A stretch of DNA of 64,000 nt from a bacterium (lineage in GTDB: Bacteria > Bacteroidota > Bacteroidia > Bacteroidales > Bacteroidaceae). The translations under genes and the position numbers were made by a program. Below are positions 1 through 64,000 of the stretch, one piece after another (position 1 is the first letter of the stretch; every line of letters begins with the position of its first letter). The notes beneath the pieces are model-generated. The model had not been told where the DNA came from. It saw only the letters and a program-made list of their open reading frames with translations, and searched no databases. The DNA is taken from NCBI GenBank assembly GCA_963661195.1, contig CAVLBD010000007.1, forward strand, positions 2,963-66,962, given 5' to 3'.

Positions 1-2
1 GT

Positions 3-239
3 GGCGGAAATACTGGTATACTTGGCTTAAACCTTGATGCTTGTGTGAAAGACTGCAAGGCAGCAATGGTGCGCGACAGATTTAACTTTACCAACGTGTG
101 CGATGGAGAGCTATTCAACAGCAAGCTTCTTGCCACGTTGGGCTTTCATGCTGTGCCAGAGAACTTTATCGTTAGTGCAGACGGGAGAATTCTTGCTAAG
201 AACGTGACCATTGATGAACTCGAAAAATATATGAAGTAA
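3..239 (+). CDS. TlpA/AhpC-TSA-like thiol-disulfide oxidoreductase, C-terminal fragment (5' end lies outside the window)
   Basis: Frame 3 is open from base 3 (GGNTGILGLNLDACVKD...), so the listed 45..239 ORF is only the tail of a longer CDS. The tail ...AVPENFIVSADGRILAKNVTIDELEKY resembles the conserved C-terminal strand/helix of periplasmic TlpA-type thioredoxins. Confidence 0.6.
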   Translation, partial: GGNTGILGLNLDACVKDCKAAMVRDRFNFTNVCDGELFNSKLLATLGFHAVPENFIVSADGRILAKNVTIDELEKYMK

Positions 240-255
240 GAGAAAGGCAGAGGGT

Positions 256-1803
256 ATGATAGTCAAGACATATAGTGCAGCGGTAAACGGACTCGAGGTG
301 ACAACCGTAACTATTGAGATCTGTATGTCGCGAGGTGTTATGTTCCATCTATCCGGTCTTGGCGATACAGCAGTAAAGGAAAGTCACGATAGAATTGTCG
401 CCGCACTTCAGAACAATGGTTATAAATTCCCTGTTGCCGATATTACTGTTAATATGGCTCCGGCTAACTTGCGTAAAGAAGGCAGTGGCTACGACCTTCC
501 CCTTGCCATAGGCATACTTGCAGCAATGGGAAAGGTTAACTCCGATGTTCTTGACAAATACATGCTTGTTGGCGAGCTCGGGCTTGATGGGCATCTGCAG
601 CCAGTGTGCGGAGCTTTGCCTATTTCAATAAGGGCACGGAAAGAGAAATTCAAGGGTCTCATCGTTCCCAAACAAAACATCAGGGAAGCTGCAGTGGTGA
701 ACAACCTTGATGTGTATGGTATGGAGAACCTTTATGATGTAGTGTCATTTTTGAATGGTTCAACAGAATATGAGCCTACACGTATTGACACGCGCAAGGA
801 ATTTTATGAGCATCAGGAAATGTTTGAGCTTGATTTCTCTGATGTACGTGGGCAAGAAAATGTTAAAAGGGCAATGGAAGTGGCTGCGGCAGGAGGCCAC
901 AACCTTATAATGATAGGTCCGCCAGGTAGCGGAAAATCAATGATGGCCAAGCGTTTGCCGACAATCCTTCCGCCATTGTCTTTGTCAGAAAGTTTGGAAA
1001 CGACACAAATACATTCCGTTGCGGGAAAACTAGGAAAAGATATGTCGCTTATATCTCAACGTCCATATCGTTCACCCCATCATACTATTTCACAGGTAGC
1101 TCTTGTTGGAGGCGGTCTGAATCCGCAACCTGGTGAAATATCACTTGCTCACAATGGAGTACTCTTTGCCGATGAACTTCCTGAGTTCAACAAGTCAACA
1201 CTTGAAGTGTTGCGTCAACCTATAGAAGACCGTAAAATTACCATATCACGGGCAAAGTATACCGTAGAATATCCTTGCTCTTTTATGTTTGTGGCAAGTA
1301 TGAATCCTTGTCCGTGTGGTTATTTTAATGACCCAACACACCATTGTGTTTGCACTCCTGGCCAAATACAACGTTATATAAACAAGATTAGCGGCCCTCT
1401 TCTTGACAGAATAGACTTACAGTGCGAGATAACGCCAGTGCCATTTAAAGACATCTCCAAGGCGCAGCCAGGTGAGCCGAGCGCAGCTATACGGGAGCGT
1501 GTTGTCAAAGCCAGAAATATACAGACGGAAAGATACAAAGACTATAAAGGAATCCATTGTAATGCTCAGATGACAGAGCGCATGATACATGAATTTGCTG
1601 AACCTGATGATTCGGGAATGGAAATGCTTCGCCTGGCGATGGAGCGTCTTTCGCTTTCTGCCCGCGCTTATAGCCGCATTCTTAAAGTTGCTCGCACTAT
1701 AGCCGACTTGGATGGATGTGAGCGTGTGGAAAGGCAACATCTAGCAGAAGCCATAGGGTATAGGACGCTCGACCGCAGCGACTGGGCAGAGAGGACAATG
1801 TGA
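256..1803 (+). CDS. YifB/ComM-family Mg-chelatase-like AAA+ ATPase
   Basis: The 515-aa ORF has an N-terminal Lon-protease-like domain (EGSGYDLPLAIGILAA), Walker A GPPGSGKSM, Walker B VLFADELPEF and a Cys cluster (NPCPCGY...HHCVC), all typical of YifB/ComM. Confidence 0.9.
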   Translation: MIVKTYSAAVNGLEVTTVTIEICMSRGVMFHLSGLGDTAVKESHDRIVAALQNNGYKFPVADITVNMAPANLRKEGSGYDLPLAIGILAAMGKVNSDVLDKYMLVGELGLDGHLQPVCGALPISIRARKEKFKGLIVPKQNIREAAVVNNLDVYGMENLYDVVSFLNGSTEYEPTRIDTRKEFYEHQEMFELDFSDVRGQENVKRAMEVAAAGGHNLIMIGPPGSGKSMMAKRLPTILPPLSLSESLETTQIHSVAGKLGKDMSLISQRPYRSPHHTISQVALVGGGLNPQPGEISLAHNGVLFADELPEFNKSTLEVLRQPIEDRKITISRAKYTVEYPCSFMFVASMNPCPCGYFNDPTHHCVCTPGQIQRYINKISGPLLDRIDLQCEITPVPFKDISKAQPGEPSAAIRERVVKARNIQTERYKDYKGIHCNAQMTERMIHEFAEPDDSGMEMLRLAMERLSLSARAYSRILKVARTIADLDGCERVERQHLAEAIGYRTLDRSDWAERTM

Positions 1804-1934
1804 GTTTTTCATGGGGAAAGCCGGGCAGTAGACCGTTTGAAGGGTTCGTAGTACATGCTGAAAGGCATCATCTTTCCGAATTCACAGGATACACAATTTA
1901 GCAGGTTATTTTTTTTATAATGAGTTATTAAGAA

Positions 1935-2303
1935 ATGACAGGGATATACACTATTTTATTACTCGTATTGAGCAACATCTTCATGACATTGGCATGGTAT
2001 GGCCACTTGAAGCTACAGCAGACGGGGACAAGCAGCAACTGGCCTCTTTTTGGTGTAATAGCCTTCTCTTGGGCTATCGCCTTTCTGGAGTATTGTTGTC
2101 AGGTGCCGGCAAACAGAATAGGCTTTACAGGCAATGGCGGACCATTCTCGCTTGTGCAATTAAAAGTCATACAGGAATGTCTCAGTCTAATAGTGTTTAC
2201 GGTCGTAGTAAACCTAATGTTCGGTAACCAGGGCCTTCATTGGAATCATTATCTTGCTTTCTTCCTTTTGGTGGGAGCGGTATTCCTTGTTTTTCTGAAA
2301 TGA
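1935..2303 (+). CDS. Small DMT-superfamily membrane protein (DUF486-like)
   Basis: The 122-aa ORF has four hydrophobic helices. The N-terminus ...SNIFMTLAWYGHLK and the segment ...NRIG...FSLVQLKVIQE match the conserved DUF486/DMT small-transporter pattern as I remember it. Confidence 0.65.
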   Translation: MTGIYTILLLVLSNIFMTLAWYGHLKLQQTGTSSNWPLFGVIAFSWAIAFLEYCCQVPANRIGFTGNGGPFSLVQLKVIQECLSLIVFTVVVNLMFGNQGLHWNHYLAFFLLVGAVFLVFLK

Positions 2304-2332
2304 TATTATAACACGAAAAGACAAGTATAACG

Positions 2333-3067
2333 ATGCCAATACCTACAGAAGAATCAAAACTTGAGGCGCGTCTTATGCGACGTTACCGTAAGGCTGTGAA
2401 GGAATTCCATTTGATAGAGGAAGGTGACAACATTCTTATTGCCCTTTCCGGAGGAAAAGATTCATTATTCCTCGTGGAGTTGCTTGGTAGGCAACAGAGG
2501 ATAAGCACGCCACATATTACGGTGCATGCCATTCATGTGCGCATGGACAATATAAAATACGAGAGCGACACAGCATATCTTGAGGCGTTTGCCGCAAGCC
2601 ACGGTGTTAAGTTGCATGTTCTAACGACTGGATTCGATATGTCAACAGACACTCGCAAGTCGCCATGCTTTCTCTGTTCATGGAATCGCCGTAAGCAGAT
2701 TTTCCTTAAGGCGCAGGAATTGGGATGCAACAAGATCGCTCTTGGACATCATCAAGACGATATTATACATACAGCACTTATGAACCAGATTTTTCAGGGA
2801 CACTTTTCCACTATGCCAGCAAGGTTGAAGATGAAGAAAATGCCGATTACTATCATACGCCCGTTATGTATGGAGGAGGAGTCTGACATTAAGCGCTACG
2901 CTGCTTTAAAAGGTTATGAGAAGCAGAAGAAACTTTGTCCTTACGAAACAGACTCTCACCGTTCGTCAGTGGCTAGTTTGTTCAGCGAGATTGAGCGGAT
3001 GGCTCCAGAGGCGCGCTATTCGATGTGGAACGCACTTTGTGCAGAAGGAAAACTTGTAGAGGAATAA
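2333..3067 (+). CDS. ttcA: PP-loop ATPase, TtcA-like tRNA 2-thiocytidine synthetase family
   Basis: Carries the PP-loop SGGKDS, Cys motifs CFLCSWNRR and KLCPY, and GHHQDD. The 244-aa size is typical of TtcA-like enzymes. Confidence 0.7.
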   Translation: MPIPTEESKLEARLMRRYRKAVKEFHLIEEGDNILIALSGGKDSLFLVELLGRQQRISTPHITVHAIHVRMDNIKYESDTAYLEAFAASHGVKLHVLTTGFDMSTDTRKSPCFLCSWNRRKQIFLKAQELGCNKIALGHHQDDIIHTALMNQIFQGHFSTMPARLKMKKMPITIIRPLCMEEESDIKRYAALKGYEKQKKLCPYETDSHRSSVASLFSEIERMAPEARYSMWNALCAEGKLVEE

Positions 3068-3085
3068 AAAAATAATGTTGGCAAG

Positions 3086-4183
3086 ATGTCGATATACTTG
3101 AATACAGACAAGCGAAAAACGCTTTCATTTATTGTGGCAACAGCTTTCCTTGCAACTGCTGTTTGTGGCTGTACGGGAAATAATGTAAGCAGCAGAGGAA
3201 TGATGGCATTTGGCGCTAAAGATACAGCGACTGCAGAGTTTACCAATGAAACTGTTTTGGCAATGACTCCAGTCAAAGACCAAGGCGCAAGTAGTCTTTG
3301 CTGGGCATACGCTATGCTGGCGACAATTGAAACGGAACATATTATGCGCGGTGACTCCGTAAACCTCTCTCCGGCTTATGTGGCACGTATGTTTATGAAA
3401 GAACAGGTTGCCAAATGCTATATGTCTCGCGGTGCAAGACGTATAACCACCCGTGGAGTGATGCCCCAACTCATAAGGATTATACAGACTTATGGCCTTA
3501 TGCCATACGACTCCTATCACACCAATGCAAACATAAACGTGGCAGCCCATAAAGTTCAAGCGGCAATATGGGCTTTGGCAGCTCATGGAAGAGGACTTTC
3601 TGCGGCAAGAAATGAAGCAGATAAGGTTCTTGATGGAGCGATAAACCCGTTGCCTGCGCATGTTTATATGTTCAGCATGGAATATACTCCACTGGAGTTT
3701 GCCCATAGTGTGTGTATGCCTGATGAATATGTGGCTTTTACTAGTTTGCAGAACGAGCTATACGACAGGCAAGTTGTCTTCCCCTCCAACGATAATTTCA
3801 GCAACGAGCGTTTTCTTAATGTCCCTTTGAATAAGATGATGCAGATAATGGAAAAATCACTTCGCTCCGGGCATCCTGTGTGTTGGGAAGGTGATACAAG
3901 CGAAAAGGGCTTTTCATTTGAGAAGGGGGTTGCCGATGTATCCGAGCGTTGCTATATGGCTACACAGCAACAGCGACAGCGTGAAATAGACAATTTCCGC
4001 ACTACCGATGACCACTGTATGGCTATCATAGGCATAGCCCACGACAAGGCTGGCCGCAAGTTCTTCGTTTGTAAAAATTCCTGGGGTACAGATAATCCGT
4101 TTGGCGGTCTCGTTTATATGTCATTTGATTATGCACGTCTTAAGACTCTCGCCATTATGGTAAACGCCATGGCTCTTGTCTAA
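3086..4183 (+). CDS. C1-family (papain/aminopeptidase C-like) cysteine peptidase, probable lipoprotein
   Basis: Signal/lipobox ...ATAVCGC. Active-site Cys context DQGASSLCWAYA and His context DDHCMAIIG, followed by KNSWG, are C1 hallmarks. Confidence 0.8.
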   Translation: MSIYLNTDKRKTLSFIVATAFLATAVCGCTGNNVSSRGMMAFGAKDTATAEFTNETVLAMTPVKDQGASSLCWAYAMLATIETEHIMRGDSVNLSPAYVARMFMKEQVAKCYMSRGARRITTRGVMPQLIRIIQTYGLMPYDSYHTNANINVAAHKVQAAIWALAAHGRGLSAARNEADKVLDGAINPLPAHVYMFSMEYTPLEFAHSVCMPDEYVAFTSLQNELYDRQVVFPSNDNFSNERFLNVPLNKMMQIMEKSLRSGHPVCWEGDTSEKGFSFEKGVADVSERCYMATQQQRQREIDNFRTTDDHCMAIIGIAHDKAGRKFFVCKNSWGTDNPFGGLVYMSFDYARLKTLAIMVNAMALV

Positions 4184-4184
4184 T

Positions 4185-4229
4185 AAAAAATCCTCGGTTT
4201 GCGAAATTGGCAAGCCGAGGATTTTTTTT
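4185..4229. terminator. Bidirectional rho-independent terminator between convergent peptidase genes
   Basis: Perfect stem AAAAAATCCTCGG (4185-4197) / CCGAGGATTTTTT (4215-4227), flanked by an A-run and a T-run. Confidence 0.85.
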
Positions 4230-4243
4230 GTATAATGCGTAGA

Positions 4244-7093
4244 TTACTCTTGTGGAAGCATAACTACGTTAACGCAGTTCTTTCCGATTATATTGTCTTT
4301 TACGAACTTGGCAACCGTTTCCGGTGTTATAGCGTTGACAAGTGACTTGTAATCAGTATCGGTGTCAATGCCGTATTCATCGTAAACGTCTATAGCGTTA
4401 AGCCAGTAGGAGTTGGTCTTCTGTTGGTCTTCATACTGTTTCAGCATCAAATCCTTTGTCTTCTTCAGCATGTCGGCATCAACATTAGTTCCAAGTTTTT
4501 GAAGCTCATCGCGCATGATTCTCAAGGCAACGTCTTTCTTTTCAGGCTTTACAGGGCAAAATCCCATTATCTGAGCAAAAGGAGTATCTCCACCGATACG
4601 TACGTTTCCTCCGGCAGAAACAGTGTATGCAGCGCTCTCTTCCTCGCGGATAGTCTTCAGATAGACCATTTCAAGAACCTGTCCTGCAGCATCAGCCTTC
4701 ACCATGTTGTCAAGTGAATATGGGGTATTGGTGTTATACCAAATTGTCACGATGTATGCTTTAGGCGTTTCCATCTTGCGTTTGAACGTATTGTCAACGT
4801 TGCCTTGTGCATAGGTGGAAATTTTCTTCCAGTCCTCGTGTACGTATTTCTTTCCTTTTTTGATAGATGGCAGCGAAGCTATATACTGTTCAATGTATTT
4901 GCGTACAAGAGCCTCGTTGAAGTTACCTACAATGGTGAAGGTAAAGTCAGCAGCGTTTGCTGTGCGCTCTTTTGCAATCTGCAGGATACGGTCGTAACTA
5001 ACCTTGTCTATGTCTTCTGCAGAGAGCGAAATTTCGCGTGGGTTGTGTGCCTTGAGAGTGTATGAAATAGAGTCGCTGAGAGCAGCTTCGGGCGAAAGAT
5101 CCTTGTTCTTCAGAGCTTCACGGTATTGGTTGAGTAGCGTGTTTACTGCCTGCTCGTCTTTCTTTATTGCCGTGAAATAGAGATAGTTCATTTGGAACAT
5201 TGTCTCAAGGTCTTTTGGAGTACAGTTTCCTGTAAGGTATTCGTGGAACTCGCCGAGTTTTAGGTCAACATTGGCATTCTTTCCCGCAAGCTGCTTCATG
5301 AGCTCTGTTGTTGAGAAATTGCCTAGACCGCTTGAGCCGATGACATCGTTGAACATTTCCAGGTTAACTCTTTCCTTTGCGTCATAGAGTGACTTTCCAC
5401 CCTTGGAATTTGCGTTGAAGAGCACTTCGCCTTCCTTCAGGTTTGTCTTCTTAAGCAAGACGCGTGCACCGTTGCTAAGGGTGAGTTCCTTATATCCGAA
5501 CTTTGTGCTTTCTTTTTCTGAAACAATCTTTCCTGCCTTTGGAGCTTGTGCGATGAGTGGTTCCTGCTTTACGTTATCCACGTATGCCTCCACCTTTTCA
5601 GCACGTGCACTTTCGTATGCCTTCTTCAATCCTTCGGCTGTAGGATAGACTGCACCTTCTGTCTCTGTATTTGAGCTGAATATGACCACATTTGAGTCTG
5701 CCACGTTGATAATCTCGCCGAGGGCAGCGTTTATGAGGTCTACAGGTATCTGCGAAACCTGCTGCATGAGCTGGTATTTTTGCTCTATAGACATAAGTGG
5801 CTCTTTCTCAAGATAATTGCTTGCCATCTGGCGGCCAAAGCGGTCGTTGTCTATCTTGTCGCGGTTGGTATATTGCTTCTCAAGCGAACTTATGTAGTTG
5901 GCTTTTGCACGGTCATATTCCGTTGCTGTAAAGCCATGTTCTTGGGCGCGCAAAGCTTCGCGTGTGAGTGCAGCGAGAGTTGCTTCTGTTTTTCCTTCCT
6001 TTGGAGTTGCCGAGAAGGTGAAAGCGTCTTTTGTCTTGGCGAAGATGTAGTTTCCTGCCATGCAGTATGCCGATGCGAATGGACAGTCTGCCTTCTGCGC
6101 TGTTTCCTGAAGACGAGAGTTGAGCATCTGGCTAACCAAAGATGTTACGTATTGTTCCAACGCATAACCCAAAGTGTTCTTCTCTGATTCTGGCGTTGTG
6201 TCATATTTGAACATCAAGTCAATTGAGGCTGATTGACATTCTTTGTCTTTGTCAACCACGATGATTGGCTCCAGGTTTGTTGGAACAGGTTCGTCAACGA
6301 TAGGAGCAGCATTTGCTGGGTTCTTTATGCTTGAGAACATTTCCTTTATCTTTGCCTCGAAGCGGTCTACGTCAATGTCGCCGACAACGATAATGGCTTG
6401 GTTTGCGGGATGATACCACTTCTCGTAGTAGTCGCGCAGAGCCTTTGGCTTGAAATTGTCGATTACAGACATGAGACCGATGGGGTAGCGCTTTCCGTAT
6501 TTAGAACCAGGGTAAAGCGTTTCGAGGTTACGCTCAAACATTCGGCTATCTGCCGAAGTGCGAAGACGCCATTCCTCATGGATAACACCGCGCTCTTTGT
6601 CGATTTCCGAAGGCTCAAGTGTCAGGTCGTGACTCCAGTCCTTAAGTATTAGCAAGCAGGAGTCAAGGGCTGCAGTGCCACGTGTAGTGGGCACATTGTT
6701 GATATTGTATACTGTTTGGTCAATGCTTGTGTACGCGTTGAGGTCGCCCCCGAACTGCACACCCAGTGAACGGGTATACTCAATTACATTGTTGCCAGGG
6801 AAGTTCTTTGTTCCGTTGAAGCACATGTGCTCAAGGAAGTGTGCCAATCCTCGCTGGTTTTCCTCCTCTTGAAGAGAGCCCACGCGCTGGGCGATGTAGA
6901 AGTTCACGCGTTGCTCGGGGTAGCCGTTGTGACGCACATAATAAACAAGTCCGTTGTCGAGCTTTCCTGTTCTGACGGCAGGGTCTGTCGGCAGCGGCTG
7001 CGCCATGGGATTGAATTCCTCATCCTGGGCGTATGTGCCAAGCGAACAAGTCAATGCCACCACAGCAAACACAATAATTCTTTTAATCTGCAT
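4244..7093 (-). CDS. M16-family (pitrilysin/insulinase-like) zinc peptidase, secreted
   Basis: The 949-aa ORF has the inverted zinc motif HFLEHMCF (HxxEH) with downstream EEW. It shows a duplicated M16 active/inactive half architecture and a signal peptide ending ...GTYA|QDEE. Confidence 0.9.
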   Translation of the reverse strand: MQIKRIIVFAVVALTCSLGTYAQDEEFNPMAQPLPTDPAVRTGKLDNGLVYYVRHNGYPEQRVNFYIAQRVGSLQEEENQRGLAHFLEHMCFNGTKNFPGNNVIEYTRSLGVQFGGDLNAYTSIDQTVYNINNVPTTRGTAALDSCLLILKDWSHDLTLEPSEIDKERGVIHEEWRLRTSADSRMFERNLETLYPGSKYGKRYPIGLMSVIDNFKPKALRDYYEKWYHPANQAIIVVGDIDVDRFEAKIKEMFSSIKNPANAAPIVDEPVPTNLEPIIVVDKDKECQSASIDLMFKYDTTPESEKNTLGYALEQYVTSLVSQMLNSRLQETAQKADCPFASAYCMAGNYIFAKTKDAFTFSATPKEGKTEATLAALTREALRAQEHGFTATEYDRAKANYISSLEKQYTNRDKIDNDRFGRQMASNYLEKEPLMSIEQKYQLMQQVSQIPVDLINAALGEIINVADSNVVIFSSNTETEGAVYPTAEGLKKAYESARAEKVEAYVDNVKQEPLIAQAPKAGKIVSEKESTKFGYKELTLSNGARVLLKKTNLKEGEVLFNANSKGGKSLYDAKERVNLEMFNDVIGSSGLGNFSTTELMKQLAGKNANVDLKLGEFHEYLTGNCTPKDLETMFQMNYLYFTAIKKDEQAVNTLLNQYREALKNKDLSPEAALSDSISYTLKAHNPREISLSAEDIDKVSYDRILQIAKERTANAADFTFTIVGNFNEALVRKYIEQYIASLPSIKKGKKYVHEDWKKISTYAQGNVDNTFKRKMETPKAYIVTIWYNTNTPYSLDNMVKADAAGQVLEMVYLKTIREEESAAYTVSAGGNVRIGGDTPFAQIMGFCPVKPEKKDVALRIMRDELQKLGTNVDADMLKKTKDLMLKQYEDQQKTNSYWLNAIDVYDEYGIDTDTDYKSLVNAITPETVAKFVKDNIIGKNCVNVVMLPQE

Positions 7094-7145
7094 ATTGATG
7101 TGATTTTAAATGAAAATATTTTGCATGTATTGTTGAATTTTTCTA

Positions 7146-7153
7146 CAAAGTTA
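7146..7153 (-). promoter_or_regulatory. Bacteroidetes -7 box (TAacTTTG on the minus strand) upstream of the M16 peptidase gene
   Basis: Plus-strand CAAAGTTA is an exact TAnnTTTG on the minus strand, about 53 nt upstream of the ATG at 7093. About 20 correctly oriented exact matches fall in the roughly 8 kb of intergenic DNA in this window, which is more than chance would give. Confidence 0.45.
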
Positions 7154-7382
7154 TACCATTTGTTCTAACAATCCTATTTTATGTATAAGTTTTCTCTGCT
7201 TGAACATGTTGATTTAACGTTCTTTGCAATATAAATGCCATTTGTTAGTCTTGCCTTGTATACTTATGTTTGAGTGAAATTATCATGTAAGCTTGTGCTT
7301 TTACTTATGTAAATGTATAGGAGAATCTTTGACTTGGGGAAAATAAGCAAGGCAGAAAATACAGACTTACGGTATTTTTTGC

Positions 7383-7390
7383 TATATTTG
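7383..7390 (+). promoter_or_regulatory. -7 box TAtaTTTG upstream of the Rpn-family gene
   Basis: Exact TAnnTTTG 63 nt upstream of the ATG at 7453. It sits too close to the alternative start at 7405, which supports 7453 as the real start. Confidence 0.45.
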
Positions 7391-7452
7391 GCGGCAAACA
7401 TTCATTGCTTTGCCGCAAATGTTTTGGATTAAATGATAAAGGAGACATATCT

Positions 7453-8406
7453 ATGGTGCAGAATTACGACAAATATGTGAGATTTGACTGGGCTATGAAA
7501 CGTCTGCTCTGCAATAAAACAAACCATGTTGTTGTTGAAGGGCTTTTGTTTTCCCTTACGGGCAAGAAGATGTCTATTAAGACATTTTTGGAAAGTGAGG
7601 GCAATCAGGAAGACTTGCTTGACAAATACAACCGCGTTGACATGTTGGCGGAAGACGAGGACGGCGAACTTATAATTATTGAAATACAGAATAGCCATGA
7701 AATTACATACTTTCACCGCATGCTTTATGGCGTATCCAAAGCGATAACGGAGTATATTGATAAAGGCGACACATACGATAAAGTGCGTAAAGTATACTCA
7801 ATCAATATCGTATATTTTGAGTTAGGGCAAGGCAAAGACTATGTCTATCATGGGAAGACTGAGTTTAAGGGGCTACACAAGCCGCATGATCTGCTGAAGT
7901 TGTCAGCTCGGCAGAGCGAGAAGTTTTTGGGACTTAAGGGCATCGGAGTGCAGAACACGCAAGATGCCAGTGAATTGTTCCCCGAGTATTATATTCTTCG
8001 TGTCAATGACTTCGACAAGGTTGCTACGACTCCACTTGATGAATGGATTGAATTCTTGAAGACCGGTAAGATAAGCGAGACGACCAAGGCGGCAGGTCTC
8101 GCTGAGGCTCGTGAACAACTGCGCGTCGATTCTTTGCCGGATAAAGAGCGACGGGCTTACGATCGTTACATGGAATCCGTGCGACACATGCGTAGTCTCT
8201 TTGATACAAGCCGCGATGATGGTTTTAGTGAAGGTCGTGCGGAGGGTCGAGCAGAAGGTCGAATTGAAGGCCGAGCGGAAGGTATTGTCGAAGGCCGAGC
8301 GGAACGCTCTATGGAAATTGCACGGCAATTAAAAGCAATGAAAATGACTGACGAGCAAATTTCCGAGGCTACAGGATTATCTCTGTCTGACATTTCTAGT
8401 ATATAG
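7453..8406 (+). CDS. Rpn-family recombination-promoting nuclease / PD-(D/E)XK putative transposase
   Basis: N-terminus MVQNYDKYVRFDWAMKRLL. The nuclease core ...VDMLAEDEDGELIIIEIQNSHE (D...E-x-Q/K motif) and the C-terminal EGRAEGRAEG helical repeat tail are typical of the Rpn/transposase_31 family. I chose the start at the second Met because of the promoter position. Confidence 0.75.
   Translation: MVQNYDKYVRFDWAMKRLLCNKTNHVVVEGLLFSLTGKKMSIKTFLESEGNQEDLLDKYNRVDMLAEDEDGELIIIEIQNSHEITYFHRMLYGVSKAITEYIDKGDTYDKVRKVYSINIVYFELGQGKDYVYHGKTEFKGLHKPHDLLKLSARQSEKFLGLKGIGVQNTQDASELFPEYYILRVNDFDKVATTPLDEWIEFLKTGKISETTKAAGLAEAREQLRVDSLPDKERRAYDRYMESVRHMRSLFDTSRDDGFSEGRAEGRAEGRIEGRAEGIVEGRAERSMEIARQLKAMKMTDEQISEATGLSLSDISSI
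8230..8304 (+). repeat. In-frame 12-nt tandem repeat encoding (EGRA)n-like tail
   Basis: gaaggtcgtgcg/gagggtcgagca/gaaggtcgaatt/gaaggccgagcg/gaaggtattgtc/gaaggccgagcg/gaa encodes EGRAEGRAEGRIEGRAEGIVEGRAE. This is a coding repeat, not a CRISPR array. Confidence 0.9.
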
Positions 8407-8602
8407 TGTTTCTTTCTTCTGTCAGTCTATTCTGATTTTCGGCAATAACGTGCATTTGTGTTGTTTATGGTGGTGCGGCGATGAACAAATTAGGACGCAT
8501 GCAAATAAAACGTAGCCTGCGGCCTAAAAAAATAATAAGACGGAACATTCTTATAAACCTTGTGCTTTAGTCCTCATTGCTAAAGCTTTATAATCATAGA
8601 CA

Positions 8603-8640
8603 AAAAGAAGGCAACCCAATGTGGGCTGCCTTCTTTTGTT
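8603..8640. terminator. Bidirectional terminator (closes the Rpn gene and the minus-strand Omp28/T9SS module)
   Basis: Stem AAGAAGGCA (8605-8613) / TGCCTTCTT (8627-8635), with an A-run upstream and TTTTG downstream. Confidence 0.8.
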
Positions 8641-8669
8641 CCATTGTATGGTTTATATGAAGTATGCGC

Positions 8670-10592
8670 TTACTTCACCATAACCTTCATTGTCTGTCCG
8701 TTGCTCATCTTCACGATGTTCAATCCCTTCTGTGGTGCAGAAAGAAGTTGTCCGTCTATGGTATAACGAGCTACTTCAACAACATTACTATCGTTAACAA
8801 CACCGTTGATGCCTGTTGCGTCGTACGGATAGTCACATCCTATTGAGTTCTCTATGGCATTGTCTGTGTAGTCATTTTCGTTGTGCTTGTTGAGGAATGC
8901 AATCAGCTTAAGGTCTTTCTTAACCCATGCTGTGCTCAATGTTATGCTGAAGTTCGCCTCAAAAGCGTTGTTGTTCCAAGTTACGGCTTCACCCCAAGGA
9001 CTGTTGGCATATCGAATCACGTGCATGTGATAGTAAACGCCTGAAGCTCCGCTCTGGCTCTTTGCCTTAAGGCTATCCTGAGTCAGATAGAGAGTAAGGA
9101 GTGCAGACTCCTGGTCAAAACCTTCATTGCACTCACCTGTTACCTTTACGTTCAATATAGTACCGTCTTCGTTAGGCGTTGCTTCAATGTTCAGTGCTGC
9201 ATTTGATGTCTCGGCAAGCTGGCTGTCGATAAATGCTGCCATTATTGTAGCACTGTAAGCGTTTATGCTGAAGACGTTGCCCAGGTTAGATCCATTGCTT
9301 GGCACAATCTCGCTGTTACGGTTTAACATTACACCAGGAGCAAATGTCGAACCTGTACCGCCATACATAAGGCTTGTGATCTGTGAGTCCCAGTTCTTTG
9401 TGAGCCAATCTGTATAATATCCTGAGTGGTGGCATGCTGCGTAGACGCGTGTTTCGTCAACTTTTGCCAGTGTATTGTGGAGTATTTTTGCACCTGTAGG
9501 GCATTGTGGACATTGCTCTGTGGTAAATTCTTCTACAACGCAGTTGCGGTCGTATACTTTGTCAACCACAACTAAAGAGCCATTGGCAACCTTGTCAGTT
9601 GACTGGTTCTCTTGTCCGTTAACTTTTGTGACTTCTATAGTTATTGCCTTTGTGCCTTTTGCTGTTTGAGCGGGAATGGTTACATCAAAATAACCACTGT
9701 TGCTTACTTCTATAGCAGAAGCAAGATCAACATGCTGTTCTGCGCTAGCCACACCGTCAACCGTGAGGATATAATCAAGACTGCTCACGGCTTCCTTACT
9801 GTTGTTGAAGAATTCAACGGAAATAGTCTTCTCTGCGTTAAGACCCGCAATGGCCTTCTTGAAATCGCTTGGAGTAACGTCATAGTCGTTGAATTCGCCT
9901 TCCACGATAAGCTGCACGCTTAGGTTTCCGTTGGTGTTGCCGAAGTTATACCAACCTTCTCCGCTACCGTTGTAAGCTGCTGAAATATTGGCATATATAT
10001 ACAAATACTGGTCAGATAATCCTTCGTTAACAATAGACAAGGGATAGCAATCATCAGTGTAATACTGTCCGCTTCTTGTTGCCTTTTGGTTGTAGTCAAA
10101 GCCTACTAAGTAGCTCTTGTCTGCTTCTATGGTATATGGTGTTTCCAAAGTTACCGTGTTCCATCCTTTAACTGTTGAAGCAACGTCCTGTGAAACAACA
10201 TCGCTAAGAATGCCCTTGTCGCTTACTGGAGCCACGAATACGCGTGAAGTTTCAAGAGCAGCGCAAAGACCGAAACGTATTGCTACAATCTTCTTGCCAA
10301 CATAGGGTGAGAGGATGTCTGATGTTAATTCTATTGCAGCCTTTGCACCGGAGAAAGCTCCATAGTTGGGGATACCTACACCATAATCTGCCAAAGCATC
10401 AGATGTGTAGAGACCTACTATACGCTGGTTTTCTTTAATGTCTGTCTTTGCAGGTGCCGCCTTAAGAGGTGCTACTATGGCCTTGAGGTTCTTCTCTACC
10501 GAGAGACCTTTAACCTTGGCAGCGTCTACTTGTGCGAAAGCTGCCGTGGAAGCAACGAAAATTGTTGCAAGCGAGAGTAAAAATTTTCTCAT
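8670..10592 (-). CDS. Multi-domain Omp28-like CxxC surface protein with T9SS C-terminal sorting domain
   Basis: Signal peptide ...AAFA|QVDA. Central thioredoxin-like segment VVEEFTTEQCPQCP (CxxC at 9501-9512), then YYHMHVIRY and WVKKDLKLIAFL, all shared with the Omp28-like lipoprotein at 11374..12186. The C-terminus ...YTIDGQLLSAPQKGLNIVKMSNGQTMKVMVK is a typical T9SS CTD. Confidence 0.7.
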   Translation of the reverse strand: MRKFLLSLATIFVASTAAFAQVDAAKVKGLSVEKNLKAIVAPLKAAPAKTDIKENQRIVGLYTSDALADYGVGIPNYGAFSGAKAAIELTSDILSPYVGKKIVAIRFGLCAALETSRVFVAPVSDKGILSDVVSQDVASTVKGWNTVTLETPYTIEADKSYLVGFDYNQKATRSGQYYTDDCYPLSIVNEGLSDQYLYIYANISAAYNGSGEGWYNFGNTNGNLSVQLIVEGEFNDYDVTPSDFKKAIAGLNAEKTISVEFFNNSKEAVSSLDYILTVDGVASAEQHVDLASAIEVSNSGYFDVTIPAQTAKGTKAITIEVTKVNGQENQSTDKVANGSLVVVDKVYDRNCVVEEFTTEQCPQCPTGAKILHNTLAKVDETRVYAACHHSGYYTDWLTKNWDSQITSLMYGGTGSTFAPGVMLNRNSEIVPSNGSNLGNVFSINAYSATIMAAFIDSQLAETSNAALNIEATPNEDGTILNVKVTGECNEGFDQESALLTLYLTQDSLKAKSQSGASGVYYHMHVIRYANSPWGEAVTWNNNAFEANFSITLSTAWVKKDLKLIAFLNKHNENDYTDNAIENSIGCDYPYDATGINGVVNDSNVVEVARYTIDGQLLSAPQKGLNIVKMSNGQTMKVMVK

Positions 10593-10614
10593 AATAAAAA
10601 TGTGTTTGTACGTT

Positions 10615-11298
10615 TTACTTTTGTATCATCTTAATTGTCTTGCCATTGGTATATTTAACCAATGTTACTCCGTTGGCAAGAGGGGCGCTAATCTGCTGTC
10701 CGCTCATAGTATAGAATGCTTCAACTTTTGCACCATCAGTAGATACGCCATTTATGCTTGCTGGCTCGGAATAAATAAAGTTAATCTTCACCTTCGGACC
10801 AAAAGCCTTGAATGTGTTATAGTCGGGCATTTCCATTTTGATTACGGGGTTGTAGACCATCTTTATTTCCTGGATGTAGAGTTGGAATGTAGCGGTGCTT
10901 GCACCATAGGTGGCTGGCTTCCATTCCGTTAAGAAATCTCTTGTCTCTTCTGCATCAAGCACATTTGGTTCTGTTGATCTTTCAGCTACGCTACCCACAT
11001 TCTGGCATGTGTTTGGGAAACAGCAGGAAATTTCACCATTGTCTATCTTCTCTACTGTTACATGGCAGAGTGTTGCCACCTCATCTGAAGTATTGTTCTT
11101 CACGTAGAGACCTGTTACAATTTGGACGTTGCCCAAAGTGTCAATTTCTTCAGTCTCAGTGCGTGTTAGCTCAGTGCCGTCGGCAATAACGTTGCCTGCC
11201 TTGTCAACAAACGAAAGTGACGTAAGGTCGGTCTGTGCGTTTGCCTGCATGCAAAGCAAGCTCATCCCGAGCAGAATAAAACTTTTAATTGTCTTCAT
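10615..11298 (-). CDS. Small secreted protein with T9SS C-terminal sorting domain (function unknown)
   Basis: Signal ...QANA|QTDL. Contains a four-Cys cluster (LCH...SCCFPNTC). The C-terminus AFYTMSGQQISAPLANGVTLVKYTNGKTIKMIQK matches the T9SS CTD pattern. Confidence 0.6.
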   Translation of the reverse strand: MKTIKSFILLGMSLLCMQANAQTDLTSLSFVDKAGNVIADGTELTRTETEEIDTLGNVQIVTGLYVKNNTSDEVATLCHVTVEKIDNGEISCCFPNTCQNVGSVAERSTEPNVLDAEETRDFLTEWKPATYGASTATFQLYIQEIKMVYNPVIKMEMPDYNTFKAFGPKVKINFIYSEPASINGVSTDGAKVEAFYTMSGQQISAPLANGVTLVKYTNGKTIKMIQK

Positions 11299-11373
11299 AT
11301 TGTTTTATTTGTTTTACTGTTATTTTGTTCTTTTCTTGTTTCTTGCAGTAGTAGTTTTGCTTTCCGTTGTTTC

Positions 11374-12186
11374 CTACTTAGCGATGAGAGGTGTTTTCTC
11401 AACTTGTTGCACACCGTCTGAATTGAATACAAACGCTACGACAGATAGATTCTCCGGCTTCCATGCATCGTCTATTGGATATGTGAATGAATCGGTGGAG
11501 CCTTCCCCTTTATCAATAATAACAATGTCGCCGTCTTTGTCGTTTACTGATGCACGGAAAACATGGTTATGCACGTATTCGTTGTTTATGCTGCCGTCAG
11601 GCATATATTGCATATCAACAATGTTGTCTTCAACCAACCATATCTGCACCTTGCCGTTATAATCCTGAATTGCGGAAACAGTAACGCTGATATCGGCAGT
11701 TTTCTTTGTGGCATCGTATGAAACTTTGTTGGTAATCATTACTGGTGGCTCGTTCTCAATCAGCGCCCCTACATATGCTGCAAGATAGGCAGTGTTATAG
11801 AATGGTGCTCCTCCGGCACGGTCAACCATACAGGCCGGTTGTGCCCTCACACCCCATGTGGTGTAGTAAGAGTTGCCTGTTTCTGTGGTCAGCGACCATG
11901 GCTTATGACCTTGTGCAACGGGAGAATAACCATAGTCGCCACCATATATTCCGACAGCAATGACGTTCTCTTCGCCATATTGTTCCTGAAGCTTGGCAAT
12001 CTCTTGGGCGGCTCTAGGGCAGTTGACACAACTCTGCCCTGTGAAGTCCTCTACCAATACATGTTTTTTTACTTCGGATGGTTCTACATATCTAATACGG
12101 TCGTTCTCGTCTATAGTGGAGCAGGCTGCGAACTGCAAAGCCACGGCAGCGAAAGTTAAACCGTAGATGTATTTTATGATATTCAT
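11374..12186 (-). CDS. Omp28-related outer-membrane lipoprotein (thioredoxin-like CxxC)
   Basis: Lipobox LQFAAC|S. VLVEDFTGQSCVNCP has its CxxC at 12019-12030. HNHVFR and ENLSVVAFV are also present. Size and motifs fit the Omp28 family named after Porphyromonas gingivalis Omp28. Confidence 0.7.
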   Translation of the reverse strand: MNIIKYIYGLTFAAVALQFAACSTIDENDRIRYVEPSEVKKHVLVEDFTGQSCVNCPRAAQEIAKLQEQYGEENVIAVGIYGGDYGYSPVAQGHKPWSLTTETGNSYYTTWGVRAQPACMVDRAGGAPFYNTAYLAAYVGALIENEPPVMITNKVSYDATKKTADISVTVSAIQDYNGKVQIWLVEDNIVDMQYMPDGSINNEYVHNHVFRASVNDKDGDIVIIDKGEGSTDSFTYPIDDAWKPENLSVVAFVFNSDGVQQVEKTPLIAK

Positions 12187-12192
12187 TGTTTG

Positions 12193-13860
12193 TTAGAAAT
12201 TATAGTTGTAAGACAGAGTGAAACCCTTGCTTGCCGGCACCATGCGGCAAACACCTCCTGAGCAGTTATAGCCAGCGCGAGTGCGTCCGTATCCTAGCTG
12301 CAGACGGTGTGAACCGGTGTTGAAGGTTATGAGTCCTTGATAGTAATGAAGGTGACTCACGTCGCAATTGTACATGTCGGAAACGGTGAACATCCAATGT
12401 GGAAGAACCGACAGTTCAAGAAGTCCGTAAACCCAATCGCCTTCGTCCTGCTTTGTTGACAGATACTGTGCTTCACCGCGAAGTGTAACCTTGTTGTTGA
12501 ACTTGTATTTCGCATCAGCTACAAAAATGTCGGAGTGAATCATTCCGCCTTCGCCCTCAATGACAGTCTTGTTATAGAACTGGTTCATATACATGAGGTT
12601 GAGTGTGAAGGAACGCGTGAACTTCTTGTCAAAATGAATGTTCAAGTCTTGATAGTAAGTCTGCGAACCCCATTTCCAAAAGGCTGAGCCATATCCGTCT
12701 GTTCCAATGAAATTTTCGCCTCCGGTGTGGTTGTTACGGTTGATGGCATGTATGTGAGAGAAATTAACCTTTACATTTGCACCATATTTTCCGCCGAGCC
12801 ATGTGTGTTTTTTGAATCTGTAGCCGAACTCTGCTTGATAGGCCCATTCACCGTTTGGCTGCGTGGCGTATGGATAGAGGGCGGCAAGAGCATAGGTTTG
12901 CTCTGTACTAAAGGCTGGAAGATTGTTGATGTTAGATGACAATCCCTGTACGCTGCGTTCGCTACGGAAGGTCATGTTGTCGGAACGCTTGGCCTGAAGT
13001 AACACGCTAAGCCCGTTTCTTGAATAAGATGTGGAGAGCATTGCTACAGTTCCCTTGCGGTAGATGTAAGGATAGAGGCGATCGTATGTCGGGTCTTCTG
13101 TCTTCCAGGCGTATTCGGCAAGGATATTGAAGTTGCCTGCCTGTAGTGTTGTGCGTACGTCGAAAGCGTTGACCGTGCTCGGAAGATTAAGGACATGAGT
13201 TGGATCTACCCAAATATCTTCATCGGCAGACTCGTATTTGTTCACCCATGATGCACCAAGTGTAAGGTAAGTATTATGCTCTTGCATGCTTTTCACCCAC
13301 TGGTCAACGCTCAGTTCCAGGTCTGCACCGCTCACCCAAGAGTTGTTCCATTTCCAATAGTGGCGCTGTTTTCCTGACAAAGCTTTTATTTGCACTCCCT
13401 TAACAGGCCGCAAAACAAGCTTTCCGCCGAGCAGAGAGTTGTCTATACCTAAGCTGCGCTCTTCATACGTCCGTAGGATGAAGCCAGAGCCGAACTGCTC
13501 ATAGAATGTTCCGAGCGTTAGATCCCAATTGTCGAAATGCGCCTTTATATAGAAATTTGGCACGCCCCATCCCTTGAATTTTTCTGTTGCAGTGGCATAT
13601 CCCGGCAGGGGATGTTTTGTAAATTCAAAGCGCAGTCCTGCATCAAGATGGTTGCTGCGTGCGGCAATGTCTGCATATGTATTGGTAAGTGCCCATTCAT
13701 TGGTTTTTTCCGTGCCGATAGCTTCATCGTCTTGCGGAATAAGGATGTCGCTCTGTATACTTCCGCTGATGGTAAACTTGTCGTCTGACGTTTCTTGTGC
13801 CTGCATAGCATTTGTGGCGGCGAGAAGTGCTGCTAGCGAAAAGAATAGTCTTGGTCTCAT
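12193..13860 (-). CDS. Orphan outer-membrane beta-barrel protein (possibly DUF6029-like)
   Basis: I place the start at Met27 of the listed ORF (MRPRLFFSLAALLAATNAMQA|QETS), which gives a proper signal peptide. Alternating hydrophobic beta-strand periodicity runs throughout. The C-terminus ...FTLSYNYNF is the aromatic OMP signature. The family name is from memory only. Confidence 0.6.
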   Translation of the reverse strand: MRPRLFFSLAALLAATNAMQAQETSDDKFTISGSIQSDILIPQDDEAIGTEKTNEWALTNTYADIAARSNHLDAGLRFEFTKHPLPGYATATEKFKGWGVPNFYIKAHFDNWDLTLGTFYEQFGSGFILRTYEERSLGIDNSLLGGKLVLRPVKGVQIKALSGKQRHYWKWNNSWVSGADLELSVDQWVKSMQEHNTYLTLGASWVNKYESADEDIWVDPTHVLNLPSTVNAFDVRTTLQAGNFNILAEYAWKTEDPTYDRLYPYIYRKGTVAMLSTSYSRNGLSVLLQAKRSDNMTFRSERSVQGLSSNINNLPAFSTEQTYALAALYPYATQPNGEWAYQAEFGYRFKKHTWLGGKYGANVKVNFSHIHAINRNNHTGGENFIGTDGYGSAFWKWGSQTYYQDLNIHFDKKFTRSFTLNLMYMNQFYNKTVIEGEGGMIHSDIFVADAKYKFNNKVTLRGEAQYLSTKQDEGDWVYGLLELSVLPHWMFTVSDMYNCDVSHLHYYQGLITFNTGSHRLQLGYGRTRAGYNCSGGVCRMVPASKGFTLSYNYNF

Positions 13861-13961
13861 TTGACTTTTTCTGTTGTGTGATTTTAGTTGACAAATGTTT
13901 GGCATGAAAGCAAATACCTTCAGCAAATGGCTCATCATTCATGCCTACATATTGCGAGAAA

Positions 13962-13997
13962 AGTCTTATACCGCATGTATTTATACGGCATAAGACT
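13962..13997 (-). terminator. Weak hairpin between tlpA and the barrel gene (possible attenuator or terminator)
   Basis: AGTCTTATACCG / CGGCATAAGACT with one mismatch. The minus-strand downstream run is only TTTTCTC. Confidence 0.3.
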
Positions 13998-14014
13998 TTG
14001 GATTTTACGTTGAT

Positions 14015-14539
14015 TTACTTGTTTGTCAGTTCTCTCACCTTTTCGATGAGTTCCTGTTCAGCTCCTTCTGTATAACCATTGTGCTTGTAGACAATCTTGC
14101 CGTCACCGTCGCAGATGATAACGAAAGGTATCATCTCTCCGCCAAACGACTTGCGGAACTCACTGTTTTGGTCAAGGATAACTTCGTAAGGCCATCCGTG
14201 CTGGTCAACGAGGGGCTTTACTTTGCTTGCGTTCTGGGCCTTGTCTATAGATACGGCAAAGACCTTTACGCCTGTCTCGTTCTGCCAGTCTTCATATACT
14301 TCGCCTATTGCAGAGAGCTCACGATTGCATGGTTTGCACCATGTTGCGAAGAAATCTATGATGAACGGCTTGCCATCGTTGCTTAATGTTGCCGTATCAA
14401 CTGTTTTCCCGTCGATAGTCTTCAGTTTAAAGGACGGAAGTTGAGCATTGGCACTCCCCACAGCAGCGAAAAACAACATTGCCAATACGAGCATGTTTCT
14501 GCCCGTTTTGCCCAATTTGGTGAAACAATCTTTTCTCAT
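14015..14539 (-). CDS. TlpA-family periplasmic thiol-disulfide oxidoreductase
   Basis: Signal peptide ...GSANA|QLPS. Active site FFATWCKPCNREL, plus the FAVSIDK and ...IPFVIICDGDGKIVYKH thioredoxin-fold motifs. Confidence 0.85.
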   Translation of the reverse strand: MRKDCFTKLGKTGRNMLVLAMLFFAAVGSANAQLPSFKLKTIDGKTVDTATLSNDGKPFIIDFFATWCKPCNRELSAIGEVYEDWQNETGVKVFAVSIDKAQNASKVKPLVDQHGWPYEVILDQNSEFRKSFGGEMIPFVIICDGDGKIVYKHNGYTEGAEQELIEKVRELTNK

Positions 14540-14591
14540 GAGGTTATTGGATCTTTAGTCGATTATTTAATAACATGCGTAATACTTTGGG

Positions 14592-14599
14592 CAAAAGTA
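14592..14599 (-). promoter_or_regulatory. -7 box (TActTTTG on the minus strand) upstream of tlpA
   Basis: Plus-strand CAAAAGTA, 53 nt upstream of the ATG at 14539. Confidence 0.45.
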
Positions 14600-14796
14600 G
14601 TGATAATCCAGTTTGTTACCAAGGAAAAAACAAAAAAAATGAATTAAACAGCTGTTTTCATTAACAATTCATTCGCTTTTGTGGGCTTCATAATTGTTAT
14701 GTGATATTTTTACACTTCTTTTTATATCATTATGGAAAGCTAGGAAGAACGGCGACAAAACGTAAATATTTTTTTGTTATTGCTTTGTTTTTGTGT

Positions 14797-14804
14797 TATA
14801 TTTG
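14797..14804 (+). promoter_or_regulatory. -7 box TAtaTTTG upstream of the 378-aa orphan gene
   Basis: Exact TAnnTTTG 23 nt upstream of the ATG at 14827. Confidence 0.45.
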
Positions 14805-14826
14805 CAGTACTTAACCTATACATAAT

Positions 14827-15963
14827 ATGAGTGACAAACATAGCAACGAAAAGGATTGCTCATTTGATGAACTTCTAGAAGCTATAGAAGCATCGGTATG
14901 GACTCCTAACGAAACGGCTTGGTGCATTTACAATTACTTGAAAAAGAACTATGCCACCGATTCCTCAAAATTAGTGCGCACACTGCTTTCTGCATATATT
15001 AGGCTTGAGTTGGAGCGTCCTTCGCTCATACATTCGTGTATACTGAGCCTAGCAGTGAAAGTAAGCAATACATATGCGGACTTCAATTTTCCTGTGTTTC
15101 TTGAATATTGGGGATTTCCAAAACTTCTGCGCAGGGAGGACACGGAACGTCAGAAGGGAAAAGATGGAAGAACATTCTTATCATTAAAAGAACGGGCAGA
15201 GCGAAGACGGGATTCTTGGCTTCTTCATCATGGTGATAAAGGGAACTCAACCAACATAAGAACAATGTTTGCCGTGAAAGTTTTTGAGAAAGAGAAAAAC
15301 GGGCGAAACTTGCGTTTTGTAAAGTTGGTGGCTGGAGATGGATGGGAAACCATTGCTGAGAGCCACATGTTCCCATGCAAGCCATGGGAAATACAGGGAA
15401 CAATGTTTGATATCTTGATTAGAACTTCAGAGAAAGGAAACGACAGGGTGGTGGAGGTTGCGCCAACGGAAAAGACTCCGGAAGAAATTTTTCCTCCCGT
15501 CGCAGGCTATGTTGATGGTATAGACGTGGGGCATGGTCATGTCCACATTTTCGACGCAATCTCGCGCCACTTTGTTGCGGAATGCCCAAAGCTGAAATTA
15601 AGTGAGGGATGTTATGTGCTTTTCTCACCTATTGTCCCGGTTATGGATAAATTCAAGTCGGCTTATGTTATAAAGGCCTTTTCTCTTAGTGAGGGACGGG
15701 AAAAATTCGGATGGCTCGACTCGGACATTCTCTATGTAGATAGGGAGAAAAGATATTTTCGTTACAAGATTGTTTCGCCAATTAGTGAGACGCCAGAGGG
15801 GAAAGTTGAAAAAGAAGGAACTGCTCCATTAAGTTGTATTAACGATAGCCGGTTGGAGAAATCTTTGCATAATGGGCAGCGCATTTTCATTACGTTGTTT
15901 CTAAAGCGCGGCTTTGACAATATTAAGTGCAATCATGTGGCAGAAGCATTCTTGTTGGAGTGA
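14827..15963 (+). CDS. Hypothetical cytoplasmic protein, 378 aa, no recognisable family
   Basis: Long uninterrupted ORF with its own promoter box and no signal peptide. The N-terminal ~130 aa look helical. The C-terminal ~240 aa look like three beta-rich segments. I recognise no catalytic motif. Confidence 0.6.
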   Translation: MSDKHSNEKDCSFDELLEAIEASVWTPNETAWCIYNYLKKNYATDSSKLVRTLLSAYIRLELERPSLIHSCILSLAVKVSNTYADFNFPVFLEYWGFPKLLRREDTERQKGKDGRTFLSLKERAERRRDSWLLHHGDKGNSTNIRTMFAVKVFEKEKNGRNLRFVKLVAGDGWETIAESHMFPCKPWEIQGTMFDILIRTSEKGNDRVVEVAPTEKTPEEIFPPVAGYVDGIDVGHGHVHIFDAISRHFVAECPKLKLSEGCYVLFSPIVPVMDKFKSAYVIKAFSLSEGREKFGWLDSDILYVDREKRYFRYKIVSPISETPEGKVEKEGTAPLSCINDSRLEKSLHNGQRIFITLFLKRGFDNIKCNHVAEAFLLE

Positions 15964-16279
15964 TATTATGGGGCTGATTATCCTTGTAGTTGTGTATTGT
16001 CCCCTTCCAATATATATAGTGATAGCTTTGACACAAAAAAAGTCATAAGACAATCATTTTATTTTCAGTTTATTTGTGGCTTAAAATAGTATCATATAAG
16101 TATCTTATAGGTTTATTATGAATAAAACCCCGTTTGGCTTTAGGGTTTTCCCTAAAGAATAATATGGATTTACTATTTGCCGACATGAAAGGGAAATAGT
16201 AATTTTGCAACATGAAAAGTCAAAAGCTGACGCAATAACGGCAGCAATAGAAACATCAACCGATAAAAATTACACGATT

Positions 16280-16855
16280 ATGAAAAAGCTATACTCCTTA
16301 CTGACTATTGTTTTCATGACCATTGCTGCGATGACAATGACAAGTTGCGACCCTAATGAAGAAATGGCATACAACTTGTGGGGTGTGTGGCAAGGTAATA
16401 TGTATATGCAGAGTAGTTATAATGGGCGCGTATACCAGTCATCATACTCTGTCTTGGCCTTTGACAAAGATCCTTATGCCTATGCGCAGGGAACAGGATA
16501 TTGGATTGACTACTATAGCAACGCTCCTTTTGACAACTATTCCAGCCGCATAGAATGGAGGGTAGTCAACGGGGAACTACAGATATATTCAATAAAGGAA
16601 CAACGTACATACTATATCTATAATTATACTATGAATGGCAGGTATTTCAGTGGATATATTGATGACGGTGGCAGTAGCAACGGGGTGTATTTTGAATTGC
16701 AGAAGATATCATCGCCAAACTGGAGTGACTATGACTGGAACGGATATGACTACAATGACTATTACTATGGTTATAACTATGCTCCGGCACGCTCTGCAGC
16801 CAAAGGCGTGGATGCAGAACCTGTGAGAAGTGTTTGCAAGGATATAAAAAACTAA
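16280..16855 (+). CDS. Tyr/Asn/Asp-rich lipoprotein, function unknown
   Basis: The listed ORF opens at a TTG at 16205. The ATG at 16280 gives MKKLYSLLTIVFMTIAAMTMTSC|D, a signal peptide with lipobox. The mature part is aromatic-rich (YDWNGYDYNDYYYGYNY). Confidence 0.6.
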   Translation: MKKLYSLLTIVFMTIAAMTMTSCDPNEEMAYNLWGVWQGNMYMQSSYNGRVYQSSYSVLAFDKDPYAYAQGTGYWIDYYSNAPFDNYSSRIEWRVVNGELQIYSIKEQRTYYIYNYTMNGRYFSGYIDDGGSSNGVYFELQKISSPNWSDYDWNGYDYNDYYYGYNYAPARSAAKGVDAEPVRSVCKDIKN

Positions 16856-16871
16856 ATAAATTATTTATACA

Positions 16872-17402
16872 ATGAAGAAACTAGGATTATTGACAATGGT
16901 TATCGCCATGTTGTTTGCTACGGCTACAGCCATGGCAGGTGTGCAAAGTAAGAACACTATGCCTGACATAACTTATCCAAATGTGGGTACAAGCAACACA
17001 AATTACTGCAGAATTGCTTCCATAACATATGGCAGCACCATTACGATGGTTAAGCTGGTTTATAATACCGCCAAGGTAACATTTGAGGATACTAAAGGCA
17101 TTAGCATTGTTGACCAAGCTAATAACAAGACATATGAATTGAAGTTCATAAAAGGACTCAAGAGCGGTGAGGAAGTAGAACTGGAAGGAAAACGCTTCGT
17201 TACCCTTGTATTCCCCAAACTGAAAAAGAACCCACAAACGGTTAATATTGTATGGAATGGTGGCAATGATTTCCAATTTTTGAACGTGGATCTAACTCAG
17301 AGTGGCCCTATTCAAAGCGTTTTTGATAAGGATGCACTTGAAACAGAACTGAACAAGCAGTTTGAGAATGAAGGAATAAAATTCAAACAACTTGACAACT
17401 AA
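16872..17402 (+). CDS. Secreted hypothetical protein (176 aa)
   Basis: Signal peptide MKKLGLLTMVIAMLFATATAMA. It lies 16 nt after the previous gene and is followed by a strong terminator. Confidence 0.55.
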   Translation: MKKLGLLTMVIAMLFATATAMAGVQSKNTMPDITYPNVGTSNTNYCRIASITYGSTITMVKLVYNTAKVTFEDTKGISIVDQANNKTYELKFIKGLKSGEEVELEGKRFVTLVFPKLKKNPQTVNIVWNGGNDFQFLNVDLTQSGPIQSVFDKDALETELNKQFENEGIKFKQLDN

Positions 17403-17430
17403 GCACCCTATTTAATAGAGGATAAAAGGG

Positions 17431-17474
17431 AACTCCCGACATGCCGTTGAAAGCACGTCGGGAGTTTCTTTTTT
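17431..17474. terminator. Bidirectional terminator between convergent orphan genes
   Basis: Stem AACTCCCGAC (17431-17440) / GTCGGGAGTT (17457-17466), followed by TCTTTTTT. Confidence 0.8.
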
Positions 17475-17532
17475 ATTCTTTAGTTTTCTTGGTTGTTTCC
17501 TTTATATTGCCGTGATATTAGAAACATTGCTC

Positions 17533-18192
17533 TTATTTTGAAAGTTTTTGAGTAATCACGTTGCACTGTCCTGTTTTTGCGAAATTGAATGTGAAAGTGT
17601 ATAGTTTTACATAATCTGTCAACACATTGTCGTAGTATTCGCTTAATTTGATAGTATCAATAGCGCATTCGGTATAGTCATTATCGGACTTGCCCTGAAT
17701 ATTCTTTAGCACTTCACCGTATATGTTCTTGAACTGTGTTTTGTAATTGAACCCAAATCCTATATAATCGTAGTCCTTTTCGGTAGGTGTTTTTGTTGCC
17801 TTTTCTGTAATATCAACATGTACGTTTATATTTTGTGGTATCGAAGTTTCTATTATTTTGTTATAGGTATATACATTGCTGTATTTCCCGACAACTTCGC
17901 CGACCATTTCGATTTGTAATTTTGCCGTTGTGTTTTTTGTGTCAATAGCCTCGCGATGCTCAGTGCCATTTGAATCGGTGTATACGAATGTTGCGTCAAA
18001 ATTTCTTAGAAAGTCTTCGGTGAACATATATTTAACGTCTACCTCAGCCTTTGCAATGGTGTTCTTTACATCTGTTTGCGGGATATTCTTGTTTGTATCC
18101 GTGAAATCATAATCATCGTTGCTGCAAGAAGCTGCAGAGAAACCTAGTGATAATGCAACTGCGACACCCATGATAAATTTAATAGCTTTCAT
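17533..18192 (-). CDS. Hypothetical lipoprotein (219 aa)
   Basis: Signal/lipobox ...LGFSAASC|SNDD. No recognisable domain. Confidence 0.6.
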   Translation of the reverse strand: MKAIKFIMGVAVALSLGFSAASCSNDDYDFTDTNKNIPQTDVKNTIAKAEVDVKYMFTEDFLRNFDATFVYTDSNGTEHREAIDTKNTTAKLQIEMVGEVVGKYSNVYTYNKIIETSIPQNINVHVDITEKATKTPTEKDYDYIGFGFNYKTQFKNIYGEVLKNIQGKSDNDYTECAIDTIKLSEYYDNVLTDYVKLYTFTFNFAKTGQCNVITQKLSK

Positions 18193-18282
18193 AATCTTTG
18201 TTTTTTAGTTGTTAATGCTTTAGTTTTGTTTCAATCGGTTTTTAAGACTTTCCCTTGTCTCTTATTTTGTTCTTATCTGCTG

Positions 18283-18290
18283 CAAAGGTA
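18283..18290 (-). promoter_or_regulatory. -7 box (TAccTTTG on the minus strand) upstream of the lipoprotein gene
   Basis: Plus-strand CAAAGGTA, about 91 nt upstream of the ATG at 18192. Confidence 0.4.
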
Positions 18291-18464
18291 GTTCTTTATT
18301 CTTTATCGTCAAACAAAAAGAACAAAAAAAGCGCAATATAAAGCAAAATAATCGCTTTTGCCACTTCGATGTTGCAAAATTCATGCGTAAAGACAATAGT
18401 TTTCCAATTGTTTTATCAAATGTCTTAAAAGACTTATGTGGCTATGTCCATTGATACATTTTGT

Positions 18465-18506
18465 AGAAAAAGAAAAATGCGTTGGGGGAGTAAAGCCCCA
18501 ACGCAT
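18465..18506 (-). terminator. Rho-independent terminator of the rubrerythrin gene
   Basis: Stem ATGCGTTGGGG (18477-18487) / CCCCAACGCAT (18496-18506). The plus-strand A-rich run upstream reads TTTTTCTTTTT on the minus strand after the hairpin. Confidence 0.8.
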
Positions 18507-18553
18507 AGCATTTGTTTTGTCAACGTTCTGTAACGTTGTGTGCAGAATGTATG

Positions 18554-19108
18554 TTATTTGAAGTATCTCTTATACAATCCTTGGAAACCGGCGCAATGGC
18601 GTGCCTCGTCTTTTGCCATTTCGTGTACGGTATCGTGTACATCGTCAAGTCCGGCAGCTTTCGCATTGTGGGCGATGCGGTCTTTGTCAGCGCATGCTCC
18701 GCGTTCTGCAGCAATGCGTGCCTCAAGGTTGCTCTTTGTGTCTTTAAGAACATCACCGAGTAGTTCTGCAAACTTTGAAGCGTGTTCTGCCTCTTCAAAA
18801 GCGTAGCGCTTGAATGCTTCTGCTATTTCAGGATAGCCTTCGCGGTCAGCTTGACGGCTCATGGCTAGATACATTCCTACTTCTCCACATTCGCCGTTGA
18901 AATGAGTCTCTAGGTCTTTTATAAGTTCTGCGTCTGCGCCCTTTGTGCGTGCGATGCCAAGTTCGTGAACTGTAGCAAACGGTTCGTCAGAATCTTCAGT
19001 CATTTCTTGGAACTTTGATGCAGGTGCTTTGCAAACGGGGCACTGCTCTGGAGCTGCATCACCTTCATAAACGTAACCACACACTGTGCAAATAAATTTC
19101 TTTTTCAT
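18554..19108 (-). CDS. Reverse rubrerythrin (N-terminal rubredoxin-like domain plus C-terminal di-iron ferritin-like domain)
   Basis: The N-terminus CTVCGY...x...CPVCKAP is a rubredoxin-type 4-Cys site. It is followed by two ExxH di-iron helices ([21 protein letters not shown]). The domain order is inverted relative to classical rubrerythrin. Confidence 0.9.
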
Positions 19109-19241
19109 AATGTTTTTGTATTTTATATTTTGAACATCACGGATATTTCTCTCTTCCCGAATTCCTTACAATGTCTTTTAATTGTATGTTTCCATATGTC
19201 GTTATATTGGATCCTTCGGGATTGTTTTCCTCCGTCGTTGG

Positions 19242-19249
19242 CAAAGATA
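19242..19249 (-). promoter_or_regulatory. -7 box (TAtcTTTG on the minus strand) upstream of rubrerythrin
   Basis: Plus-strand CAAAGATA, about 134 nt upstream of the ATG at 19108. Confidence 0.4.
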
Positions 19250-19329
19250 GTTATATTTCCGTGATACCTAATAATTGTTAGTGATTGAATTTATCTATTA
19301 TATGATAAATTTAATGTATTTTGCTTATT

Positions 19330-20967
19330 TCAAAGCCAATTTACTGGGTCTTCAAATGCCATCTGTTGCCCTGTTATAGGATGCTTAAAGGATATTTGTG
19401 CTGCGTGAAGGAACATTCTTTCCAATGTTGGGTGTCCATATAGCTTATCACCTAAAATAGGTATGCCAAGTCCTTGTTTATGGGCACAATGTATGCGGAG
19501 TTGGTGTGTTCGTCCCGTTAGTGGGTATAGGTTTATAAGTGTTCTGCCTTCTTTAGTCTGCATAATTTCATAGTGTGTCTCTGCAGGTTTTCCAATTGGC
19601 GTAACGATTTGCCGTGGGCTATCCTGTGGATCTGGTGCGATAGGCAGGTTTATGTTTCCTTTTGTAGCACATTTTGGTACCCCGTCAAGAATGGCTATAT
19701 ACCGTTTCCTTATTTTATGATTTGCAAACTGCTTGTGAAGCGAACGCAATGCCTCTTTGTTTTTGGCTACTAGAAGCAGACCGCTTGTTGCCATGTCAAG
19801 GCGGTGCGCAGCAACGATGAAGGTATCATCACCTCTTTCTTTGCGTAGAATGTCAATGACTGACGGATTGTCAATGAGCCCCGGGACAGACAACATTCCT
19901 GCAGGCTTGCTTACTACGATAAGATCTTCATCTTCGAAAATGATACGTAGCCCGTCTTGATCGTTTTTATCGGTTATAGAATAGTGTGGAGCACTGTCAA
20001 CGTTCAATCCTTTCAACATGAAGCCCAATATCGGCTTGCATTTGTTGCGGCATGCCGGATAATAATGCAGGTGATGGCGTATTTCTGCCTTGGGCGACTT
20101 TCCCCACCAAAACTCTGCCATGCATATTGGATGGTATCCTTTAAGGAAGGCGTATTGCAGGAGTTTGGGTGCACAGCAGTCACCAGCTCCTGAAGGTGGA
20201 ACACCCTGTGGCGTATTGGCGAAGATCTGGCACAGATCGGTATGGGTGCCTTCTGCATTAAGTATGTCATATTGCATGAAAAGCCATTGCTGAAGCTTGT
20301 CAGACATGTCTTTTCTTTTGTGTTTCAGCTCCGCTAATTGCTTATCCAGTTTTCCTATTTCCGTTACTATGGGTTGCAACTTCTCTGCGGCGTGTTGCTT
20401 CATTCGCCTTAGTTCTGCTTTTTGGAATTGACTTTCTGCTACTAATGCCGCGAGCTCTTCTTCGGAAGGCCGCGGGGTTGCAGAGCGTATCCCGTGGCGT
20501 TTTTTCTTAGACTCTGCCATATATGCTTTGAAGCGGCTGATATCTTCTTCTGCAGCTTTTTTCTCTTTGTTGTAATGTTGGTGTAGAGTGGTGGCAAATG
20601 CGGAATTTTGTAACTTGTCAATGAGAATGTTTATTTGTGAAATTTCCCGTTCGTGTTGTTTAAAATAGCCGTTGTGTTGCAAACAATCATAAATAGGCGG
20701 CACGAAATATTCCCAGTCGTTACGTCCACCTAGCAGTCCACTGTATGCAGCAAGAAAGCCAAGAGAACCTTTGTTGTCCTTGACAACGAGCACTCCAAAC
20801 ATTTTCCCTTCATTTATTTCTTCGCTCAGCGACGTTTTCTCTTCTAGCCACTGCTGCACTTCTGTTGCGGCGAGAGTGCAAAGCGGGTGGGGGATGTAAT
20901 CGAAAGGGTTGGTGAAATATATTGGTTCTGGAGTGTTGCTTTTTAAAGGGTGAAGGCGATTAACCAT
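19330..20967 (-). CDS. RluA-family pseudouridine synthase with ~330-aa N-terminal extension
   Basis: The C-terminal ~210 aa carry the RluA catalytic motif HRLDMATSGLLLVAKN and ...YPLTGRTHQLRIH. The N-terminal two thirds are unrelated: a beta segment, a K/E-rich coiled coil and a Cys/His cluster. Confidence 0.85.
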   Translation of the reverse strand: MVNRLHPLKSNTPEPIYFTNPFDYIPHPLCTLAATEVQQWLEEKTSLSEEINEGKMFGVLVVKDNKGSLGFLAAYSGLLGGRNDWEYFVPPIYDCLQHNGYFKQHEREISQINILIDKLQNSAFATTLHQHYNKEKKAAEEDISRFKAYMAESKKKRHGIRSATPRPSEEELAALVAESQFQKAELRRMKQHAAEKLQPIVTEIGKLDKQLAELKHKRKDMSDKLQQWLFMQYDILNAEGTHTDLCQIFANTPQGVPPSGAGDCCAPKLLQYAFLKGYHPICMAEFWWGKSPKAEIRHHLHYYPACRNKCKPILGFMLKGLNVDSAPHYSITDKNDQDGLRIIFEDEDLIVVSKPAGMLSVPGLIDNPSVIDILRKERGDDTFIVAAHRLDMATSGLLLVAKNKEALRSLHKQFANHKIRKRYIAILDGVPKCATKGNINLPIAPDPQDSPRQIVTPIGKPAETHYEIMQTKEGRTLINLYPLTGRTHQLRIHCAHKQGLGIPILGDKLYGHPTLERMFLHAAQISFKHPITGQQMAFEDPVNWL

Positions 20968-21144
20968 AGTTTTAGGCTATTTGTAGTTGAAGGCAGGGGG
21001 TATAAAAATCAAGCATGCACGACTTCCCTCAAGCCACGCATGCTTTTTCTACTCTGCTCAATTAATACTAACTAACAAATATTTCGTCATTATTTCCTTG
21101 TCGCATGAATATATGTACAAGGTCACATTGCTTTTCTTCTATTG

Positions 21145-21152
21145 CAAAGATA
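21145..21152 (-). promoter_or_regulatory. -7 box (TAtcTTTG on the minus strand) upstream of the pseudouridine synthase gene
   Basis: Plus-strand CAAAGATA, about 178 nt upstream of the ATG at 20967. Confidence 0.35.
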
Positions 21153-21337
21153 TTTACAAAGGCTCGGCCTTTACTTTATTTAGTGATAAAATGATATTGT
21201 TTTTTGACAAATGGCCTTTCCTCTTACTTTTCTTATAGTCTTTGTCTTGATGTGTTGCAATGTTCGATTAGCAAAATTGGGCAGTTAATTAGAGTTGCGC
21301 TTTTTTATGGGACATGCTCTGCGCTTGTGAAAAGTAT

Positions 21338-22174
21338 TTATTCAAGCGTTATGTTTTCCACGTCAACGTCCTCGTGGAGGAAGAGCTGTGCTGACTCGCG
21401 GAATTTATCGGTGTTTTCGGTCGTCAGATAGTGACAATGTCCGCCTTTTGAACATTTGGCGTCCATTTCAGGATGCCGGCGGAGATAGTCTTTTAGGCTG
21501 TTTGCTACATATTCTCCTTGCGGAACGATCTGCACGCCGCGCGGTACGTATTTGAGAATTTTGTTTAGCAGTAGCGGATAATGTGTGCAGCCAAGGATGA
21601 CAGAATCTATTAGAGGATCGCGTCTGAGTAGGTTACCTATGCGTTTTTCCACGAAATAATCTGCCCCCGGACTGTCGTATTCATTGTTTTCTATAAGTGG
21701 AACCCACATCGGACAAGGCTCCCCCATTACCGTTATGTCGGGGAAAAGTTTTTGGATTTCGAGTACGTAACTTTCACTTTTTATTGTTCCAGCTGTAGCA
21801 AAGATGCCAACGTGACGTGTTTGTGTTATGTTGCCGATACACTCTGCTGTGGGGCGGATTACACCCAGTACGCGACGTTCCGGGTCTATTTGTGGGAGGT
21901 CGTTTTGCTGGATGGTGCGCAATGCTTTTGCTGAAGCGGTGTTGCAGGCCAATATTACAAGATGGCATCCCATGCTGAATAGTTTCAGCACGGCTTCGCG
22001 TGTGAATTTATAGACGATGTCGAATGAACGCGTACCGTATGGCGTGCGTGCGTTGTCTCCGAGGTATAGATAGTCATACTGTGGCAGCAGCTGCTTCATT
22101 TGGTGCAAGATAGTAAGTCCACCGTATCCTGAGTCGAACACACCTATTGGTCCGCAATTTTCCTGTTTCATCAT
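21338..22174 (-). CDS. murI: Glutamate racemase
   Basis: GVFDSGYGGLT, ACNTASA and GCTHYPLL contain the two catalytic Cys motifs. Length is 278 aa. Confidence 0.95.
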   Translation of the reverse strand: MMKQENCGPIGVFDSGYGGLTILHQMKQLLPQYDYLYLGDNARTPYGTRSFDIVYKFTREAVLKLFSMGCHLVILACNTASAKALRTIQQNDLPQIDPERRVLGVIRPTAECIGNITQTRHVGIFATAGTIKSESYVLEIQKLFPDITVMGEPCPMWVPLIENNEYDSPGADYFVEKRIGNLLRRDPLIDSVILGCTHYPLLLNKILKYVPRGVQIVPQGEYVANSLKDYLRRHPEMDAKCSKGGHCHYLTTENTDKFRESAQLFLHEDVDVENITLE

Positions 22175-22216
22175 CGTTATATTTGTTTATTGTCTTTGTG
22201 GCTTTTCCCGTGAAAA

Positions 22217-22720
22217 TTATTTCAGCTCGTCTGTAATCAGCACATTTATGTCTTCTCCCTTGGTGCTGTCAACATACGGGCATGCATCGCCGTCAGTGTT
22301 TATTATGAAAGCATAGCCGTGTTCCTGGCCGATTTTCTTTAGAGCAGCGGCAAGTTTGTTTTTCAGTGGCGCATAGGCATCATTTTCAGCTTGTTTGAGC
22401 AGTCGCATGGCTTCCTCTTTAAACTTCATGTTTTTCTGTAGGAGTTCCTGCAGTTCTGCCTGTCGCTTGTCAAGAATGGCAGGGGCAAGAGTGCGCTGAT
22501 TTTCAAGGAAGTCTTCGTATTTGTTGTTGAATTCCTTTTCTGCACGTTTCAGTTCGTTGTCATACTGGGTGCGTAGTTTTTCTATGTTTGCCGTGGCTGT
22601 AGCATAGTCAGGCATTGATTTGTACGCAGCTTCGTAGCTGAAGTATCCGAACTTGAAGTCTTGTGCAGATACCGTGAGCGTGAGCATGGTTATGAAGAGT
22701 AGTATGATGGCTTTTTTCAT
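22217..22720 (-). CDS. OmpH/Skp-family periplasmic chaperone (copy 3)
   Basis: Signal ...TVSA|QDFK, then a ~150-aa K/E/Q-rich coiled-coil body. It sits downstream of bamA. Confidence 0.85.
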   Translation of the reverse strand: MKKAIILLFITMLTLTVSAQDFKFGYFSYEAAYKSMPDYATATANIEKLRTQYDNELKRAEKEFNNKYEDFLENQRTLAPAILDKRQAELQELLQKNMKFKEEAMRLLKQAENDAYAPLKNKLAAALKKIGQEHGYAFIINTDGDACPYVDSTKGEDINVLITDELK

Positions 22721-22864
22721 GTTTTTCTTTGTTTTGGAGTGTGTATGAAAAGAAAATGTGCCAAAAGCGTGGAGTCGTTAGTCTTACAGTCCATCGCTTT
22801 TGACACACTCCGCTATACGTCTTTGAGTGCCGTATATGTAATGTTGCCCTTTGCGGGTTTCGTT

Positions 22865-23365
22865 TTATTTCAGCTTGTTAAGTTCTGCTTTCACTTCGGC
22901 AGTTACATCCTTGCTCAGTGTTTCGCTGATGTATGGTATGCCGCTTGAAAGATCCATGATGTATACGTATCCACCGCTCTTGCCTACGTTCTTGATAGCA
23001 TTCTGTAGTTTTGTTATTATAGGCTGCAGCTTTTCGCTCTGCAACTTCTGTATTGCCTGAGCGTTGTCCTGCTGTGCTTGCTGGAACTTGGTGTATAGAT
23101 CCTGAAGATTTGCTTCGGTTTCTTTACGCTTAGTGTCATTCATAGTAGCCTGAGTCTTGTCGTATTCCTCGGCTTTCTTCTGTATTTCCGTCTGCATTTC
23201 CTTGAGCTGATTGTCGTAGATCTTTGCTTGACCTTCAACTTCAGCACGTGCCTTTACAAACTCGGGAAGACTTTCCATAACAGACTGTGCGTTGACATGT
23301 CCGAACTTCTGTGCGAATGTTGCTAGAGGTGCGAACAACATCAACATTAAAATCAATTTTTTCAT
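22865..23365 (-). CDS. OmpH/Skp-family periplasmic chaperone (copy 2)
   Basis: Signal ...ATFA|QKFG. The mature start QKFGHVN... and the coiled-coil composition are typical of Bacteroidetes OmpH. Confidence 0.85.
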   Translation of the reverse strand: MKKLILMLMLFAPLATFAQKFGHVNAQSVMESLPEFVKARAEVEGQAKIYDNQLKEMQTEIQKKAEEYDKTQATMNDTKRKETEANLQDLYTKFQQAQQDNAQAIQKLQSEKLQPIITKLQNAIKNVGKSGGYVYIMDLSSGIPYISETLSKDVTAEVKAELNKLK

Positions 23366-23473
23366 CTTGTCGTTTATTTGTTTTTTATTATTAATATTTC
23401 GTTTACGTTACATGTACTTGCCTGCTTTGTGCAAGGTATGCAAATGTAATATGTTTTTTACTATCAGCCAAAT

Positions 23474-23989
23474 TTAATTTGCCGAATAGCCAAGCTTGCT
23501 AAGCACTTCGTTGCTAATGTCTACCTTTGGCGATGCGAAGATAATTCCCGTGTCGGAGGCTCTGTCGAGCACGAGCGAGTAGCCTCGCAGTTCGCTTATT
23601 TCTTTCACCGCAGTGTATATTTCTTCTTGTATAGGTGTCATAAGACTAGTGCGCTTCTTGTATAGTTCGCCTTCGGGACCGAAATATTTCTTTTTCAGTT
23701 CGCTGGCGTCTTTTTCTTTTTGCAGTATGGCTTCTTGGCGACTTTTCTTTTGTTCTTGCGAGAGGAAAACCGACTCGTTTTGGTAATTCTTATAGAGTGT
23801 CTGTACCTCCGTGCTCATGGCATCAACTTCAGCCTGCCATTTTTTTGCCACTTGCGAGAGTTGTTCGTTTGCACGCTCATAGGCTGGGATATTTTTAAGT
23901 ATATATTCCATGTCAACAAGGGCGAACTTCTGTGCGCTCATGCCTAGTGCAGACATAAGCATCACTGCAATCATTATTAGCTTTTTCAT
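23474..23989 (-). CDS. OmpH/Skp-family periplasmic chaperone (copy 1)
   Basis: Signal ...GMSA|QKFA, then FALVDMEYILKNIP... and a coiled-coil body. It lies immediately downstream of bamA. Confidence 0.85.
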   Translation of the reverse strand: MKKLIMIAVMLMSALGMSAQKFALVDMEYILKNIPAYERANEQLSQVAKKWQAEVDAMSTEVQTLYKNYQNESVFLSQEQKKSRQEAILQKEKDASELKKKYFGPEGELYKKRTSLMTPIQEEIYTAVKEISELRGYSLVLDRASDTGIIFASPKVDISNEVLSKLGYSAN

Positions 23990-24042
23990 TGTCTTGGCAT
24001 TTATTTTTTAGACATGTTCTTTAAATTCTTTCCTTGACAGTA

Positions 24043-26685
24043 TTAGAATTCCTGTCCGAGGATGAAGTGGAATTGCGAACCTCCGCGTGTCATCGTTGAG
24101 CCGCTTGCCACTTTGTCGAAGCCATAAGCCCAGTCAATACCCATTAAGCCCACCATAGGCAAGTAGATGCGCACGCCAATTCCGGCAGAACGTTTCATAT
24201 CGAATGGGTTGAAATATTTGGTGTCGCTCCATGCATTTCCTGCTTCCACGAAGCCAAGGCCGTAAATGGTTGTATTGCCAAGCAGGAATGGGTAGCGCAG
24301 CTCCATTGTGAAGCGGTCGTAGGCATAGCTGTTGTAGCCAACAGTTCCATTTTCATAACCTCTCAGTCCGATAGTCTCTTCGGCATAACCAGAAGAATAA
24401 CCGCTCATTCCGTCGCCTCCCACATAATATGTTTCAAAAGGAGACTTCTTGTGTTTGTTATATGAGCCGAGTAATCCGAATTCTGCCCTTGTCATCAATA
24501 CAAGACATTTCTGTCCGTTTGTGAGAGCCGTAAACATACGACCTTTGAACTTCCATTTGTGATATTCAACCCAGCGGTATTTCTCCTGCATCTCGTCTTT
24601 GTATGTTGCCGAATTCGCGTCGGTGGCAAGATTTGCATAGTCTTTCTTTTGGAATTTTGACCATGGCGGAGTTATTGTCACGGATGCTATAAATTCTGAA
24701 CCGCGGCGTGGGAACAGCTGATTGTCTGTTGACGTTCTTGAAAGCGACAGGCTCAGGTTGAGGTTGTTGCAGTTTCCGTCAGTAACAATAAAGTATTGCC
24801 AGTTCTTCAGCATGTAACGCTGGAACGACAGCTCGGCCGAAAGTTGGAAATAGTCATCCGGCCAGCGTAAACGCTTTCCCCATCCGAGCGAAACTCCGAA
24901 GAGTTCCACATATTTGTCCGGGTCAAGATAATTCTCATAGTTATAGTTATAAGAACTTCCGGTGCCGTAATAGCTATAATAGTAGCTGTTCATGAGTGCC
25001 GTGTTGTAGTAGTTGCTGTTTACGTCCGTCTGCTTTGAGAAGTATGCACCCACGGTGAACTGAATAGGACGTTTCCCTCCAAACCATGATGTTGAGTAGG
25101 ATGCGTTATACGACTGGTAGTATGAACCGTTTGTCTGTGCACCGATTGAAAGCACTTCGCCGTCTCCTACGGGTAGTATTCCGCGATGTTCACGATTTTT
25201 GTTGAACAGGTTGCGCATTGAGAAGTTGTTGAGTTTCAGTCCAACGCGACCAATGACACCAGTCTGTCCCCATCCTAGAGAAAATTCAACTTGGTCATTT
25301 GACTTTTGAACAAGGTTATAATCAATGTCTACAGTACCTGTTTCATAGTTTGGTTTCACGTCCGGGTTAATCTGTTCAGGGTCAAAATGCCCCATTGAGG
25401 CAAGTTCTCGACCAGAACGTTGCAAGGCATCCTTTGAGAAAAGGTCTCCCGGTTTTGTGCGGAGTTCGCGGCGAACAACATTTTCGTAAAGCCGTGTGTT
25501 ACCGTTGATTCGCACTTTGCTGATATGTGCCTGTTGGCCTTCATAGATTCTCATCTCAAGGTCTATGGAGTCTCCCACGATATTTACCTCTGTTGGCTGA
25601 AGATTATAGAATAGGTATCCATCGTTCCAGTAGTTGTTGCCCACAGCATCTTCGTCTTCGCTAAGTCGTTTGCTTAGAAGTTTCTGGTTGTAGACATCGC
25701 CTTTCTTCATGTCGAGCACACGACTCAAGTAGTCTGTTGTGAAGACAGTGTTTCCAACCCACGTGATATTGCGTATGTAGTATTTCTTTCCTTCGTCAAT
25801 TTTGAGATAGACGTTCACGTGCTTTGGGTCGTTGCTCCATACACTATCTTCCACGATTTCTGCATCGCGGTATCCTAACTCGTTGTATTTTTCTATAAGG
25901 CTTTGCTTTCCTTCCTTATATCTTTCCGGAGTGTATTTCGTAGATTTCAGGAAGCTGGAAATTTTTCCTGCTTCGCGTATTTTTCCCAAGGCACCTTTTG
26001 TGAATATTCCTCCTTTTATCTTTTTAGAAGATACTTCTTTGTTGCCTACGAGGAATATGTTTCTTACTTTTATCTTCTCTTTCTTGTCTACGTCAACGTA
26101 TAGAATGACTTGATTCTTGTTTGATACATCGTCGATTTGCTGTATGTTTATTTCGGCATTGTTAAAGCCCTTGTCGTTAAAGTATTTTTCTGCTAGTGTC
26201 TTTGCGCGGTCAAGCATGTTTGGGGTTATTTGGCTTCCTTTCAGCAGTCCGAGCTTTGCTTCAAGATCTTCCCTTTCCGACTTCTTAACACCGGAGTAAT
26301 TTATTACCGACACACGTGGGCGTGTTGCCAAATAGAAATGCAGATAAATCTTGTCGCCGATAATGGAGTCGGCAGCAACGGTGACTTTAGAGAAGAGACC
26401 GTGTCTCCAGTATCGTTTCACGGCATCCGTTATTTCTTGTCCAGGCACAGAAATTTCCTGTCCGATGGTAAGGCCGGAAATACCAGTGAGCATATAGTCC
26501 TCATATCCTTCTACTCCCGATACCGCAATCCCGTCGATGATGCAGGTTCGGGCAGAACCGGCATACGTAATGTCTGGGTTGACAATCTTCTCTTGCGCCT
26601 TTACGCCCGTCGCAGTCAGTGCGGCGAACATGCAAATAAGCACTTTATCTATTTTTTTGTCCATCGTTGTCTTTTTCTTATGCAT
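24043..26685 (-). CDS. bamA: Outer-membrane protein assembly factor BamA
   Basis: The 880-aa ORF has five POTRA-like repeats followed by a C-terminal 16-strand barrel ending ...GSQFHFILGQEF. Synteny is the conserved uppS-bamA-ompH order. The start could instead be Met8 (26664), which would remove the 8-nt overlap with uppS. Confidence 0.95.
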   Translation of the reverse strand: MHKKKTTMDKKIDKVLICMFAALTATGVKAQEKIVNPDITYAGSARTCIIDGIAVSGVEGYEDYMLTGISGLTIGQEISVPGQEITDAVKRYWRHGLFSKVTVAADSIIGDKIYLHFYLATRPRVSVINYSGVKKSEREDLEAKLGLLKGSQITPNMLDRAKTLAEKYFNDKGFNNAEINIQQIDDVSNKNQVILYVDVDKKEKIKVRNIFLVGNKEVSSKKIKGGIFTKGALGKIREAGKISSFLKSTKYTPERYKEGKQSLIEKYNELGYRDAEIVEDSVWSNDPKHVNVYLKIDEGKKYYIRNITWVGNTVFTTDYLSRVLDMKKGDVYNQKLLSKRLSEDEDAVGNNYWNDGYLFYNLQPTEVNIVGDSIDLEMRIYEGQQAHISKVRINGNTRLYENVVRRELRTKPGDLFSKDALQRSGRELASMGHFDPEQINPDVKPNYETGTVDIDYNLVQKSNDQVEFSLGWGQTGVIGRVGLKLNNFSMRNLFNKNREHRGILPVGDGEVLSIGAQTNGSYYQSYNASYSTSWFGGKRPIQFTVGAYFSKQTDVNSNYYNTALMNSYYYSYYGTGSSYNYNYENYLDPDKYVELFGVSLGWGKRLRWPDDYFQLSAELSFQRYMLKNWQYFIVTDGNCNNLNLSLSLSRTSTDNQLFPRRGSEFIASVTITPPWSKFQKKDYANLATDANSATYKDEMQEKYRWVEYHKWKFKGRMFTALTNGQKCLVLMTRAEFGLLGSYNKHKKSPFETYYVGGDGMSGYSSGYAEETIGLRGYENGTVGYNSYAYDRFTMELRYPFLLGNTTIYGLGFVEAGNAWSDTKYFNPFDMKRSAGIGVRIYLPMVGLMGIDWAYGFDKVASGSTMTRGGSQFHFILGQEF

Positions 26686-27442
26686 TTGTCTTTTGTTCCT
26701 CTTCCACTTGAGCTTCTGTCTTTCCGTAGCGCCTTTGCCTTGTCTGGTAGCTCTCTATCGCCTTGTGGAGGTCGGCTTCGTTGAAGTCTGGCCAGTATGT
26801 ATCGCAAAAGTATAGTTCTGAATATGCTATTTGCCAAAGCAGGAAGTTGGATATTCTCAGCTCTCCACCTGTGCGTATCAGCAAGTCTGGATATGGAATC
26901 ATGCCAGTTGACAGGTTTTGTGCTATGGTATCTTCTGTTATTTCTTCAGATTTGAGCTTTCCTTCTTCTACCTGTTGTGCAATGATTTTCGAGGCTTTAG
27001 TTATCTCCCAGCGTGCGGAATAGCTCAAGGCTACAACCATTGTCATAGCTTTGTTGCCGGCAGTGTGTGCCATTGTTTCCTGTAATTTTTCTTTCACAGC
27101 TTCAGGTAGGCGGTCTATGTCACCGATTACCAAAAAGCGCACGTTGTGTTTCATGAATATCTCGTCTTCAAGAGCAGTTAGAACAAGTCCCATCAGTGCT
27201 GCAATCTCGTCAGATGGCCTGTTCCAATTCTCTGTGGAGAAAGTGTAGAGTGTTAAGTATTTTACTCCAAGCCTTACGCATTCAGATGTAATTCTTCTCA
27301 CTGTGTCCACTCCTGCTTGGTGTCCATAGCTCCGTTCCTTTCCGCGTTCGATAGCCCATCGCCCATTGCCGTCCATGATTACGGCAATGTGCTGAGGTAT
27401 GTGGCCTGTTTTAATACTATTGTTGCTACTGTTATCAGTCAT
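26678..27442 (-). CDS. uppS: Isoprenyl transferase (undecaprenyl-diphosphate synthase)
   Basis: HIAVIMDGNGRWA, ...LTLYTFSTENWNRP and RTGGELRISNFLLWQ are the cis-prenyltransferase signatures. Confidence 0.95.
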   Translation of the reverse strand: MTDNSSNNSIKTGHIPQHIAVIMDGNGRWAIERGKERSYGHQAGVDTVRRITSECVRLGVKYLTLYTFSTENWNRPSDEIAALMGLVLTALEDEIFMKHNVRFLVIGDIDRLPEAVKEKLQETMAHTAGNKAMTMVVALSYSARWEITKASKIIAQQVEEGKLKSEEITEDTIAQNLSTGMIPYPDLLIRTGGELRISNFLLWQIAYSELYFCDTYWPDFNEADLHKAIESYQTRQRRYGKTEAQVEEEQKTNA

Positions 27443-28175
27443 ATTTGTCGCTGTTGCAAGTTCTACATTTCTGCATGAAGCTATATGTAAGCGTCAGTTG
27501 CAGTGCTGAATAGCAGTCGGTATTTTTGAATAGCCCACTGCTTTTTATTCTATACGGGTCTTTTACCCCGTCAAGTTCATCGCTTAAAGAAAAATGCATT
27601 GCCCATTCTATGGCAAGATTTAGGCGTTTCCCTATTTTATACTTTGCTCCTAGTCCGATGGGCATGTTTCCTGTAAATACGCTTTTGCTGTCTGTTTTTG
27701 CATAAGTTGCCCCAATGCCAAGGAATATAAACGGTGTGAGACGTTGCGCCCCGCGGTAGTCGCGTCCCGTTCCGTAAGGCCAAAAGTTATACTCGTATGT
27801 TAGAGATAGGTCTATAGTGGGATTGCTAAAATTGTATTCAGTGTCTTGATAGTCAGGATAGTATGTCTTGACATCCTTAGAACTGCCTTTCAGTGTTCCG
27901 TAAAGGAGGTTCAGCTTCATTCCCATGTAAGGGTTGAATATGCGTCTCAATACGATTGATGCGCATGGTTGTGCTCCTTTTGCTATGTTGCCGTTAAAGT
28001 CACCCTCATACGTGAGCATTCCGATTCCTGCTCCTATCTCCATTTTGTACATATCGTCTTCTTGCGCTTTTGAAGCCGTTGTCGCAAATAGAAACAACGC
28101 CACCGCAAGAACTAGACGTATGCCTGTTGCATGGCAGACTATTTTTTGGAGTTTTTTGTGAAATGTCACGGCCAT
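27435..28175 (-). CDS. Small outer-membrane beta-barrel protein (DUF6089-like)
   Basis: Signal ...ASKA|QEDD, with OmpA/OmpX-like alternating strands. It overlaps uppS by 8 nt. The family name is from memory. Confidence 0.55.
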   Translation of the reverse strand: MAVTFHKKLQKIVCHATGIRLVLAVALFLFATTASKAQEDDMYKMEIGAGIGMLTYEGDFNGNIAKGAQPCASIVLRRIFNPYMGMKLNLLYGTLKGSSKDVKTYYPDYQDTEYNFSNPTIDLSLTYEYNFWPYGTGRDYRGAQRLTPFIFLGIGATYAKTDSKSVFTGNMPIGLGAKYKIGKRLNLAIEWAMHFSLSDELDGVKDPYRIKSSGLFKNTDCYSALQLTLTYSFMQKCRTCNSDKYD

Positions 28176-28263
28176 TTAAACTTGTGTTACCTTATTTATA
28201 TTATATATATTGTTCGATTGCGTTTCTTTTCTGTGAGATGCGCATTAAGGCATGGCGGTGTTG

Positions 28264-29703
28264 CTATCTTGTTGTCTTCCAGCCAAGACGGTTTATTCGC
28301 GTCTTCCAAACTTGTCGTGTGGCGGCTGAAACAATCCAAATGTTGTTAGCAGTATCCACAGTCATGTTTATAGCGTCAGCTTGGGCCGATGTGTCAAAAT
28401 CTGAAGGCAGAGTAAGCGACGTTGATGTCTGCCATGACAATCCCTTATCGTTACTGCAATAAATCTTTTTGTAGGCACTTGTAGTATTGCCGTTAAGCCC
28501 TGCTCCGCCTATTGCTAGGAGACTTCCGTCATATACTACGGTAGAAAGTCCTTGCAAATCTGGTAACATTTGAGAGTTTTCTCCCTCGTATAGCGACCAT
28601 TGATAACTGTTGTCGTTATCGTCAGAACTCTCCAACTTGCCCCAAACGGTTGCGTATTTTGAACCAGTTGATGAGTTTCCTGTCATTATGACGCGATAGA
28701 ATCCGCTATTTGTGGTGAGAGGAAGCGCATTTATCGTAATGTTGTTTGAAGGTAATTGTGTAATAGGAGCATCAAGTGTCTCGCTATTCCATGTGATACC
28801 GTCTGTAGAGGAAGCAATGCCCGTATCTGTCAGAGCGTAAAGCTTTTTCTTGCTTGCGCCAATAAGACGTTTCATGCCAGAAGGGGCTGCATCGCAGTTC
28901 GTCCAATTCTCGCCGTCTTTAGTCTTGATTATTTTGCTCTCGTCAAGCAAGTATAGCCATTCGCCAAGCACTGCGGTGTTTTTATAGACTTCTGCCCCTA
29001 AATTCATACTTGTAGCGATATTGACATGTGTCCAAGAACCAGAAGAATTATTATTGTCTGAGGCCAATATGTAAGTATTGGTCCCGTCGCTTTCAAAAGT
29101 TAGGATACGATTGTTCAGCGCATATATGCGCGCTCCTGTTATTTGTTTGCCGCTTTCTATAGAAGGCAATGACTGGCAATGCCATACGAAAGAGTCCGGT
29201 TGTTCACGGTGTACGTTAAGTTTCACTTTATATTCTCGGCGCGCAGTGCCGTCAGTGGAGAATACATAGAAAAGTCTCGTAGAGTCTGTTGTGGCAAAGT
29301 TTAACGAATCAGAACTTGAATAGTAGTCAAGCGTGTCGCTATCTTCGCGCTTTATTGTAATTACGCCAGAATTTTTGCTTGATACGCTGCATACCACTTT
29401 GCTTATATTCACTCCTGCGGGCAGAGAGTCCGTATTGTATATCTCGCCTTTCTTGTGATTTATAGTCATAGCATAGGAGCTACAGTCAACTGTTGTCGTG
29501 CTGTCAGCTCCATCTGTGGTTTGCTTTATGGTGTCGCCGTTATTGTAAAGGTATGTTTGGTTGAGGGTACCTAATGAAAACGCCGTTATGGCAGCATCGC
29601 CATAGTATGTGATATCCGAAGAGCCGTCATCGTCGCCAAGGCACGAAGCCAGTGTTATAACGCCTGCAAGCAGGATGGTGACGGGAAGGAATTTTCTGTT
29701 CAT
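28264..29703 (-). CDS. Surface lipoprotein with BNR/Asp-box beta-propeller repeats
   Basis: Lipobox ...VITLASC|LGDDD. Three Asp-box-like motifs (TKDGENWT, SSTDGITWN, SNDKGLSWQ) fall in the C-terminal half. Confidence 0.55.
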   Translation of the reverse strand: MNRKFLPVTILLAGVITLASCLGDDDGSSDITYYGDAAITAFSLGTLNQTYLYNNGDTIKQTTDGADSTTTVDCSSYAMTINHKKGEIYNTDSLPAGVNISKVVCSVSSKNSGVITIKREDSDTLDYYSSSDSLNFATTDSTRLFYVFSTDGTARREYKVKLNVHREQPDSFVWHCQSLPSIESGKQITGARIYALNNRILTFESDGTNTYILASDNNNSSGSWTHVNIATSMNLGAEVYKNTAVLGEWLYLLDESKIIKTKDGENWTNCDAAPSGMKRLIGASKKKLYALTDTGIASSTDGITWNSETLDAPITQLPSNNITINALPLTTNSGFYRVIMTGNSSTGSKYATVWGKLESSDDNDNSYQWSLYEGENSQMLPDLQGLSTVVYDGSLLAIGGAGLNGNTTSAYKKIYCSNDKGLSWQTSTSLTLPSDFDTSAQADAINMTVDTANNIWIVSAATRQVWKTRINRLGWKTTR

Positions 29704-29731
29704 GTTTCGTCTATTTGCGTAAATTTAGCTG

Positions 29732-29739
29732 CAAATGTA
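29732..29739 (-). promoter_or_regulatory. -7 box (TAcaTTTG on the minus strand) upstream of the Asp-box lipoprotein gene
   Basis: Plus-strand CAAATGTA, 29 nt upstream of the ATG at 29703. Confidence 0.45.
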
Positions 29740-29856
29740 GTCAGAATATTCGGAAAACCGTTCTTTACAAATGCTTTATTATATTAAATAAGCCTATTAT
29801 TGAGGTTTTTTAGAAAAACAAAAGATGCTTTTCCAGTGTTTTTCTTGATAAAACAG

Positions 29857-29883
29857 AAAAAGCTCTCGCTTTCAGAGCTTTTT
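29857..29883 (-). terminator. Terminator of upp
   Basis: Stem AAAAAGCTCT / AGAGCTTTTT with loop CGCTTTC, flanked by A and T runs. Confidence 0.75.
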
Positions 29884-29973
29884 ATATATGCCAAATCCTC
29901 TGCAAAGGGTGTAACTTTATGTTTATACGCCTTTGTATAGGATTATGTTTTTCTGTATGTTTATGTCAGAAAT

Positions 29974-30633
29974 TTATAGTTTGTCGCCGTAACACAGGTC
30001 GCCGCAATCACCGAATCCCGGTACGATATATTTGTGTTCGTTAAGTTCTGGATCAATAGCAGCGCACCAAACGGAAGTTTTGTCTTCGGGAAGGTGTTTC
30101 TTTACGTATTCAATACCCTGCGGTGTTGCTATAACACAAGCCACATAGATGTGTTTCGGCTGTCCTTTTGATACGAGGGCTTCGTAGCCAAGCTCCATTG
30201 AACCGCCTGTAGCAAGCATCGGGTCGGCAATGATTAGTGTCTTTCCCGTCAAGTCTGGCGTAGCGAGATATTCCACATGTATGTCAACTTGTGTATGTTC
30301 TTCGTTGGTGTATTTGCGGTATGCACTGACGAAAGCGTTGTTGGCGTGGTCAAATACATCAAGAAATCCGTTGTGAAATGGCAGTCCGGCGCGGAATATT
30401 GTGGCTATCACGATGTTGTCTGTGGGCTTGTTTACTATAGTGTCAGCAAGTGGTGTGCTTACTGTTTGTGGTTCATAATCAAAAGATTTGCTCATTTCGT
30501 AAGCCATCATCATCCCTATACGTCTGATGTTGTTGCGGAATAGCAGCCGGTTTTTCTGGTATTCCTTGTCGCGTAGCTCTGCGAGATACTGGTTAATTAC
30601 TGTGTTCTGTTCGCTAAAATTTGTTATTTTCAT
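29974..30633 (-). CDS. upp: Uracil phosphoribosyltransferase
   Basis: From Met61 of the listed ORF the product reads MKITNFSEQNTVINQYLAELRD... It carries the PRPP-binding loop LIIADPMLATGGS and ends ...YIVPGFGDCGDLCYG. The 60-aa upstream extension is Cys/Phe-rich junk and contains the promoter box. Confidence 0.9.
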   Translation of the reverse strand: MKITNFSEQNTVINQYLAELRDKEYQKNRLLFRNNIRRIGMMMAYEMSKSFDYEPQTVSTPLADTIVNKPTDNIVIATIFRAGLPFHNGFLDVFDHANNAFVSAYRKYTNEEHTQVDIHVEYLATPDLTGKTLIIADPMLATGGSMELGYEALVSKGQPKHIYVACVIATPQGIEYVKKHLPEDKTSVWCAAIDPELNEHKYIVPGFGDCGDLCYGDKL

Positions 30634-30745
30634 GTGAGGATAATATGTATTTTGTTCTTTTGCAAATGGTTTATTTAGGATTACTCGTTCTTTGTAAGCA
30701 CAAATCATAAAGCTGCTCCGCTGTATGCACTGGTAAACGTCCGTG

Positions 30746-30753
30746 CAAAAGTA
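30746..30753 (-). promoter_or_regulatory. -7 box (TActTTTG on the minus strand) upstream of upp
   Basis: Plus-strand CAAAAGTA, 113 nt upstream of the ATG at 30633. Confidence 0.4.
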
Positions 30754-30891
30754 AGAAAAACAGAAACATAATTGTAACTTGCAATTTGCAAAAAAATGTC
30801 GGCTACCGCGCATTTAAACAACTTTAACCTAAAAAAAAAGGACACTGTGTAATTTAGATAACTCAGACTTTGCCGAAAAATAGTTTTTTGT

Positions 30892-30899
30892 TACCTTTG
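30892..30899 (+). promoter_or_regulatory. -7 box TAccTTTG upstream of pckA
   Basis: Exact TAnnTTTG, 95 nt upstream of the ATG at 30994. Confidence 0.45.
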
Positions 30900-30993
30900 C
30901 CACGATTTTAGGGCAATAACTTATTGCCAATGCAGCAGGTATTATGCAGATAAAAAGAGAAATATTCACACTTACTTAATACATAAATAAACA

Positions 30994-32607
30994 ATGGCAA
31001 AGTTTGATAAGTCAGTTTTAGAGAAGTATGGAATCACAGGCACGACTGAGGTTCTTTACAACCCCTCTTATGAAGTATTGTTCAACGAAGAGACAAAAGA
31101 AGGTCTTGAAGGTTTTGAGGTAGGTCAGGAGACCGAACTCGGTGCCGTTAACGTGATGACAGGTATCTATACCGGCCGTTCACCTAAGGATAAGTTCATC
31201 GTTGATGATGAGAACTCTCACGATACCGTATGGTGGACTTCAGAGGAATATAAAAACGACAACCACCGCGCCACCAAGGAAGCTTGGTCCGCAGTGAAGG
31301 AAATCGCCAAGAAGGAACTTTCAAACAAGAAGCTTTATGTTGTTGACGGCTTCTGCGGTACTCATAAGGACACTCGCATGAAGGTTCGCTTCATCGTTGA
31401 AGTTGCATGGCAGGCACACTTCGTTACAAACATGTTCATACGTCCTCAGAACGAGGCTGAGTTCGATCAGGAGCCAGATTTCATCGTATACAACGCTTCA
31501 AAGGCAAAGGTTGAGAACTACAAGGAGCTTGGTTTGAATTCAGAAACAGCCGTAGTCTTCAACGTAACAAGCAAGGAGCAGGTTATCATCAACACATGGT
31601 ATGGTGGTGAGATGAAGAAGGGTATGTTCTCAATGATGAACTACTTCCTTCCTCTCAAGGGCATGGCTTCAATGCACTGCTCTGCCAATACAGACATGAA
31701 CGGTGAGAATACAGCTATTTTCTTCGGCCTTTCAGGTACAGGAAAGACAACTCTTTCAACAGACCCGAAGCGTAAGCTCATCGGCGATGACGAACACGGA
31801 TGGGATGACGAGGGCGTGTTCAACTTTGAAGGTGGTTGCTATGCAAAGGTTATCAACCTTGACAAAGAGTCTGAGCCTGATATCTACAACGCAATCCGTC
31901 GCGATGCACTTCTTGAGAACGTTACTGTTGACAAGGATGGCAAGATTGATTTTGCAGACAAGAGCGTAACCGAGAATACTCGTGTTTCATATCCTATCTA
32001 TCACATCAAGAACATACAGCGTCCATATTCTCAAGGTCCTGCAGCAAAGCAGGTAATCTTCCTTTCTGCAGATGCATTTGGAGTGCTTCCTCCAGTGTCT
32101 ATCCTGAACGCAGAGCAGACAAAATACTATTTCCTTTCAGGATTCACAGCTAAGCTTGCAGGAACAGAGCGCGGTATCACCGAGCCAACTCCAACATTCT
32201 CTGCTTGCTTCGGCCAGGCCTTCTTGGAATTGCATCCAACTAAGTATGCTGAGGAACTTGTAAAGAAGATGGAGAAGAGCGGTGCTAAGGCATATCTTGT
32301 TAATACAGGTTGGAACGGAACTGGTAAGCGTATCTCTATCCGTGATACACGTGGTATTATTGATGCAATCCTCGATCACTCTATCGACGCAGCTCCTACA
32401 AAGGAGATTCCTTTCTTCAACTTTGTTGTTCCAACACAGCTTGAAGGTGTTGATCCTAACATTCTTGATCCTCGCGATACTTACGCTGACGCTTCAGAAT
32501 GGGAAGCAAAGGCAAAGGATCTTGCAGAGCGTTTCATCAAGAACTTCAAGAAGTACGAGACAAACGAGGCAGGTAAGGCTCTTGTAGCTGCTGGTCCTCA
32601 ACTCTAA
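30994..32607 (+). CDS. pckA: Phosphoenolpyruvate carboxykinase (ATP)
   Basis: Motifs are the kinase-1a loop [18 protein letters not shown] and ...NTGWNG. Length is 537 aa. Confidence 0.97.
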
Positions 32608-32671
32608 TCTTTGTTCAAGAAACAATAACAGGTGTTGGCATACCATTGTGGTGTACTAACCATATTGAAAT

Positions 32672-32716
32672 AAAAATCCGCCCACGCAATAATTGTTGTG
32701 TGGGCGGATTTTTTGT
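32672..32716. terminator. Bidirectional terminator between pckA and the GH43-like gene
   Basis: Stem AATCCGCCCAC (32675-32685) / GTGGGCGGATT (32700-32710), flanked by AAAA and TTTTT. Confidence 0.85.
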
Positions 32717-32730
32717 ATTCAATTGTTGCT

Positions 32731-33768
32731 TTATTTCTTATTGAACGTTTTCAGTATCTTTTCTAATTGTTTAGTCGATACTTTCACGATAGTACCGTGC
32801 TTATGTTTTATCGGAATAGAAATATCGTCTTTCATCGATGTGAACGTTTTGAAGTCGCTCGTCTTTACGGCAGTGTACTCTTGCGGGTGATACTGGTCGA
32901 AGTATATAGCCCACTCCTTGTCGTTGATTTTTACAGCGCACGGGCCTTCAGAAAAAGTGCGCGAGAACTTCTCCGTAGGGCTATGGAATGGTCCGTATGG
33001 CGAGTCGGAGAATACGCAGAAGAGATTGCTGAAACCAGGTTTACGATTGTCTTTCACTACGAGAACATAGTCTTTAGGAGCACGTTTCAGTAGATAAGCG
33101 TCAATGCTGTTAAAGCCTGGGTCATAATATCTCTTGGCAGGAGAGAATGTTTTGAAGTCGCGCGTAGTTGTATACCACAGGCGATGACAGTTGTTTTTGC
33201 CCAGTTTGTCAGCTTCGGTGTATTCTTTAGGCGAAATCATTGATGAGTATATGATTAGGAACTGTCCTTCAACGTCATCGTAGAACAGCTCAGGTGCCCA
33301 TACGTTATTTGTGGGAATGTCTTTCATAACAGGTATTTCCCGTTGCTTTGACCAATGGATTAGATCCTTTGAACTGGCGTATCCGAATCCCCTGCTGCCC
33401 GACCATTGCGTTGTCCATACTAGATGGAACGTACCGTCAGGTCCCTGCACGATGGAAGGGTCGCGTAAGCATTTTTGTTCGGGGGCGAATTTCGGCCACC
33501 GTTCCTCTCCAGTGAAAGCGTCTGTATATTTGCTTGTATTTCCAATTGTTGGAGCCATTATTATTCCGGGTATGGTATCCCAGTGCATAGCATCGTAACT
33601 ATAGAGATATTCCATCCCGTTGACAGATGGTTCGCTGAAAGATGTGAATATGTATGCGCTGTCGTTTTTGCAGCTTTCTGCATTATTGGGCTTGCTTGGA
33701 AGTGCGGCATGTGAGGCAGAGCAGATAGCTGCTACTGCCAATGATGCTAGGATGTGTTTCTTTTTCAT
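32731..33768 (-). CDS. GH43-like five-bladed beta-propeller glycoside hydrolase, secreted
   Basis: A signal peptide is present. LRDPSIV (candidate catalytic base Asp), VWAPELF and FSEGPCAV (candidate catalytic acid Glu) are spaced as in GH43 enzymes. The subfamily is unknown. Confidence 0.55.
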   Translation of the reverse strand: MKKKHILASLAVAAICSASHAALPSKPNNAESCKNDSAYIFTSFSEPSVNGMEYLYSYDAMHWDTIPGIIMAPTIGNTSKYTDAFTGEERWPKFAPEQKCLRDPSIVQGPDGTFHLVWTTQWSGSRGFGYASSKDLIHWSKQREIPVMKDIPTNNVWAPELFYDDVEGQFLIIYSSMISPKEYTEADKLGKNNCHRLWYTTTRDFKTFSPAKRYYDPGFNSIDAYLLKRAPKDYVLVVKDNRKPGFSNLFCVFSDSPYGPFHSPTEKFSRTFSEGPCAVKINDKEWAIYFDQYHPQEYTAVKTSDFKTFTSMKDDISIPIKHKHGTIVKVSTKQLEKILKTFNKK

Positions 33769-33924
33769 GTCTTCTTGCGGTTTTGTTAGTTATTCATAAT
33801 GACGCAATGCGCAATGAAACGTAACCTACGCCGCACGGTGTTGAAATTGTTCCCGCGGGTAAAAGAGAAAATCCCCGCGGTATTGTTTCCTTCTTTTTGC
33901 GGGCATCGTATGGAAACTATTGGG

Positions 33925-33979
33925 AATAAAAAAGCTCAAGCCATGTATAGACCTATTCTTGTCAAATACGTGGCTTGAG
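33925..33979 (-). terminator. Probable terminator of the sirtuin-OPT transcription unit
   Basis: Stem CTCAAGCCA (33935-33943) / TGGCTTGAG (33971-33979) with a long 27-nt loop. The minus strand continues CTTTTTTATT. Confidence 0.4.
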
Positions 33980-34051
33980 AATTATGATTATGCGCTATTG
34001 AGTCAGCGCAGTTTTATTGTTTATCTGTCGTTTAACAAGTAATCATTAGGG

Positions 34052-36046
34052 TTACTTCTTTTCTTCTTTCACTTTTGTTGCCCATACGAAATACAGAATC
34101 AGCAGGATATAGGCAACTAGAGAAAGTATTTCCGACCATGCGTTTGACCACCATTGTTCGTAGTCGAACTGTACGCCAGCAAAGCGCAACAATGCGCTGA
34201 CAACGCCCATCAGTGCACCACCTGCAATGAAACCGCTTGCAATAAGTGTGCCTTTTTCTCCACGCGCCTTGTTTAGAGCTTCATCCTTTGAGCGTGATGT
34301 AACGAACCAGTTAATGAATCCTCCTATGAGTAGCGGAGTGTTGAGTTCAATAGGTATGAACATACCGAGTGCGAACGCCAGGGCCGGCACCTTCATCCAT
34401 GTCAGAATGATGGCTATTACGGCTCCGATAGCATATAGCAACCATGGAGCCCCCACACCGTTCATGAGAGGGTCTATCACTGCTGCCATGGCGTTAGCTT
34501 GCGGAGCGGCAAGCTGCCCGCTGGCAAAGCCGTAAGTGTGGTTCAGCAACATCATGACTCCGCCAACCGTAGCGGCAGAAACAAGTGTGCCAAGGAATTT
34601 CCATGTTTCCTGTTTCTTCGGTGTTGTGCCCAGCCAGTATCCGATTTTCAAGTCAGTGATGAACGCTCCTGCCATAGAGAGAGCCGTACATACAACGCCG
34701 CCCATGATAAGTGCGGCCAACATGCCGCCCGTACCTTTCAAACCTACGGCAACCATAACAACAGAAGCAAGGATAAGAGTCATAAGCGTCATGCCCGACA
34801 CGGGGTTGCTGCCGACTATAGCAATGGCATTGGCAGCCACTGTAGTAAAAAGAAATGCGATAACGGCAACAAGCAGTATTCCTACGACTGCAAAGAGTAG
34901 GTTGCCCTCCATAACACCGAAGAGAAAGAATCCGAATGTCAAGAGAATTGTAACCACGGAGCCGATTGCGATAATTCTGAATGAAATGTCTTTCTGTGTG
35001 CGCGGCAGATTATCTGTAGAAGAACCCTTGCCTTTCATTTCTTTTGCGGCAAGCGATACGGCACTTTTAATAATGCCCCAACTTTTTATTATACCGATTA
35101 TACCAGCCATAGCAATGCCGCCAATGCCAATACTCTTTCCGTAGTATTTGAAAATAAGCTCAGGACTCATGCTTCCCACGGTCTGGCTAATTTCCGGATT
35201 CCAAGTGTTTAGCACTTGATCGTGGAAAAGTAGTGACATTCCCGGAACGAGTAGCCACCATACCGCTAGCGAACCGAGTGTGATGATGAACGCATATTTT
35301 AGTCCAACAATATATCCGAGGCCAAAAACCGCGGCGCCAGTATTGACTTTGAATACCAACTTTGCCTTATCCGCCAGCATCTCGCCGAAACCTATTACGC
35401 GTGTTGTGAAATTCTCGTTCCACCATCCGAATGTAGCCACAACAAAATCATATAGTCCGCCTACAATTCCGGCCAATAGCAACGGCTTCGCCTGACTTCC
35501 GCCTTTAGCTCCGGAAACAAGCACTTGCGTGGTAGCTGTTGCTTCTGGGAAAGGATATTTGCCATGCATGTCGCTGACGAAATATTTTCGGAATGGTATA
35601 AGGAAAAGAATGCCAATGATTCCGCCGAGCAACGAACTGAGGAAAATCTTAAAGAACGAAACACTCATGTCTGGATATTTGGCTTGCAGGATGTATATCG
35701 CAGGTAGGGTGAATATAGCCCCGGCCACTACTGCTCCGGAACAAGCTCCGATACTCTGTATTATGACGTTCTCACCGAGGGCTTTGTTGCGCTTCGTTGC
35801 AGTGGAAACTCCCACAGCGATGATGGCGATGGGGATGGCAGCTTCGAACACTTGTCCGACTTTCAGCCCCAGGTATGCGGCGGCGGCAGAAAAAAGCATT
35901 GTCATGATGATGCCCCATGACACGGACCAAAGATTAACTTCGGGATAAACCTTACCTGGACTCATTACCGGTTCATAGCTTTCCCCTTCTTTTAGTTCCC
36001 GAAAGGCGTTCTCGGGCAACTGGAGGTTTTCTTTTGTTTCTTCCAT
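34052..36046 (-). CDS. OPT-family oligopeptide transporter
   Basis: The 664-aa ORF has about 16 TM helices. The N-terminus ...SWGIIMTMLFSAAAAYLGLKVGQVFEAAIPIAII matches the conserved OPT opening. Confidence 0.85.
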   Translation of the reverse strand: MEETKENLQLPENAFRELKEGESYEPVMSPGKVYPEVNLWSVSWGIIMTMLFSAAAAYLGLKVGQVFEAAIPIAIIAVGVSTATKRNKALGENVIIQSIGACSGAVVAGAIFTLPAIYILQAKYPDMSVSFFKIFLSSLLGGIIGILFLIPFRKYFVSDMHGKYPFPEATATTQVLVSGAKGGSQAKPLLLAGIVGGLYDFVVATFGWWNENFTTRVIGFGEMLADKAKLVFKVNTGAAVFGLGYIVGLKYAFIITLGSLAVWWLLVPGMSLLFHDQVLNTWNPEISQTVGSMSPELIFKYYGKSIGIGGIAMAGIIGIIKSWGIIKSAVSLAAKEMKGKGSSTDNLPRTQKDISFRIIAIGSVVTILLTFGFFLFGVMEGNLLFAVVGILLVAVIAFLFTTVAANAIAIVGSNPVSGMTLMTLILASVVMVAVGLKGTGGMLAALIMGGVVCTALSMAGAFITDLKIGYWLGTTPKKQETWKFLGTLVSAATVGGVMMLLNHTYGFASGQLAAPQANAMAAVIDPLMNGVGAPWLLYAIGAVIAIILTWMKVPALAFALGMFIPIELNTPLLIGGFINWFVTSRSKDEALNKARGEKGTLIASGFIAGGALMGVVSALLRFAGVQFDYEQWWSNAWSEILSLVAYILLILYFVWATKVKEEKK

Positions 36047-36057
36047 ATTTTAGAGTG

Positions 36058-36765
36058 TTATTGATTTTCTTTGTTCAGAAGCTCTGACAATTCCTCCATT
36101 CCTGCAGATGCACCCTTCACGATTTGCTGGACGCTGCGGCGTGAACTGCTTATTGCAGGCTTGGGGTCGATAAGGTAGACAGGCGTGCCGGGCTTCACGT
36201 ATTCAATGAGTCCGGCTGCGGGGTAAACAGCGAGCGAAGTGCCGATGATAATGAAAATGTCTGCTTTCTTAACCTTTTCGATTGCAGGCTCAATCATTGG
36301 CACACTTTCGCCGAAGAATACTATAAACGGACGTAGCAGAGAACCGTCGCCAGTCTTCTCGCCATGAGCCACAGAAAGGTGGTCTTTGTCCAATTCCTTT
36401 ATGAAAAAGGGGTTATAGGCATCGTGTGAGGAACAAACTTTCATAAGTTCGCCATGTAGATGTATTACATTTGTGGAACCAGCCTTTTCGTGCAAGTTGT
36501 CTACGTTCTGCGTAACGACACATACTTCAAAGTGTTTTTCCAGCTCTGCCACCAACTCGTGCCCACGATTTGGCTTTGCCGCAAGAAGTTTTGCGCGAAG
36601 CATATTGTAGAAATCGTTAACATAGTTAGGGTCTTCCTCCCATGCTTCATGGGTTGCGACGCGGCTCACTGGATAATTTTCCCACAGTCCATCGGCATCG
36701 CGGAACGTGCTTAGCCCACTCTCCGCCGACATTCCGGCTCCCGTAAGTACAACAATCTTCTTCAT
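36058..36765 (-). CDS. NAD-dependent protein deacylase (Sir2/CobB family)
   Basis: GAGMSAESGLSTFR, QNVDNLH, catalytic HLHG and GTSLAVYPA are present. It ends 11 nt upstream of the OPT gene. Confidence 0.9.
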   Translation of the reverse strand: MKKIVVLTGAGMSAESGLSTFRDADGLWENYPVSRVATHEAWEEDPNYVNDFYNMLRAKLLAAKPNRGHELVAELEKHFEVCVVTQNVDNLHEKAGSTNVIHLHGELMKVCSSHDAYNPFFIKELDKDHLSVAHGEKTGDGSLLRPFIVFFGESVPMIEPAIEKVKKADIFIIIGTSLAVYPAAGLIEYVKPGTPVYLIDPKPAISSSRRSVQQIVKGASAGMEELSELLNKENQ

Positions 36766-36867
36766 ATCTTTCCTGTTTTAAGGTTTGTTGCGTGAAATAC
36801 GCTCGGCTTTGTTGCTTAGCTTCCCGTTATAAGTTATAAAATGATTTAAGAATGTTTTAAGAAAGCA

Positions 36868-36875
36868 CAAAATTA
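36868..36875 (-). promoter_or_regulatory. -7 box (TAatTTTG on the minus strand) upstream of the sirtuin gene
   Basis: Plus-strand CAAAATTA, about 100 nt upstream of the ATG at 36765. Confidence 0.4.
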
Positions 36876-36918
36876 GCGTTTTTTCTTCAATCGGGTACAC
36901 TTAGTCAGATAAAAATAG

Positions 36919-36926
36919 TACCTTTG
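36919..36926 (+). promoter_or_regulatory. -7 box TAccTTTG upstream of the FKBP array
   Basis: Exact TAnnTTTG, 83 nt upstream of the ATG at 37009. Confidence 0.45.
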
Positions 36927-37008
36927 TGCGCTTTTGATACCCTACACGCTAACAAATATGCATGGAGGAAAAGGCAAAGAATATAAACGAACGCATTAAA
37001 AGACAGAA

Positions 37009-37614
37009 ATGGACAAAGTAAGCTACGCCCTTGGTTTGGGCATTGGTCAGCAATTGGCTCAGATGGGCGCGACAGAACTTAACATCGATGATTTCGCAGC
37101 AGCGATAAAAGACGTAATCAACGGCAACGAACTAAAGGTATCTCACAAGGATGCGCAAGGTATAGTACAGGACTATTTCCGCCAGCAAGAAGAGCGCATC
37201 AATGCCATACGTGCCGAGCAAGGCAAGGCGGCTAAGGCTGAAGGAGAGAAATATCTGGCTGAAAATGCCAAGAAGGAAGGTGTGGTTACGCTGCCTAGCG
37301 GTTTGCAGTATACCGTGTTGAAAGAAGGCAATGGCAAGAAGCCAAAGGCAGCAGACAAGGTAAAATGCCACTACGAAGGTTTCCTTATCAACGGCCAGGT
37401 GTTTGATAGCAGTGTGCAGCGCGGCGAACCGGCAGTATTCCCACTTAATCAAGTTATAGCAGGATGGACAGAAGGTTTGCAACTGATGCAGGAAGGAGCA
37501 AAATACCGCTTCTTTATACCTTATATCTTAGCTTACGGCGAAAGCGGTGCCGGAAACTCCATACCGCCATTCGCAACTCTTATCTTTGACGTAGAGCTTA
37601 TAGAGGTACTATAA
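37009..37614 (+). CDS. FKBP-type peptidyl-prolyl isomerase (FklB-like, no signal peptide)
   Basis: An N-terminal Mip-type dimerisation helix is followed by the FKBP core ...VKCHYEGFLINGQVFDSS...GWTEGLQLM...IPPFATLIFDVELIEV. Confidence 0.9.
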   Translation: MDKVSYALGLGIGQQLAQMGATELNIDDFAAAIKDVINGNELKVSHKDAQGIVQDYFRQQEERINAIRAEQGKAAKAEGEKYLAENAKKEGVVTLPSGLQYTVLKEGNGKKPKAADKVKCHYEGFLINGQVFDSSVQRGEPAVFPLNQVIAGWTEGLQLMQEGAKYRFFIPYILAYGESGAGNSIPPFATLIFDVELIEVL

Positions 37615-37665
37615 ACAGCAGCCAACAAACTATCAACAGAAAAGCAAATTACAACAAAATAACAG

Positions 37666-38637
37666 ATGAAAAAGATTACAATGCTTGCTGCGGCAGCCAT
37701 AATGGCCGCAGGTTTCGCATCATGCGGCAAGTCGACTCCAAAGGCCGACCTGAAGAACGACGTTGACTCCTTGAGTTATGCCATCGGTGTGGCACAGTCA
37801 AATGGCATAAAGGACTATCTCGCTGGCAACCTCGGTGTAGACACAGCCTATATAGACGAGTTTATAAAAGGCCTTAACGAAGGTGCCAATGCCGGAGATG
37901 ACAAGAAAAAGGCAGCTTATTATGCCGGTATCCAGATAGGACAGCAGATATCAAACCAGATGGTGCGCGGCATCAACAACGAACTCTTTGGCAATGACTC
38001 TACACAGAGCATATCACTGAAAAACTTCATGGCAGGTTTTATCAGCGGAACAACTGGCAAAAAAGGTCTTATGACCATGGAAAAGGCGCAGGAAGTGGCT
38101 CAGCGTAAGATGCAGGAAATAAAGGCTGCATCAATGGAAAAGGAGTATGGGGCCTATAAGAAGCAGAACGAAGCGTTTGTAAAGAAGTATGCAAAGGGTG
38201 CAGACGTGAAGAAGCTAGCCAAAGGTGTATGCTATAAAGTTATAAAGGCAGGTACGGGTGCTGTTCCTACTGAAAATTCCAAGGTAAAGCTCCACTATGA
38301 AGGCAAGACAATTGACGGTAAGGTGTTCGACAGCAGTTACGAGCGTAAGGAACCAACCACATTTAACGTTAATCAGGTAATACCCGGTTTCACAGAAGCC
38401 CTTACACATATGCCCGTAGGTAGCGTGTGGGAAGTGGTGATACCACAGGAGCAAGCTTATGGCGCACGCGAAACAGGCGGAACAATAAAGCCATTCTCTA
38501 CGCTTATCTTTAAGATAGAACTTCTCGGTATAGAGGCTGAAGAAGAAGCAAAGCCTGCACAGCAGCAGCTTACGCCAGAACAGCAGGCTAAGCTAGAGGC
38601 AGCAGTTAAAGCAGCTCAAGCAAAGGGACAGAAATAA
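37666..38637 (+). CDS. FKBP-type peptidyl-prolyl isomerase, lipoprotein (Mip-like)
   Basis: Lipobox ...AAGFASC|GKS. The FKBP core is VKLHYEGKTIDGKVFDSS...IPGFTEAL...STLIFKIELLGI. Confidence 0.9.
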   Translation: MKKITMLAAAAIMAAGFASCGKSTPKADLKNDVDSLSYAIGVAQSNGIKDYLAGNLGVDTAYIDEFIKGLNEGANAGDDKKKAAYYAGIQIGQQISNQMVRGINNELFGNDSTQSISLKNFMAGFISGTTGKKGLMTMEKAQEVAQRKMQEIKAASMEKEYGAYKKQNEAFVKKYAKGADVKKLAKGVCYKVIKAGTGAVPTENSKVKLHYEGKTIDGKVFDSSYERKEPTTFNVNQVIPGFTEALTHMPVGSVWEVVIPQEQAYGARETGGTIKPFSTLIFKIELLGIEAEEEAKPAQQQLTPEQQAKLEAAVKAAQAKGQK

Positions 38638-38722
38638 AAAACATTCATAGAGCAACAACACAAGAGGATTGGGGAAACCTTCATAGGAATTTCTCCAATC
38701 CTGTTTATAAAAGCTATACACA

Positions 38723-39718
38723 ATGATGAAAAAGATAATGATCGTTGCACTCGCTGTTATGGCGAGCAGTGTCTTCACAACGGCTACTGCCGCAAAGAAG
38801 GACAAAAAAGACAAGAAACAACAGCCAACAGAAGTACTTGCACTCCAGAGCCCCGCTGATACAATTAGCTATGCAGCGGGTATGACACGCACGGAAGGAC
38901 TTATGCCCTATCTGCAGCAGAGCTTTGGCGTTACAGAGAAAGATATGCCAGAGTTCATCCGTGGGTATGAAGAAATGATGAAACGTAACTTTGACCAGGA
39001 TTCTAAAGCATATGCTGCCGGACAGCAGATAGCTTTGATGGTTGGCACACGTATGTTGCCATTTGTTAAGAACGACCTCAAGACAGAAAACGATACGATA
39101 AACGACAATCTCTTCCATAAAGGCTTTCTTGCATCGCTTAAAAAAGATGTAACAGTAATGACCGACTCTGTTGCAAAGGTTAAATTCTCTGAAGCAGAGA
39201 AGGCTGCCGCCGACCGCAAGAACATGGAAACAAAGAAGAAAGGCGAGGACTTTCTTGGCAAGAATGCCAAGAAAGAAGGCGTAGTGACCCTTCCTAGTGG
39301 GCTGCAATACAAGGTGATTACAGAAGGAAAGGGCGACAAACCGAAAGAGACGGATCGCGTAGAAGTGAAATACGAGGGCAAGACAATAGATGGCAAGGTG
39401 TTCGACAGCAGCTATAAGCGCAAGCCTGATACCACGACATTCGGCGTTACACAGGTGATAAAGGGATGGACAGAAGCTTTGCAGCTGATGCCTGTAGGAA
39501 GCAAGTGGGAACTTTATATACCATATAATCTGGCATACGGAGAGCGCGGTGCAGGACGTGACATCAAACCTTATGATGCTCTCATCTTTACTGTAGAGTT
39601 GGTAAATATAGTTAATCCAGAAGCAAAGGCAGAGGATAAGGCTGTAGCCAAGACACCTGTTGCAACAAAAGCAGGAGCTAAGAAGACAGCCGTAAAGAAG
39701 GTGGCAAAAAAGAAATAA
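38723..39718 (+). CDS. FKBP-type peptidyl-prolyl isomerase, secreted, with Lys/Ala-rich C-terminal tail
   Basis: A signal peptide is present. The FKBP core is VEVKYEGKTIDGKVFDSS...IKGWTEALQLM...ALIFTVELVNI. A 40-aa tail follows: AKAEDKAVAKTPVATKAGAKKTAVKKVAKKK. Confidence 0.9.
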   Translation: MMKKIMIVALAVMASSVFTTATAAKKDKKDKKQQPTEVLALQSPADTISYAAGMTRTEGLMPYLQQSFGVTEKDMPEFIRGYEEMMKRNFDQDSKAYAAGQQIALMVGTRMLPFVKNDLKTENDTINDNLFHKGFLASLKKDVTVMTDSVAKVKFSEAEKAAADRKNMETKKKGEDFLGKNAKKEGVVTLPSGLQYKVITEGKGDKPKETDRVEVKYEGKTIDGKVFDSSYKRKPDTTTFGVTQVIKGWTEALQLMPVGSKWELYIPYNLAYGERGAGRDIKPYDALIFTVELVNIVNPEAKAEDKAVAKTPVATKAGAKKTAVKKVAKKK

Positions 39719-39812
39719 CCCAACGCCAGTATCAGCAATAAAATATCTTCCAAACGAAGTAGTCGTGGAGAGATAATCATAATGTATAGCTCAGATGCGA
39801 AAGTGTCTGGGC

Positions 39813-39820
39813 TATTTTTG
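39813..39820 (+). promoter_or_regulatory. -7 box TAttTTTG, candidate lrp promoter (long leader)
   Basis: This is the only exact TAnnTTTG in the 362-nt spacer before lrp. It lies 261 nt upstream of the ATG at 40081. Confidence 0.3.
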
Positions 39821-39927
39821 CATGTGATAAACCTTGGAAATACCAATTTGTTCGTGTATATCCATTTTTTAACATCAAATTGTTGTGTGTGTAATAAAAA
39901 ACAACTAATTTTGCTTACTCTTTTAAT

Positions 39928-39979
39928 ACACAACGACTTGCCGCTGTTCTTTTTGTCAGTAGGAGGCAAAGTCGTGTGG
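39928..39979 (+). other. Imperfect long hairpin in the lrp 5' region
   Basis: ACACAACGACTTGCC (39928-39942) pairs with GGCAAAGTCGTGTG (39965-39978) with two single-nt bulges. No U-run follows it. Confidence 0.3.
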
Positions 39980-40080
39980 GCATGCAGTGTTAGAGTTGTA
40001 GAAAGCAGAATAGTGTGCAACACTAAAAGGTAAAGAGAAAACGTTAGGCAAAAAGAACAGGAAAAACGATAAAACAAGAT

Positions 40081-40599
40081 ATGGAAAAAATAGACAGACT
40101 TGACAAGAAGATACTTAGCATCTTGTCGAAGAACGCACGAATGCCCTTCAAAGATGTGGCAGCAGAATGTAACGTTTCGCGCGCAGCTATTCACCAGCGT
40201 GTGCAACACTTGACAGAAGACGGGGTAATTACTGGTAGCAAATTTGACGTAAATCCAAAAAGTCTCGGCTTTTCAACGTGTACATACGTAGGCATAACAC
40301 TCGAGAAGGGCAGTATGTATAAGCAAGTCGTGGAGCAATTGGAACACATACCTGAAATAGTGGAATGTCATTTCACAACAGGACCATATACGATGCTTGT
40401 AAAATTGTATGCAAAGGACAATGGTCAGTTGATGGATCTTCTAAACAATCAATTGCAGGAAATACCTGGAGTGGTGGCTACAGAAACGCTTATCTCGCTT
40501 GAACAGAGTATAAAGAGAGAAATTCCTATAGCAGCAAAAGATATAGAAGGCGCAGCTCCGAGAAGAAGAGCAAGACAGGAAGAGGAAGATATAGACTGA
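40081..40599 (+). CDS. Lrp/AsnC-family transcriptional regulator
   Basis: The HTH is LDKKILSILSKNARMPFKDVAAECNVSRAAIHQRV. An RAM/ACT-like C-domain follows, with an extra charged tail RRRARQEEEDID. Confidence 0.9.
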   Translation: MEKIDRLDKKILSILSKNARMPFKDVAAECNVSRAAIHQRVQHLTEDGVITGSKFDVNPKSLGFSTCTYVGITLEKGSMYKQVVEQLEHIPEIVECHFTTGPYTMLVKLYAKDNGQLMDLLNNQLQEIPGVVATETLISLEQSIKREIPIAAKDIEGAAPRRRARQEEEDID

Positions 40600-40633
40600 T
40601 CTTATTGTATCGTTTACCGATAGAAGATATAAA

Positions 40634-40661
40634 CCGCCCCATCGTCAACACGGTGGGGCGG
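40634..40661 (+). terminator. GC-rich hairpin after lrp (weak terminator, no U-run)
   Basis: CCGCCCCA (40634-40641) / TGGGGCGG (40654-40661). Confidence 0.3.
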
Positions 40662-40701
40662 AAAGGAATAAACCAACCAATGTGTGGCTCTGCACTAATA
40701 A

Positions 40702-42537
40702 GTGGGGCAGAGGAAAGAAAATATCATTAAATCTAGGAGACAAGACGTGGAACCATTTGATTTCCAGTCGCGCCTGAACGGCATATATACAAAGTATCCC
40801 GAGGCGAAGAGTAAACCGGTTATAGGTATAACCGGAAACTTTGCTGATGGCAATGCGGCTCTTGCCGAACCATATTACATGGCGGTAGTAAAAGCAGGCG
40901 GAGTGCCTGTTATTATGCCACCTGTAAACGATACCGATGTTATTATTGACACTCTTGACACGATTGACGGCTTGTTGCTCTCAGGTGGAGGCGATTTCAA
41001 TCCTTTGTGGTGTGGAGAAGAGCCTGTACAGGCATTGCATGGCATAAATTCACACCGCGACCTTCCGGAATTGCTCACCGTACAATTGGCATATAACAGG
41101 CAGATACCAATGCTTGGCATCTGTCGTGGAATACAAACTCTTGCCATGGCATTGGGCGGAAAGGTAAGACAGGATATCGGAACGTGTGGCGTGGATGACA
41201 ATGACCATAAAAGGACAGAACGCATCAAACACAGTCAGGATGCAGAAAGGCGTAGTGAGCCAACACATTCCGTAGAATTGGAAACGGGCTCACTGTTGCG
41301 TAAGATATATGGTAAGGAGCGCATCTATGTTAACTCCTTTCATCATCAAGCGGTGGGAAACTGCGGACGACGTTTCAATCCTTCAGCATTCGCAGCGGAC
41401 GGCGTGATAGAAGCTATGGAAAGCAGCGAATATAAGTCTATACTTGGAGTGCAGTGGCATCCAGAATGGTTGGATGACGGTTTGCCGTTGTTCAAATGGC
41501 TTGTGGAAAGTGCGGTGGAATTTCGTGAAGCAAAGGAAATTCACAAAAACACTATAACGCTAGATTCTCACTGTGATACACCGATGTTCTTTCCTGAAGG
41601 CATACATTTTGAATGGAGAGACAGCCGCATACTTGTAGACCTCCACAAAATGGGGGACGGAAGGCAGGATGCCGTGACTATGGTGGCTTATCTTCCGCAG
41701 CCTAAACCAGGGCAATCATTCAAAGAAATAGCCCAGTTCCCAGTAGATACCCCTACTGAATATGCAGATCTTATATTTGACAAGATTGAAGAGATCGTTG
41801 ACAGAAACAGTAAAGTAGTGTCAATAGCACGCACACCCCTTGATGTGTTCAACGATAAGCGTGCTGGGCGTAAGTCAATAATGCTCGGCATAGAAAATGG
41901 ACTTGCCTTGGGTGATGATATTCTTAATGTGGAGCATTTTGCGAAAAGGGGAGTTGTATATATAACTTTATGTCATAACGGCGACAATTCCATTTGCGAT
42001 AGTGCCCGACGTAGCGAGGGCACCAACGGTGGAGTGAGCGTTTGGGGGCAAAAGGTTATCAATGAGATGAACAGGCTAGGCATTATGGTAGACCTAAGCC
42101 ATGCCGGGGAAAAGAGTTTCTATGATGCTCTTGAAATAAGCGAGACACCAATAGTGTGCAGTCATAGCAATTGCAAAGCGTTATGTGACGTGCCACGTAA
42201 TTTAACGGATGAACAGTTGACAGCATTGGCCCGTAAGGGTGGAGTGGCACAGATAACTCTTTATAATGGATTCCTGAGAAATGATGATCAGGAGGCCTCC
42301 ATTATTGATGCCATGAACCATTTGGACCATGCCGTAGACATTATGGGAATAGACTGCGTGGGGCTGGGGACTGATTTTGATGGTGACGGTGGCGTATGTG
42401 GAATAGCAGATTCGTCGGAACTTATAAACTTCACAGTTCAATTGCTGCGACGTAGGTATTCGCGTAGCGATATAGGGAAATTGTGGGGTGGAAATTGGCT
42501 TAGAGTAATGAAAAGCGTTCAGGAACATAAATATTAG
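40702..42537 (+). CDS. Fusion protein: class-I glutamine amidotransferase / peptidase C26 (PuuD-like gamma-glutamyl hydrolase) plus M19 membrane-dipeptidase-like domain
   Basis: The N-domain has GICRGIQ (nucleophile Cys) and VQWHPE (His/Glu). The C-domain has DSHCDTP, LCHNGDN, VDLSHAGEKSF, CSHSN and GTDFDGDG, which are the M19 zinc-ligand motifs. The listed start is a GTG and no in-frame ATG occurs before residue ~60, so the exact start is uncertain. Confidence 0.85.
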   Translation: MGQRKENIIKSRRQDVEPFDFQSRLNGIYTKYPEAKSKPVIGITGNFADGNAALAEPYYMAVVKAGGVPVIMPPVNDTDVIIDTLDTIDGLLLSGGGDFNPLWCGEEPVQALHGINSHRDLPELLTVQLAYNRQIPMLGICRGIQTLAMALGGKVRQDIGTCGVDDNDHKRTERIKHSQDAERRSEPTHSVELETGSLLRKIYGKERIYVNSFHHQAVGNCGRRFNPSAFAADGVIEAMESSEYKSILGVQWHPEWLDDGLPLFKWLVESAVEFREAKEIHKNTITLDSHCDTPMFFPEGIHFEWRDSRILVDLHKMGDGRQDAVTMVAYLPQPKPGQSFKEIAQFPVDTPTEYADLIFDKIEEIVDRNSKVVSIARTPLDVFNDKRAGRKSIMLGIENGLALGDDILNVEHFAKRGVVYITLCHNGDNSICDSARRSEGTNGGVSVWGQKVINEMNRLGIMVDLSHAGEKSFYDALEISETPIVCSHSNCKALCDVPRNLTDEQLTALARKGGVAQITLYNGFLRNDDQEASIIDAMNHLDHAVDIMGIDCVGLGTDFDGDGGVCGIADSSELINFTVQLLRRRYSRSDIGKLWGGNWLRVMKSVQEHKY

Positions 42538-42545
42538 ACAATCGT

Positions 42546-43538
42546 ATGCAAAAAAAAGTAACGGCAATATTTTGGGCTATAGTAGTGTTATTTTCTTTGA
42601 CCTCATGTAAAAGTACAAAAAAAGTAGATATGGAACAGGCTATGCCTGTAGGACCTGAGTTCTGTGCTGACTCAGCCTATGCCTTTTGCGAAAAGCAATG
42701 TGAATTCGGCCCGCGTACGATGAATAGCGATGCCCACGAGAAATGTGCACGCTGGATTATCGACAAGTTCAAACAATACGGATGCTCCGTAACGGAACAG
42801 GATGCAGATTTGAAAGGATACGACGGTACGACACTCAAGTCAAAGAACATAATTGCAAGCTATAAGCCAGAGATTACTACACGCATATTGCTTTGCGCTC
42901 ATTACGATTGCCGGCCTTGGGCAGACAACGACCCAGACAGCACGAACTGGAAAAAACCGGTGTTGGCGGCCAATGACGGCGCAAGTGGAGTAGGAGTTAT
43001 GCTTGAGATTGCCAGGCTTCTTCAAAAAGCTGATTCGTTGAAGGTGGGGGTTGATTTCGTATGCTTTGACGCTGAAGACTGGGGCACTCCTAATTGGAGC
43101 GACGTTGAGGACAATGGTGACTCGTTTGCGCTAGGTGCCCAATATTGGGCCGCAAATCCTCACAAGCCAGGCTATGAGGCACGTTTTGGAATTCTACTAG
43201 ATATGGTAGGAGGTGCAGGGGCACGGTTCTATCAGGAGGGTATGTCGAAGCAATATGCCCAACCGATAGTGGATAAAGTGTGGAAATCTGCGCGTGTGGC
43301 AGGCTTTGAATCCTTCTTCCCGAACGAGCAGGGAGGATTTATTACTGACGACCATATCCCTGTAAACCAAAAGGCACACATCCCGACAGTAGATATAATA
43401 GCATACTATCCCGACTGCCAGCAAAGTAGCTTCGGCCCGACTTGGCATACAGTGAGCGACACTATGGACAACATCGACCGCAATACGCTAAAAGCAGTCG
43501 GTCAGACTGTTGTGCAAGTTCTCTTCTCAGAAATATAA
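42546..43538 (+). CDS. Glutaminyl-peptide cyclotransferase (animal-type QC, M28 fold), lipoprotein
   Basis: Lipobox LFSLTSC|KS. FCADSAYAF...QCEFGPR, NIIASYKPE, LLCAHYDCRPWAD, NDGASGVGVMLEIARLL, FDAEDWG, GILLDMVG, ITDDHIPV and WHT are co-linear with the Porphyromonas gingivalis type-II QC as I remember it. Confidence 0.8.
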   Translation: MQKKVTAIFWAIVVLFSLTSCKSTKKVDMEQAMPVGPEFCADSAYAFCEKQCEFGPRTMNSDAHEKCARWIIDKFKQYGCSVTEQDADLKGYDGTTLKSKNIIASYKPEITTRILLCAHYDCRPWADNDPDSTNWKKPVLAANDGASGVGVMLEIARLLQKADSLKVGVDFVCFDAEDWGTPNWSDVEDNGDSFALGAQYWAANPHKPGYEARFGILLDMVGGAGARFYQEGMSKQYAQPIVDKVWKSARVAGFESFFPNEQGGFITDDHIPVNQKAHIPTVDIIAYYPDCQQSSFGPTWHTVSDTMDNIDRNTLKAVGQTVVQVLFSEI

Positions 43539-43565
43539 TATCATCAATAAACAAAAAATATCATC

Positions 43566-44198
43566 ATGGACTCACAGAAAAAAGTATTTGCTTCAAAACT
43601 CCTTAAGGTAAAGGCTATAAAATTGCAGCCGGATAATCCTTTTACATGGGCTTCTGGGTGGAAATCACCATTTTACTGCGACAACCGCAAGACTCTTTCT
43701 TATCCAGAACTAAGAAACTATGTAAAGTTAGAACTTGTGCATGCCGTGCTGGAACATTTCCCCGAGGCTGAGGCTGTAGCAGGTGTAGCAACTGGAGCAA
43801 TAGCACAGGGTGCACTCGTGGCAGATGAGCTTAATTTGCCTTTTGTTTACGTGCGCAGTAAGCCAAAAGACCACGGACTTGAAAATCTTATTGAAGGCGA
43901 ATTGACTCCAGGAATGAAGGTTGTAGTGATTGAAGACCTTATATCAACGGGCGGATCATCGCTTAAGGCGGTTGAGGCTATACGCAAGAACTGTTGTGAG
44001 GTTATAGGCATGGTGGCTTCATATACTTACGGTTTCGATGTTGCAAAGAACGCTTTCGATGAGGCGGGAGTGAAACTTGTTACACTCACTGACTATGAAC
44101 ATGTTGTGGAAGAAGCCAAGGAAATAGGATATATAAAGCCTGAACATGTGGAATTGCTACACGAGTGGCGTAAGGACCCTGCAAACTGGAACAAGTAA
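43566..44198 (+). CDS. pyrE: Orotate phosphoribosyltransferase
   Basis: FTWASGWKSPFYCDNR, and the PRPP loop VVVIEDLISTGGSS. Confidence 0.95.
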   Translation: MDSQKKVFASKLLKVKAIKLQPDNPFTWASGWKSPFYCDNRKTLSYPELRNYVKLELVHAVLEHFPEAEAVAGVATGAIAQGALVADELNLPFVYVRSKPKDHGLENLIEGELTPGMKVVVIEDLISTGGSSLKAVEAIRKNCCEVIGMVASYTYGFDVAKNAFDEAGVKLVTLTDYEHVVEEAKEIGYIKPEHVELLHEWRKDPANWNK

Positions 44199-44620
44199 TG
44201 AGTAAGTTTGAAAGCGGAATCAAGCATATACCCTATTCACAAAAGGCGGTTTATGCAACGCTCAGTGACTTGAGCAACATAGAAAAAGTTCGTGATAGAT
44301 TGCCAGAAGACAAGGTGAAAGATCTTGCTTTTGACAGAGATAGCATAAGCATCAGCGCACCTATGGGAAGTGTTTCCATGAGAATCATGGAGCGTGAAGA
44401 ACCGAAATGCATAAAGTTTGCAACCGAGAACTCACCCGTAGCCGCTAACCTTTGGATTCAAATCGTGCCCGAAGGTGATAACGCATGTAAGATGCGTCTG
44501 ACTATAAAGGCTGACATTAATCCATTCATAAAGGCAATGGTGTCAAAGCCGTTGCAGGAAGGTATAGAGAAAATTGCAGATGTGCTGTCAATGATTCCTT
44601 ACGGACAGATTGCAGAATGA
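44198..44620 (+). CDS. SRPBCC (START/Bet v1-like) family protein
   Basis: The 140-aa ORF has the helix-grip-like pattern and overlaps pyrE by 1 nt (TAATG). Confidence 0.55.
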   Translation: MSKFESGIKHIPYSQKAVYATLSDLSNIEKVRDRLPEDKVKDLAFDRDSISISAPMGSVSMRIMEREEPKCIKFATENSPVAANLWIQIVPEGDNACKMRLTIKADINPFIKAMVSKPLQEGIEKIADVLSMIPYGQIAE

Positions 44621-44672
44621 TGAATTGATACACGCATTGTCCGCTAGGTGGACTTTTGTAAAAACGTATAAG

Positions 44673-46013
44673 ATGAACAAACTTTGGGAAAAGAACTTTG
44701 AAATAAACAAGGAGATTGAACGTTTTACTGTTGGACGTGATCGCGAGATGGACCTCTTTCTTGCTAAATACGATGTGCTCGGGTCTATGGCACATATAAC
44801 CATGCTGGAAAGTATCGGGCTTTTGGAAAAAGAAGAACTGAAGTCATTACTCGCTGAACTGCGTAATATCTATCACACTTGCGAGGAAGGAAAATTTGTG
44901 ATAGAGGAAGGTGTTGAAGATGTCCATTCTCAAGTGGAACTAATGCTAACCCGCAAGCTCGGCAATATGGGTAAGAAAATCCATAGTGGGCGCTCGCGTA
45001 ATGATCAAGTGCTTGTTGACTTGAAATTGCGTTGCAGGCATGATATTCGACGTATAGTAGAAGGTGTGAAGGTCCTTTTCGATGAGTTGCTGCAGAAAGG
45101 TGAACAGTATAAAGATGTGCTTATGCCAGGATATACTCATCTTCAAGTGGCAATGCCTAGTTCGTTCGGACTTTGGTTCGGAGCTTATGCCGAAAGTTTG
45201 ACAGACGACATCCTTATGCTTCAAGCCGCTTATCGACAGACAAATCGCAATCCGCTCGGGTCGGCTGCAGGTTATGGAAGTTCATTCCCGCTTGATCGTG
45301 AGATGACTACGCGTTTGTTGGGCTTCGAATCAATGGCTTACAATGTAGTTTATGCCCAAATGGGACGTGGAAAGATGGAACGCAACGTTGCCTTTGCACT
45401 TGCGTCAGTTGCGGGGACAATGGCAAAGATGGCCTTCGATGCATGCATGTTCAACAGTCAGAATTTCTCTTTTGTAAAGCTTCCCAAAGAGTGTACTACT
45501 GGCAGTAGTATAATGCCGCATAAGAAAAATCCCGATGTGTTTGAGCTTATACGTGCAAAATGCAACAAGATACAGGGACTTCCGCAACAGATAACTTTGA
45601 TAATGAATAACCTTCCTTGTGGCTACTTCCGTGACTTGCAGATTATCAAAGAGATATTTTTGCCAGCATTCGACGAACTTGCTGATTGTCTTGCTATGGC
45701 GGCATATATTATAAATAAGATAGAGGTGAACGATAAAATACTAGATAATCCGATGTACGACCCAATATTCTCGGTAGAAGAGGTTAACAAACTAGCTGCA
45801 AGCGGTATGCCTTTCCGTGATGCGTACAAGAAAGTTGGATTGGAAATAGAAGAGGGAAAATTCGTTCCGTGCAAGGAAATTCACCATACCCATGCTGGAA
45901 GCATAGGAAACCTTTGCAACGACCGTATTGGGGCCATGATGGAGAAACTTGTCTCAGACTTTAATTTTATGCAGGCAGAGCAGGCAGAGCGTACTCTCGT
46001 GGAAGGAAAGTGA
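44673..46013 (+). CDS. argH: Argininosuccinate lyase
   Basis: The start is set at MNKLWEKNF... (Met22 of the listed ORF). It carries the fumarate-lyase signature GSSIMPHKKNPD and HSGRSRNDQV. Confidence 0.95.
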   Translation: MNKLWEKNFEINKEIERFTVGRDREMDLFLAKYDVLGSMAHITMLESIGLLEKEELKSLLAELRNIYHTCEEGKFVIEEGVEDVHSQVELMLTRKLGNMGKKIHSGRSRNDQVLVDLKLRCRHDIRRIVEGVKVLFDELLQKGEQYKDVLMPGYTHLQVAMPSSFGLWFGAYAESLTDDILMLQAAYRQTNRNPLGSAAGYGSSFPLDREMTTRLLGFESMAYNVVYAQMGRGKMERNVAFALASVAGTMAKMAFDACMFNSQNFSFVKLPKECTTGSSIMPHKKNPDVFELIRAKCNKIQGLPQQITLIMNNLPCGYFRDLQIIKEIFLPAFDELADCLAMAAYIINKIEVNDKILDNPMYDPIFSVEEVNKLAASGMPFRDAYKKVGLEIEEGKFVPCKEIHHTHAGSIGNLCNDRIGAMMEKLVSDFNFMQAEQAERTLVEGK

Positions 46014-46049
46014 TGTTTTTTTCATGTGTGTGTTTTCAAAAATCTAAAA

Positions 46050-46634
46050 ATGGACATAGAACAGGCCCTCAATAAACCTAAAACTTGCGCCATTGCCATT
46101 GCTGTATCATTATGCTGCACGGCATTGGCGTTGCTTTTTTCATGTGCAGACTCAGAATACAGTCGTTATGCATGCCATCTTTCTATTAACAATGCTACGA
46201 TGCAGAATATGACCTTAGGCAGTGCTATGACAGAAGACTCTCCGGGAATATTCGTGAGAATATCTAGAGAAGGTACAACGCGGTTTAAGTTTGAATCAAA
46301 TCAAGGCACAACAACATATGGTGCAATAACGGCAATTGACCAAAAAGCGCAATGGACCATAGGAATATACAATGGTGTTATTGTTGGTTTCGGGGCTATA
46401 GATCGAAAATTCATGGCATATGACAATCAATGTCCTAATTGTTACGAGAGTTCTGGGCTTACGCGTTATGCTTTGACCATGAATACTGATGTTACTGCAA
46501 CATGTCGTTATTGTCAACGAGTTTATGACTTAAATAATGGCGGAATACTTGTTAAAGGCGACAAGGGGCGTGGACTTATAAAATATCGCGCCTATACGAC
46601 AGGGGCATTCGGGCTATTGCAGATAAATAATTGA
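46050..46634 (+). CDS. Hypothetical lipoprotein with CxxC...CxxC motif
   Basis: The ATG at 46050 gives MDIEQALNKPKTCAIAIAVSLCCTALALLFSC|ADSE; the listed ORF opens at a GTG. The C-terminal part has CPNC-x26-CRYC. No family is recognised. Confidence 0.5.
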   Translation: MDIEQALNKPKTCAIAIAVSLCCTALALLFSCADSEYSRYACHLSINNATMQNMTLGSAMTEDSPGIFVRISREGTTRFKFESNQGTTTYGAITAIDQKAQWTIGIYNGVIVGFGAIDRKFMAYDNQCPNCYESSGLTRYALTMNTDVTATCRYCQRVYDLNNGGILVKGDKGRGLIKYRAYTTGAFGLLQINN

Positions 46635-46900
46635 TTTTTGATTTAAGGAATTTATAGAACACGCCTTAAGAAAGTAAATATATTCAGAACAACAAGGCAT
46701 AAAAAAAGGGGCTCCGCTGAGTCCCAATCTTTGTTAACCTTAAATCTAATACTATGAAAAACACGTTGCAAAGTTATTGCTTTTCTGTTTAAATGCAATG
46801 TTTTGCGTGGTTTTTGTGAGTTTTTCTTTACTTTTATTGATGTACGTCAATACTTCCGTGTACGGAAACACATATATTTTGCTATAAAATACAATCATCG

Positions 46901-46908
46901 TATCTTTG
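46901..46908 (+). promoter_or_regulatory. -7 box TAtcTTTG upstream of the LMW-PTP gene
   Basis: Exact TAnnTTTG, 31 nt upstream of the ATG at 46939. Confidence 0.45.
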
Positions 46909-46938
46909 TCGCACAAAAAAACAAATTAAAAGTAAAGT

Positions 46939-47454
46939 ATGGAGAAGACGAATCTCGTAAGAAGCAAAAGAAGAATAAGACACATTCTATTCATATGTCT
47001 TGGTAATATATGTCGTTCTCCAGCGGCAGAGGGCGTGATGAAGCAACTTATTTACGATACCCAAGAGCTTCGGGGTAATATATTTGTTGACTCTGCAGGC
47101 ATAGGGGCATGGCATTCTGGTCAATTGCCGGATAGAAGAATGCGAGAAGCAGGGGAGAAACGTGGTTATTCTTTCAATAGCAGAGCTCGTCAGGTATGTG
47201 CTGATGATTTTTACCATTTTGATTACGTCTTTGCAATGGACAACGAGAATATCTCAGATCTAAAGAAAGTTGCCCCAGATGCAGAAAGTCTTGAAAAGAT
47301 ACGGTGCTTGGCCGACTTCATGACACGTCATCCTCAATATACGACAGTGCCTGATCCGTATTACGGCACAATGGATGATTTTCAAATAGCCCTTGAACTA
47401 ATAGAAGATGCTTGCCAAAATATTGTAGAAAAACTTAAAGTCGGTGAGCTATAA
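46939..47454 (+). CDS. Low-molecular-weight protein-tyrosine phosphatase
   Basis: P-loop CLGNICRSP, and a DPYYG general-acid loop. Confidence 0.9.
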   Translation: MEKTNLVRSKRRIRHILFICLGNICRSPAAEGVMKQLIYDTQELRGNIFVDSAGIGAWHSGQLPDRRMREAGEKRGYSFNSRARQVCADDFYHFDYVFAMDNENISDLKKVAPDAESLEKIRCLADFMTRHPQYTTVPDPYYGTMDDFQIALELIEDACQNIVEKLKVGEL

Positions 47455-47595
47455 CCTTTGTTGTCTGATAATTTCTGTAAACTGAATATTACATACTCTA
47501 AGACTTACTTTGTGATAATGCCCTAAAAGCATATTAAAAATGATTAAAGACGCAAATTTACACATAAACGAAACGTCTCTTTAAGCAAATAAACG

Positions 47596-47603
47596 TATCT
47601 TTG
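47596..47603 (+). promoter_or_regulatory. -7 box TAtcTTTG upstream of eno
   Basis: Exact TAnnTTTG, 113 nt upstream of the ATG at 47716. Confidence 0.45.
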
Positions 47604-47694
47604 CATGGTGTTATATTAAAGATGTATAACAGGGATAAATTATAGAAACTATATAAAATAGGTGTCTAGTCTTGCAATTGCACTACAGACATAA

Positions 47695-49023
<1,329 letters not shown>

Positions 49024-49073
49024 CAATTTGTAGGTATATACCTTTAAAATGTAACTTTTCTATATATTTATGG

Positions 49074-49110
49074 GGAGGTATCTCTAACAGAGATGCCTCC
49101 TTTTGTTTTT
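49074..49110 (+). terminator. Terminator of eno
   Basis: Stem GGAGGTATCTCT (49074-49085) / AGAGATGCCTCC (49089-49100) with one G-U pair, then TTTTGTTTTT. Confidence 0.85.
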
Positions 49111-49254
49111 CTTCTTTACATAGGGGAAAGGGCCGAAGAGGATAAAACGTGGTTTATTGGTATAATTTTTCTGCTTTATATTGATGTAAGTCAATTAAAA
49201 TAGATTGCAGAATAAAAAAAACACGAAGTTGTTGTGTACGGGCACAAAAAGATA

Positions 49255-49262
49255 TACCTTTG
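49255..49262 (+). promoter_or_regulatory. -7 box TAccTTTG driving a short orphan transcript
   Basis: Exact TAnnTTTG, 64 nt upstream of the 31-codon ORF and about 175 nt upstream of the terminator at 49436. Confidence 0.45.
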
Positions 49263-49325
49263 CAACGTGTTCGAGAGAATACATTTTTCATAGGTTAGTA
49301 GTTTGATAGATTTAAGGTAAAGATT

Positions 49326-49421
49326 ATGTTATTAGATTTTAAAACAATGACAACGTTGACGATCGTAGCCTTCTTAACAGCGATTAGCTTTATAGGTTAC
49401 TTTCACAACAGAGTACATTAA
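49326..49421 (+). CDS. Candidate small membrane peptide (31 aa), not in the supplied ORF track
   Basis: ATG at 49326 to TAA at 49419-49421 encodes MLLDFKTMTTLTIVAFLTAISFIGYFHNRVH, with one TM-length hydrophobic stretch. It is bracketed by its own promoter box and terminator. It could equally be a non-coding sRNA. Confidence 0.3.
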   Translation: MLLDFKTMTTLTIVAFLTAISFIGYFHNRVH

Positions 49422-49435
49422 AGAATTGTTTTCAG

Positions 49436-49477
49436 GAGGCCGGTTTGAGTGATTCAAGTCGTCCTCTATTTTTTTTT
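49436..49477 (+). terminator. Rho-independent terminator directly after the 31-codon ORF
   Basis: GAGGCCGGTTTGA (49436-49448) pairs with TCAAGTCGTCCTC (49454-49466): 10 Watson-Crick pairs, 2 G-U pairs and 1 mismatch, with a 5-nt loop. TA plus T9 follows. Confidence 0.7.
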
Positions 49478-49532
49478 GAAGCATTTGGTAGACTAATCCA
49501 ACATGATAACTATAGTTTGCCGATGATATATA

Positions 49533-49562
49533 AGATGAGTTTTTAGGACTCATCTTTTTTTT
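49533..49562 (+). terminator. Second terminator hairpin in the spacer
   Basis: Perfect stem AGATGAGT (49533-49540) / ACTCATCT (49548-49555), followed by T7. Confidence 0.65.
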
Positions 49563-49585
49563 GTTACATTGCTAAGTGCTGAAGC

Positions 49586-49620
49586 ACCAAGGTAAGTTTT
49601 GCTTACTTGGTATTTCTTTG
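49586..49620 (+). terminator. Third terminator-like hairpin in the spacer
   Basis: ACCAAGGTAAG (49586-49596) / CTTACTTGGT (49602-49611) with one bulged G, followed by ATTTCTTTGTT. Confidence 0.45.
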
Positions 49621-49746
49621 TTCAGATTTACTAATTAACAATGACTTTTCCTGTGATTTATTATTTTTTTGATGCATTGTTGTGATGAATTTACTTATGG
49701 GTGTCATAAAAAGTCATTAAATTTTGCTTTTCTTTGCAATAAATAT

Positions 49747-49754
49747 TACTTTTG
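49747..49754 (+). promoter_or_regulatory. -7 box TActTTTG upstream of the first T9SS-cargo cassette
   Basis: Exact TAnnTTTG, 131 nt upstream of the ATG at 49885. TTTG elements at 49723 and 49733 could serve as the -33 element. Confidence 0.45.
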
Positions 49755-49884
49755 CCCTTGAAATATCAAAAAGCAAGGAACGACCAATAATTAAAATCTT
49801 TTTGTGGTAATATATACAATATAACTGAAAAAGAGAAAGACAAATATAAGTTTACATTATACCAACGTTAAAAGCAAGAAGCGT

Positions 49885-51468
49885 ATGAGAAGATTTACTT
49901 TACTAAGCTTGGTAATGGCAACAGCTATTACCGCAAGTGCACAATGGAACACAAACAGTAATCCAGTACTTCTGTCTGGTGATGTGCAAGGAACCCACTC
50001 TCCAAAGGTGGTGCTTACCAATGACGGAAAAATGTATATAGCTTGGCGTACAGCGGCAAAGGTAGGCGGAGCACTTTGTTATGCTTTTCCACATTTGCAA
50101 CTTCTAGACACAGACGGCAATGCGATGTTCGGGAAAGACGGTCTTGCCGTGTCAACTCATGTGTCACCTTCGTGGACAAGTGACTATTCTCTTGTAGCAA
50201 CACCTGACGGATGTGCTATCATCAGCACTTCAGACTCTCGTTCGGAGGAGAGCGATTCCCTTGACAGATACAATACTTTTACTCCTGTTTGGTACAAGAT
50301 TAGCCAAGAACAGGATTATGTATGGGGCCTTGACGGATTGGCCTTGACAGACAGAATCAGTTCACCGCTTACCAATACATATGTTGTAGGCGATGATGTG
50401 TGGATACAAGACAATGTGTCTTCATATACTGATGTCAATTATTTCAATCGCGTCTCTGCCGATGGCACTCTTGGTTTCAGTGAATCACAGAGCATATTCG
50501 GACAGGTAATTCCAAGTTTCGGCACAGATTTTATTGTTGTAAACAGCGGTTCTGATGGTCCAGAGGCCATGCGTTATACTCGCGACTGCGGTAAAGTTTG
50601 GTCAGAGCCAGTAACTTTCGCTTCAAGCAACTATGGTGGTCACAGTCTTCATCCATATTCACTTGATTCCGACGGTAAGGGCGGTTTCTATGCAACCTGG
50701 GTAAGGAACATGGGAAGTTTCTCTCACATGATATGCACGCAGCATGTTGATGCAGATGGCGACCCAACATTTGGTCTTGATGCGATGGACGTTTATTCAA
50801 CAGAAGAACTTGACCACGACTATGCCACACAAGCAGTTGACACGAAAAACAACAAGGCTTTCGTTGTTTGGGCGATGCAAGTTGGTGGCGGAAGATATGA
50901 TTTGCGTGCCCAGCTCTTTAATCAGGAAGGTGACCGCCTTTTTGGTGATGAAGGTAAGGTTATTGCAACAAAAGATGGCGACTATGCAGGATGGGCCTTC
51001 AACAACTACGGACTTCTTCCCGTTGGTGACGGTGAATGGCTAGCATGCTATGCTGATGTGCGCGGTTGGCAGAAGGAATATCTATATGTAGAACGTTTCG
51101 ACAAAGACGGCAATAGTGTTTGGAAGAAGCAGATTGGTGAGTACGGTCGGTTTGACGATATCACTTTCCTTAAAGGCGATGACTGTTCATATGTGGTGTT
51201 CTTGACAGAAAACGAAGACGGTTACGATATATTGAAAGGTGCGCGAATCTATGACGATGGTTCATTCGAAAAAGCTAGTGACGGAATAAAAGCTCTAGAT
51301 GAAGCCGCGTCAGCATCATCTTTGGCAACGATATATAGCATAGACGGTAAGCTCGTGAAGACAGTCAAGGGCGAAAGTCTTGACAATGTTTCGCTTGACC
51401 ACGGAATGTACATCGTAACAATGAAAGATGCCAATGGCAAGATAAAGAGCGTTAAACTCAGCAAGTAA
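49885..51468 (+). CDS. Repeat-rich (beta-propeller-like) secreted protein with T9SS C-terminal domain, cassette 1 gene 1
   Basis: Signal ...ITASA|QWNT. Recurrent ~40-aa units carry D-x-D/N-G...W/Y (TNDGKMYIAW, DSDGKGGFYATW, DKDGNSVWKKQ). The CTD is ...IYSIDGKLVKTVKGESLDNVSLDHGMYIVTMKDANGKIKSVKLSK. It is a paralogue of 55659..57323. Confidence 0.65.
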   Translation: MRRFTLLSLVMATAITASAQWNTNSNPVLLSGDVQGTHSPKVVLTNDGKMYIAWRTAAKVGGALCYAFPHLQLLDTDGNAMFGKDGLAVSTHVSPSWTSDYSLVATPDGCAIISTSDSRSEESDSLDRYNTFTPVWYKISQEQDYVWGLDGLALTDRISSPLTNTYVVGDDVWIQDNVSSYTDVNYFNRVSADGTLGFSESQSIFGQVIPSFGTDFIVVNSGSDGPEAMRYTRDCGKVWSEPVTFASSNYGGHSLHPYSLDSDGKGGFYATWVRNMGSFSHMICTQHVDADGDPTFGLDAMDVYSTEELDHDYATQAVDTKNNKAFVVWAMQVGGGRYDLRAQLFNQEGDRLFGDEGKVIATKDGDYAGWAFNNYGLLPVGDGEWLACYADVRGWQKEYLYVERFDKDGNSVWKKQIGEYGRFDDITFLKGDDCSYVVFLTENEDGYDILKGARIYDDGSFEKASDGIKALDEAASASSLATIYSIDGKLVKTVKGESLDNVSLDHGMYIVTMKDANGKIKSVKLSK

Positions 51469-51481
51469 AAAACAATACTTT

Positions 51482-53890
51482 ATGGAAAGAATCATAAAAG
51501 CAAGAAAATTGATAGGCAGTGTAGCCATTGCAGCTTTCATGGGATTACTTCCTTCTGATGCCATGGCTCAAAGATACCTTACCGAAGACTTCGATTATGA
51601 AGTTGGCGACCTTTATCAACAAGGACCATGGTTGAAGTATGGTGCAGGAACGAAGACAAATACTATTAATGTGGGTGAAGGCAGCCTGACATACGAAGGT
51701 TATTCAGACAAGACCAGTGGCAACTGCGTAGCTCTTGCCAATACTAAGAGCAGTTATTCACTGCAGGCAGCCATTAAGGAAACTCCGTTGACAGAAGGTA
51801 GCGTCTATATGAGTGCTCTCATCAACGTGCAGAGTGCTGGCGACAGTAAGGATTTCCTGCAGTTTGTAAGGTCTGCCAGTGGTGGAATCGTTGACAAGGG
51901 ATATGGAATGGCTGGAGGAAGAATCGTTATAAAGGCAGGCGATACAGAAGGTACATTTAAAATAGGTATTTGTCGCACGCGCTTGACCGAGGCTTCATTC
52001 TCTTCTGAGGAATATGAACTCAACAAGACTTACCTCATAGTATTGAAATATCAATTTGTAGACGGTGACAATAATGATGCCATCTCCCTTTGGGTAAATC
52101 CGACAGACTTTGAGACTGAACCAGAAGCACTTGCCGGCTCTTCATCATTCTCATCGCAAGACATTCCTGATGTTGCAGGAATCGCTTTGACGCAGAACTC
52201 AATGAAAAATGGAACGTGGCATGACATGAAGGTAGATGCTATCCATGTGGCAGGAACATGGAGCGACCTTTTCAAAGAACCCTCTTCTGGAGACGAGCCG
52301 GAAGTCATGCAGCAGTTGCCAAATCGCAACATTGTCGTGATAGAGAACTTCACGAATACGGGTTGTGGCCCATGTGCAACATTTGCTCCCGTTCTCGATC
52401 AGGTTATCAACGAACGTCTTGGAGATGCAGTATGCATAAAGTGCCATGGTGTCTATCCAGACAGAACTGATCCATTCTACCTTGCCGAGCAAGCCAATCT
52501 TGACGATAGAATAGACTTCTACAGCATTAACTCTTATCCAAGTCTTATAGTTAACGGTTCGCAGACGCGCTATACGCTCAGCACTTCATTGCTGAACGCA
52601 ATGATAGACGGTGCAGGCGAAACGGATCAAGACTATGACATAAGTATAACCGGCAGTGTTTCCGACCATGTACTTACTGTTTCCGGTGACGTTACTGCAA
52701 GGAAAGATGTAGCCGACGCTTCTACACTTAAGCTTACCGCAGTTGCAATAGAAGAATATTACTACTCATCTTCAGGATATTCCAACGGCGAGCACGAGAT
52801 GCAGTTCGTGGCTAAGAGATATATGCCCGACGGAAAAGGTGCGGCTATTGCCGATAGTATGGAGAAAGAAAAGCCTTACCCATTCACATTCTCATGTGAT
52901 CTTAGTTCATTCTATGATGAAAGTCAACTTGGTGTTGTAGCTTATGTGCAAGACACCGTGTCAAAACTCATTGTTGCTTCGGCTTATATCCCGAAGAAGG
53001 CAAAGAGTGCCGACTATGTAAACCTGCTGCGTGTTGACGATACGCCAGACTTTATCTGTACTCCAGACTTTTACGGAAACATTGTGTTCCGCAATGATGG
53101 CGAGAATGAGCTAAAGAGTGCAACAGTAAACGTAGACGTTAATGGTGTAGTGCATACCTACTCATGGACAGGCAGCGTGTCTCGTCTTGAAAAGGTAACG
53201 TTCCCCACAGGCAACATAACCGATTTCTCTTTGTCTTCCGATGGCAGCAAGAATGTTGCAAAGGTATGGATATCTGATATCAACGGCACAGAGAATGAAA
53301 GTAATGCCGTGTATGTGAACTTCAGCAACTCAATGCAGGTAACAGGAGCGGTAAGAATGAAACTTTACACCGACAAGAAACCTGAAGAAACCACTTGGAA
53401 GATCTTTAATTCGGCAGGCGATGTAGTTGTTGAGGGTGGTCCATACACAGAGGCTCGCCACAAGTATACAGAAGACTTCAACCTTACCAGCGATGATTGC
53501 TACTCTCTTGTAATCTATGATGCAGGCGGTGACGGAATCAGCAGTACGGCTTATGGTAATGGTTACTACCAGCTTTACGAACTAGGCCGCGATGAATTGG
53601 GCAGCGAGACAATGACTAAGCTTACCCAAGGCACATTTACCAATGCGGAATGTGATATTGCTTTCAATCTTAAAGACGCAGACACAACGCTTGGCATAGA
53701 TGAAGTGAAGAAGATGAACGACGCAAATACAACAATCACCATTGTTGACCAGTCAGGAAAGACCCTTCTCAGCACTACTGTTGGCAAGCTCACAGAGAGC
53801 GACTTGCAGTCTCTTGGCAAGGGCCCACGCATCGTAAAGTTTGACGATGGCAAGCATACCTATGTTAACAAATACGTCTTCAACAGATAA
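51482..53890 (+). CDS. Large Omp28-like CxxC protein with T9SS C-terminal domain, cassette 1 gene 2
   Basis: Signal ...SDAMA|QRYL. The central segment VVIENFTNTGCGPCATFAP has its CxxC at 52364-52375, with ...QLGVVAYVQD also present. An ETTWKI...YDAGGDGI module precedes the CTD ...ITIVDQSGKTLL...GPRIVKFDDGKHTYVNKYVFNR. It starts 13 nt after the upstream gene. Confidence 0.65.
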   Translation: MERIIKARKLIGSVAIAAFMGLLPSDAMAQRYLTEDFDYEVGDLYQQGPWLKYGAGTKTNTINVGEGSLTYEGYSDKTSGNCVALANTKSSYSLQAAIKETPLTEGSVYMSALINVQSAGDSKDFLQFVRSASGGIVDKGYGMAGGRIVIKAGDTEGTFKIGICRTRLTEASFSSEEYELNKTYLIVLKYQFVDGDNNDAISLWVNPTDFETEPEALAGSSSFSSQDIPDVAGIALTQNSMKNGTWHDMKVDAIHVAGTWSDLFKEPSSGDEPEVMQQLPNRNIVVIENFTNTGCGPCATFAPVLDQVINERLGDAVCIKCHGVYPDRTDPFYLAEQANLDDRIDFYSINSYPSLIVNGSQTRYTLSTSLLNAMIDGAGETDQDYDISITGSVSDHVLTVSGDVTARKDVADASTLKLTAVAIEEYYYSSSGYSNGEHEMQFVAKRYMPDGKGAAIADSMEKEKPYPFTFSCDLSSFYDESQLGVVAYVQDTVSKLIVASAYIPKKAKSADYVNLLRVDDTPDFICTPDFYGNIVFRNDGENELKSATVNVDVNGVVHTYSWTGSVSRLEKVTFPTGNITDFSLSSDGSKNVAKVWISDINGTENESNAVYVNFSNSMQVTGAVRMKLYTDKKPEETTWKIFNSAGDVVVEGGPYTEARHKYTEDFNLTSDDCYSLVIYDAGGDGISSTAYGNGYYQLYELGRDELGSETMTKLTQGTFTNAECDIAFNLKDADTTLGIDEVKKMNDANTTITIVDQSGKTLLSTTVGKLTESDLQSLGKGPRIVKFDDGKHTYVNKYVFNR

Positions 53891-53905
53891 ACAAAGGTTT
53901 ATATA

Positions 53906-53951
53906 ATAAAAATCCGCAATGCTTTAATTCTTGAGACATTGCGGATTTTTA
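53906..53951. terminator. Bidirectional terminator between cassette 1 and the regulator gene
   Basis: Stem AATCCGCAATG (53911-53921) / CATTGCGGATT (53937-53947), flanked by AAAA and TTTT. Confidence 0.85.
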
Positions 53952-53988
53952 GTTTCCTCACTTATCAAGTGTTATATATATGTGCTAG

Positions 53989-55458
53989 TTATTCCTCTTC
54001 CGAATTGTCTGTTGGTGTCTCTGTAAGCACCAAACGTTGGTATTCAGATGGCGTCATGCCATAAACTTTCTTGAATGCTCGTATAAAGCTAGCGGCATTT
54101 TTATATCCAACCTCCTGGTATATAACCTGCATGGTGTAGTTGGCATAGTGGTCGCGGTCAGCCAGTTTATGGCATGCTTCGCGAATACGCCGTTCATTCA
54201 GTAGCGTCTTGAAATTCTTGTTGTAGTTAGCGTTAATGACATGCGAGACATACGTTGTGTTCGACTCTACTATTTCTGCCAAAGTCTGTAGATTCATGTC
54301 CGGATTGGATATTACATCCGTGTTATCTATGGCCTCATTGATACGGTTCAGCAGCTTTCGCTCGTTGTCGTCGCTTATTGTTGCTTGTGTCTTTATTTCT
54401 TGTTTCAGAATCTCTCTGTTTTGTTTCTCGCTTTCCTCCATGGCTTTTGTCTTTTCTATAAGAAGCCGTTGTGCGAGAACGAGTCTTCTGTTTTTTCTCA
54501 CGATAATCAGTGTGAGAATGGAAACGAGGATAAGGAAAAGCGCTACTCCCGTGATAATATATATCTGCCATTTTATACGTTCGTTCAGCAACTCCACTTG
54601 GTTCATGTGCACTCTGTTCTCATATTCGCTGAGAGTATATCGTGCCTTATAGAATTTCTTGATGTTGTATACAGAGTCGTTGAGACTAAAATACAAGTTT
54701 CGGTAGTGTTGTGCCGAATCATAGTTGTTAGTCTGTGCATAAGTATCTGCCAGCATCTTGTAGGCATTCACCAATAGTTCACCGCTTTTTATCTTGCGTG
54801 CCATTGCCACGCAGCTATCGCCAAGTGCGAGCGCTTCGCGGTTGCGGCCGCATCTTACATAAATGTTGCCAATCTCGCTCATTTGGAACAAGACGTACAG
54901 CGAGTCCATGTTGTTTTTTATAGCATATTGCATGGCACGCCGGTGCTCCTTTATGGCTTCCTCATGCCGCTGTTCAGTGTTCAATACTCGTGCGCGGCAA
55001 TAAATAGCATAGTAGTCATGTTTTACCAAGTCAGCTGTAACCTTCAGATTTTCGTATTCCTTAAGGTATTTTCTTGCCATTGCGGCATCGTTCATTCTAG
55101 TATGGCAAAATATCAAGTTGCAGATAAACGACGATAGCAACAGATTGTTGCCAATTTTATGTGCAGCGTTGTAGCCTTTGGTATAATAGTAGAGGCTTGA
55201 ATTGTTATCGCCGAAGGTATCATACACGTTGCCTATGTATCCCGTGCAGGCAATGTAGTTCTTTTTGTTGTTTTCCTTCTCTGCCATTGCCATAGCCTTT
55301 ATGTAAAGTTCAAGAGCCTCAGGATACTGCTCGCTGTAGTATTTCTTGTCGGCCATATCTCTCATTGTAACGGAGTTCATCTCTCCCTTTCCAAAGGCAA
55401 AAGGAGCATTGAAGAACATGAAAATAAAAGAAATGGCAAATATATATATGTATTTCAT
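53989..55458 (-). CDS. Transmembrane one-component regulator: periplasmic TPR domain, TM helix, cytoplasmic AraC-type HTH
   Basis: The protein has an N-terminal signal or anchor followed by about 280 aa of TPR-like repeats (YYSEQYPEALELYIKA..., NAYKMLADTYAQTNNYDSAQHY). A TM helix (IYIITGVALFLILVSILTLIIV) and a coiled coil come next. The C-terminus is an AraC HTH: ...LAEIVESNTTYVSHVINANY...IYQEVGYKNAASFIRAFKKVYGMTPSEY. Confidence 0.85.
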   Translation of the reverse strand: MKYIYIFAISFIFMFFNAPFAFGKGEMNSVTMRDMADKKYYSEQYPEALELYIKAMAMAEKENNKKNYIACTGYIGNVYDTFGDNNSSLYYYTKGYNAAHKIGNNLLLSSFICNLIFCHTRMNDAAMARKYLKEYENLKVTADLVKHDYYAIYCRARVLNTEQRHEEAIKEHRRAMQYAIKNNMDSLYVLFQMSEIGNIYVRCGRNREALALGDSCVAMARKIKSGELLVNAYKMLADTYAQTNNYDSAQHYRNLYFSLNDSVYNIKKFYKARYTLSEYENRVHMNQVELLNERIKWQIYIITGVALFLILVSILTLIIVRKNRRLVLAQRLLIEKTKAMEESEKQNREILKQEIKTQATISDDNERKLLNRINEAIDNTDVISNPDMNLQTLAEIVESNTTYVSHVINANYNKNFKTLLNERRIREACHKLADRDHYANYTMQVIYQEVGYKNAASFIRAFKKVYGMTPSEYQRLVLTETPTDNSEEE

Positions 55459-55477
55459 CTTGTGCTTCTTTCTTCTG

Positions 55478-55485
55478 CAAAGATA
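55478..55485 (-). promoter_or_regulatory. -7 box (TAtcTTTG on the minus strand) upstream of the TPR/AraC regulator
   Basis: Plus-strand CAAAGATA, 20 nt upstream of the ATG at 55458, which implies a very short leader. Confidence 0.4.
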
Positions 55486-55601
55486 ATATTATTCAACTGA
55501 AACAGCCCTTGAATGTAGAAAAATGAAAGAAAAACGTTCATATTTTATAAAATGTAAATGCATTGCGGCATATATATAGCACCCCTTACATACGTTTGGC
55601 T

Positions 55602-55609
55602 TACCTTTG
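55602..55609 (+). promoter_or_regulatory. -7 box TAccTTTG upstream of the second T9SS-cargo cassette
   Basis: Exact TAnnTTTG, 50 nt upstream of the ATG at 55659. Confidence 0.45.
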
Positions 55610-55658
55610 CAACAGTTCGAAGATGAACGTCAATTCAATATTCTAAAATTTTCTGCTT

Positions 55659-57323
55659 ATGAAAAAGATTTCTACTCTCTTTGTAGCGTTAGCCTTTATG
55701 GCAATTCCGGCTTCAGCTCAGTGGCAACCTAGCGACACAGACTATAAAATAGTAGCACAGGACAGCCTTTATGATCAAGGCGGACTGAAGACCGTGCGTA
55801 CATCCGATGGCAAAACCGTGTTGACATGGTACAAACACTCCGTAGGTTTGAAGAGCACCCACCCAGCCAGTGGCTACCATCTTTACATGCAGACATATGA
55901 TGCCGCAGGCAATGCTCTCTGCGGAAAGGAAGGAAAGGAAATTTCCGGTCACCGCACACGTACATGGCTTACAGACTATAGCACTAAGCTTTCAGATGAT
56001 GGCAAGGTCTATATCTCCTATTCCGATGCGAGAAACGACTCGCTTAAGGAAAATGTTGAGAACTTCATTTATTGTTATACTCCCGAAGGCACGCCATTAT
56101 GGAGTGCAGACGGCGTGAAAATAAGCAGTGTAACGAAAAACGCTCAAAGTGTTGTGGAAGATGTCCAACCACTTCTTTGTCTTAGTGGTTCCAACATATA
56201 CTCTAAGTTGGCTCATACAGAAACATATAACGTAAAGGCCGACTCTACAAACTGGACACCTAGTCCTTGGTTCCCCGATGATGAAATGCCAGACTCAGTG
56301 AGTGTAAGCGACTATAACTATCAGATTATGCGCTACAACGCCGACGGAACAGAAGCATGGGCAGCGCCTCTTGTCGTAGACTACGAATCGGCATGGTTCT
56401 ATCCCGCACCCAACGGAAATTTCTATCTTATTTATGTAAATAGCGGCTCAGGCTTCAGTGCTCGTCTCATTGACGCTGACGGCAAGGACGTATGGGAAAA
56501 TCCTGTAGTCGTTGAGAAAGAGTGCATCAGCGGTGGTCTGTACACAAGCGAACCGACCGTGGTAAGCGATGGCAATGGTGGGCTTTATATGGCATATCGT
56601 ACTTTGCTTTCTTGGACAGGCTATTGTGCAGTGAATCGTCTTACACCTGACGGCAAGGTCTATTCAGAGGGATTCCTGCCCAACGGAACGACGGACGGAA
56701 ACACAGACTCTTCTGCAGAGGTGGCTGTAAATGGCGACAAGACCTTTGTGGCGTGGGGATACGTTGACACAACCAGTGCACACACACTCTGGGTTAACCA
56801 GCTTGACATAAACGGCGACTACACTTGGGAGGGTGACAGCTTGCTTGGCTACGCATACGACCAGAATGAGATGTGGGGATGTACGGCAGTAAAAATTATT
56901 CCCCAGTCTGACGGATGGGTTCTGCTTTACGCAAATTCTCAGAGCTACAGCGCTGCAAACTTCTACGCATGTAAAATAGGTACTGACGGAAAGACTATTT
57001 GGAAGCGTCAGCTAGCTCAAGACGGATTTAAGCTGAATTCATACACTGTTGACTACGACGACAAATATGCATACTTCTTCTATACTTGTTCAAAGGACAA
57101 GGACGAGAACTACAAAGAGATACCTGGACCAGGCGGTCTGCGCGTGATGTGCATCGACATAACAGGCGGTGATGCAACAGGCATCAACAAGTCTAATATC
57201 GTTGACAACAACGCAACCAAGGAAATATTTAATGCTCAGGGTATGCGTGTGACAGATATGAATGCCAGTGGTCTCTACATAATAAAGGAGAACGGCAAGA
57301 CGCATAAAGTTTTCTCAAAATAA
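55659..57323 (+). CDS. Repeat-rich (beta-propeller-like) secreted protein with T9SS C-terminal domain, cassette 2 gene 1
   Basis: Signal ...IPASA|QWQP. It has the same D-x-D/N-G...W repeat style (TSDGKTVLTWYK, DADGKDVWENP, GTDGKTIWKRQ). The CTD is ...IFNAQGMRVTDMNASGLYIIKENGKTHKVFSK. Confidence 0.65.
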   Translation: MKKISTLFVALAFMAIPASAQWQPSDTDYKIVAQDSLYDQGGLKTVRTSDGKTVLTWYKHSVGLKSTHPASGYHLYMQTYDAAGNALCGKEGKEISGHRTRTWLTDYSTKLSDDGKVYISYSDARNDSLKENVENFIYCYTPEGTPLWSADGVKISSVTKNAQSVVEDVQPLLCLSGSNIYSKLAHTETYNVKADSTNWTPSPWFPDDEMPDSVSVSDYNYQIMRYNADGTEAWAAPLVVDYESAWFYPAPNGNFYLIYVNSGSGFSARLIDADGKDVWENPVVVEKECISGGLYTSEPTVVSDGNGGLYMAYRTLLSWTGYCAVNRLTPDGKVYSEGFLPNGTTDGNTDSSAEVAVNGDKTFVAWGYVDTTSAHTLWVNQLDINGDYTWEGDSLLGYAYDQNEMWGCTAVKIIPQSDGWVLLYANSQSYSAANFYACKIGTDGKTIWKRQLAQDGFKLNSYTVDYDDKYAYFFYTCSKDKDENYKEIPGPGGLRVMCIDITGGDATGINKSNIVDNNATKEIFNAQGMRVTDMNASGLYIIKENGKTHKVFSK

Positions 57324-57338
57324 TCAATTCGTTATTGC

Positions 57339-57379
57339 GAAGCGTATGGAATGTAGCGACGTTCCGTGCGCTTCTTTTT
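57339..57379 (+). terminator. Moderate hairpin plus T5 between the two genes of cassette 2
   Basis: GAAGCG (57339-57344) / CGCTTC (57369-57374) with an inner GGAA/TTCC pairing, followed by TTTTT. Confidence 0.4.
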
Positions 57380-57398
57380 ATTACTTGCTTAAATAATC

Positions 57399-59138
57399 AT
57401 GAAAAGACTATTCCTTGACATACTTATGCTATTTGCGGTATGCTCCGTAGCGCCAGCACACACCATCGGAGTAGGTAACGTGAATAGGCAACCGGGCGAG
57501 CAGACAGAACTTCAAGCCACGGGAAAGACAAACTGCAGTGCTGCCGTAAGGCTAGATGCATCTAAATTTGTGCGTTATGCTGGAAACAGCATTAAGACGG
57601 TGCGCGTTTCGTTGCCGGCAACCAAGCTTTTTGTCGATTCGTTAGTGGTGTGGGTGCGCTCGTCTCTTGATGGCAATAATCTGTCGCAAGGAAAAATTAC
57701 TCGCTTTGCCGACGATTATCCAAATCTGTCGGAGGGCTGGAACGAAGTGTCGCTTGAAAGTCCTGTAGAGCTGACCGAAGCAACAGGAGAACTCTATGTG
57801 GGCTACACATACTATCAGCGCACGAAAGTCTGTGCAACCCGGTGGGCAAAGCGTGAAGACGCCGCGGGCTCTTATGTAAAACTAGGCGGCGATGCAGCTT
57901 GGGAGGAGAAGAAAGGCTATGACCTAGCTATTGAAGCCGGCATTGACGGCAGTGCCATGCCTGCCAACGACGTGTGGCTCATGGGAGCGCGCGGGCTTAT
58001 CTCGGATGACGGAACACGCCGCATAGAGGCACGCCTCTATAACCGTGGACAGCAGCAGGCCACAAGTCTGCGTTTCAAGATGGAAGGATCGCAGTATAGT
58101 AACTCCACACTTCAGTATGCTGACATTGCTCCCGACTGTCTTGACACAATAGTTTTCGATATTAAGGGCGCAGAGGCATTGGCCGTTAACTCAAAGTTGA
58201 ATTTGGAACTGGATGAAGTGAACGGCAAAGCCGATGCCTATCCTGACGACAATAAGGCAATTTGCCTGTTCAACTACTTGCGTATCGTGCTCATTGAGGA
58301 GTTTACCACGGAGCAATGCCCCAATTGTCCGCGTGTGGCAGAGTATTTGCACGAGCTTCTTGAAAGCTCTGATGTGATGATGAATATGGCTGTGGTATGC
58401 CATCATTCGGGCTATCACACCGATTCCTTTACTACGCAAGCAGATTTGGACTACGAGTGGTTCTATAATGCCGATGGTGCTACATACGCTCCCGCGCTGA
58501 TGTATAACCGTATGTCGCTGGGCAAATCTCCCGTGACGGGGGCTTACAGTAAAGATGTCGTAGAACAGTATATAAAGGCTATTGCAAACCAAGAGTCTTC
58601 TCTTGCTTTGGTTGCTGAGGCTGCCGTTTCTGAAGACAACGCCACGATTACCGTTACCGTAACGGGCAAGCGTCTGCAAGCATATGGGAACACAGAGCAG
58701 CGGATAACCGTGTTCTTGACTGAAGACAATGTGCTTTCTGTCGATGGTCAGGCAGGTAGCGGCACCGACACCTACTATCATCAGCACGTGATGCGCCGTG
58801 TAAATTCCACTTGGGGCGAACCTCTTACTTGGAATGGCGATGATTTCCAATATACATGTACTTTCAGCGTTGATCCTACATGGAAACCATCTGACTTGAA
58901 GGTCGTGGCATCGGTAGGCGATTATGACAGCACTTCGCCAAATAACTGCCAGATAGAGAATAATGCCGTTGCCATTCCCGAGGGTTGGACTGACGGTATT
59001 CACAGAACTTCCACAGACAAAGGTGTGGCAAAGCCTGTGGCTTACTTCACAATGGACGGACAATTGCTGAAACAACCTGCCCGTGGGGTAACGCTTGTGA
59101 AGATGAGCGACGGAACTGTAAGGAAGGTGAAAATGTAG
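57399..59138 (+). CDS. Multi-domain Omp28-like CxxC protein with T9SS C-terminal domain, cassette 2 gene 2
   Basis: LIEEFTTEQCPNCP has its CxxC at 58317-58328. CHHSGYHTD, YYHQHVMRR and WKPSDLKVVASV are co-linear with the 640-aa protein at 8670..10592. The CTD is ...AYFTMDGQLLKQPARGVTLVKMSDGTVRKVKM. Confidence 0.65.
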   Translation: MKRLFLDILMLFAVCSVAPAHTIGVGNVNRQPGEQTELQATGKTNCSAAVRLDASKFVRYAGNSIKTVRVSLPATKLFVDSLVVWVRSSLDGNNLSQGKITRFADDYPNLSEGWNEVSLESPVELTEATGELYVGYTYYQRTKVCATRWAKREDAAGSYVKLGGDAAWEEKKGYDLAIEAGIDGSAMPANDVWLMGARGLISDDGTRRIEARLYNRGQQQATSLRFKMEGSQYSNSTLQYADIAPDCLDTIVFDIKGAEALAVNSKLNLELDEVNGKADAYPDDNKAICLFNYLRIVLIEEFTTEQCPNCPRVAEYLHELLESSDVMMNMAVVCHHSGYHTDSFTTQADLDYEWFYNADGATYAPALMYNRMSLGKSPVTGAYSKDVVEQYIKAIANQESSLALVAEAAVSEDNATITVTVTGKRLQAYGNTEQRITVFLTEDNVLSVDGQAGSGTDTYYHQHVMRRVNSTWGEPLTWNGDDFQYTCTFSVDPTWKPSDLKVVASVGDYDSTSPNNCQIENNAVAIPEGWTDGIHRTSTDKGVAKPVAYFTMDGQLLKQPARGVTLVKMSDGTVRKVKM

Positions 59139-59173
59139 GGTACAAGAAGAAATAACAGTCTAATTGAATAACC

Positions 59174-59221
59174 AAAGCTTCAGCTATTGCAGTAACTTGC
59201 GGCAAAGGCTGAAGCTTTTTT
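59174..59221. terminator. Bidirectional terminator between the T9SS-cargo locus and the glycan operon
   Basis: Stem AAAGCTTCAGC (59174-59184) / GCTGAAGCTTT (59208-59218), then TTTT. Confidence 0.8.
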
Positions 59222-59233
59222 GTGCTTATACCA

Positions 59234-60277
59234 TTAGACATCAAGTGTCTCAATGGCATTTTTAATGGCAAACGATGCATAATGCCCGGCTTGCAGTCGG
59301 CGACTCTCGCGCAAGACGTTTGCCTTCATGCGTGAAAACTCCTCAATGGTCATGTTTTTCATTATGCCGTCAAGTTCTTCAAGGCTATTGATGCAAATGC
59401 CAATGCCGTGGGACGAGACGAAGTTGGCCAAGGCAGCTTGCTTCCATATAATGACGGGCAGCCCGCTACGCAGATAGAATGAAGTCTTGTGTGGGTTGTT
59501 TAGCTTAAGATATTCTCCGAAATTGCCCTCGCATGAGGAAACGGAAGAACCATCCCACACCAGTCCGAAATCGCCTTTTACGTTGCTTATGAAGTCATCG
59601 CTTTGTGCAAAGCCGTAATAATGGAAATGTTCTTTTCCCTTAACCGCGTTCATGTCAAAGTTACTTCCATAAAGTGCCACGTCATACGACTTGATATATG
59701 CGCCCCATTCATACAGGAACGCATTTTTGCGCTGCGTCAGAGCTCCAGCATACACCACGGTGAAACTTTCGCCTTTTCCTTTTGTTGAGGCTTCGCCCGC
59801 GGGTAGCGGTGCGGAAGAGAGGTAGTCAAAGATGCTAAGTTCTGAGAGAATGGCTTTGCAGCCATGGGAATGTAGCCATTCCCGCATCTTTTCGTTGTGG
59901 GCTATCACTATGTCCGAGTGGTTCAGGCGGTCTATCTCTTGCTCAATAGTGAGAGCCTTGCGCCGAAAACTGCCGAGGTCATGGATTATGGTTATTATTT
60001 TCGCACCGCGGAGGTGTGCCATGTTACATACAAATGTGTAGTATTTCTTCAGCGGATACTGAAGTATCAAGACATCTCCTTTGTGTAATGCAAACGGAGC
60101 TTTTATCACTCCGGCAAGGTTGCGCAGGAAATGTACAACCGTGTTGCGGCTTGTGGAAAACGGTAAGCCGATGTTCTTGCAGTGAACCTCTTTCTCGGCA
60201 ATTTTCTCAATGTCGCTCTTAGCCTTGTTGCCGGCGCTGTTCAAGCCTTTGTAATTGCGTGAGATGTAGTAATACAT
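59234..60277 (-). CDS. WbbI-like glycosyltransferase (beta-1,6-galactofuranosyltransferase family)
   Basis: The start is set at MYYYISRNYKG (Met24 of the listed ORF), which removes the overlap with the upstream LicD gene. The block FGLVWDGSSVSSCEGNFGEYLKLNNPHKTSFYLRSGLPVIIWKQAALANFV closely parallels the E. coli K-12 WbbI sequence as I remember it. Confidence 0.65.
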   Translation of the reverse strand: MYYYISRNYKGLNSAGNKAKSDIEKIAEKEVHCKNIGLPFSTSRNTVVHFLRNLAGVIKAPFALHKGDVLILQYPLKKYYTFVCNMAHLRGAKIITIIHDLGSFRRKALTIEQEIDRLNHSDIVIAHNEKMREWLHSHGCKAILSELSIFDYLSSAPLPAGEASTKGKGESFTVVYAGALTQRKNAFLYEWGAYIKSYDVALYGSNFDMNAVKGKEHFHYYGFAQSDDFISNVKGDFGLVWDGSSVSSCEGNFGEYLKLNNPHKTSFYLRSGLPVIIWKQAALANFVSSHGIGICINSLEELDGIMKNMTIEEFSRMKANVLRESRRLQAGHYASFAIKNAIETLDV

Positions 60278-60302
60278 GGTAGATATGTTTGGAACTTTCT
60301 GT

Positions 60303-61121
60303 TTATGGGATGTTCTTGTTGTCGCGGTATGGGCAGTCAAGGTCAAGGAAATGGAAGTTATGCTGCCGTTGTTGCGAATGTTTGGGTATGGTCATATAGT
60401 CGCCGTATTTCCTTGTCAGATAGGTGTCGTAGTTTTCCACTCCGAGTAATGTTGTGCCTTCGAAATCATACGGCGTAGGATTGCCCAATATTTCCTTTCC
60501 CATTGTGCCGTGCGAGCCGTCGTCATAGTCTGCCACAAGCTGGCAGGAGTCAAAGTCGTAGTTGGTCAGCAGTTCGCGAATGCGGCGTTGCACGCCTTGC
60601 ATGGTGTAGAGTCTGCGGCAGAGCAGCGGAATCCATGAACTAGGCCCATGCCCATGCTTGAAAGGGTCGCGGTGTATGAGATACAACAGGCGCTTATAGT
60701 ATTCGTATCGGGCGAAATGTAGCTTGCGTAAGACAAAGTTGTTTGGCACACCATCGATGGGAAAAACGTCTATATATATGCCTCCCACGTATTTCAAGTG
60801 CATTCTTTCAACAAGAGTCGTTGAGGCATCCTGTATCTTGCCGAACGGCAACGGATATGTATTGTCGTCTTCTGCGCATACGAACTCGAACTGTGTGGGC
60901 AACCATTCGTGGGCGTGTGCTACGAGAGCATTATAGTCTGCTCGCGGCATGGCTATGTCGAGATCGTCGTCCCAGGGGATGAAACCTTTGTGGCGTACTG
61001 CGCCAATCATTGTTCCCGCCCAGATGAAGTATCTGAGTCCATGTTCTGCGCATGCTGTGTCTACAGCTTTTACTATGCGCAGTATGCGCTTGTGCAGTTC
61101 GTCGATATCATAGCTTGCCAT
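60303..61121 (-). CDS. LicD-family phosphotransferase (CDP-alcohol phosphotransfer to glycan)
   Basis: Carries the LicD signature ...YFIWAGTMIGAVRHKGFIPWDDDLDIAMPRADY and ...YIDVFPIDG. Confidence 0.85.
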   Translation of the reverse strand: MASYDIDELHKRILRIVKAVDTACAEHGLRYFIWAGTMIGAVRHKGFIPWDDDLDIAMPRADYNALVAHAHEWLPTQFEFVCAEDDNTYPLPFGKIQDASTTLVERMHLKYVGGIYIDVFPIDGVPNNFVLRKLHFARYEYYKRLLYLIHRDPFKHGHGPSSWIPLLCRRLYTMQGVQRRIRELLTNYDFDSCQLVADYDDGSHGTMGKEILGNPTPYDFEGTTLLGVENYDTYLTRKYGDYMTIPKHSQQRQHNFHFLDLDCPYRDNKNIP

Positions 61122-61147
61122 AATTCAGAGGGATGATGTTTACGTTG

Positions 61148-61876
61148 TTAGAATATATTTTCTGGTATGAGCCGCTTTGCCTGGTTGAAGTCCTCCACTG
61201 TGTCGAGCTCAATGGAAAAGATATCGGTTGTGTCAACCACCTTGAACGTATGTCCTTGCGGTATAAGTCGTTCAAAGGCGCGCTCGTAGAATATGTCCAC
61301 GAGCTTTTCTTTCTCTATCATCACTTCCAGTTCATTGAACAGTGCGGCACTGTATGGTGCAAGCATCTTTTCTATGCCTACAGACTCCCCGATGGCATGC
61401 TCTATGCTGCACACTTTGCTTATTTCAACTACGCGGTTTTCTTCGTCGGTTATAACCTTTATCTCCTCTTCCCCAAGTTTGTGGCGGTTTACGGCCAGGC
61501 AGGTTCCGTCAGCGTCAAGCAGGTGGCGAATTATAGCCCCGTCGAAGAGTATGTCGCTGTCAAGCAGCAGAAAATCGCGTCCTGCCACTTCGTGGCGTGC
61601 AAGCCAAAGGGAGTAGATGTTGTTCGTGGTCTGATAATCTTCGTTGTCTATGAAGGTGACCTTCATGTCAGCGTAGTTCTTGTTGACGAAGTCGCGTATC
61701 ATGTTGCCACGGTAGCCAGTAACGACAACGAGCTCGTTGATACCAGCAGCCTTAATGCTGTCGATAGTACGCTGAAGCAGGCAGCGTGTTCCTACTGTAA
61801 GCAGACATTTGGGGAGGCTGTCGGTAAGTGGGCGCAGGCGTGAGGCCATTCCTGCGGCAAGAATCAGTGCTATCAT
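61148..61876 (-). CDS. LicC-like nucleotidyltransferase (phospho-alcohol cytidylyltransferase family)
   Basis: The start is set at MIALILAAGMASRLRPLT (Met14 of the listed ORF), which forms an ATGA overlap with the stop of the upstream PLP-enzyme gene (61873-61876). TNNIYSLWLA and ...IFSIELDTVEDF parallel pneumococcal LicC (YNNFYSLYL, IYEIDSVQDY). Confidence 0.8.
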   Translation of the reverse strand: MIALILAAGMASRLRPLTDSLPKCLLTVGTRCLLQRTIDSIKAAGINELVVVTGYRGNMIRDFVNKNYADMKVTFIDNEDYQTTNNIYSLWLARHEVAGRDFLLLDSDILFDGAIIRHLLDADGTCLAVNRHKLGEEEIKVITDEENRVVEISKVCSIEHAIGESVGIEKMLAPYSAALFNELEVMIEKEKLVDIFYERAFERLIPQGHTFKVVDTTDIFSIELDTVEDFNQAKRLIPENIF

Positions 61877-62937
61877 AGGTCGAACTGTTTTGCCGTGTTG
61901 AGTATCACATCGCAAACGAGACGGTTTTGCTCGCGTCTGCCAAGTGTTATGCGCATGTGGGTGTTGATATCCGGCTCGTTCATGAACTTAACCTTGTAGC
62001 TTTGTTTTGCAAACTTTTTTTGTAGGGCTTCCTTCATCTCGATGGGATATTTGATAAGTATGAAGTTTGCGATGGATTTGTATACCTTGAAGCCAGGAAG
62101 AGCACCTATTTCTGCAGTATACATCTGCCGCGCTTCTTCCATAACGTTGGCAATTTGGCGGTAGTGGGCATCAGACTTTATTGCGGCAATGGCAACTTCT
62201 TCAGACAGACGGTCGTAGCCTAGATATTTGTTGGCGTAGCGGCTGAAACGCTGCATCGTGTCGCTGTTTCCTATATAGCCAAATCCCCAGCGCAATCCTG
62301 GCAGTCCGTAGAATTTTGACAACGTGCGGCAGAAAATGATGTTGGGGTATTTGCTTATCATCTCTTTTATATACGATATGTCTGATGTGACGTAAGATGC
62401 ATAAGCCTCGTCTACGAGCATTACGGATGTCTCGGGAATCATCTTCACGAGGCGTTCAAGTTCATCGGGTGTAAGCCCGTTGCCTGTTGGGTTGTTGGGC
62501 GAAGCTACGAGAAGAATCTTTGGGTTTTCTTTCTCAATCATCTCCTTCAGTCCGTCGAAATCGTAGGCAAAGGAGTTTTCCGTTTCGTAGACAGGGTATT
62601 GATGTGTTCTTCCGTTTACTTCATCGGCGATAGATTTGTAGTACCACCATGAGAATTTAGGTATGAACATCGTCTTGTTTCCGTCTTCCTGCGTAAGGAA
62701 GAAGTGTACTGCCATCTTGAGAAGATCCTCTGCGCCATAGCCCAATATAATCTGTTTCTCGTCGATGCCGTACTTTTCTGCCATGAATTCAGAAAAGATA
62801 CTTTTCTTTCCTTGGTCGTATATGCGGGTATAGAAAGCCAGTTTCTTCGCATCGAAGTTCTTTAAGGCGTCCATAACCTCTTGTGAAGGGCTGAAATTGA
62901 ATTCATTCCTGTCAAGATAATTTAAGATTGTTTGCAT
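61873..62937 (-). CDS. Class I/II PLP-dependent aminotransferase/decarboxylase (HisC/CobD-like)
   Basis: SPNNPTGN, VDEAYASY and RTLSKFYGLPGLRWGF (PLP-lysine context) are present. The 354-aa size is typical of histidinol-phosphate aminotransferase and threonine-phosphate decarboxylase relatives. Confidence 0.8.
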   Translation of the reverse strand: MQTILNYLDRNEFNFSPSQEVMDALKNFDAKKLAFYTRIYDQGKKSIFSEFMAEKYGIDEKQIILGYGAEDLLKMAVHFFLTQEDGNKTMFIPKFSWWYYKSIADEVNGRTHQYPVYETENSFAYDFDGLKEMIEKENPKILLVASPNNPTGNGLTPDELERLVKMIPETSVMLVDEAYASYVTSDISYIKEMISKYPNIIFCRTLSKFYGLPGLRWGFGYIGNSDTMQRFSRYANKYLGYDRLSEEVAIAAIKSDAHYRQIANVMEEARQMYTAEIGALPGFKVYKSIANFILIKYPIEMKEALQKKFAKQSYKVKFMNEPDINTHMRITLGRREQNRLVCDVILNTAKQFDL

Positions 62938-62959
62938 TTCTTTCGTTGTATTTTAGTTG

Positions 62960-62967
62960 CAAAGTTA
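62960..62967 (-). promoter_or_regulatory. -7 box (TAacTTTG on the minus strand) upstream of the PLP-enzyme gene
   Basis: Plus-strand CAAAGTTA, 23 nt upstream of the ATG at 62937. Confidence 0.45.
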
Positions 62968-63052
62968 ATATAAAAAACTGAGTAAGGCAGTGAGTGCCAA
63001 TGTATATTGTTGTTGTTATGCCGTGAATTGCGCTTTGCAAAGGTTGCGGGGC

Positions 63053-64000
63053 TTATTTCTTCAGCTTTTTTACCAGCCGGCTGAAGGCAGAGCGGCGATA
63101 ATCTTTCCTTACCTTTGGCAGCAGCTCGCGGTAGGAATGGTTGGTGTCGAAGATGAGTGTTCCGTGGTAGTTCTTCTCTTTTACCGGTGTCATGTAGTTG
63201 TCGCCATATTGAGTTCTCAGGAATAAAGCGTATTCCTTAGGCACAGGCACCTTGATGTTCTCAAAGTCAATCCATACTGTGTGCTCGAAGATATGTTTCG
63301 GAAACATAATGTCATCGCCGCTAAACGATAGCTCTGCCCAACATTCGGCTTCTTCGTCTTTTGTGCTTCTTAGCAGTTCTTCGCTTTTTCTGTATATGTC
63401 GGCCCAGCCTTTTCTCCACACTTCATATTTGCAATGGTATTTGCGGAAAATCAGTCCCAGTCTTCCCGAGGCAAGAATGGCAGTGTTTTTTGCCTTCAGG
63501 AAACGTTGGGTGTGGCGTGTGCGACGAATGATGTCACGTCGTCGCTGCGGGTCGGTTGGCGCGTTGTCAAGGACGAAGATGTCGATGAATATGCCTTGGT
63601 TGAATGGTTGGAAAGAGTCGGAGGGACGTATTGCCGCGGTGTCGCTGCGCCGCAGTTGTGCATGTCCGCGGAAATAGTCTTTGTCGTTGTATGCAGTCTG
63701 CATGAAATATGGTTCATGGAAATGTGCGGGTGCGAGCTGAATCATACGGTCGTAGTCAGCGCGTGGCATCATAACATCCACGTCATCGTCCCACGGAATG
63801 AACCCTTTGTGGCGCACTGCTCCGAGCATAGTGCCACCGTCAACCCAACAACGCAGATTGTTTTCAATGCAGAAATCGATGAAATGCGACAGGAGGTCTA
63901 TTTCTATAGCCCATACTTGTTTCAGCTTGTGCGTAACGATAGTGCCGTCTCTTTCTTCTTCTCTTGTGTTGAATGATTTGTTGCCATGGCCTATTGGCGT
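63053..64000 (-). CDS. Second LicD-family phosphotransferase, 5' end outside the window
   Basis: The listed ORF starts at an internal Met (63829). Hand translation of the same frame upstream stays open to base 64000. It reads ...HKLKQVWAIEIDLLSHFIDFCIENNLRCWVDGGTMLGAVRHKGFIPWDDDVDVMMPRADY, the canonical LicD N-terminal region. Confidence 0.85.
   Translation of the reverse strand, partial: TPIGHGNKSFNTREEERDGTIVTHKLKQVWAIEIDLLSHFIDFCIENNLRCWVDGGTMLGAVRHKGFIPWDDDVDVMMPRADYDRMIQLAPAHFHEPYFMQTAYNDKDYFRGHAQLRRSDTAAIRPSDSFQPFNQGIFIDIFVLDNAPTDPQRRRDIIRRTRHTQRFLKAKNTAILASGRLGLIFRKYHCKYEVWRKGWADIYRKSEELLRSTKDEEAECWAELSFSGDDIMFPKHIFEHTVWIDFENIKVPVPKEYALFLRTQYGDNYMTPVKEKNYHGTLIFDTNHSYRELLPKVRKDYRRSAFSRLVKKLKK

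Follow-up and report, generated by a model that had tools for sequence, protein, structure and literature searches.

Five genes on the minus strand of a Prevotella genome encode a TlpA-type reductase, an outer-membrane barrel, an Omp28-family lipoprotein and two putative type IX secretion system (T9SS) cargo proteins, which raises the question of whether they belong together and what they might do. We analysed the cluster within a stretch of 64,000 nucleotides of contig CAVLBD010000007.1 (hereafter, the window). Our reading is that it represents an outer-membrane and surface thiol-redox module with a core of three genes conserved across Bacteroidota, to which we assign a probability of roughly 0.55.

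Layout and control signals of the cluster

The five co-directional open reading frames are enclosed by a TAnnTTTG box on one side and a strong terminator on the other (Table 1), with intergenic gaps, computed from the coordinates, of 154 nt after tlpA and then 6, 75 and 22 nt. The initial annotation had proposed this arrangement, and its five coding sequences, its gap lengths and the positions of its cysteine motifs (CKPC, CVNC, CPQC and CFPNTC, each matched by script) all agree with the sequence. The bidirectional terminator is likewise as strong as claimed, with a dG of -29.3 kcal/mol (z -7.8) on the minus strand, where it is followed by UUUUUG, and of -22.6 kcal/mol (z -5.0) on the plus strand. 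The TAnnTTTG box is the sole intergenic minus-strand match near the cluster; as a tlpA promoter it is only suggestive, because the window contains 77 copies of the motif, modestly above the 56 ± 8 expected by chance.

The hairpin between tlpA and the barrel gene had been described as weak, whereas folding revealed a strong stem-loop (Table 1) that might attenuate or partly terminate transcription or stabilise the mRNA. Since the median gap between the TlpA and DUF6029 genes in related loci is only 14 nt, this element is probably lineage-specific, a judgement based on gap lengths and not on folding of those loci. In this genome it could make tlpA partly independent of the genes that follow, which counts against the thiol-redox reading.

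Table 1. Features of the cluster, in window coordinates
Feature	Position	Strand	Basis
TACTTTTG, candidate Bacteroidota-type -7 promoter box (TAnnTTTG), upstream of tlpA	14592..14599	-	motif match
TlpA-like periplasmic thiol:disulfide oxidoreductase, 174 aa	14015..14539	-	Pfam AhpC-TSA, Redoxin
Strong stem-loop, tlpA-barrel intergenic region	13960..13999	-	17-bp stem, dG -22.7 kcal/mol, z -8.6
DUF6029 outer-membrane beta-barrel, 555 aa from M27	12193..13860	-	PF19494
Omp28-family lipoprotein, 270 aa	11374..12186	-	NF033782 and PF11551
Secreted protein, 227 aa, probable PorA homologue	10615..11298	-	family profile vs PorA N-domain
Multi-domain cargo, 640 aa	8670..10592	-	PF11551 E 3e-15, NF033782 E 1e-18
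Bidirectional intrinsic terminator closing the cluster	8603..8640	both	folding energy

A three-gene core conserved across Bacteroidota

Among species-representative Bacteroidales loci, TlpA is encoded directly upstream of DUF6029 in 79/79 cases and Omp28 directly downstream in 78/78. Because the same order recurs in all of these loci, the arrangement is far beyond chance. The synteny anticipated by the initial annotation also holds phylum-wide. A distant DUF6029 that shares about 30% identity with the window barrel served as query for distant metagenomic loci, and their barrels share 29-39% identity with this query; TlpA was encoded directly upstream of the barrel in 65/69 of them, and an Omp28-domain gene was close by in 43/44. 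When all neighbours of 160 loci were clustered, only these three families recurred (158, 148 and 145 loci). The conserved unit is these three genes, and the two T9SS-type genes are lineage-variable accessories. No CcdA or DsbD gene was linked in any of the 160 loci, which counts against a thiol-redox module.

Of the core proteins, the TlpA-type reductase (WCKPC) is secreted, DUF6029 is a large porin-like barrel and Omp28 is a lipoprotein; profile searches returned the families expected (AhpC-TSA/Redoxin, DUF6029 and lipoprot_Omp28, as well as an Omp28 domain in the 640-aa protein). The TlpA-like protein (AhpC-TSA, E 2e-21; Redoxin, E 1e-19) also has ResA/DsbE/TlpA-type NCBIfam matches, all below their equivalog cutoffs. 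M16 (14494) is its likely true start and leads into a signal peptide (...GSANA/Q), and the active-site CKPC is located at 14327-14338. WCxPC is kept in most DUF6029-linked orthologues, which form a subfamily of their own (E 1e-29 to 1e-93, compared to about 1e-8 for unrelated paralogues at the same locus).

The barrel reading frame reaches 13938, giving 581 aa from the first ATG, whereas a start at M27 (13860) yields the 555-aa form that agrees with homologue lengths. The protein matches PF19494 with 638 bits (E 1e-191), carries a signal peptide (...AMQA/Q) and ends in ...LSYNYNF, as noted before. Its AF2 model, based on a shallow alignment (pLDDT 71.7), shows about 24 long strands, the most conserved segments being the least confident ones, and Foldseek returned generic large barrels only (TM ≤ 0.45). 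Overlooked at first was C533-S-G-G-V-C538 (12247-12264), an invariant CxGGxC: C533, G535, G536, C538 and P542 are invariant in alignment A2, as are the matching C-x-G-G-x-C and P in A5. Judged by outer-membrane-protein topology, the pair would sit in the final loop, extracellular or lumenal, where the model has low confidence; a periplasmic TlpA may not reach it, which again counts against our reading.

The lipoprotein scores 253 bits against NF033782 (lipoprot_Omp28, cutoff 150) and 141 bits against PF11551. The lipobox LQFAAC/S, found as described, is followed by acidic residues after its Cys, by a thioredoxin-like domain that contains C53-V-N-C56-P (CVNC at 12019-12030) and by an Ig-like domain carrying Y204-x-H-x-H-V-F-R. 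Conservation of the CxxC had been set beforehand as a test; C53 and C56 are invariant, together with P117, H206 and H208, in 62 Omp28 orthologues of 44-94% identity. The AF2 model (pLDDT 89.6) consists of a thioredoxin fold and an Ig-like domain, with a strand at 43-49, the CxxC at 53-56 and a helix at 56-70; the invariant C-x-N-C-P starts helix 1 and an invariant Pro precedes strand 3, so the predicted CxxC is N-terminal on helix 1 and not a buried structural pair. A scan of 83 orthologues showed acidic post-Cys segments in most, usually with 3-5 acidic among the first 8 residues (in about a dozen of the 83, a lipobox was not located), and this resemblance to an export signal suggests surface exposure.

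Homology to HBP35, probable homology to PorA, and competing interpretations

The Omp28 family had been described as having no established biochemical function, a statement that we correct here: precedents are given by HBP35 of P. gingivalis, in fold and family, and by the Paraprevotella trypsin-recruiting factor, an 'Omp28-related' T9SS cargo (PMC9477747). HBP35 (PDB 5y1a) is the best Foldseek match of the Omp28 model (E 3e-11, TM 0.67), ahead of DipZ thioredoxin-like C-terminal domains and then Omp28 (2r2c), and has the same two-domain build of thioredoxin fold and Ig-like domain. In recombinant form, HBP35 is a faster insulin reductant than E. coli thioredoxin, and the C48S/C51S mutant is inactive; HBP35 also binds hemin and is anchored at the surface by the T9SS (PMC2907840, PMC3120885). 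Its authors reported no oxidative-stress phenotype and no known physiological thioredoxin substrate (PMC2907840), which counts against the main reading.

An unlikely alternative is that the locus serves heme or metal capture and uptake, where Omp28/HBP35-type proteins would bind the ligand via Y-x-H-x-H and cysteines, the porin-like barrel would be the uptake channel and TlpA would only keep the ligand-binding cysteines reduced. TlpA of Bradyrhizobium keeps ScoI and CoxB reduced. HBP35 binds hemin via its C-terminal part, the mutant grows poorly when hemin is absent, and H204-H206 have been proposed as hemin ligands (PMC2907840); this motif aligns with YYHMHV of the 640-aa protein, and H206/H208 of the lipoprotein are invariant. 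The conserved loop-3 motif FYEQFGSG of the barrel, between strands 5 and 6, occupies the position of a porin constriction loop, and one homologue has a Porin_4 match. In P. intermedia, an outer-membrane thioredoxin-like protein is reported as iron-regulated, according to the citing passage in PMC7999485. However, hemin binding by HBP35 does not require its cysteines (PMC2907840), and the strict H-x-H pattern is present in only 26/88 distant Omp28-domain neighbours, compared to 87/88 for CxxC. Uptake genes, whether for TonB-dependent receptors, ABC transporters or others, were not linked in the 160 loci. Moreover, the triad is found on marine, freshwater and soil contigs that may stem from free-living Bacteroidota, for which heme auxotrophy is not known.

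This Prevotella adds two T9SS-type cargo genes to the core, encoding a small PorA-like protein and a lectin-like and HBP35-like CxxC protein. The latter, of 640 aa, has a signal peptide and weakly matches lectin-like/DUF4082-like and CARDB-like Ig domains; it further has a thioredoxin-Ig unit of the HBP35/Omp28 type, which includes YYHMHVIR, and the T9SS-type tail ...KVMVK. This unit contains C361-P-Q-C364 (CPQC at 9501-9512), and residues 347-570 match HBP35 (5y1a) by sequence (E 8e-8); among the neighbouring large Omp28-domain proteins (its paralogues or orthologues), 65/67 retain the CxxC, and one orthologue is named 'Omp28-related outer membrane protein' at NCBI. The 227-aa protein, which gave no Pfam or NCBIfam match, combines a signal peptide (...QANA/Q), an Ig/lectin-like N-domain and a T9SS-type tail. 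From the four-cysteine cluster initially described in it, one conserved CxxxxC pair remains (C93-FPNT-C98; CFPNTC at 11005-11022), whereas C78 (LCH) and C92 are not conserved. The proposed T9SS C-terminal domains (CTDs) find support through orthologues: neither C-terminus in the window matched a T9SS CTD model, even at E ≤ 10, and the putative assignment draws on orthologues, with 8/48 homologous tails matching TIGR04183 (hhalign 96%) and the NCBI name 'T9SS type A sorting domain-containing protein' for 227-aa orthologues.

The 227-aa family profile matches the PorA N-domain (PDB 6kjk, E 1e-3; hhalign 91%, HMMER E 2e-4), including the C-F-x-x-C motif, and the CTD in 8bbl (E 8e-4); the PorA match is marginal and is lost with a smaller N-domain alignment. 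PorA of P. gingivalis has the same architecture and size (246 vs 227 aa), and the 227-aa protein is probably a homologue of PorA, not a redox protein. That the locus is a T9SS-linked signalling or export module, with the 227-aa protein as PorA orthologue, TlpA as folding helper for cysteine-containing proteins, and barrel and Omp28 as a Sov-independent route or docking site for PorA surface delivery, appears improbable to us. In P. gingivalis W83, the locus tags of PorA (PG2172) and Omp28 (PG2173) are indeed consecutive (PMC9722745; PMC7712824 Table 2), and PG2174 is an uncharacterised protein of outer-membrane vesicles (PMC4335976). Yet the 227-aa gene accompanies the triad, adjoining Omp28, in only 30/67 Bacteroidales loci and was not detected in distant loci, and the invariant thioredoxin CxxC would be left without a role. 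DUF6029 is also found in Bacteroides pyogenes, and the genus Bacteroides is not known to have a T9SS.

It is highly improbable that the cysteine pairs are merely structural disulfides of exported proteins and that the TlpA linkage is unrelated. CxxxxC in the 227-aa protein and CxGGxC in the barrel resemble hairpin-stapling pairs, but NCBIfam includes a selenocysteine-containing relative ('Omp28-related selenoprotein', NF045500), and a Sec-for-Cys swap is a mark of catalytic redox sites. Furthermore, the modelled Omp28 CxxC adopts canonical thioredoxin active-site geometry, its homologue HBP35 is catalytic via the equivalent cysteines (PMC2907840), and why a distinct TlpA subfamily is adjacent in nearly every locus would be hard to account for otherwise. 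We give almost no credence to the barrel being a Wzi- or PgaA-type porin for polysaccharide export amid unrelated passenger genes: some Wzi-like barrels near OPX genes show HHpred similarity to DUF6029 (PMC9603273) and polysaccharide-synthesis genes lie about 2-6 kb upstream in X. rarus, but none of the OPX/Wza, Wzx/Wzy or glycosyltransferase families was recurrent around DUF6029 across the 160 loci, TlpA and Omp28 almost always adjoin it, and its Foldseek matches are generic.

A proposed surface thiol-redox module

The invariant CxxC, the phylum-wide synteny and the thioredoxin fold together make a functional thiol-redox link between TlpA, barrel and Omp28-type proteins well supported as a hypothesis; this part of the initial proposal stands, whereas the envelope-spanning electron pathway is a step that we infer. 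In such a pathway, an inner-membrane CcdA/DsbD-type protein encoded elsewhere would recharge TlpA, the dedicated periplasmic reductant for the CxxC of Omp28/HBP35-type proteins. Given that tlpA almost always lies directly before the barrel gene with a short gap, TlpA would probably work at the periplasmic face of the barrel, acting either once, during export, or continuously through the barrel. The Omp28 lipoprotein, with its acidic N-terminus, would be surface-exposed, either on the barrel or in it, and thioredoxin domains in the dithiol form would reduce or bind extracellular disulfide-containing or thiol-reactive ligands, a chemistry for which the in vitro insulin reduction and hemin binding of HBP35 offer a model. 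T9SS-anchored paralogues with variable binding domains would direct this redox chemistry to lineage-specific targets.

The conservation of the three genes across Bacteroidota points to an unstudied system that would put thiol-redox chemistry at the cell surface.

Gene order of the cluster and its conservation

All five ORFs that the initial annotation had placed on the minus strand were recovered between positions 8670 and 14539 (see table below), and its cysteine-motif coordinates all matched. The genes are separated, in cluster order, by 154 (or 76), 6, 75 and 22 nt. Searching with a diverse DUF6029 profile (A2), derived by scanning 1.84 billion representatives, of which 985 belong to DUF6029, gave 80 species-representative loci with barrels 50-83% identical to the window barrel, which by record title belong to Prevotella, Hoylesella, Palleniella, Paraprevotella, Alloprevotella, Muribaculaceae and others. 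ORFs were called in the retrieved loci and scanned with the window proteins and the Omp28 HMM. At all loci with enough flank (79/79), a tlpA gene stood directly upstream of DUF6029 on the same strand, with a median gap of 14 nt, and the Omp28 lipoprotein gene followed directly downstream (78/78). The synteny that the initial annotation proposed to check is kept for the TlpA, barrel and Omp28 genes, referred to here as the triad. A second scan, using a distant DUF6029 protein as first sequence, yielded 80 loci from metagenomes (marine, freshwater, soil, sediment and gut), where TlpA was directly upstream of DUF6029 in 65/69 and an Omp28-domain gene lay within a few kb, downstream or divergently upstream, in 43/44. 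When all 1651 non-overlapping neighbour ORFs were clustered, only the triad families recurred (158, 148 and 145 loci), all others being found at 20 loci or fewer; Pfam-annotated contexts from an independent index agreed with this synteny. The triad is among the most rigidly conserved arrangements found in this Bacteroidota scan, which reached from Prevotella of the gut to contigs of marine and soil origin.

Of the 67 Bacteroidales loci whose downstream sequence was long enough, 30 carried a p227-like gene (for the 227-aa secreted protein of the window), 49 a large gene with an Omp28/HBP35 domain, corresponding to the 640-aa p640, and 25 carried both. The last two genes of the cluster are accessory.

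The terminator at 8603-8640, as described previously, is strong on either strand; a sigma-70 and terminator scan, which is uninformative for Bacteroidota promoters, did not list it. A TAnnTTTG box does occur at 14592-14599, yet the motif is common, with 77 copies in the window compared to 56 +/- 8 expected. The hairpin in the tlpA-barrel gap had been called weak, which its stem length and folding energy contradict (see table). It is probably specific to the lineage of the window, since related loci leave a median of only 14 nt at this place, and it may act as a transcription attenuator or terminator, or set the TlpA:barrel ratio.

The genes flanking the cluster are unrelated to it and comprise an M16 peptidase, a PD-(D/E)XK transposase-like ORF and family-less ORFs. 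The transposase-like ORF lies immediately past the terminator and is convergent with the five genes. Upstream, the region 14827-18192 holds four ORFs (378, 216, 176 and 219 aa), none with a Pfam family; two of them have lipoprotein-like or signal-peptide-like N-termini.

Features of the five-gene cluster, its flank and the dockerin-tailed accessory genes at relative loci (locus coordinates refer to the retrieved locus; A2 and A5 are the close and the distant DUF6029 alignment)
Feature	Coordinates	Strand	Basis or remark
TlpA-like reductase, 174 aa	14015-14539	-	ORF
Hairpin in the tlpA-barrel gap	13960-13999	-	17-bp stem, A/U-rich flanks, dG -22.7 kcal/mol, z -8.6
DUF6029 barrel, 581-aa ORF	12193-13938	-	probable start at M27 (13860), because homologues span 548-558 aa
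Barrel C533-x-G-G-x-C538	12247-12264	-	invariant in A2 and A5, as is P542 after it
Omp28 lipoprotein, 270 aa	11374-12186	-	ORF
p227, 227 aa	10615-11298	-	ORF
p640, 640 aa	8670-10592	-	ORF
PD-(D/E)XK nuclease-family transposase-like ORF, C-terminal GRAEGRAEGRIEGRAEG repeat	7405-8406	+	PF12784, E 1e-21
Dockerin-tailed accessory gene, locus L023	10550-12763		Pfam Dockerin_1
Dockerin-tailed accessory gene, locus L041	11197-13119		Pfam Dockerin_1
Dockerin-tailed accessory genes, locus L072	10662-12977; 2349-7184		Pfam Dockerin_1

Reductase, lipoprotein and barrel of the triad

The first gene product scored 76.6 bits against AhpC-TSA (PF00578; cutoff 26) and 70.9 bits against Redoxin (PF08534; cutoff 26.6), carries the active site WCKPC at residues 67-71 and has a hydrophobic N-terminal signal that ends in ANA, before Q. 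Membership in the ResA, DsbE/CcmG or TlpA equivalogs was ruled out by scores that all fell below the curated cutoffs (NF002854, 75.6 against 170; TIGR00385, 52.2 against 123; NF047696, 39 against 230), and judged by its sequence the protein is TlpA-like and outside those specific functional groups. WCxPC is present in most linked TlpA orthologues. Because the linked TlpAs match the window protein at E 1e-29 to 1e-93, compared to about 1e-8 for unrelated TlpA paralogues at the same loci, we regard them as a dedicated subfamily. Like the TlpA, ResA and CcmG reductases, which DsbD/CcdA feeds in periplasmic reductive pathways, the window protein is secreted and has a thioredoxin fold with WCxPC, and its HMM matches include ResA, StoA, DsbE and TlpA. 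Unlike them, it has no linked cytochrome c maturation, Sco/Cox or DsbD genes, and its constant partners are an outer membrane (OM) barrel and OM-targeted thioredoxin-fold proteins.

The Omp28 lipoprotein (lipobox LQFAAC) scored 253.2 bits against NF033782 (cutoff 150) and 141.5 bits against PF11551 (cutoff 34.9). A PDB sequence search matched Omp28 of Porphyromonas gingivalis (PG2173; 2r2c) to residues 101-256, while the N-terminal part around the CxxC gave weaker matches to DipZ and to HBP35, a P. gingivalis type IX secretion system (T9SS) cargo protein. This N-terminal region also has weak matches to DUF1223. In the AF2 model (pLDDT 89.6), strand 43-49 precedes the CxxC at 53-56, which starts helix 56-70, strand 118-121 follows an invariant proline, and a beta-sandwich covers residues 149-266. 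The best Foldseek match of this model was HBP35 (5y1a; E 3e-11, TM 0.67, 252 columns); next came DipZ (thioredoxin-like C-terminal domains) and then the Omp28 fragment. The structure check suggested by the initial annotation thus places the CxxC in a predicted thioredoxin fold, at the N-terminus of helix 1. Its cysteines, C53 and C56, are invariant in 62 lipoprotein orthologues (44-94% identity), as are the preceding EDFTGQ, P117 and Y204/H206/H208, and the active-site motif across orthologues reads C-[VIP]-N-C-P. Wherever the initial annotation had named a weak point of its thiol-redox proposal and the comparison was run, the outcome was in its favour.

Omp28-domain proteins at the distant loci contain a CxxC in 87/88 cases. 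The sole Omp28-type lipoprotein lacking it (locus L090, 4756-5607) keeps YSHMHVLR. The Omp28-related selenoprotein family (NF045500) was rejected for the window protein, which has Cys at both positions and scored 62 bits (cutoff 200).

Compared to P. gingivalis Omp28, the window lipoprotein lies above the family cutoffs and keeps the lipobox and YxHNHV(F/L)R. However, the solved fragment (2r2c) and the Pfam model, which reaches residues 105-267 only, both represent the Ig-like half. Since the Pfam model omits the half with the CxxC, the annotation "Omp28-related" conceals a redox domain. This thioredoxin half with its invariant CxxC is undescribed in the literature searched, where we found no paper presenting Omp28 itself as a thioredoxin-fold protein and none linking Omp28 with thioredoxin or selenoproteins. 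The earlier statement that the Omp28 family has no established biochemical function needs to be qualified by the precedent of HBP35, for which insulin reduction and hemin binding are described (PMC2907840).

Most lipoprotein orthologues scanned have three to five acidic residues among the first eight after the lipid-modified cysteine, as in CSDIDEDER. To judge from these sequences, the stretch appears similar to the export signal of Bacteroidota lipoproteins that Lauber et al. reportedly described in 2016.

The barrel matched DUF6029 (PF19494) over its full length (638.3 bits, profile positions 7-538 of 538), has a signal peptide and ends in an aromatic C-terminus (...YNYNF). A DUF6029 profile search of the PDB gave no sequence relative, only spurious RecA-fusion matches. 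The AF2 model, built on a shallow alignment, shows about 24 long strands (pLDDT 71.7, pTM 0.66). To deepen the alignment, a diverse DUF6029 profile was used for a second search of proteins, which returned only proteins of 61-73% identity. The barrel model is accordingly of middling quality, and the conserved loops in it cannot be relied on. Foldseek retrieved generic large barrels alone (MOMP, TonB-dependent transporters, FimD, LptD, AlgE) at TM <= 0.45. Assignment as a TonB-dependent transporter was rejected: these matches reflect generic barrel similarity, DUF6029 is the sole Pfam match and the first strand begins about 8 residues after the signal peptide.

The three most conserved barrel segments are also the least confident in the model, namely 119-141 (FYEQFGSG...), 295-337 and 531-539 (the CSGGVC hairpin). 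Assuming periplasmic termini, the usual topology of outer membrane proteins, we infer that all three would lie in extracellular or lumen-folding loops. The invariant Y-E-Q-F-G-x-G loop is modelled between predicted strands 5 and 6, where the FYEQFGSG segment may occupy the position of a porin constriction loop; it recalls the "PEFGG" constriction motif of porin L3. An invariant C-x-G-G-x-C-R-x-x-P motif, missed by the initial annotation, is found in the loop preceding the last strand, and by the topology assumed above its Cys pair is probably on the non-periplasmic side. A large barrel encoded beside a lipoprotein is also the arrangement of LptD-LptE, with LptD among the Foldseek matches, and porins with an L3 constriction loop share the conserved F-G-x-G loop between strands 5 and 6. 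However, there is no sequence homology to the window barrel in either case and TM-scores stay at or below 0.45, so this is an analogy only.

A DUF6029 protein of Bacteroides pyogenes (P0245 cluster) is 47% identical to the window barrel. This genus is not known to have a T9SS; if it lacks one, the core triad functions without T9SS cargo.

Accessory genes and their relation to PorA and HBP35

No Pfam or NCBIfam family matched p227. In the four-cysteine cluster described for it previously, C93 and C98 (CxxxxC) are invariant across the p227 family, whereas the "LCH" cysteine and C92 are not. A p227 family profile (33 sequences) matched the N-domain of PorA (6kjk), another T9SS cargo protein of P. 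gingivalis, at E 1e-3, with an alignment spanning the conserved C-F-x-x-C. An N-domain HMM of p227 gave 24.4 bits against PorA (E 2e-4 at PDB size), and hhalign a probability of 91% and a score of 35.6, compared to 6-13 for shuffles. The match was absent with a 22-sequence N-domain sub-alignment and with the single p227 sequence. PorA (PGN_0123/PG2172), a 246-aa T9SS cargo, consists of a signal peptide, an Ig/FimH-like N-domain (about 140 aa, with the C-F-x-x-C) and a C-terminal domain (CTD). The resemblance of p227 to its sequence is marginal (E about 1e-3 to 2e-4) and sensitive to alignment choice. In the window, omp28 is followed by p227 after 75 nt; PorA and Omp28 of P. gingivalis W83 bear the neighbouring locus tags PG2172 and PG2173 (PMC9722745; PMC7712824 Table 2), which mirrors the adjacency of p227 and omp28. 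We consider it probable that p227 is a PorA orthologue. The product of PG2174 is an uncharacterised protein detected in vesicles (PMC4335976).

T9SS CTDs had been assigned to both p227 and p640. The last 79-89 residues of the two proteins were unmatched at E<=10 by the T9SS CTD models (TIGR04183 and PF18962; Pfam and NCBIfam), so that this part of the claim found no support in the proteins' own C-termini. Homology of the tails to CTDs was nevertheless found: homologous tails matched TIGR04183 in 8/48 cases (best E 1.8e-7) and PF18962 in 7/48, hhalign aligned window-type with canonical tails at 96% (E 2.4e-9), and the p227 family profile matched the C-terminus of 8bbl, a Bacteroidota-type hexosaminidase (E 8e-4). 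Orthologues bear the NCBI product name "T9SS type A sorting domain-containing protein".

In several species, some of them from ruminants, dockerin type I repeats replace the T9SS-type tail of accessory proteins (Dockerin_1, best E 1e-11), among them 5/33 members of the p227 family. Such cargo may be attached through a different surface-anchoring system.

The Omp28 domain of p640 spans residues 345-595, and phmmer matched residues 347-570 to HBP35 (5y1a; E 8e-8), with YYHMHV opposite YLHQHT of HBP35. For the N-terminal 340 residues, there were sub-threshold Pfam hints to DUF4082, Lectin_like and CARDB, and a PDB profile search gave nothing meaningful, with arrestin matches at E>0.1 only. Among the large Omp28-domain neighbours, 65/67 contain a CxxC, often as GTWCGWCPR.

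HBP35 (PG0616/PGN_0659) combines a CxxC thioredoxin-like domain with an H-x-H Ig-like domain and a T9SS CTD; it matches the lipoprotein model best in structure and p640 directly in sequence. In the window, by contrast, the fold occurs twice, once as a lipoprotein and once in fusion with N-terminal lectin-like/Ig domains that total about 340 aa; the two copies are clustered with TlpA and DUF6029, and their active sites are CVNC and CPQC, compared to C48-x-x-C51 followed by PGGK in HBP35. HBP35 is a T9SS cargo whose recombinant form reduces insulin disulfides in a C48/C51-dependent manner; its C-terminal part binds hemin, with H204-H206 proposed as possible ligands, and it supports heme-limited growth of the periodontal pathogen P. 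gingivalis. It has its own 1.1-kb mRNA, with no reported linkage to a gene for TlpA or a barrel (PMC2907840).

Paraprevotella removes intestinal trypsin via the "Omp28-related" T9SS cargo 00502 (PMC9477747). Prokka's product name for 00502 equals the one that NCBI gives to the p640 orthologue of Palleniella muris, "Omp28-related outer membrane protein", and 00502 is likewise a surface protein that depends on the T9SS and has variable N-terminal binding domains. However, it is much larger, with a WD40 domain and five Ig-like domains, and p640 is not its orthologue. In Xylanibacter rarus (locus L001), the triad is followed by a 206-aa gene, a gene for a 1255-aa Omp28-domain protein (9587-13354; CxxC at residue 925) and one for a 701-aa protein without family (13758-15863). 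Prevotella rara is described as having homologues of 00502 and 00509 only (PMC9477747), and the 1255-aa and 701-aa genes of X. rarus may be these homologues. If so, trypsin-recruiting cargo adjoins the TlpA-DUF6029-Omp28 triad.

Possible functions of the cluster

The analysis establishes that a periplasmic reductase, an OM barrel and OM- or surface-routed thioredoxin-fold proteins are associated in a dedicated and conserved manner. HBP35, the nearest relative of these thioredoxin-fold proteins to have been studied, has catalytic activity. Its most likely function, at a probability of roughly 0.55, is that of a thiol-redox module serving the cell surface.

The neighbour clustering across 160 loci revealed no recurring linked CcdA/DsbD, TonB-dependent receptor, ABC transporter or polysaccharide-export gene. 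The lack of linked uptake genes weighs on the proposal of a heme or metal capture and uptake system, and despite the hemin binding of HBP35 we consider such a system unlikely. A PorA/T9SS-linked export or signalling module is distinctly improbable; the CTD of PorA binds PorY and activates PorXY-SigP, a pathway described in P. gingivalis only (PMC12152298). That the cysteines form structural disulfides only, without redox function, appears very improbable beside the predicted thioredoxin fold. A polysaccharide-export porin (Wzi/PgaA-like) was rejected as the least credible reading, as no OPX/Wza or polysaccharide-synthesis family recurs either.

For the thiol-redox module, one specific and quite unlikely form would be a thiol-disulfide relay across the outer membrane, formed by TlpA, the DUF6029 barrel and Omp28 as an OM counterpart of DsbD. 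Periplasmic TlpA would dock beneath the barrel and recharge the CxxC of the surface lipoprotein through the barrel lumen, possibly assisted by the invariant CxGGxC loop, and the lipoprotein would keep T9SS-anchored thioredoxin cargo of the HBP35/00502 type reduced at the cell surface. Such a relay would be categorically new. If it exists, trypsin may be destabilised through disulfide reduction by "Omp28-related" cargo, for example Paraprevotella 00502, and PorA may use this barrel as its Sov-independent route to the surface.

The component families and a surface thioredoxin (HBP35) are already known. In the literature searched, we did not find the conserved triad, including any link of DUF6029 with TlpA, the thioredoxin nature of Omp28, or the occurrence of Omp28, PorA-like and HBP35-like genes in one cluster. 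While Omp28, HBP35 and PorA have each been studied apart in P. gingivalis, the window unites them or their relatives. "Omp28-related" proteins can be reinterpreted as thioredoxin-fold proteins with an invariant CxxC, and the widespread DUF6029, to which no function is assigned, gains a concrete and testable one. These findings raise the question of how reducing power gets outside a Gram-negative cell, with a possible link to host biology through trypsin removal by Paraprevotella (PMC9477747) and the role of HBP35 in heme-limited growth.

Follow-up and report, generated by a model that had tools for sequence, protein, structure and literature searches.

Two anciently diverged versions of a Bacteroidales beta-propeller/Omp28-type gene pair flank a transmembrane TPR-AraC regulator gene

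A locus of a Prevotella-like Bacteroidaceae genome (Bacteroidales; assembly GCA_963661195.1) was found to contain a conserved Bacteroidales gene pair in two versions, which diverged long ago. The first gene of the pair encodes a Sec-exported beta-propeller belonging to a large unnamed family, the second an HBP35/Omp28-related protein, whose core is a thioredoxin fold with a nearly invariant CxxC followed by an Omp28 beta-sandwich. A type of transmembrane one-component regulator travels with such pairs in related genomes, and the module probably functions, under regulation, in redox chemistry or capture at the cell surface. The locus occupies positions 49747-59221 of the 64,000-nt stretch that was analysed (the window; contig CAVLBD010000007.1, positions 2,963-66,962, forward strand). 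Its five ORFs, encoding P1 (527 aa), P2 (802 aa), the regulator (489 aa), P4 (554 aa) and P5 (579 aa), were located exactly where a previous sequence-only reading of this DNA had placed them (Table 1). P1 and P2 constitute cassette 1, P4 and P5 cassette 2; the regulator gene lies between them on the opposite strand.

Table 1. Features of the locus and of a second cluster, in window positions
Feature	Position	Strand	Description
-7 box TACTTTTG	49747..49754	+	Bacteroidetes-type, cassette 1; within conserved block TTTGCAATAA-TATTACTTTTGCC
P1	49885..51468	+	Secreted beta-propeller, ~7-8 blades; T9SS type A C-terminal sorting domain at residues ~478-527
P2	51482..53890	+	Four-part protein; begins 13 nt past the P1 end
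Hairpin	53907..53951	.	Bidirectional, terminator-like: A-run, 14-16 bp stem, T-run; between convergent P2 and regulator
Regulator	53989..55458	-	Signal peptide/anchor (4-22), TPR (~30-290), TM (297-321), AraC-type HTH (393-475)
-7 box TATCTTTG	55478..55485	-	Regulator's own promoter, about 20 nt upstream of the ATG
-7 box TACCTTTG	55602..55609	+	Cassette 2; second box TACGTTTG at 55591
P4	55659..57323	+	Beta-propeller family, distant paralogue of P1; short C-terminal module at the end
Hairpin	57339..57374	+	Intercistronic, P4-P5 gap; 16-bp stem, T-run
P5	57399..59138	+	HBP35 homologue with N-terminal extension
Second cluster	8670..14539	-	Separate, probably related: AhpC/TSA redoxin, DUF6029, Omp28 lipoprotein (CVNC), 227-aa ORF, 640-aa P5 paralogue (CPQC)

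The signal peptides of P1 and P4 both end in ASA, followed by QW. The paralogy of the two proteins, which had been proposed and left to be quantified, was borne out at 26% identity over 490 aa (E 1e-22): they are homologous, distantly. The AF2 model of P1 (pLDDT 84.7) was all-beta and matched structures in the PDB only as a generic propeller (TM <= 0.42). Apart from the sorting domain of P1, Pfam searches gave no match for P1 or P4, and there is no Pfam model for the family, which comprises about 1,085 cluster representatives at E<=1e-30. The earlier statement that no function is known for either protein family is wrong for the second genes, which are related to HBP35 and Omp28.

That the repeat protein and its CxxC partner form a conserved unit was confirmed by comparison of loci, as an Omp28-like gene is the immediate neighbour of the propeller gene at 41 of the 50 Bacteroidales loci. 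Direct adjacency on the same strand was seen in ten of the eleven close loci (>=60% identity), the eleventh having one small gene between the partners, and in 31/39 loci at intermediate distance (29-43% identity), with the gene order inverted in a rumen clade. In distant phyla an Omp28-like gene was found beside the propeller gene in one locus out of 29. The layout with two cassettes was found only in the three closest genomes (L007-L009). Orthologues of P1/P2 are present at 62-65% identity in L010-L017, and orthologues of P4/P5 occur alone, with their own regulator, in L091 and L093 (47-55% identity; for P4 52% and 47%, respectively). Since each cassette type is found alone with its own TPR-AraC regulator, the locus unites two old subtypes and is not the product of a recent duplication. 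The description of the locus as a duplicated cassette is thus right as to an old duplication, but not as to a local one.

The second genes had been described as Omp28-like CxxC proteins, and both scored above the Pfam Omp28 cut-off of 34.9 bits (P2, CGPC, 35.3 bits; P5, CPNC, 60.1 bits). Over all loci, 96 of the 98 thioredoxin/Omp28 modules have the CxxC, and the CGPC of P2 is the canonical thioredoxin sequence. P2 and P5 both match the NCBIfam family 'Omp28-related selenoprotein', and selenocysteine use within a family usually indicates a redox-active site. Since the cell surface has no known source of reducing power, the CxxC could instead be a structural disulfide or a ligand of metal or heme.

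P5 consists of two beta-sandwich domains (residues 23-293), a thioredoxin fold containing the CPNC (297-400), an Omp28 beta-sandwich (402-525), a linker and a C-terminal module (546-578). NCBI gives its homologues the name 'Omp28-related outer membrane protein'. At the sequence level it matched two PDB entries, Porphyromonas gingivalis Omp28 (2r2c, E 1.5e-9; PF11551, the model that P2 and P5 both pass) and HBP35 (5y1a, E 0.003 over residues 293-556), and 5y1a was also the best Foldseek match of its AF2 model (pLDDT 87.9; E 2.9e-14, TM 0.61 on the target). P2 is composed of an N-terminal domain of ~270 aa, a thioredoxin-fold/Omp28 core (283-502, with thioredoxin matches around residues 280-320), a beta-rich region of ~230 aa and a sub-threshold sorting-domain tail; no Pfam match was obtained for residues 1-273 and 502-740. 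The first ~290 residues of P2 share 49% identity with a 320-aa gene that lies separately between the two partners in L001 and L012. What had been called a domain gain in the 802-aa protein is therefore partly a gene fusion, and the fusion with what is elsewhere a separate gene of the cluster argues that the products cooperate. The proposed paralogy of P2 and P5 stands for the common thioredoxin-fold/Omp28 core with its CxxC; as whole proteins they align over 233 aa only, with 23% identity and a pairwise E of 0.4.

In HBP35 (PGN_0659/PG0616 of P. gingivalis), as in P5, an Omp28-type beta-sandwich comes after the CxxC thioredoxin fold, and the protein ends in a T9SS signal, which in P5 is a short module. 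The identity to HBP35 is only about 19%. P5 exceeds it by two beta-sandwich domains at the N-terminus (~275 aa), and its C-terminal signal is much shorter; P2 has an extra fused N-terminal domain and the ~230-aa region. The T9SS secretes HBP35, which is attached at the surface to anionic LPS (A-LPS), and its reduction of insulin disulfides in vitro depends on C48/C51 (PMC2907840, PMC3120885). No propeller partner or TPR-AraC regulator of HBP35 is mentioned in these two papers. Classical Omp28 is a lipoprotein of ~270 aa, whereas P2 and P5 lack a lipobox, comprise several domains and carry sorting signals at the C-terminus (sub-threshold in P2, the short module in P5).

The claim of a T9SS sorting domain at the end of each of the four proteins could not be upheld, as P1 alone passed the curated TIGR04183 cut-off of 23 bits (27.6 bits for the whole protein and 31.5 for the C-terminal 95 aa). 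P2 remained below it with 16.5-19.5 bits, and the C-termini of P4 and P5 had no match to curated T9SS sorting-domain models. P4 and P5 terminate in a shorter conserved module (~45-50 aa), which is three-stranded in the P5 model and not a full Ig-like sorting domain. This module of ~49 aa is common to the two otherwise unrelated families (hhalign 99.2%, E 2.5e-19), and its relation to the P1-type sorting domain shows at the profile level only (hhalign 94% for P4, E 1.6e-7, and 76% for P5). Export of HBP35 needs the last 22 residues with the D/E motifs, and its upstream A-C motifs were concluded to be dispensable for the export of GFP-CTD fusions (PMC3120885). The type IX secretion system would carry all four proteins across the outer membrane, and they would attach to the cell surface, P1 by a bona fide sorting domain, P2 by a weak signal, and P4 and P5 by shortened signals that appear to retain the terminal D/E-motif strands.

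The architecture assigned to the regulator was confirmed by matches to TPR_12 (65 bits) and HTH_18 (63.9 bits) and by hydrophobic segments at residues 4-22 and 297-321 in a hydropathy scan. RKNRR follows the TM helix; the TPR domain is predicted to be periplasmic and the HTH cytoplasmic. The protein shares the order of signal/anchor, TPR, single TM and HTH_18, as well as a gene divergent from a predicted target operon, with membrane-anchored one-component regulators of the AraC/XylS family that have a periplasmic TPR sensor; no characterised member of that group was identified. A comparison with ToxR-like proteins concerns topology only. Such a regulator accompanies the pair in 10/11 close loci and in the cassette-2-type loci L091-L094, and orthologues with 48-50% identity adjoin cassettes in L011, L091 and L093. 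It is missing from all 39 mid-distance loci, which indicates that the regulation is a clade-specific add-on.

The TAnnTTTG boxes reported at 49747 and 55602 were found, and they are kept in L007-L009 while their flanks diverge; the same genomes also keep the -7 box of the regulator and the element CTTA(C/A/T)CTTTGCAA at the cassette 2 promoter. TAnnTTTG alone is common, occurring 77 times in the window where 56 +/- 8 occurrences would be expected, and no operator common to both cassette promoters was found beyond chance. The hairpin between P2 and the regulator, reported as a bidirectional terminator, was also confirmed, with folding energies of -22.4 kcal/mol (plus strand, z -8.2) and -19.9 kcal/mol (minus strand, z -6.3); its stem is retained in L007-L009, in L009 with other bases. 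The hairpin in the P4-P5 gap (-25.4 kcal/mol, z -5.2), missed in the sequence-only reading, is likewise kept in L007-L009 and is probably a partial terminator, an attenuator or an RNA-stability element. No plus-strand TAnnTTTG occurs between 55850 and 57563. The hairpin is absent in L091 and L093, where the gaps are 21 and 12 nt.

The explanation that we favour, and to which we would give an even chance, is a sensor-controlled, T9SS-displayed module for ligand capture and thiol redox chemistry. The TPR domain of the regulator would sense a cue in the envelope or periplasm, and the regulator would activate the divergent P4-P5 promoter and possibly also that of P1-P2, while the hairpin of cassette 2 would lower transcription of P5 relative to P4. 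More speculatively, the propeller may be the ligand-binding partner on the surface, and the CxxC protein may reduce or exchange disulfides on a captured extracellular protein substrate, as HBP35 does in vitro. Paraprevotella clara 00502, in which a propeller and the same module share a single polypeptide, offers a functional precedent. It is unlikely, if worth serious consideration, that the products are independent, co-regulated surface proteins (adhesins or antigens) with a structural CxxC, whose adjacency reflects regulation or secretion timing. T9SS cargo genes often cluster, P5-like genes also adjoin other cargo (e.g. M6 peptidases in L095), the gene order flips between clades, and among the top 150 family representatives none was found to fuse the two families. 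Yet the adjacency holds from about 95% to about 30% identity, with gaps down to 12-21 nt at measured loci, and neither the retention of the CxxC, canonical CGPC included, nor the fusion of P2 with a third cluster member is what independent proteins would lead one to expect.

A role in heme or iron acquisition, in which P2 and P5 would mainly bind hemin, like HBP35, the propellers would help to capture a hemoprotein and the regulator would answer heme or iron limitation, seems still more doubtful. P5 is the closest relative of HBP35 in structure and sequence. HBP35 is a hemin binder whose loss by deletion makes growth slower when hemin is depleted, but its authors judged control of hbp35 by a specific activator under these conditions unlikely (PMC2907840). 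Moreover, no TonB-dependent receptor, hmu/hus-type gene or Fur-type element was found in the locus, and the feature that is invariant across the family is the CxxC. Least probable of all is the recruitment of host proteases, in which the surface proteins would bind trypsin-like proteases and promote their autolysis. The precedent is Paraprevotella clara 00502, a T9SS cargo that is essential for trypsin recruitment to the cell surface and acts together with a second T9SS cargo, 00509, both being needed at the surface (Li et al., Nature 2022; PMC9477747). This Omp28-related protein has the same CxxC module (84 aa surrounding the CxxC are 35% identical to P5, E 1e-6), and the cluster that flanks its gene (AhpC/TSA, DUF6029, Omp28) is also present in the window. 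Its architecture is, however, unlike that of P5 and P2: one chain of 1,263 aa unites a propeller and Big_5 domains with a thioredoxin/Omp28 module (CPNC) and a sorting domain, whereas here propeller and CxxC module are encoded by separate genes. The two kinds of propeller have no detectable homology, no propeller-domain homologue of P1 was found in the 00502-family loci L086 and L088-L090, and the trypsin-binding sites were proposed by the authors to lie in the Ig-like domains, not in the Omp28 part (PMC9477747).

Between the P1-family propeller and that of 00502, hhalign gave 76% over 70 columns, and 31% with deeper profiles. The two P1-profile matches in L090 do not hit a propeller, one being to a 222-aa ORF and the other to an Omp28-like protein, and no regulator gene was called within 10 kb on either side of 00502 (L086). 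The gene order of the second cluster in the window also adjoins 00502 in L086, and most of it, from DUF6029 on, adjoins a 00502-family gene in L090. The 640-aa P5 paralogue of this cluster is 28% identical over the full length. Two further Omp28-family genes, missed previously, are present in the window, at 8670-10592 and 11374-12186, the latter of the classical type.

The locus is made up of five open reading frames (see table), each found exactly where the sequence-only reading had placed it: a propeller gene (gene A) and an Omp28-like gene (gene B) in each of two cassettes, P1 and P2 in cassette 1 with a gap of 13 nt and P4 and P5 in cassette 2, and between the cassettes, on the opposite strand, a gene for a TPR/AraC regulator. 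The cassettes had been taken for an old duplication of diverged paralogues. Homology between P1 and P4 is real and distant (26% identity over 490 aa, E 1e-22 in pairwise alignment). P2 and P5 both pass the Omp28 cut-off, but they can be aligned only over a 233-aa core (23% identity, pairwise E 0.4), so full-length paralogy does not hold for this pair. Taking into account that orthologues of P4 and P5 (47-55% identity) stand as single cassettes elsewhere, and that P1 and P4 are so little alike, a recent local duplication is ruled out. The great age of the divergence stands, but instead of local copying the window holds two ancient cassette subtypes side by side around one regulator, the second derived either from an old duplication or from lateral acquisition. 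The earlier observation was largely right; its interpretation has to be corrected as to where the duplication came from, to which known family gene B belongs and how strongly the sorting domains are supported.

Coordinates of features in the window
Feature	Position	Strand	Length	CxxC (context)
P1, propeller gene of cassette 1	49885-51468	+	527 aa	
P2, Omp28-like gene of cassette 1	51482-53890	+	802 aa	CGPC (FTNTGCGPC)
TPR/AraC regulator	53989-55458	-	489 aa	
P4, propeller gene of cassette 2	55659-57323	+	554 aa	
P5, Omp28-like gene of cassette 2	57399-59138	+	579 aa	CPNC (FTTEQCPNC)
TAnnTTTG box of cassette 1	49747			
TAnnTTTG box of cassette 2	55602			
Regulator box, TATCTTTG	55478-55485	-		
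Hairpin folding on either strand	53907-53951			
Hairpin between P4 and P5	57339-57374			
Enolase-P1 interval	49255-49560			
Separate box in this interval, TACCTTTG	49255			
Hydrophobic ORF, MLLDFKTMTTLTIVAFLTAISFIGYFHNRVH	49327-49422		31 codons	
Terminator-like hairpin	49441-49461			
Terminator-like hairpin	49532-49556			
Five-gene cluster	8670-14539	-		
AhpC/TSA redoxin	14015-14539	-		
DUF6029 gene	12193-13938	-		
Omp28 lipoprotein	11374-12186	-		CVNC
ORF	10615-11298	-	227 aa	
P5 paralogue	8670-10592	-	640 aa	CPQC
PD-(D/E)XK transposase-family ORF	7405-8406	+		
FopS small RNA match	46698-46764	-		
Downstream cluster	59234-63829	-		

For gene B, the earlier statement that no function was known for the family is incorrect. 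P2 and P5 both exceed the gathering threshold of the Pfam Omp28 model (PF11551; 34.9 bits), P2 marginally (35.3) and P5 clearly (60.1), and both match the NCBIfam entry 'Omp28-related selenoprotein'. The P5 sequence matches Omp28 of P. gingivalis (2r2c, 1.5e-9) and, over residues 293-556, HBP35 (5y1a, E 0.003). The best Foldseek match of the P5 AlphaFold model (pLDDT 87.9) was also 5y1a (E 2.9e-14, TM 0.61 on the target, 325 columns), which outranked the next match by seven orders of magnitude. The model consists of two N-terminal beta-sandwiches, a thioredoxin-like alpha/beta domain (297-400), the Omp28 beta-sandwich, a linker and a short tail; thioredoxin matches in P2 fall at residues 274-322. 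A CxxC heads the thioredoxin fold in 96 of the 98 modules found across all loci, and that of P2 is the canonical thioredoxin motif. The PF11551 scores, the CxxC with its thioredoxin fold and, for P5, the fold match place both proteins in the HBP35/Omp28 family, whose member HBP35 reduces insulin disulfides in a reaction needing C48/C51 and binds hemin (PMC2907840); secreted by the T9SS, HBP35 becomes attached to A-LPS (PMC3120885).

The domain gain suspected in the longer P2 could be traced in part. Over residues 1-290 it shares 49% identity with a 320-aa gene that stands separately in L001 and L012, where it is flanked by the propeller gene and a 545-aa Omp28-like gene and has a C-terminal module of its own. 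Two cluster members are thus fused in P2, which argues for joint action of their products. P2 also has an unassigned region of about 230 aa (502-740), and the Pfam search returned no match for this region or for the N-terminal regions of P2 and P5.

Gene A belongs to a large family without a Pfam model. The Pfam search gave no match for P4 and none for P1 outside its sorting domain, while a P1-family HMM collected 7,145 cluster representatives at E <= 1e-10, 1,085 of them at E <= 1e-30; 'hypothetical protein' was the sole source name among the 32 closest database relatives. In the P1 model (pLDDT 84.7, pTM 0.80), about 7-8 blades make up an all-beta propeller, and the sorting domain follows. 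Assignment of an enzyme activity by fold was rejected, as Foldseek returned only generic propellers (CylK, sialidases, lectins, lyases) with TM values of at most 0.42.

All four cassette proteins had been said to end in T9SS sorting domains. Tested with TIGR04183 (cut-off 23 bits) and PF18962 (Pfam cut-off 27) for type A cargo, this holds for P1 (TIGR04183, 27.6 bits with the whole protein and 31.5 with the last 95 aa), but P2 remains narrowly below threshold (16.5-19.5 bits with TIGR04183, 19.4 with Pfam), and no sorting-domain match was obtained with the C-termini of P4 and P5, even if the last 95 aa were scanned alone. P4, P5 and many of their relatives carry a shorter C-terminal module, TGI...YY.L.G..L..P.KGLNIVK..DGT..KV, which in the AF2 model of P5 forms just three terminal strands preceded by a disordered linker. 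When profiles of the last 80 aa were compared by hhalign, the P5-type and P4-type modules matched each other with 99.2% (E 2.5e-19), and the module is therefore common to the propeller and Omp28-like families; matches to the P1-type C-terminus reached 94% (E 1.6e-7) for the P4 type and 76% (E 2.2e-5) for the P5 type. By hhalign and in the P5 model, these terminal strands with D/E motifs are related to bona fide sorting domains, and a short T9SS signal in P4 and P5 is plausible. Such a variant, missed by current HMMs, would be a useful annotation even without redox confirmation. Hydrophobic N-termini read by eye as Sec signal peptides are present in P1, P2, P4 and P5, ending ASA|QW in P1 and P4, AMA|QR in P2 and APA|HT in P5, and in the P1 and P5 models pLDDT is low over the first ~17-20 residues.

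The linkage of the two genes extends well beyond the window. Scanning one genome per species yielded 79 loci, to which ORF calling and iterated HMMs were applied. Where P1 identity was at least 60% (11 loci), an adjacent Omp28-like gene on the same strand was present in 10 and the TPR-AraC regulator also in 10; in the eleventh a single 320-aa gene separates the propeller and Omp28-like genes. At 29-43% identity the pair was found in 31 of 39 loci and the regulator in none. The class with identity of 28% or less, or with partial matches, comes mostly from other FCB-group (Fibrobacteres-Chlorobi-Bacteroidetes) phyla, plus distant Bacteroidales, and had one adjacent Omp28-like gene and no regulator in 29 loci. 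The pair proposed in the sequence-only reading is thus conserved, with a regulator that is specific to one clade. Of the 31 mid-distance pairs, 26 have the two genes in reversed order, and the majority of these are rumen Prevotellaceae loci (L004, L020-L056) with an Omp28-like partner of about 960 aa upstream of the propeller gene; in L004, the only one inspected closely, this partner has two tandem thioredoxin/Omp28 modules, CGPC then CDPC.

The two-cassette layout was seen only in the three closest loci, L007-L009 (85-96% identity). P1 is 96% identical in L007 and 85% in L009, and 60-65% in L010-L017, all Prevotella or Alloprevotella, including, at 60%, the cultured strain Alloprevotella tannerae ATCC 51259. 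In this strain (L013) the P2 orthologue is broken into ORFs of 132 and 363 aa (12101-13746), possibly through a frameshift, pseudogene formation or an error in assembly. Upstream, the other strand carries two more Omp28-like genes, and the TPR-AraC regulator is absent from the locus. Close relatives of P4 and P5 did not appear in the 79-locus scan, probably because its peptide patterns misfit P4. A direct search with P5 found many full-length homologues on contigs carrying a cassette-2-type unit, ordered as regulator (minus strand), 548-aa gene and 577-aa gene in L091 and L092, and as 549-aa gene, 584-aa gene and convergent regulator in L093 and L094. Orthologue identities in these loci are 52%/47% for P4, 55%/46% for P5 and 48-49% for the regulators, and the intergenic gaps between the P4 and P5 orthologues are 21 and 12 nt. 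The unit is a conserved, previously unstudied variant of HBP35/Omp28-related T9SS cargo systems.

The regulator gene encodes an AraC/XylS-family transmembrane TPR protein, with HTH_18 (63.9 vs cut-off 33.6), HTH_AraC (32 vs 26.6) and TPR_12 (65 vs 30.1) all above their Pfam cut-offs. A hydropathy scan detected two hydrophobic segments, one spanning residues 4-22 and one, with RKNRR directly after it, spanning 297-321 between the TPR and HTH domains, in agreement with the periplasmic TPR domain, single TM helix and cytoplasmic AraC HTH described before. The TAnnTTTG boxes assigned to the two cassettes were both found, and they lie in blocks conserved in L007-L009 while the neighbouring sequence has diverged; the motif by itself is weak evidence for a promoter (77 occurrences in the window vs 56 +/- 8 in shuffles). 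The regulator has its own box on the minus strand, and the 200-bp gap between it and P4, with boxes on both strands, is therefore a genuine divergent promoter region. An operator common to the P1 and P4 upstream regions was rejected, shared k-mers not exceeding shuffled controls. Compared with the window and L007, the 5' untranslated region of the P4 orthologue in L008 and L009 contains ~100 nt of inserted sequence, located downstream of the -7 box, which is conserved.

The hairpin that had been read as a bidirectional terminator indeed folds strongly on either strand (-22.4 and -19.9 kcal/mol). Another hairpin, absent from the earlier description and conserved in L007-L009, lies between P4 and P5 (16-bp stem and T-run, -25.4 kcal/mol). 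Between it and P5 there is no TAnnTTTG box on the plus strand, so a separate P5 promoter of that type was rejected and P5 is probably transcribed by read-through past the hairpin. The interval between the enolase gene and P1 contains a separate box, two terminator-like hairpins and, downstream of the box, a 31-codon hydrophobic ORF that may encode a small membrane peptide or leader.

Trypsin recruitment in Paraprevotella clara offers a comparison. Two T9SS cargo proteins, 00502 and 00509, are both required there for recruiting trypsin to the cell surface and promoting its autolysis (PMC9477747), and trypsin recruitment by 00502 affects host IgA and viral infection. The 00502 sequence was found via published tryptic peptides and confirmed by an exact match of the cloning primer (L086, 10070-10089). 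Its 1,263 aa comprise a propeller at the N-terminus, Big_5 domains, an Omp28 module (motif CPNC) and a sorting domain; thus propeller and Omp28 module are joined in one chain, whereas in the window they are encoded by separate genes, and no ORF of the 00502 type (propeller, Big_5, Omp28, sorting domain, ~1,260 aa) is present at the locus. The match of P5 to 00502 is confined to 84 aa surrounding the CxxC (35%, E 1e-6), and P2 hardly aligns with it. Homology of the P1 propeller to that of 00502 was considered and rejected: hhalign gave 76% over 70 columns, but with deeper profiles 31% over 48 columns. The propellers have no detectable homology, and the likeness to 00502 is one of architecture, not membership. 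Two candidates for 00509 were also rejected, the 617-aa cargo gene adjoining 00502 for having a C-terminus other than the KKMMVK that the primer encodes, and L087 because it came from an AT-rich chance match of the published r00509 primer in a metagenome scan; 00509 is not within L086 and lies beyond its end.

Peptidase_M6 genes (immune inhibitor A-like) were repeatedly found close to Omp28 genes that are P5-like or related (L095, 474-11716; L001, 13-3827; L086, 22261-23792). In L095 an Omp28-like gene lies between two M6 genes, and ~7.8 kb upstream, where the locus ends, there is a gene for a TPR-AraC regulator. In P. clara the M6 gene is at the edge of L086, ~8.5 kb downstream of 00502.

On the established anatomy, family assignments, conserved linkage and co-conserved regulator, a mechanism can be envisaged in which P1, P2, P4 and P5 would be exported by the T9SS and attached to the surface, the TPR-AraC sensor would activate at least the divergent P4-P5 unit, and the hairpin between P4 and P5 would attenuate P5. 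More speculatively, the propeller would bind a ligand and the CxxC protein would perform thiol-disulfide chemistry on it. To our knowledge there is no electron source at the cell surface, which counts against the redox model and, together with the lack of a common operator, the lack of fusions and the clade-specific regulator, makes up the weak points of the mechanism. A propeller/Omp28 fusion that could have served as Rosetta-stone support was sought and rejected, with an Omp28 module in 0 of the top 150 family representatives and 0 of the sequences P0001-P0032. We regard as rather unlikely the broader proposal that an extracellular thiol-disulfide machine under sensor control is widespread in Bacteroidales and that the pair is its split-gene form. 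In this machine the propeller would capture disulfide-rich host or dietary proteins (proteases, IgA, mucins) and the surface thioredoxin module would reduce their disulfides and so destabilise them. The same chemistry would then underlie the destruction of trypsin by 00502, and the AhpC/TSA-DUF6029-Omp28 cluster of the window might supply electrons across the outer membrane.

Omp28-related T9SS cargo is abundant in gut, oral and rumen Bacteroidales, and the studied members found were HBP35 and 00502. The thioredoxin/Omp28 CxxC module is habitually encoded beside a large unnamed beta-propeller family and, in the Prevotella/Alloprevotella branch, also beside a dedicated transmembrane TPR-AraC sensor, which defines a unit of three components, a sensor, a binder and a redox protein, that is open to testing. 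The invariant CxxC is a candidate catalytic feature; it is unmentioned in the 00502 study, whose main text does not contain the word 'thioredoxin' (PMC9477747). Should it be confirmed, surface disulfide chemistry would be a distinctive commensal route for processing host proteins; should it not be, a name for gene B and the definition of the gene A family are still gained.

The five-gene cluster elsewhere in the window includes further Omp28-family members, and links such proteins to a DUF6029 protein and to a thiol peroxidase/redoxin that is exported. The same gene order adjoins 00502 in P. clara (L086, 4217-9830), and L090 has most of it, from DUF6029 on. Directly beside the cluster in the window lies the transposase-family ORF (PDDEXK_2, 77.7 bits). 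A match to the Bacteroidetes small RNA FopS (RF04319; 75 bits vs an Rfam gathering threshold of 56) is flanked by a 202-aa ORF on one side and, on the other, by the gene for a low-molecular-weight phosphotyrosine phosphatase. The cluster downstream of P5, with weak GT4-like, two LicD-family, MobA/NTP-transferase-like and class I/II aminotransferase genes, looks like a locus for surface-glycan decoration (lic-type).
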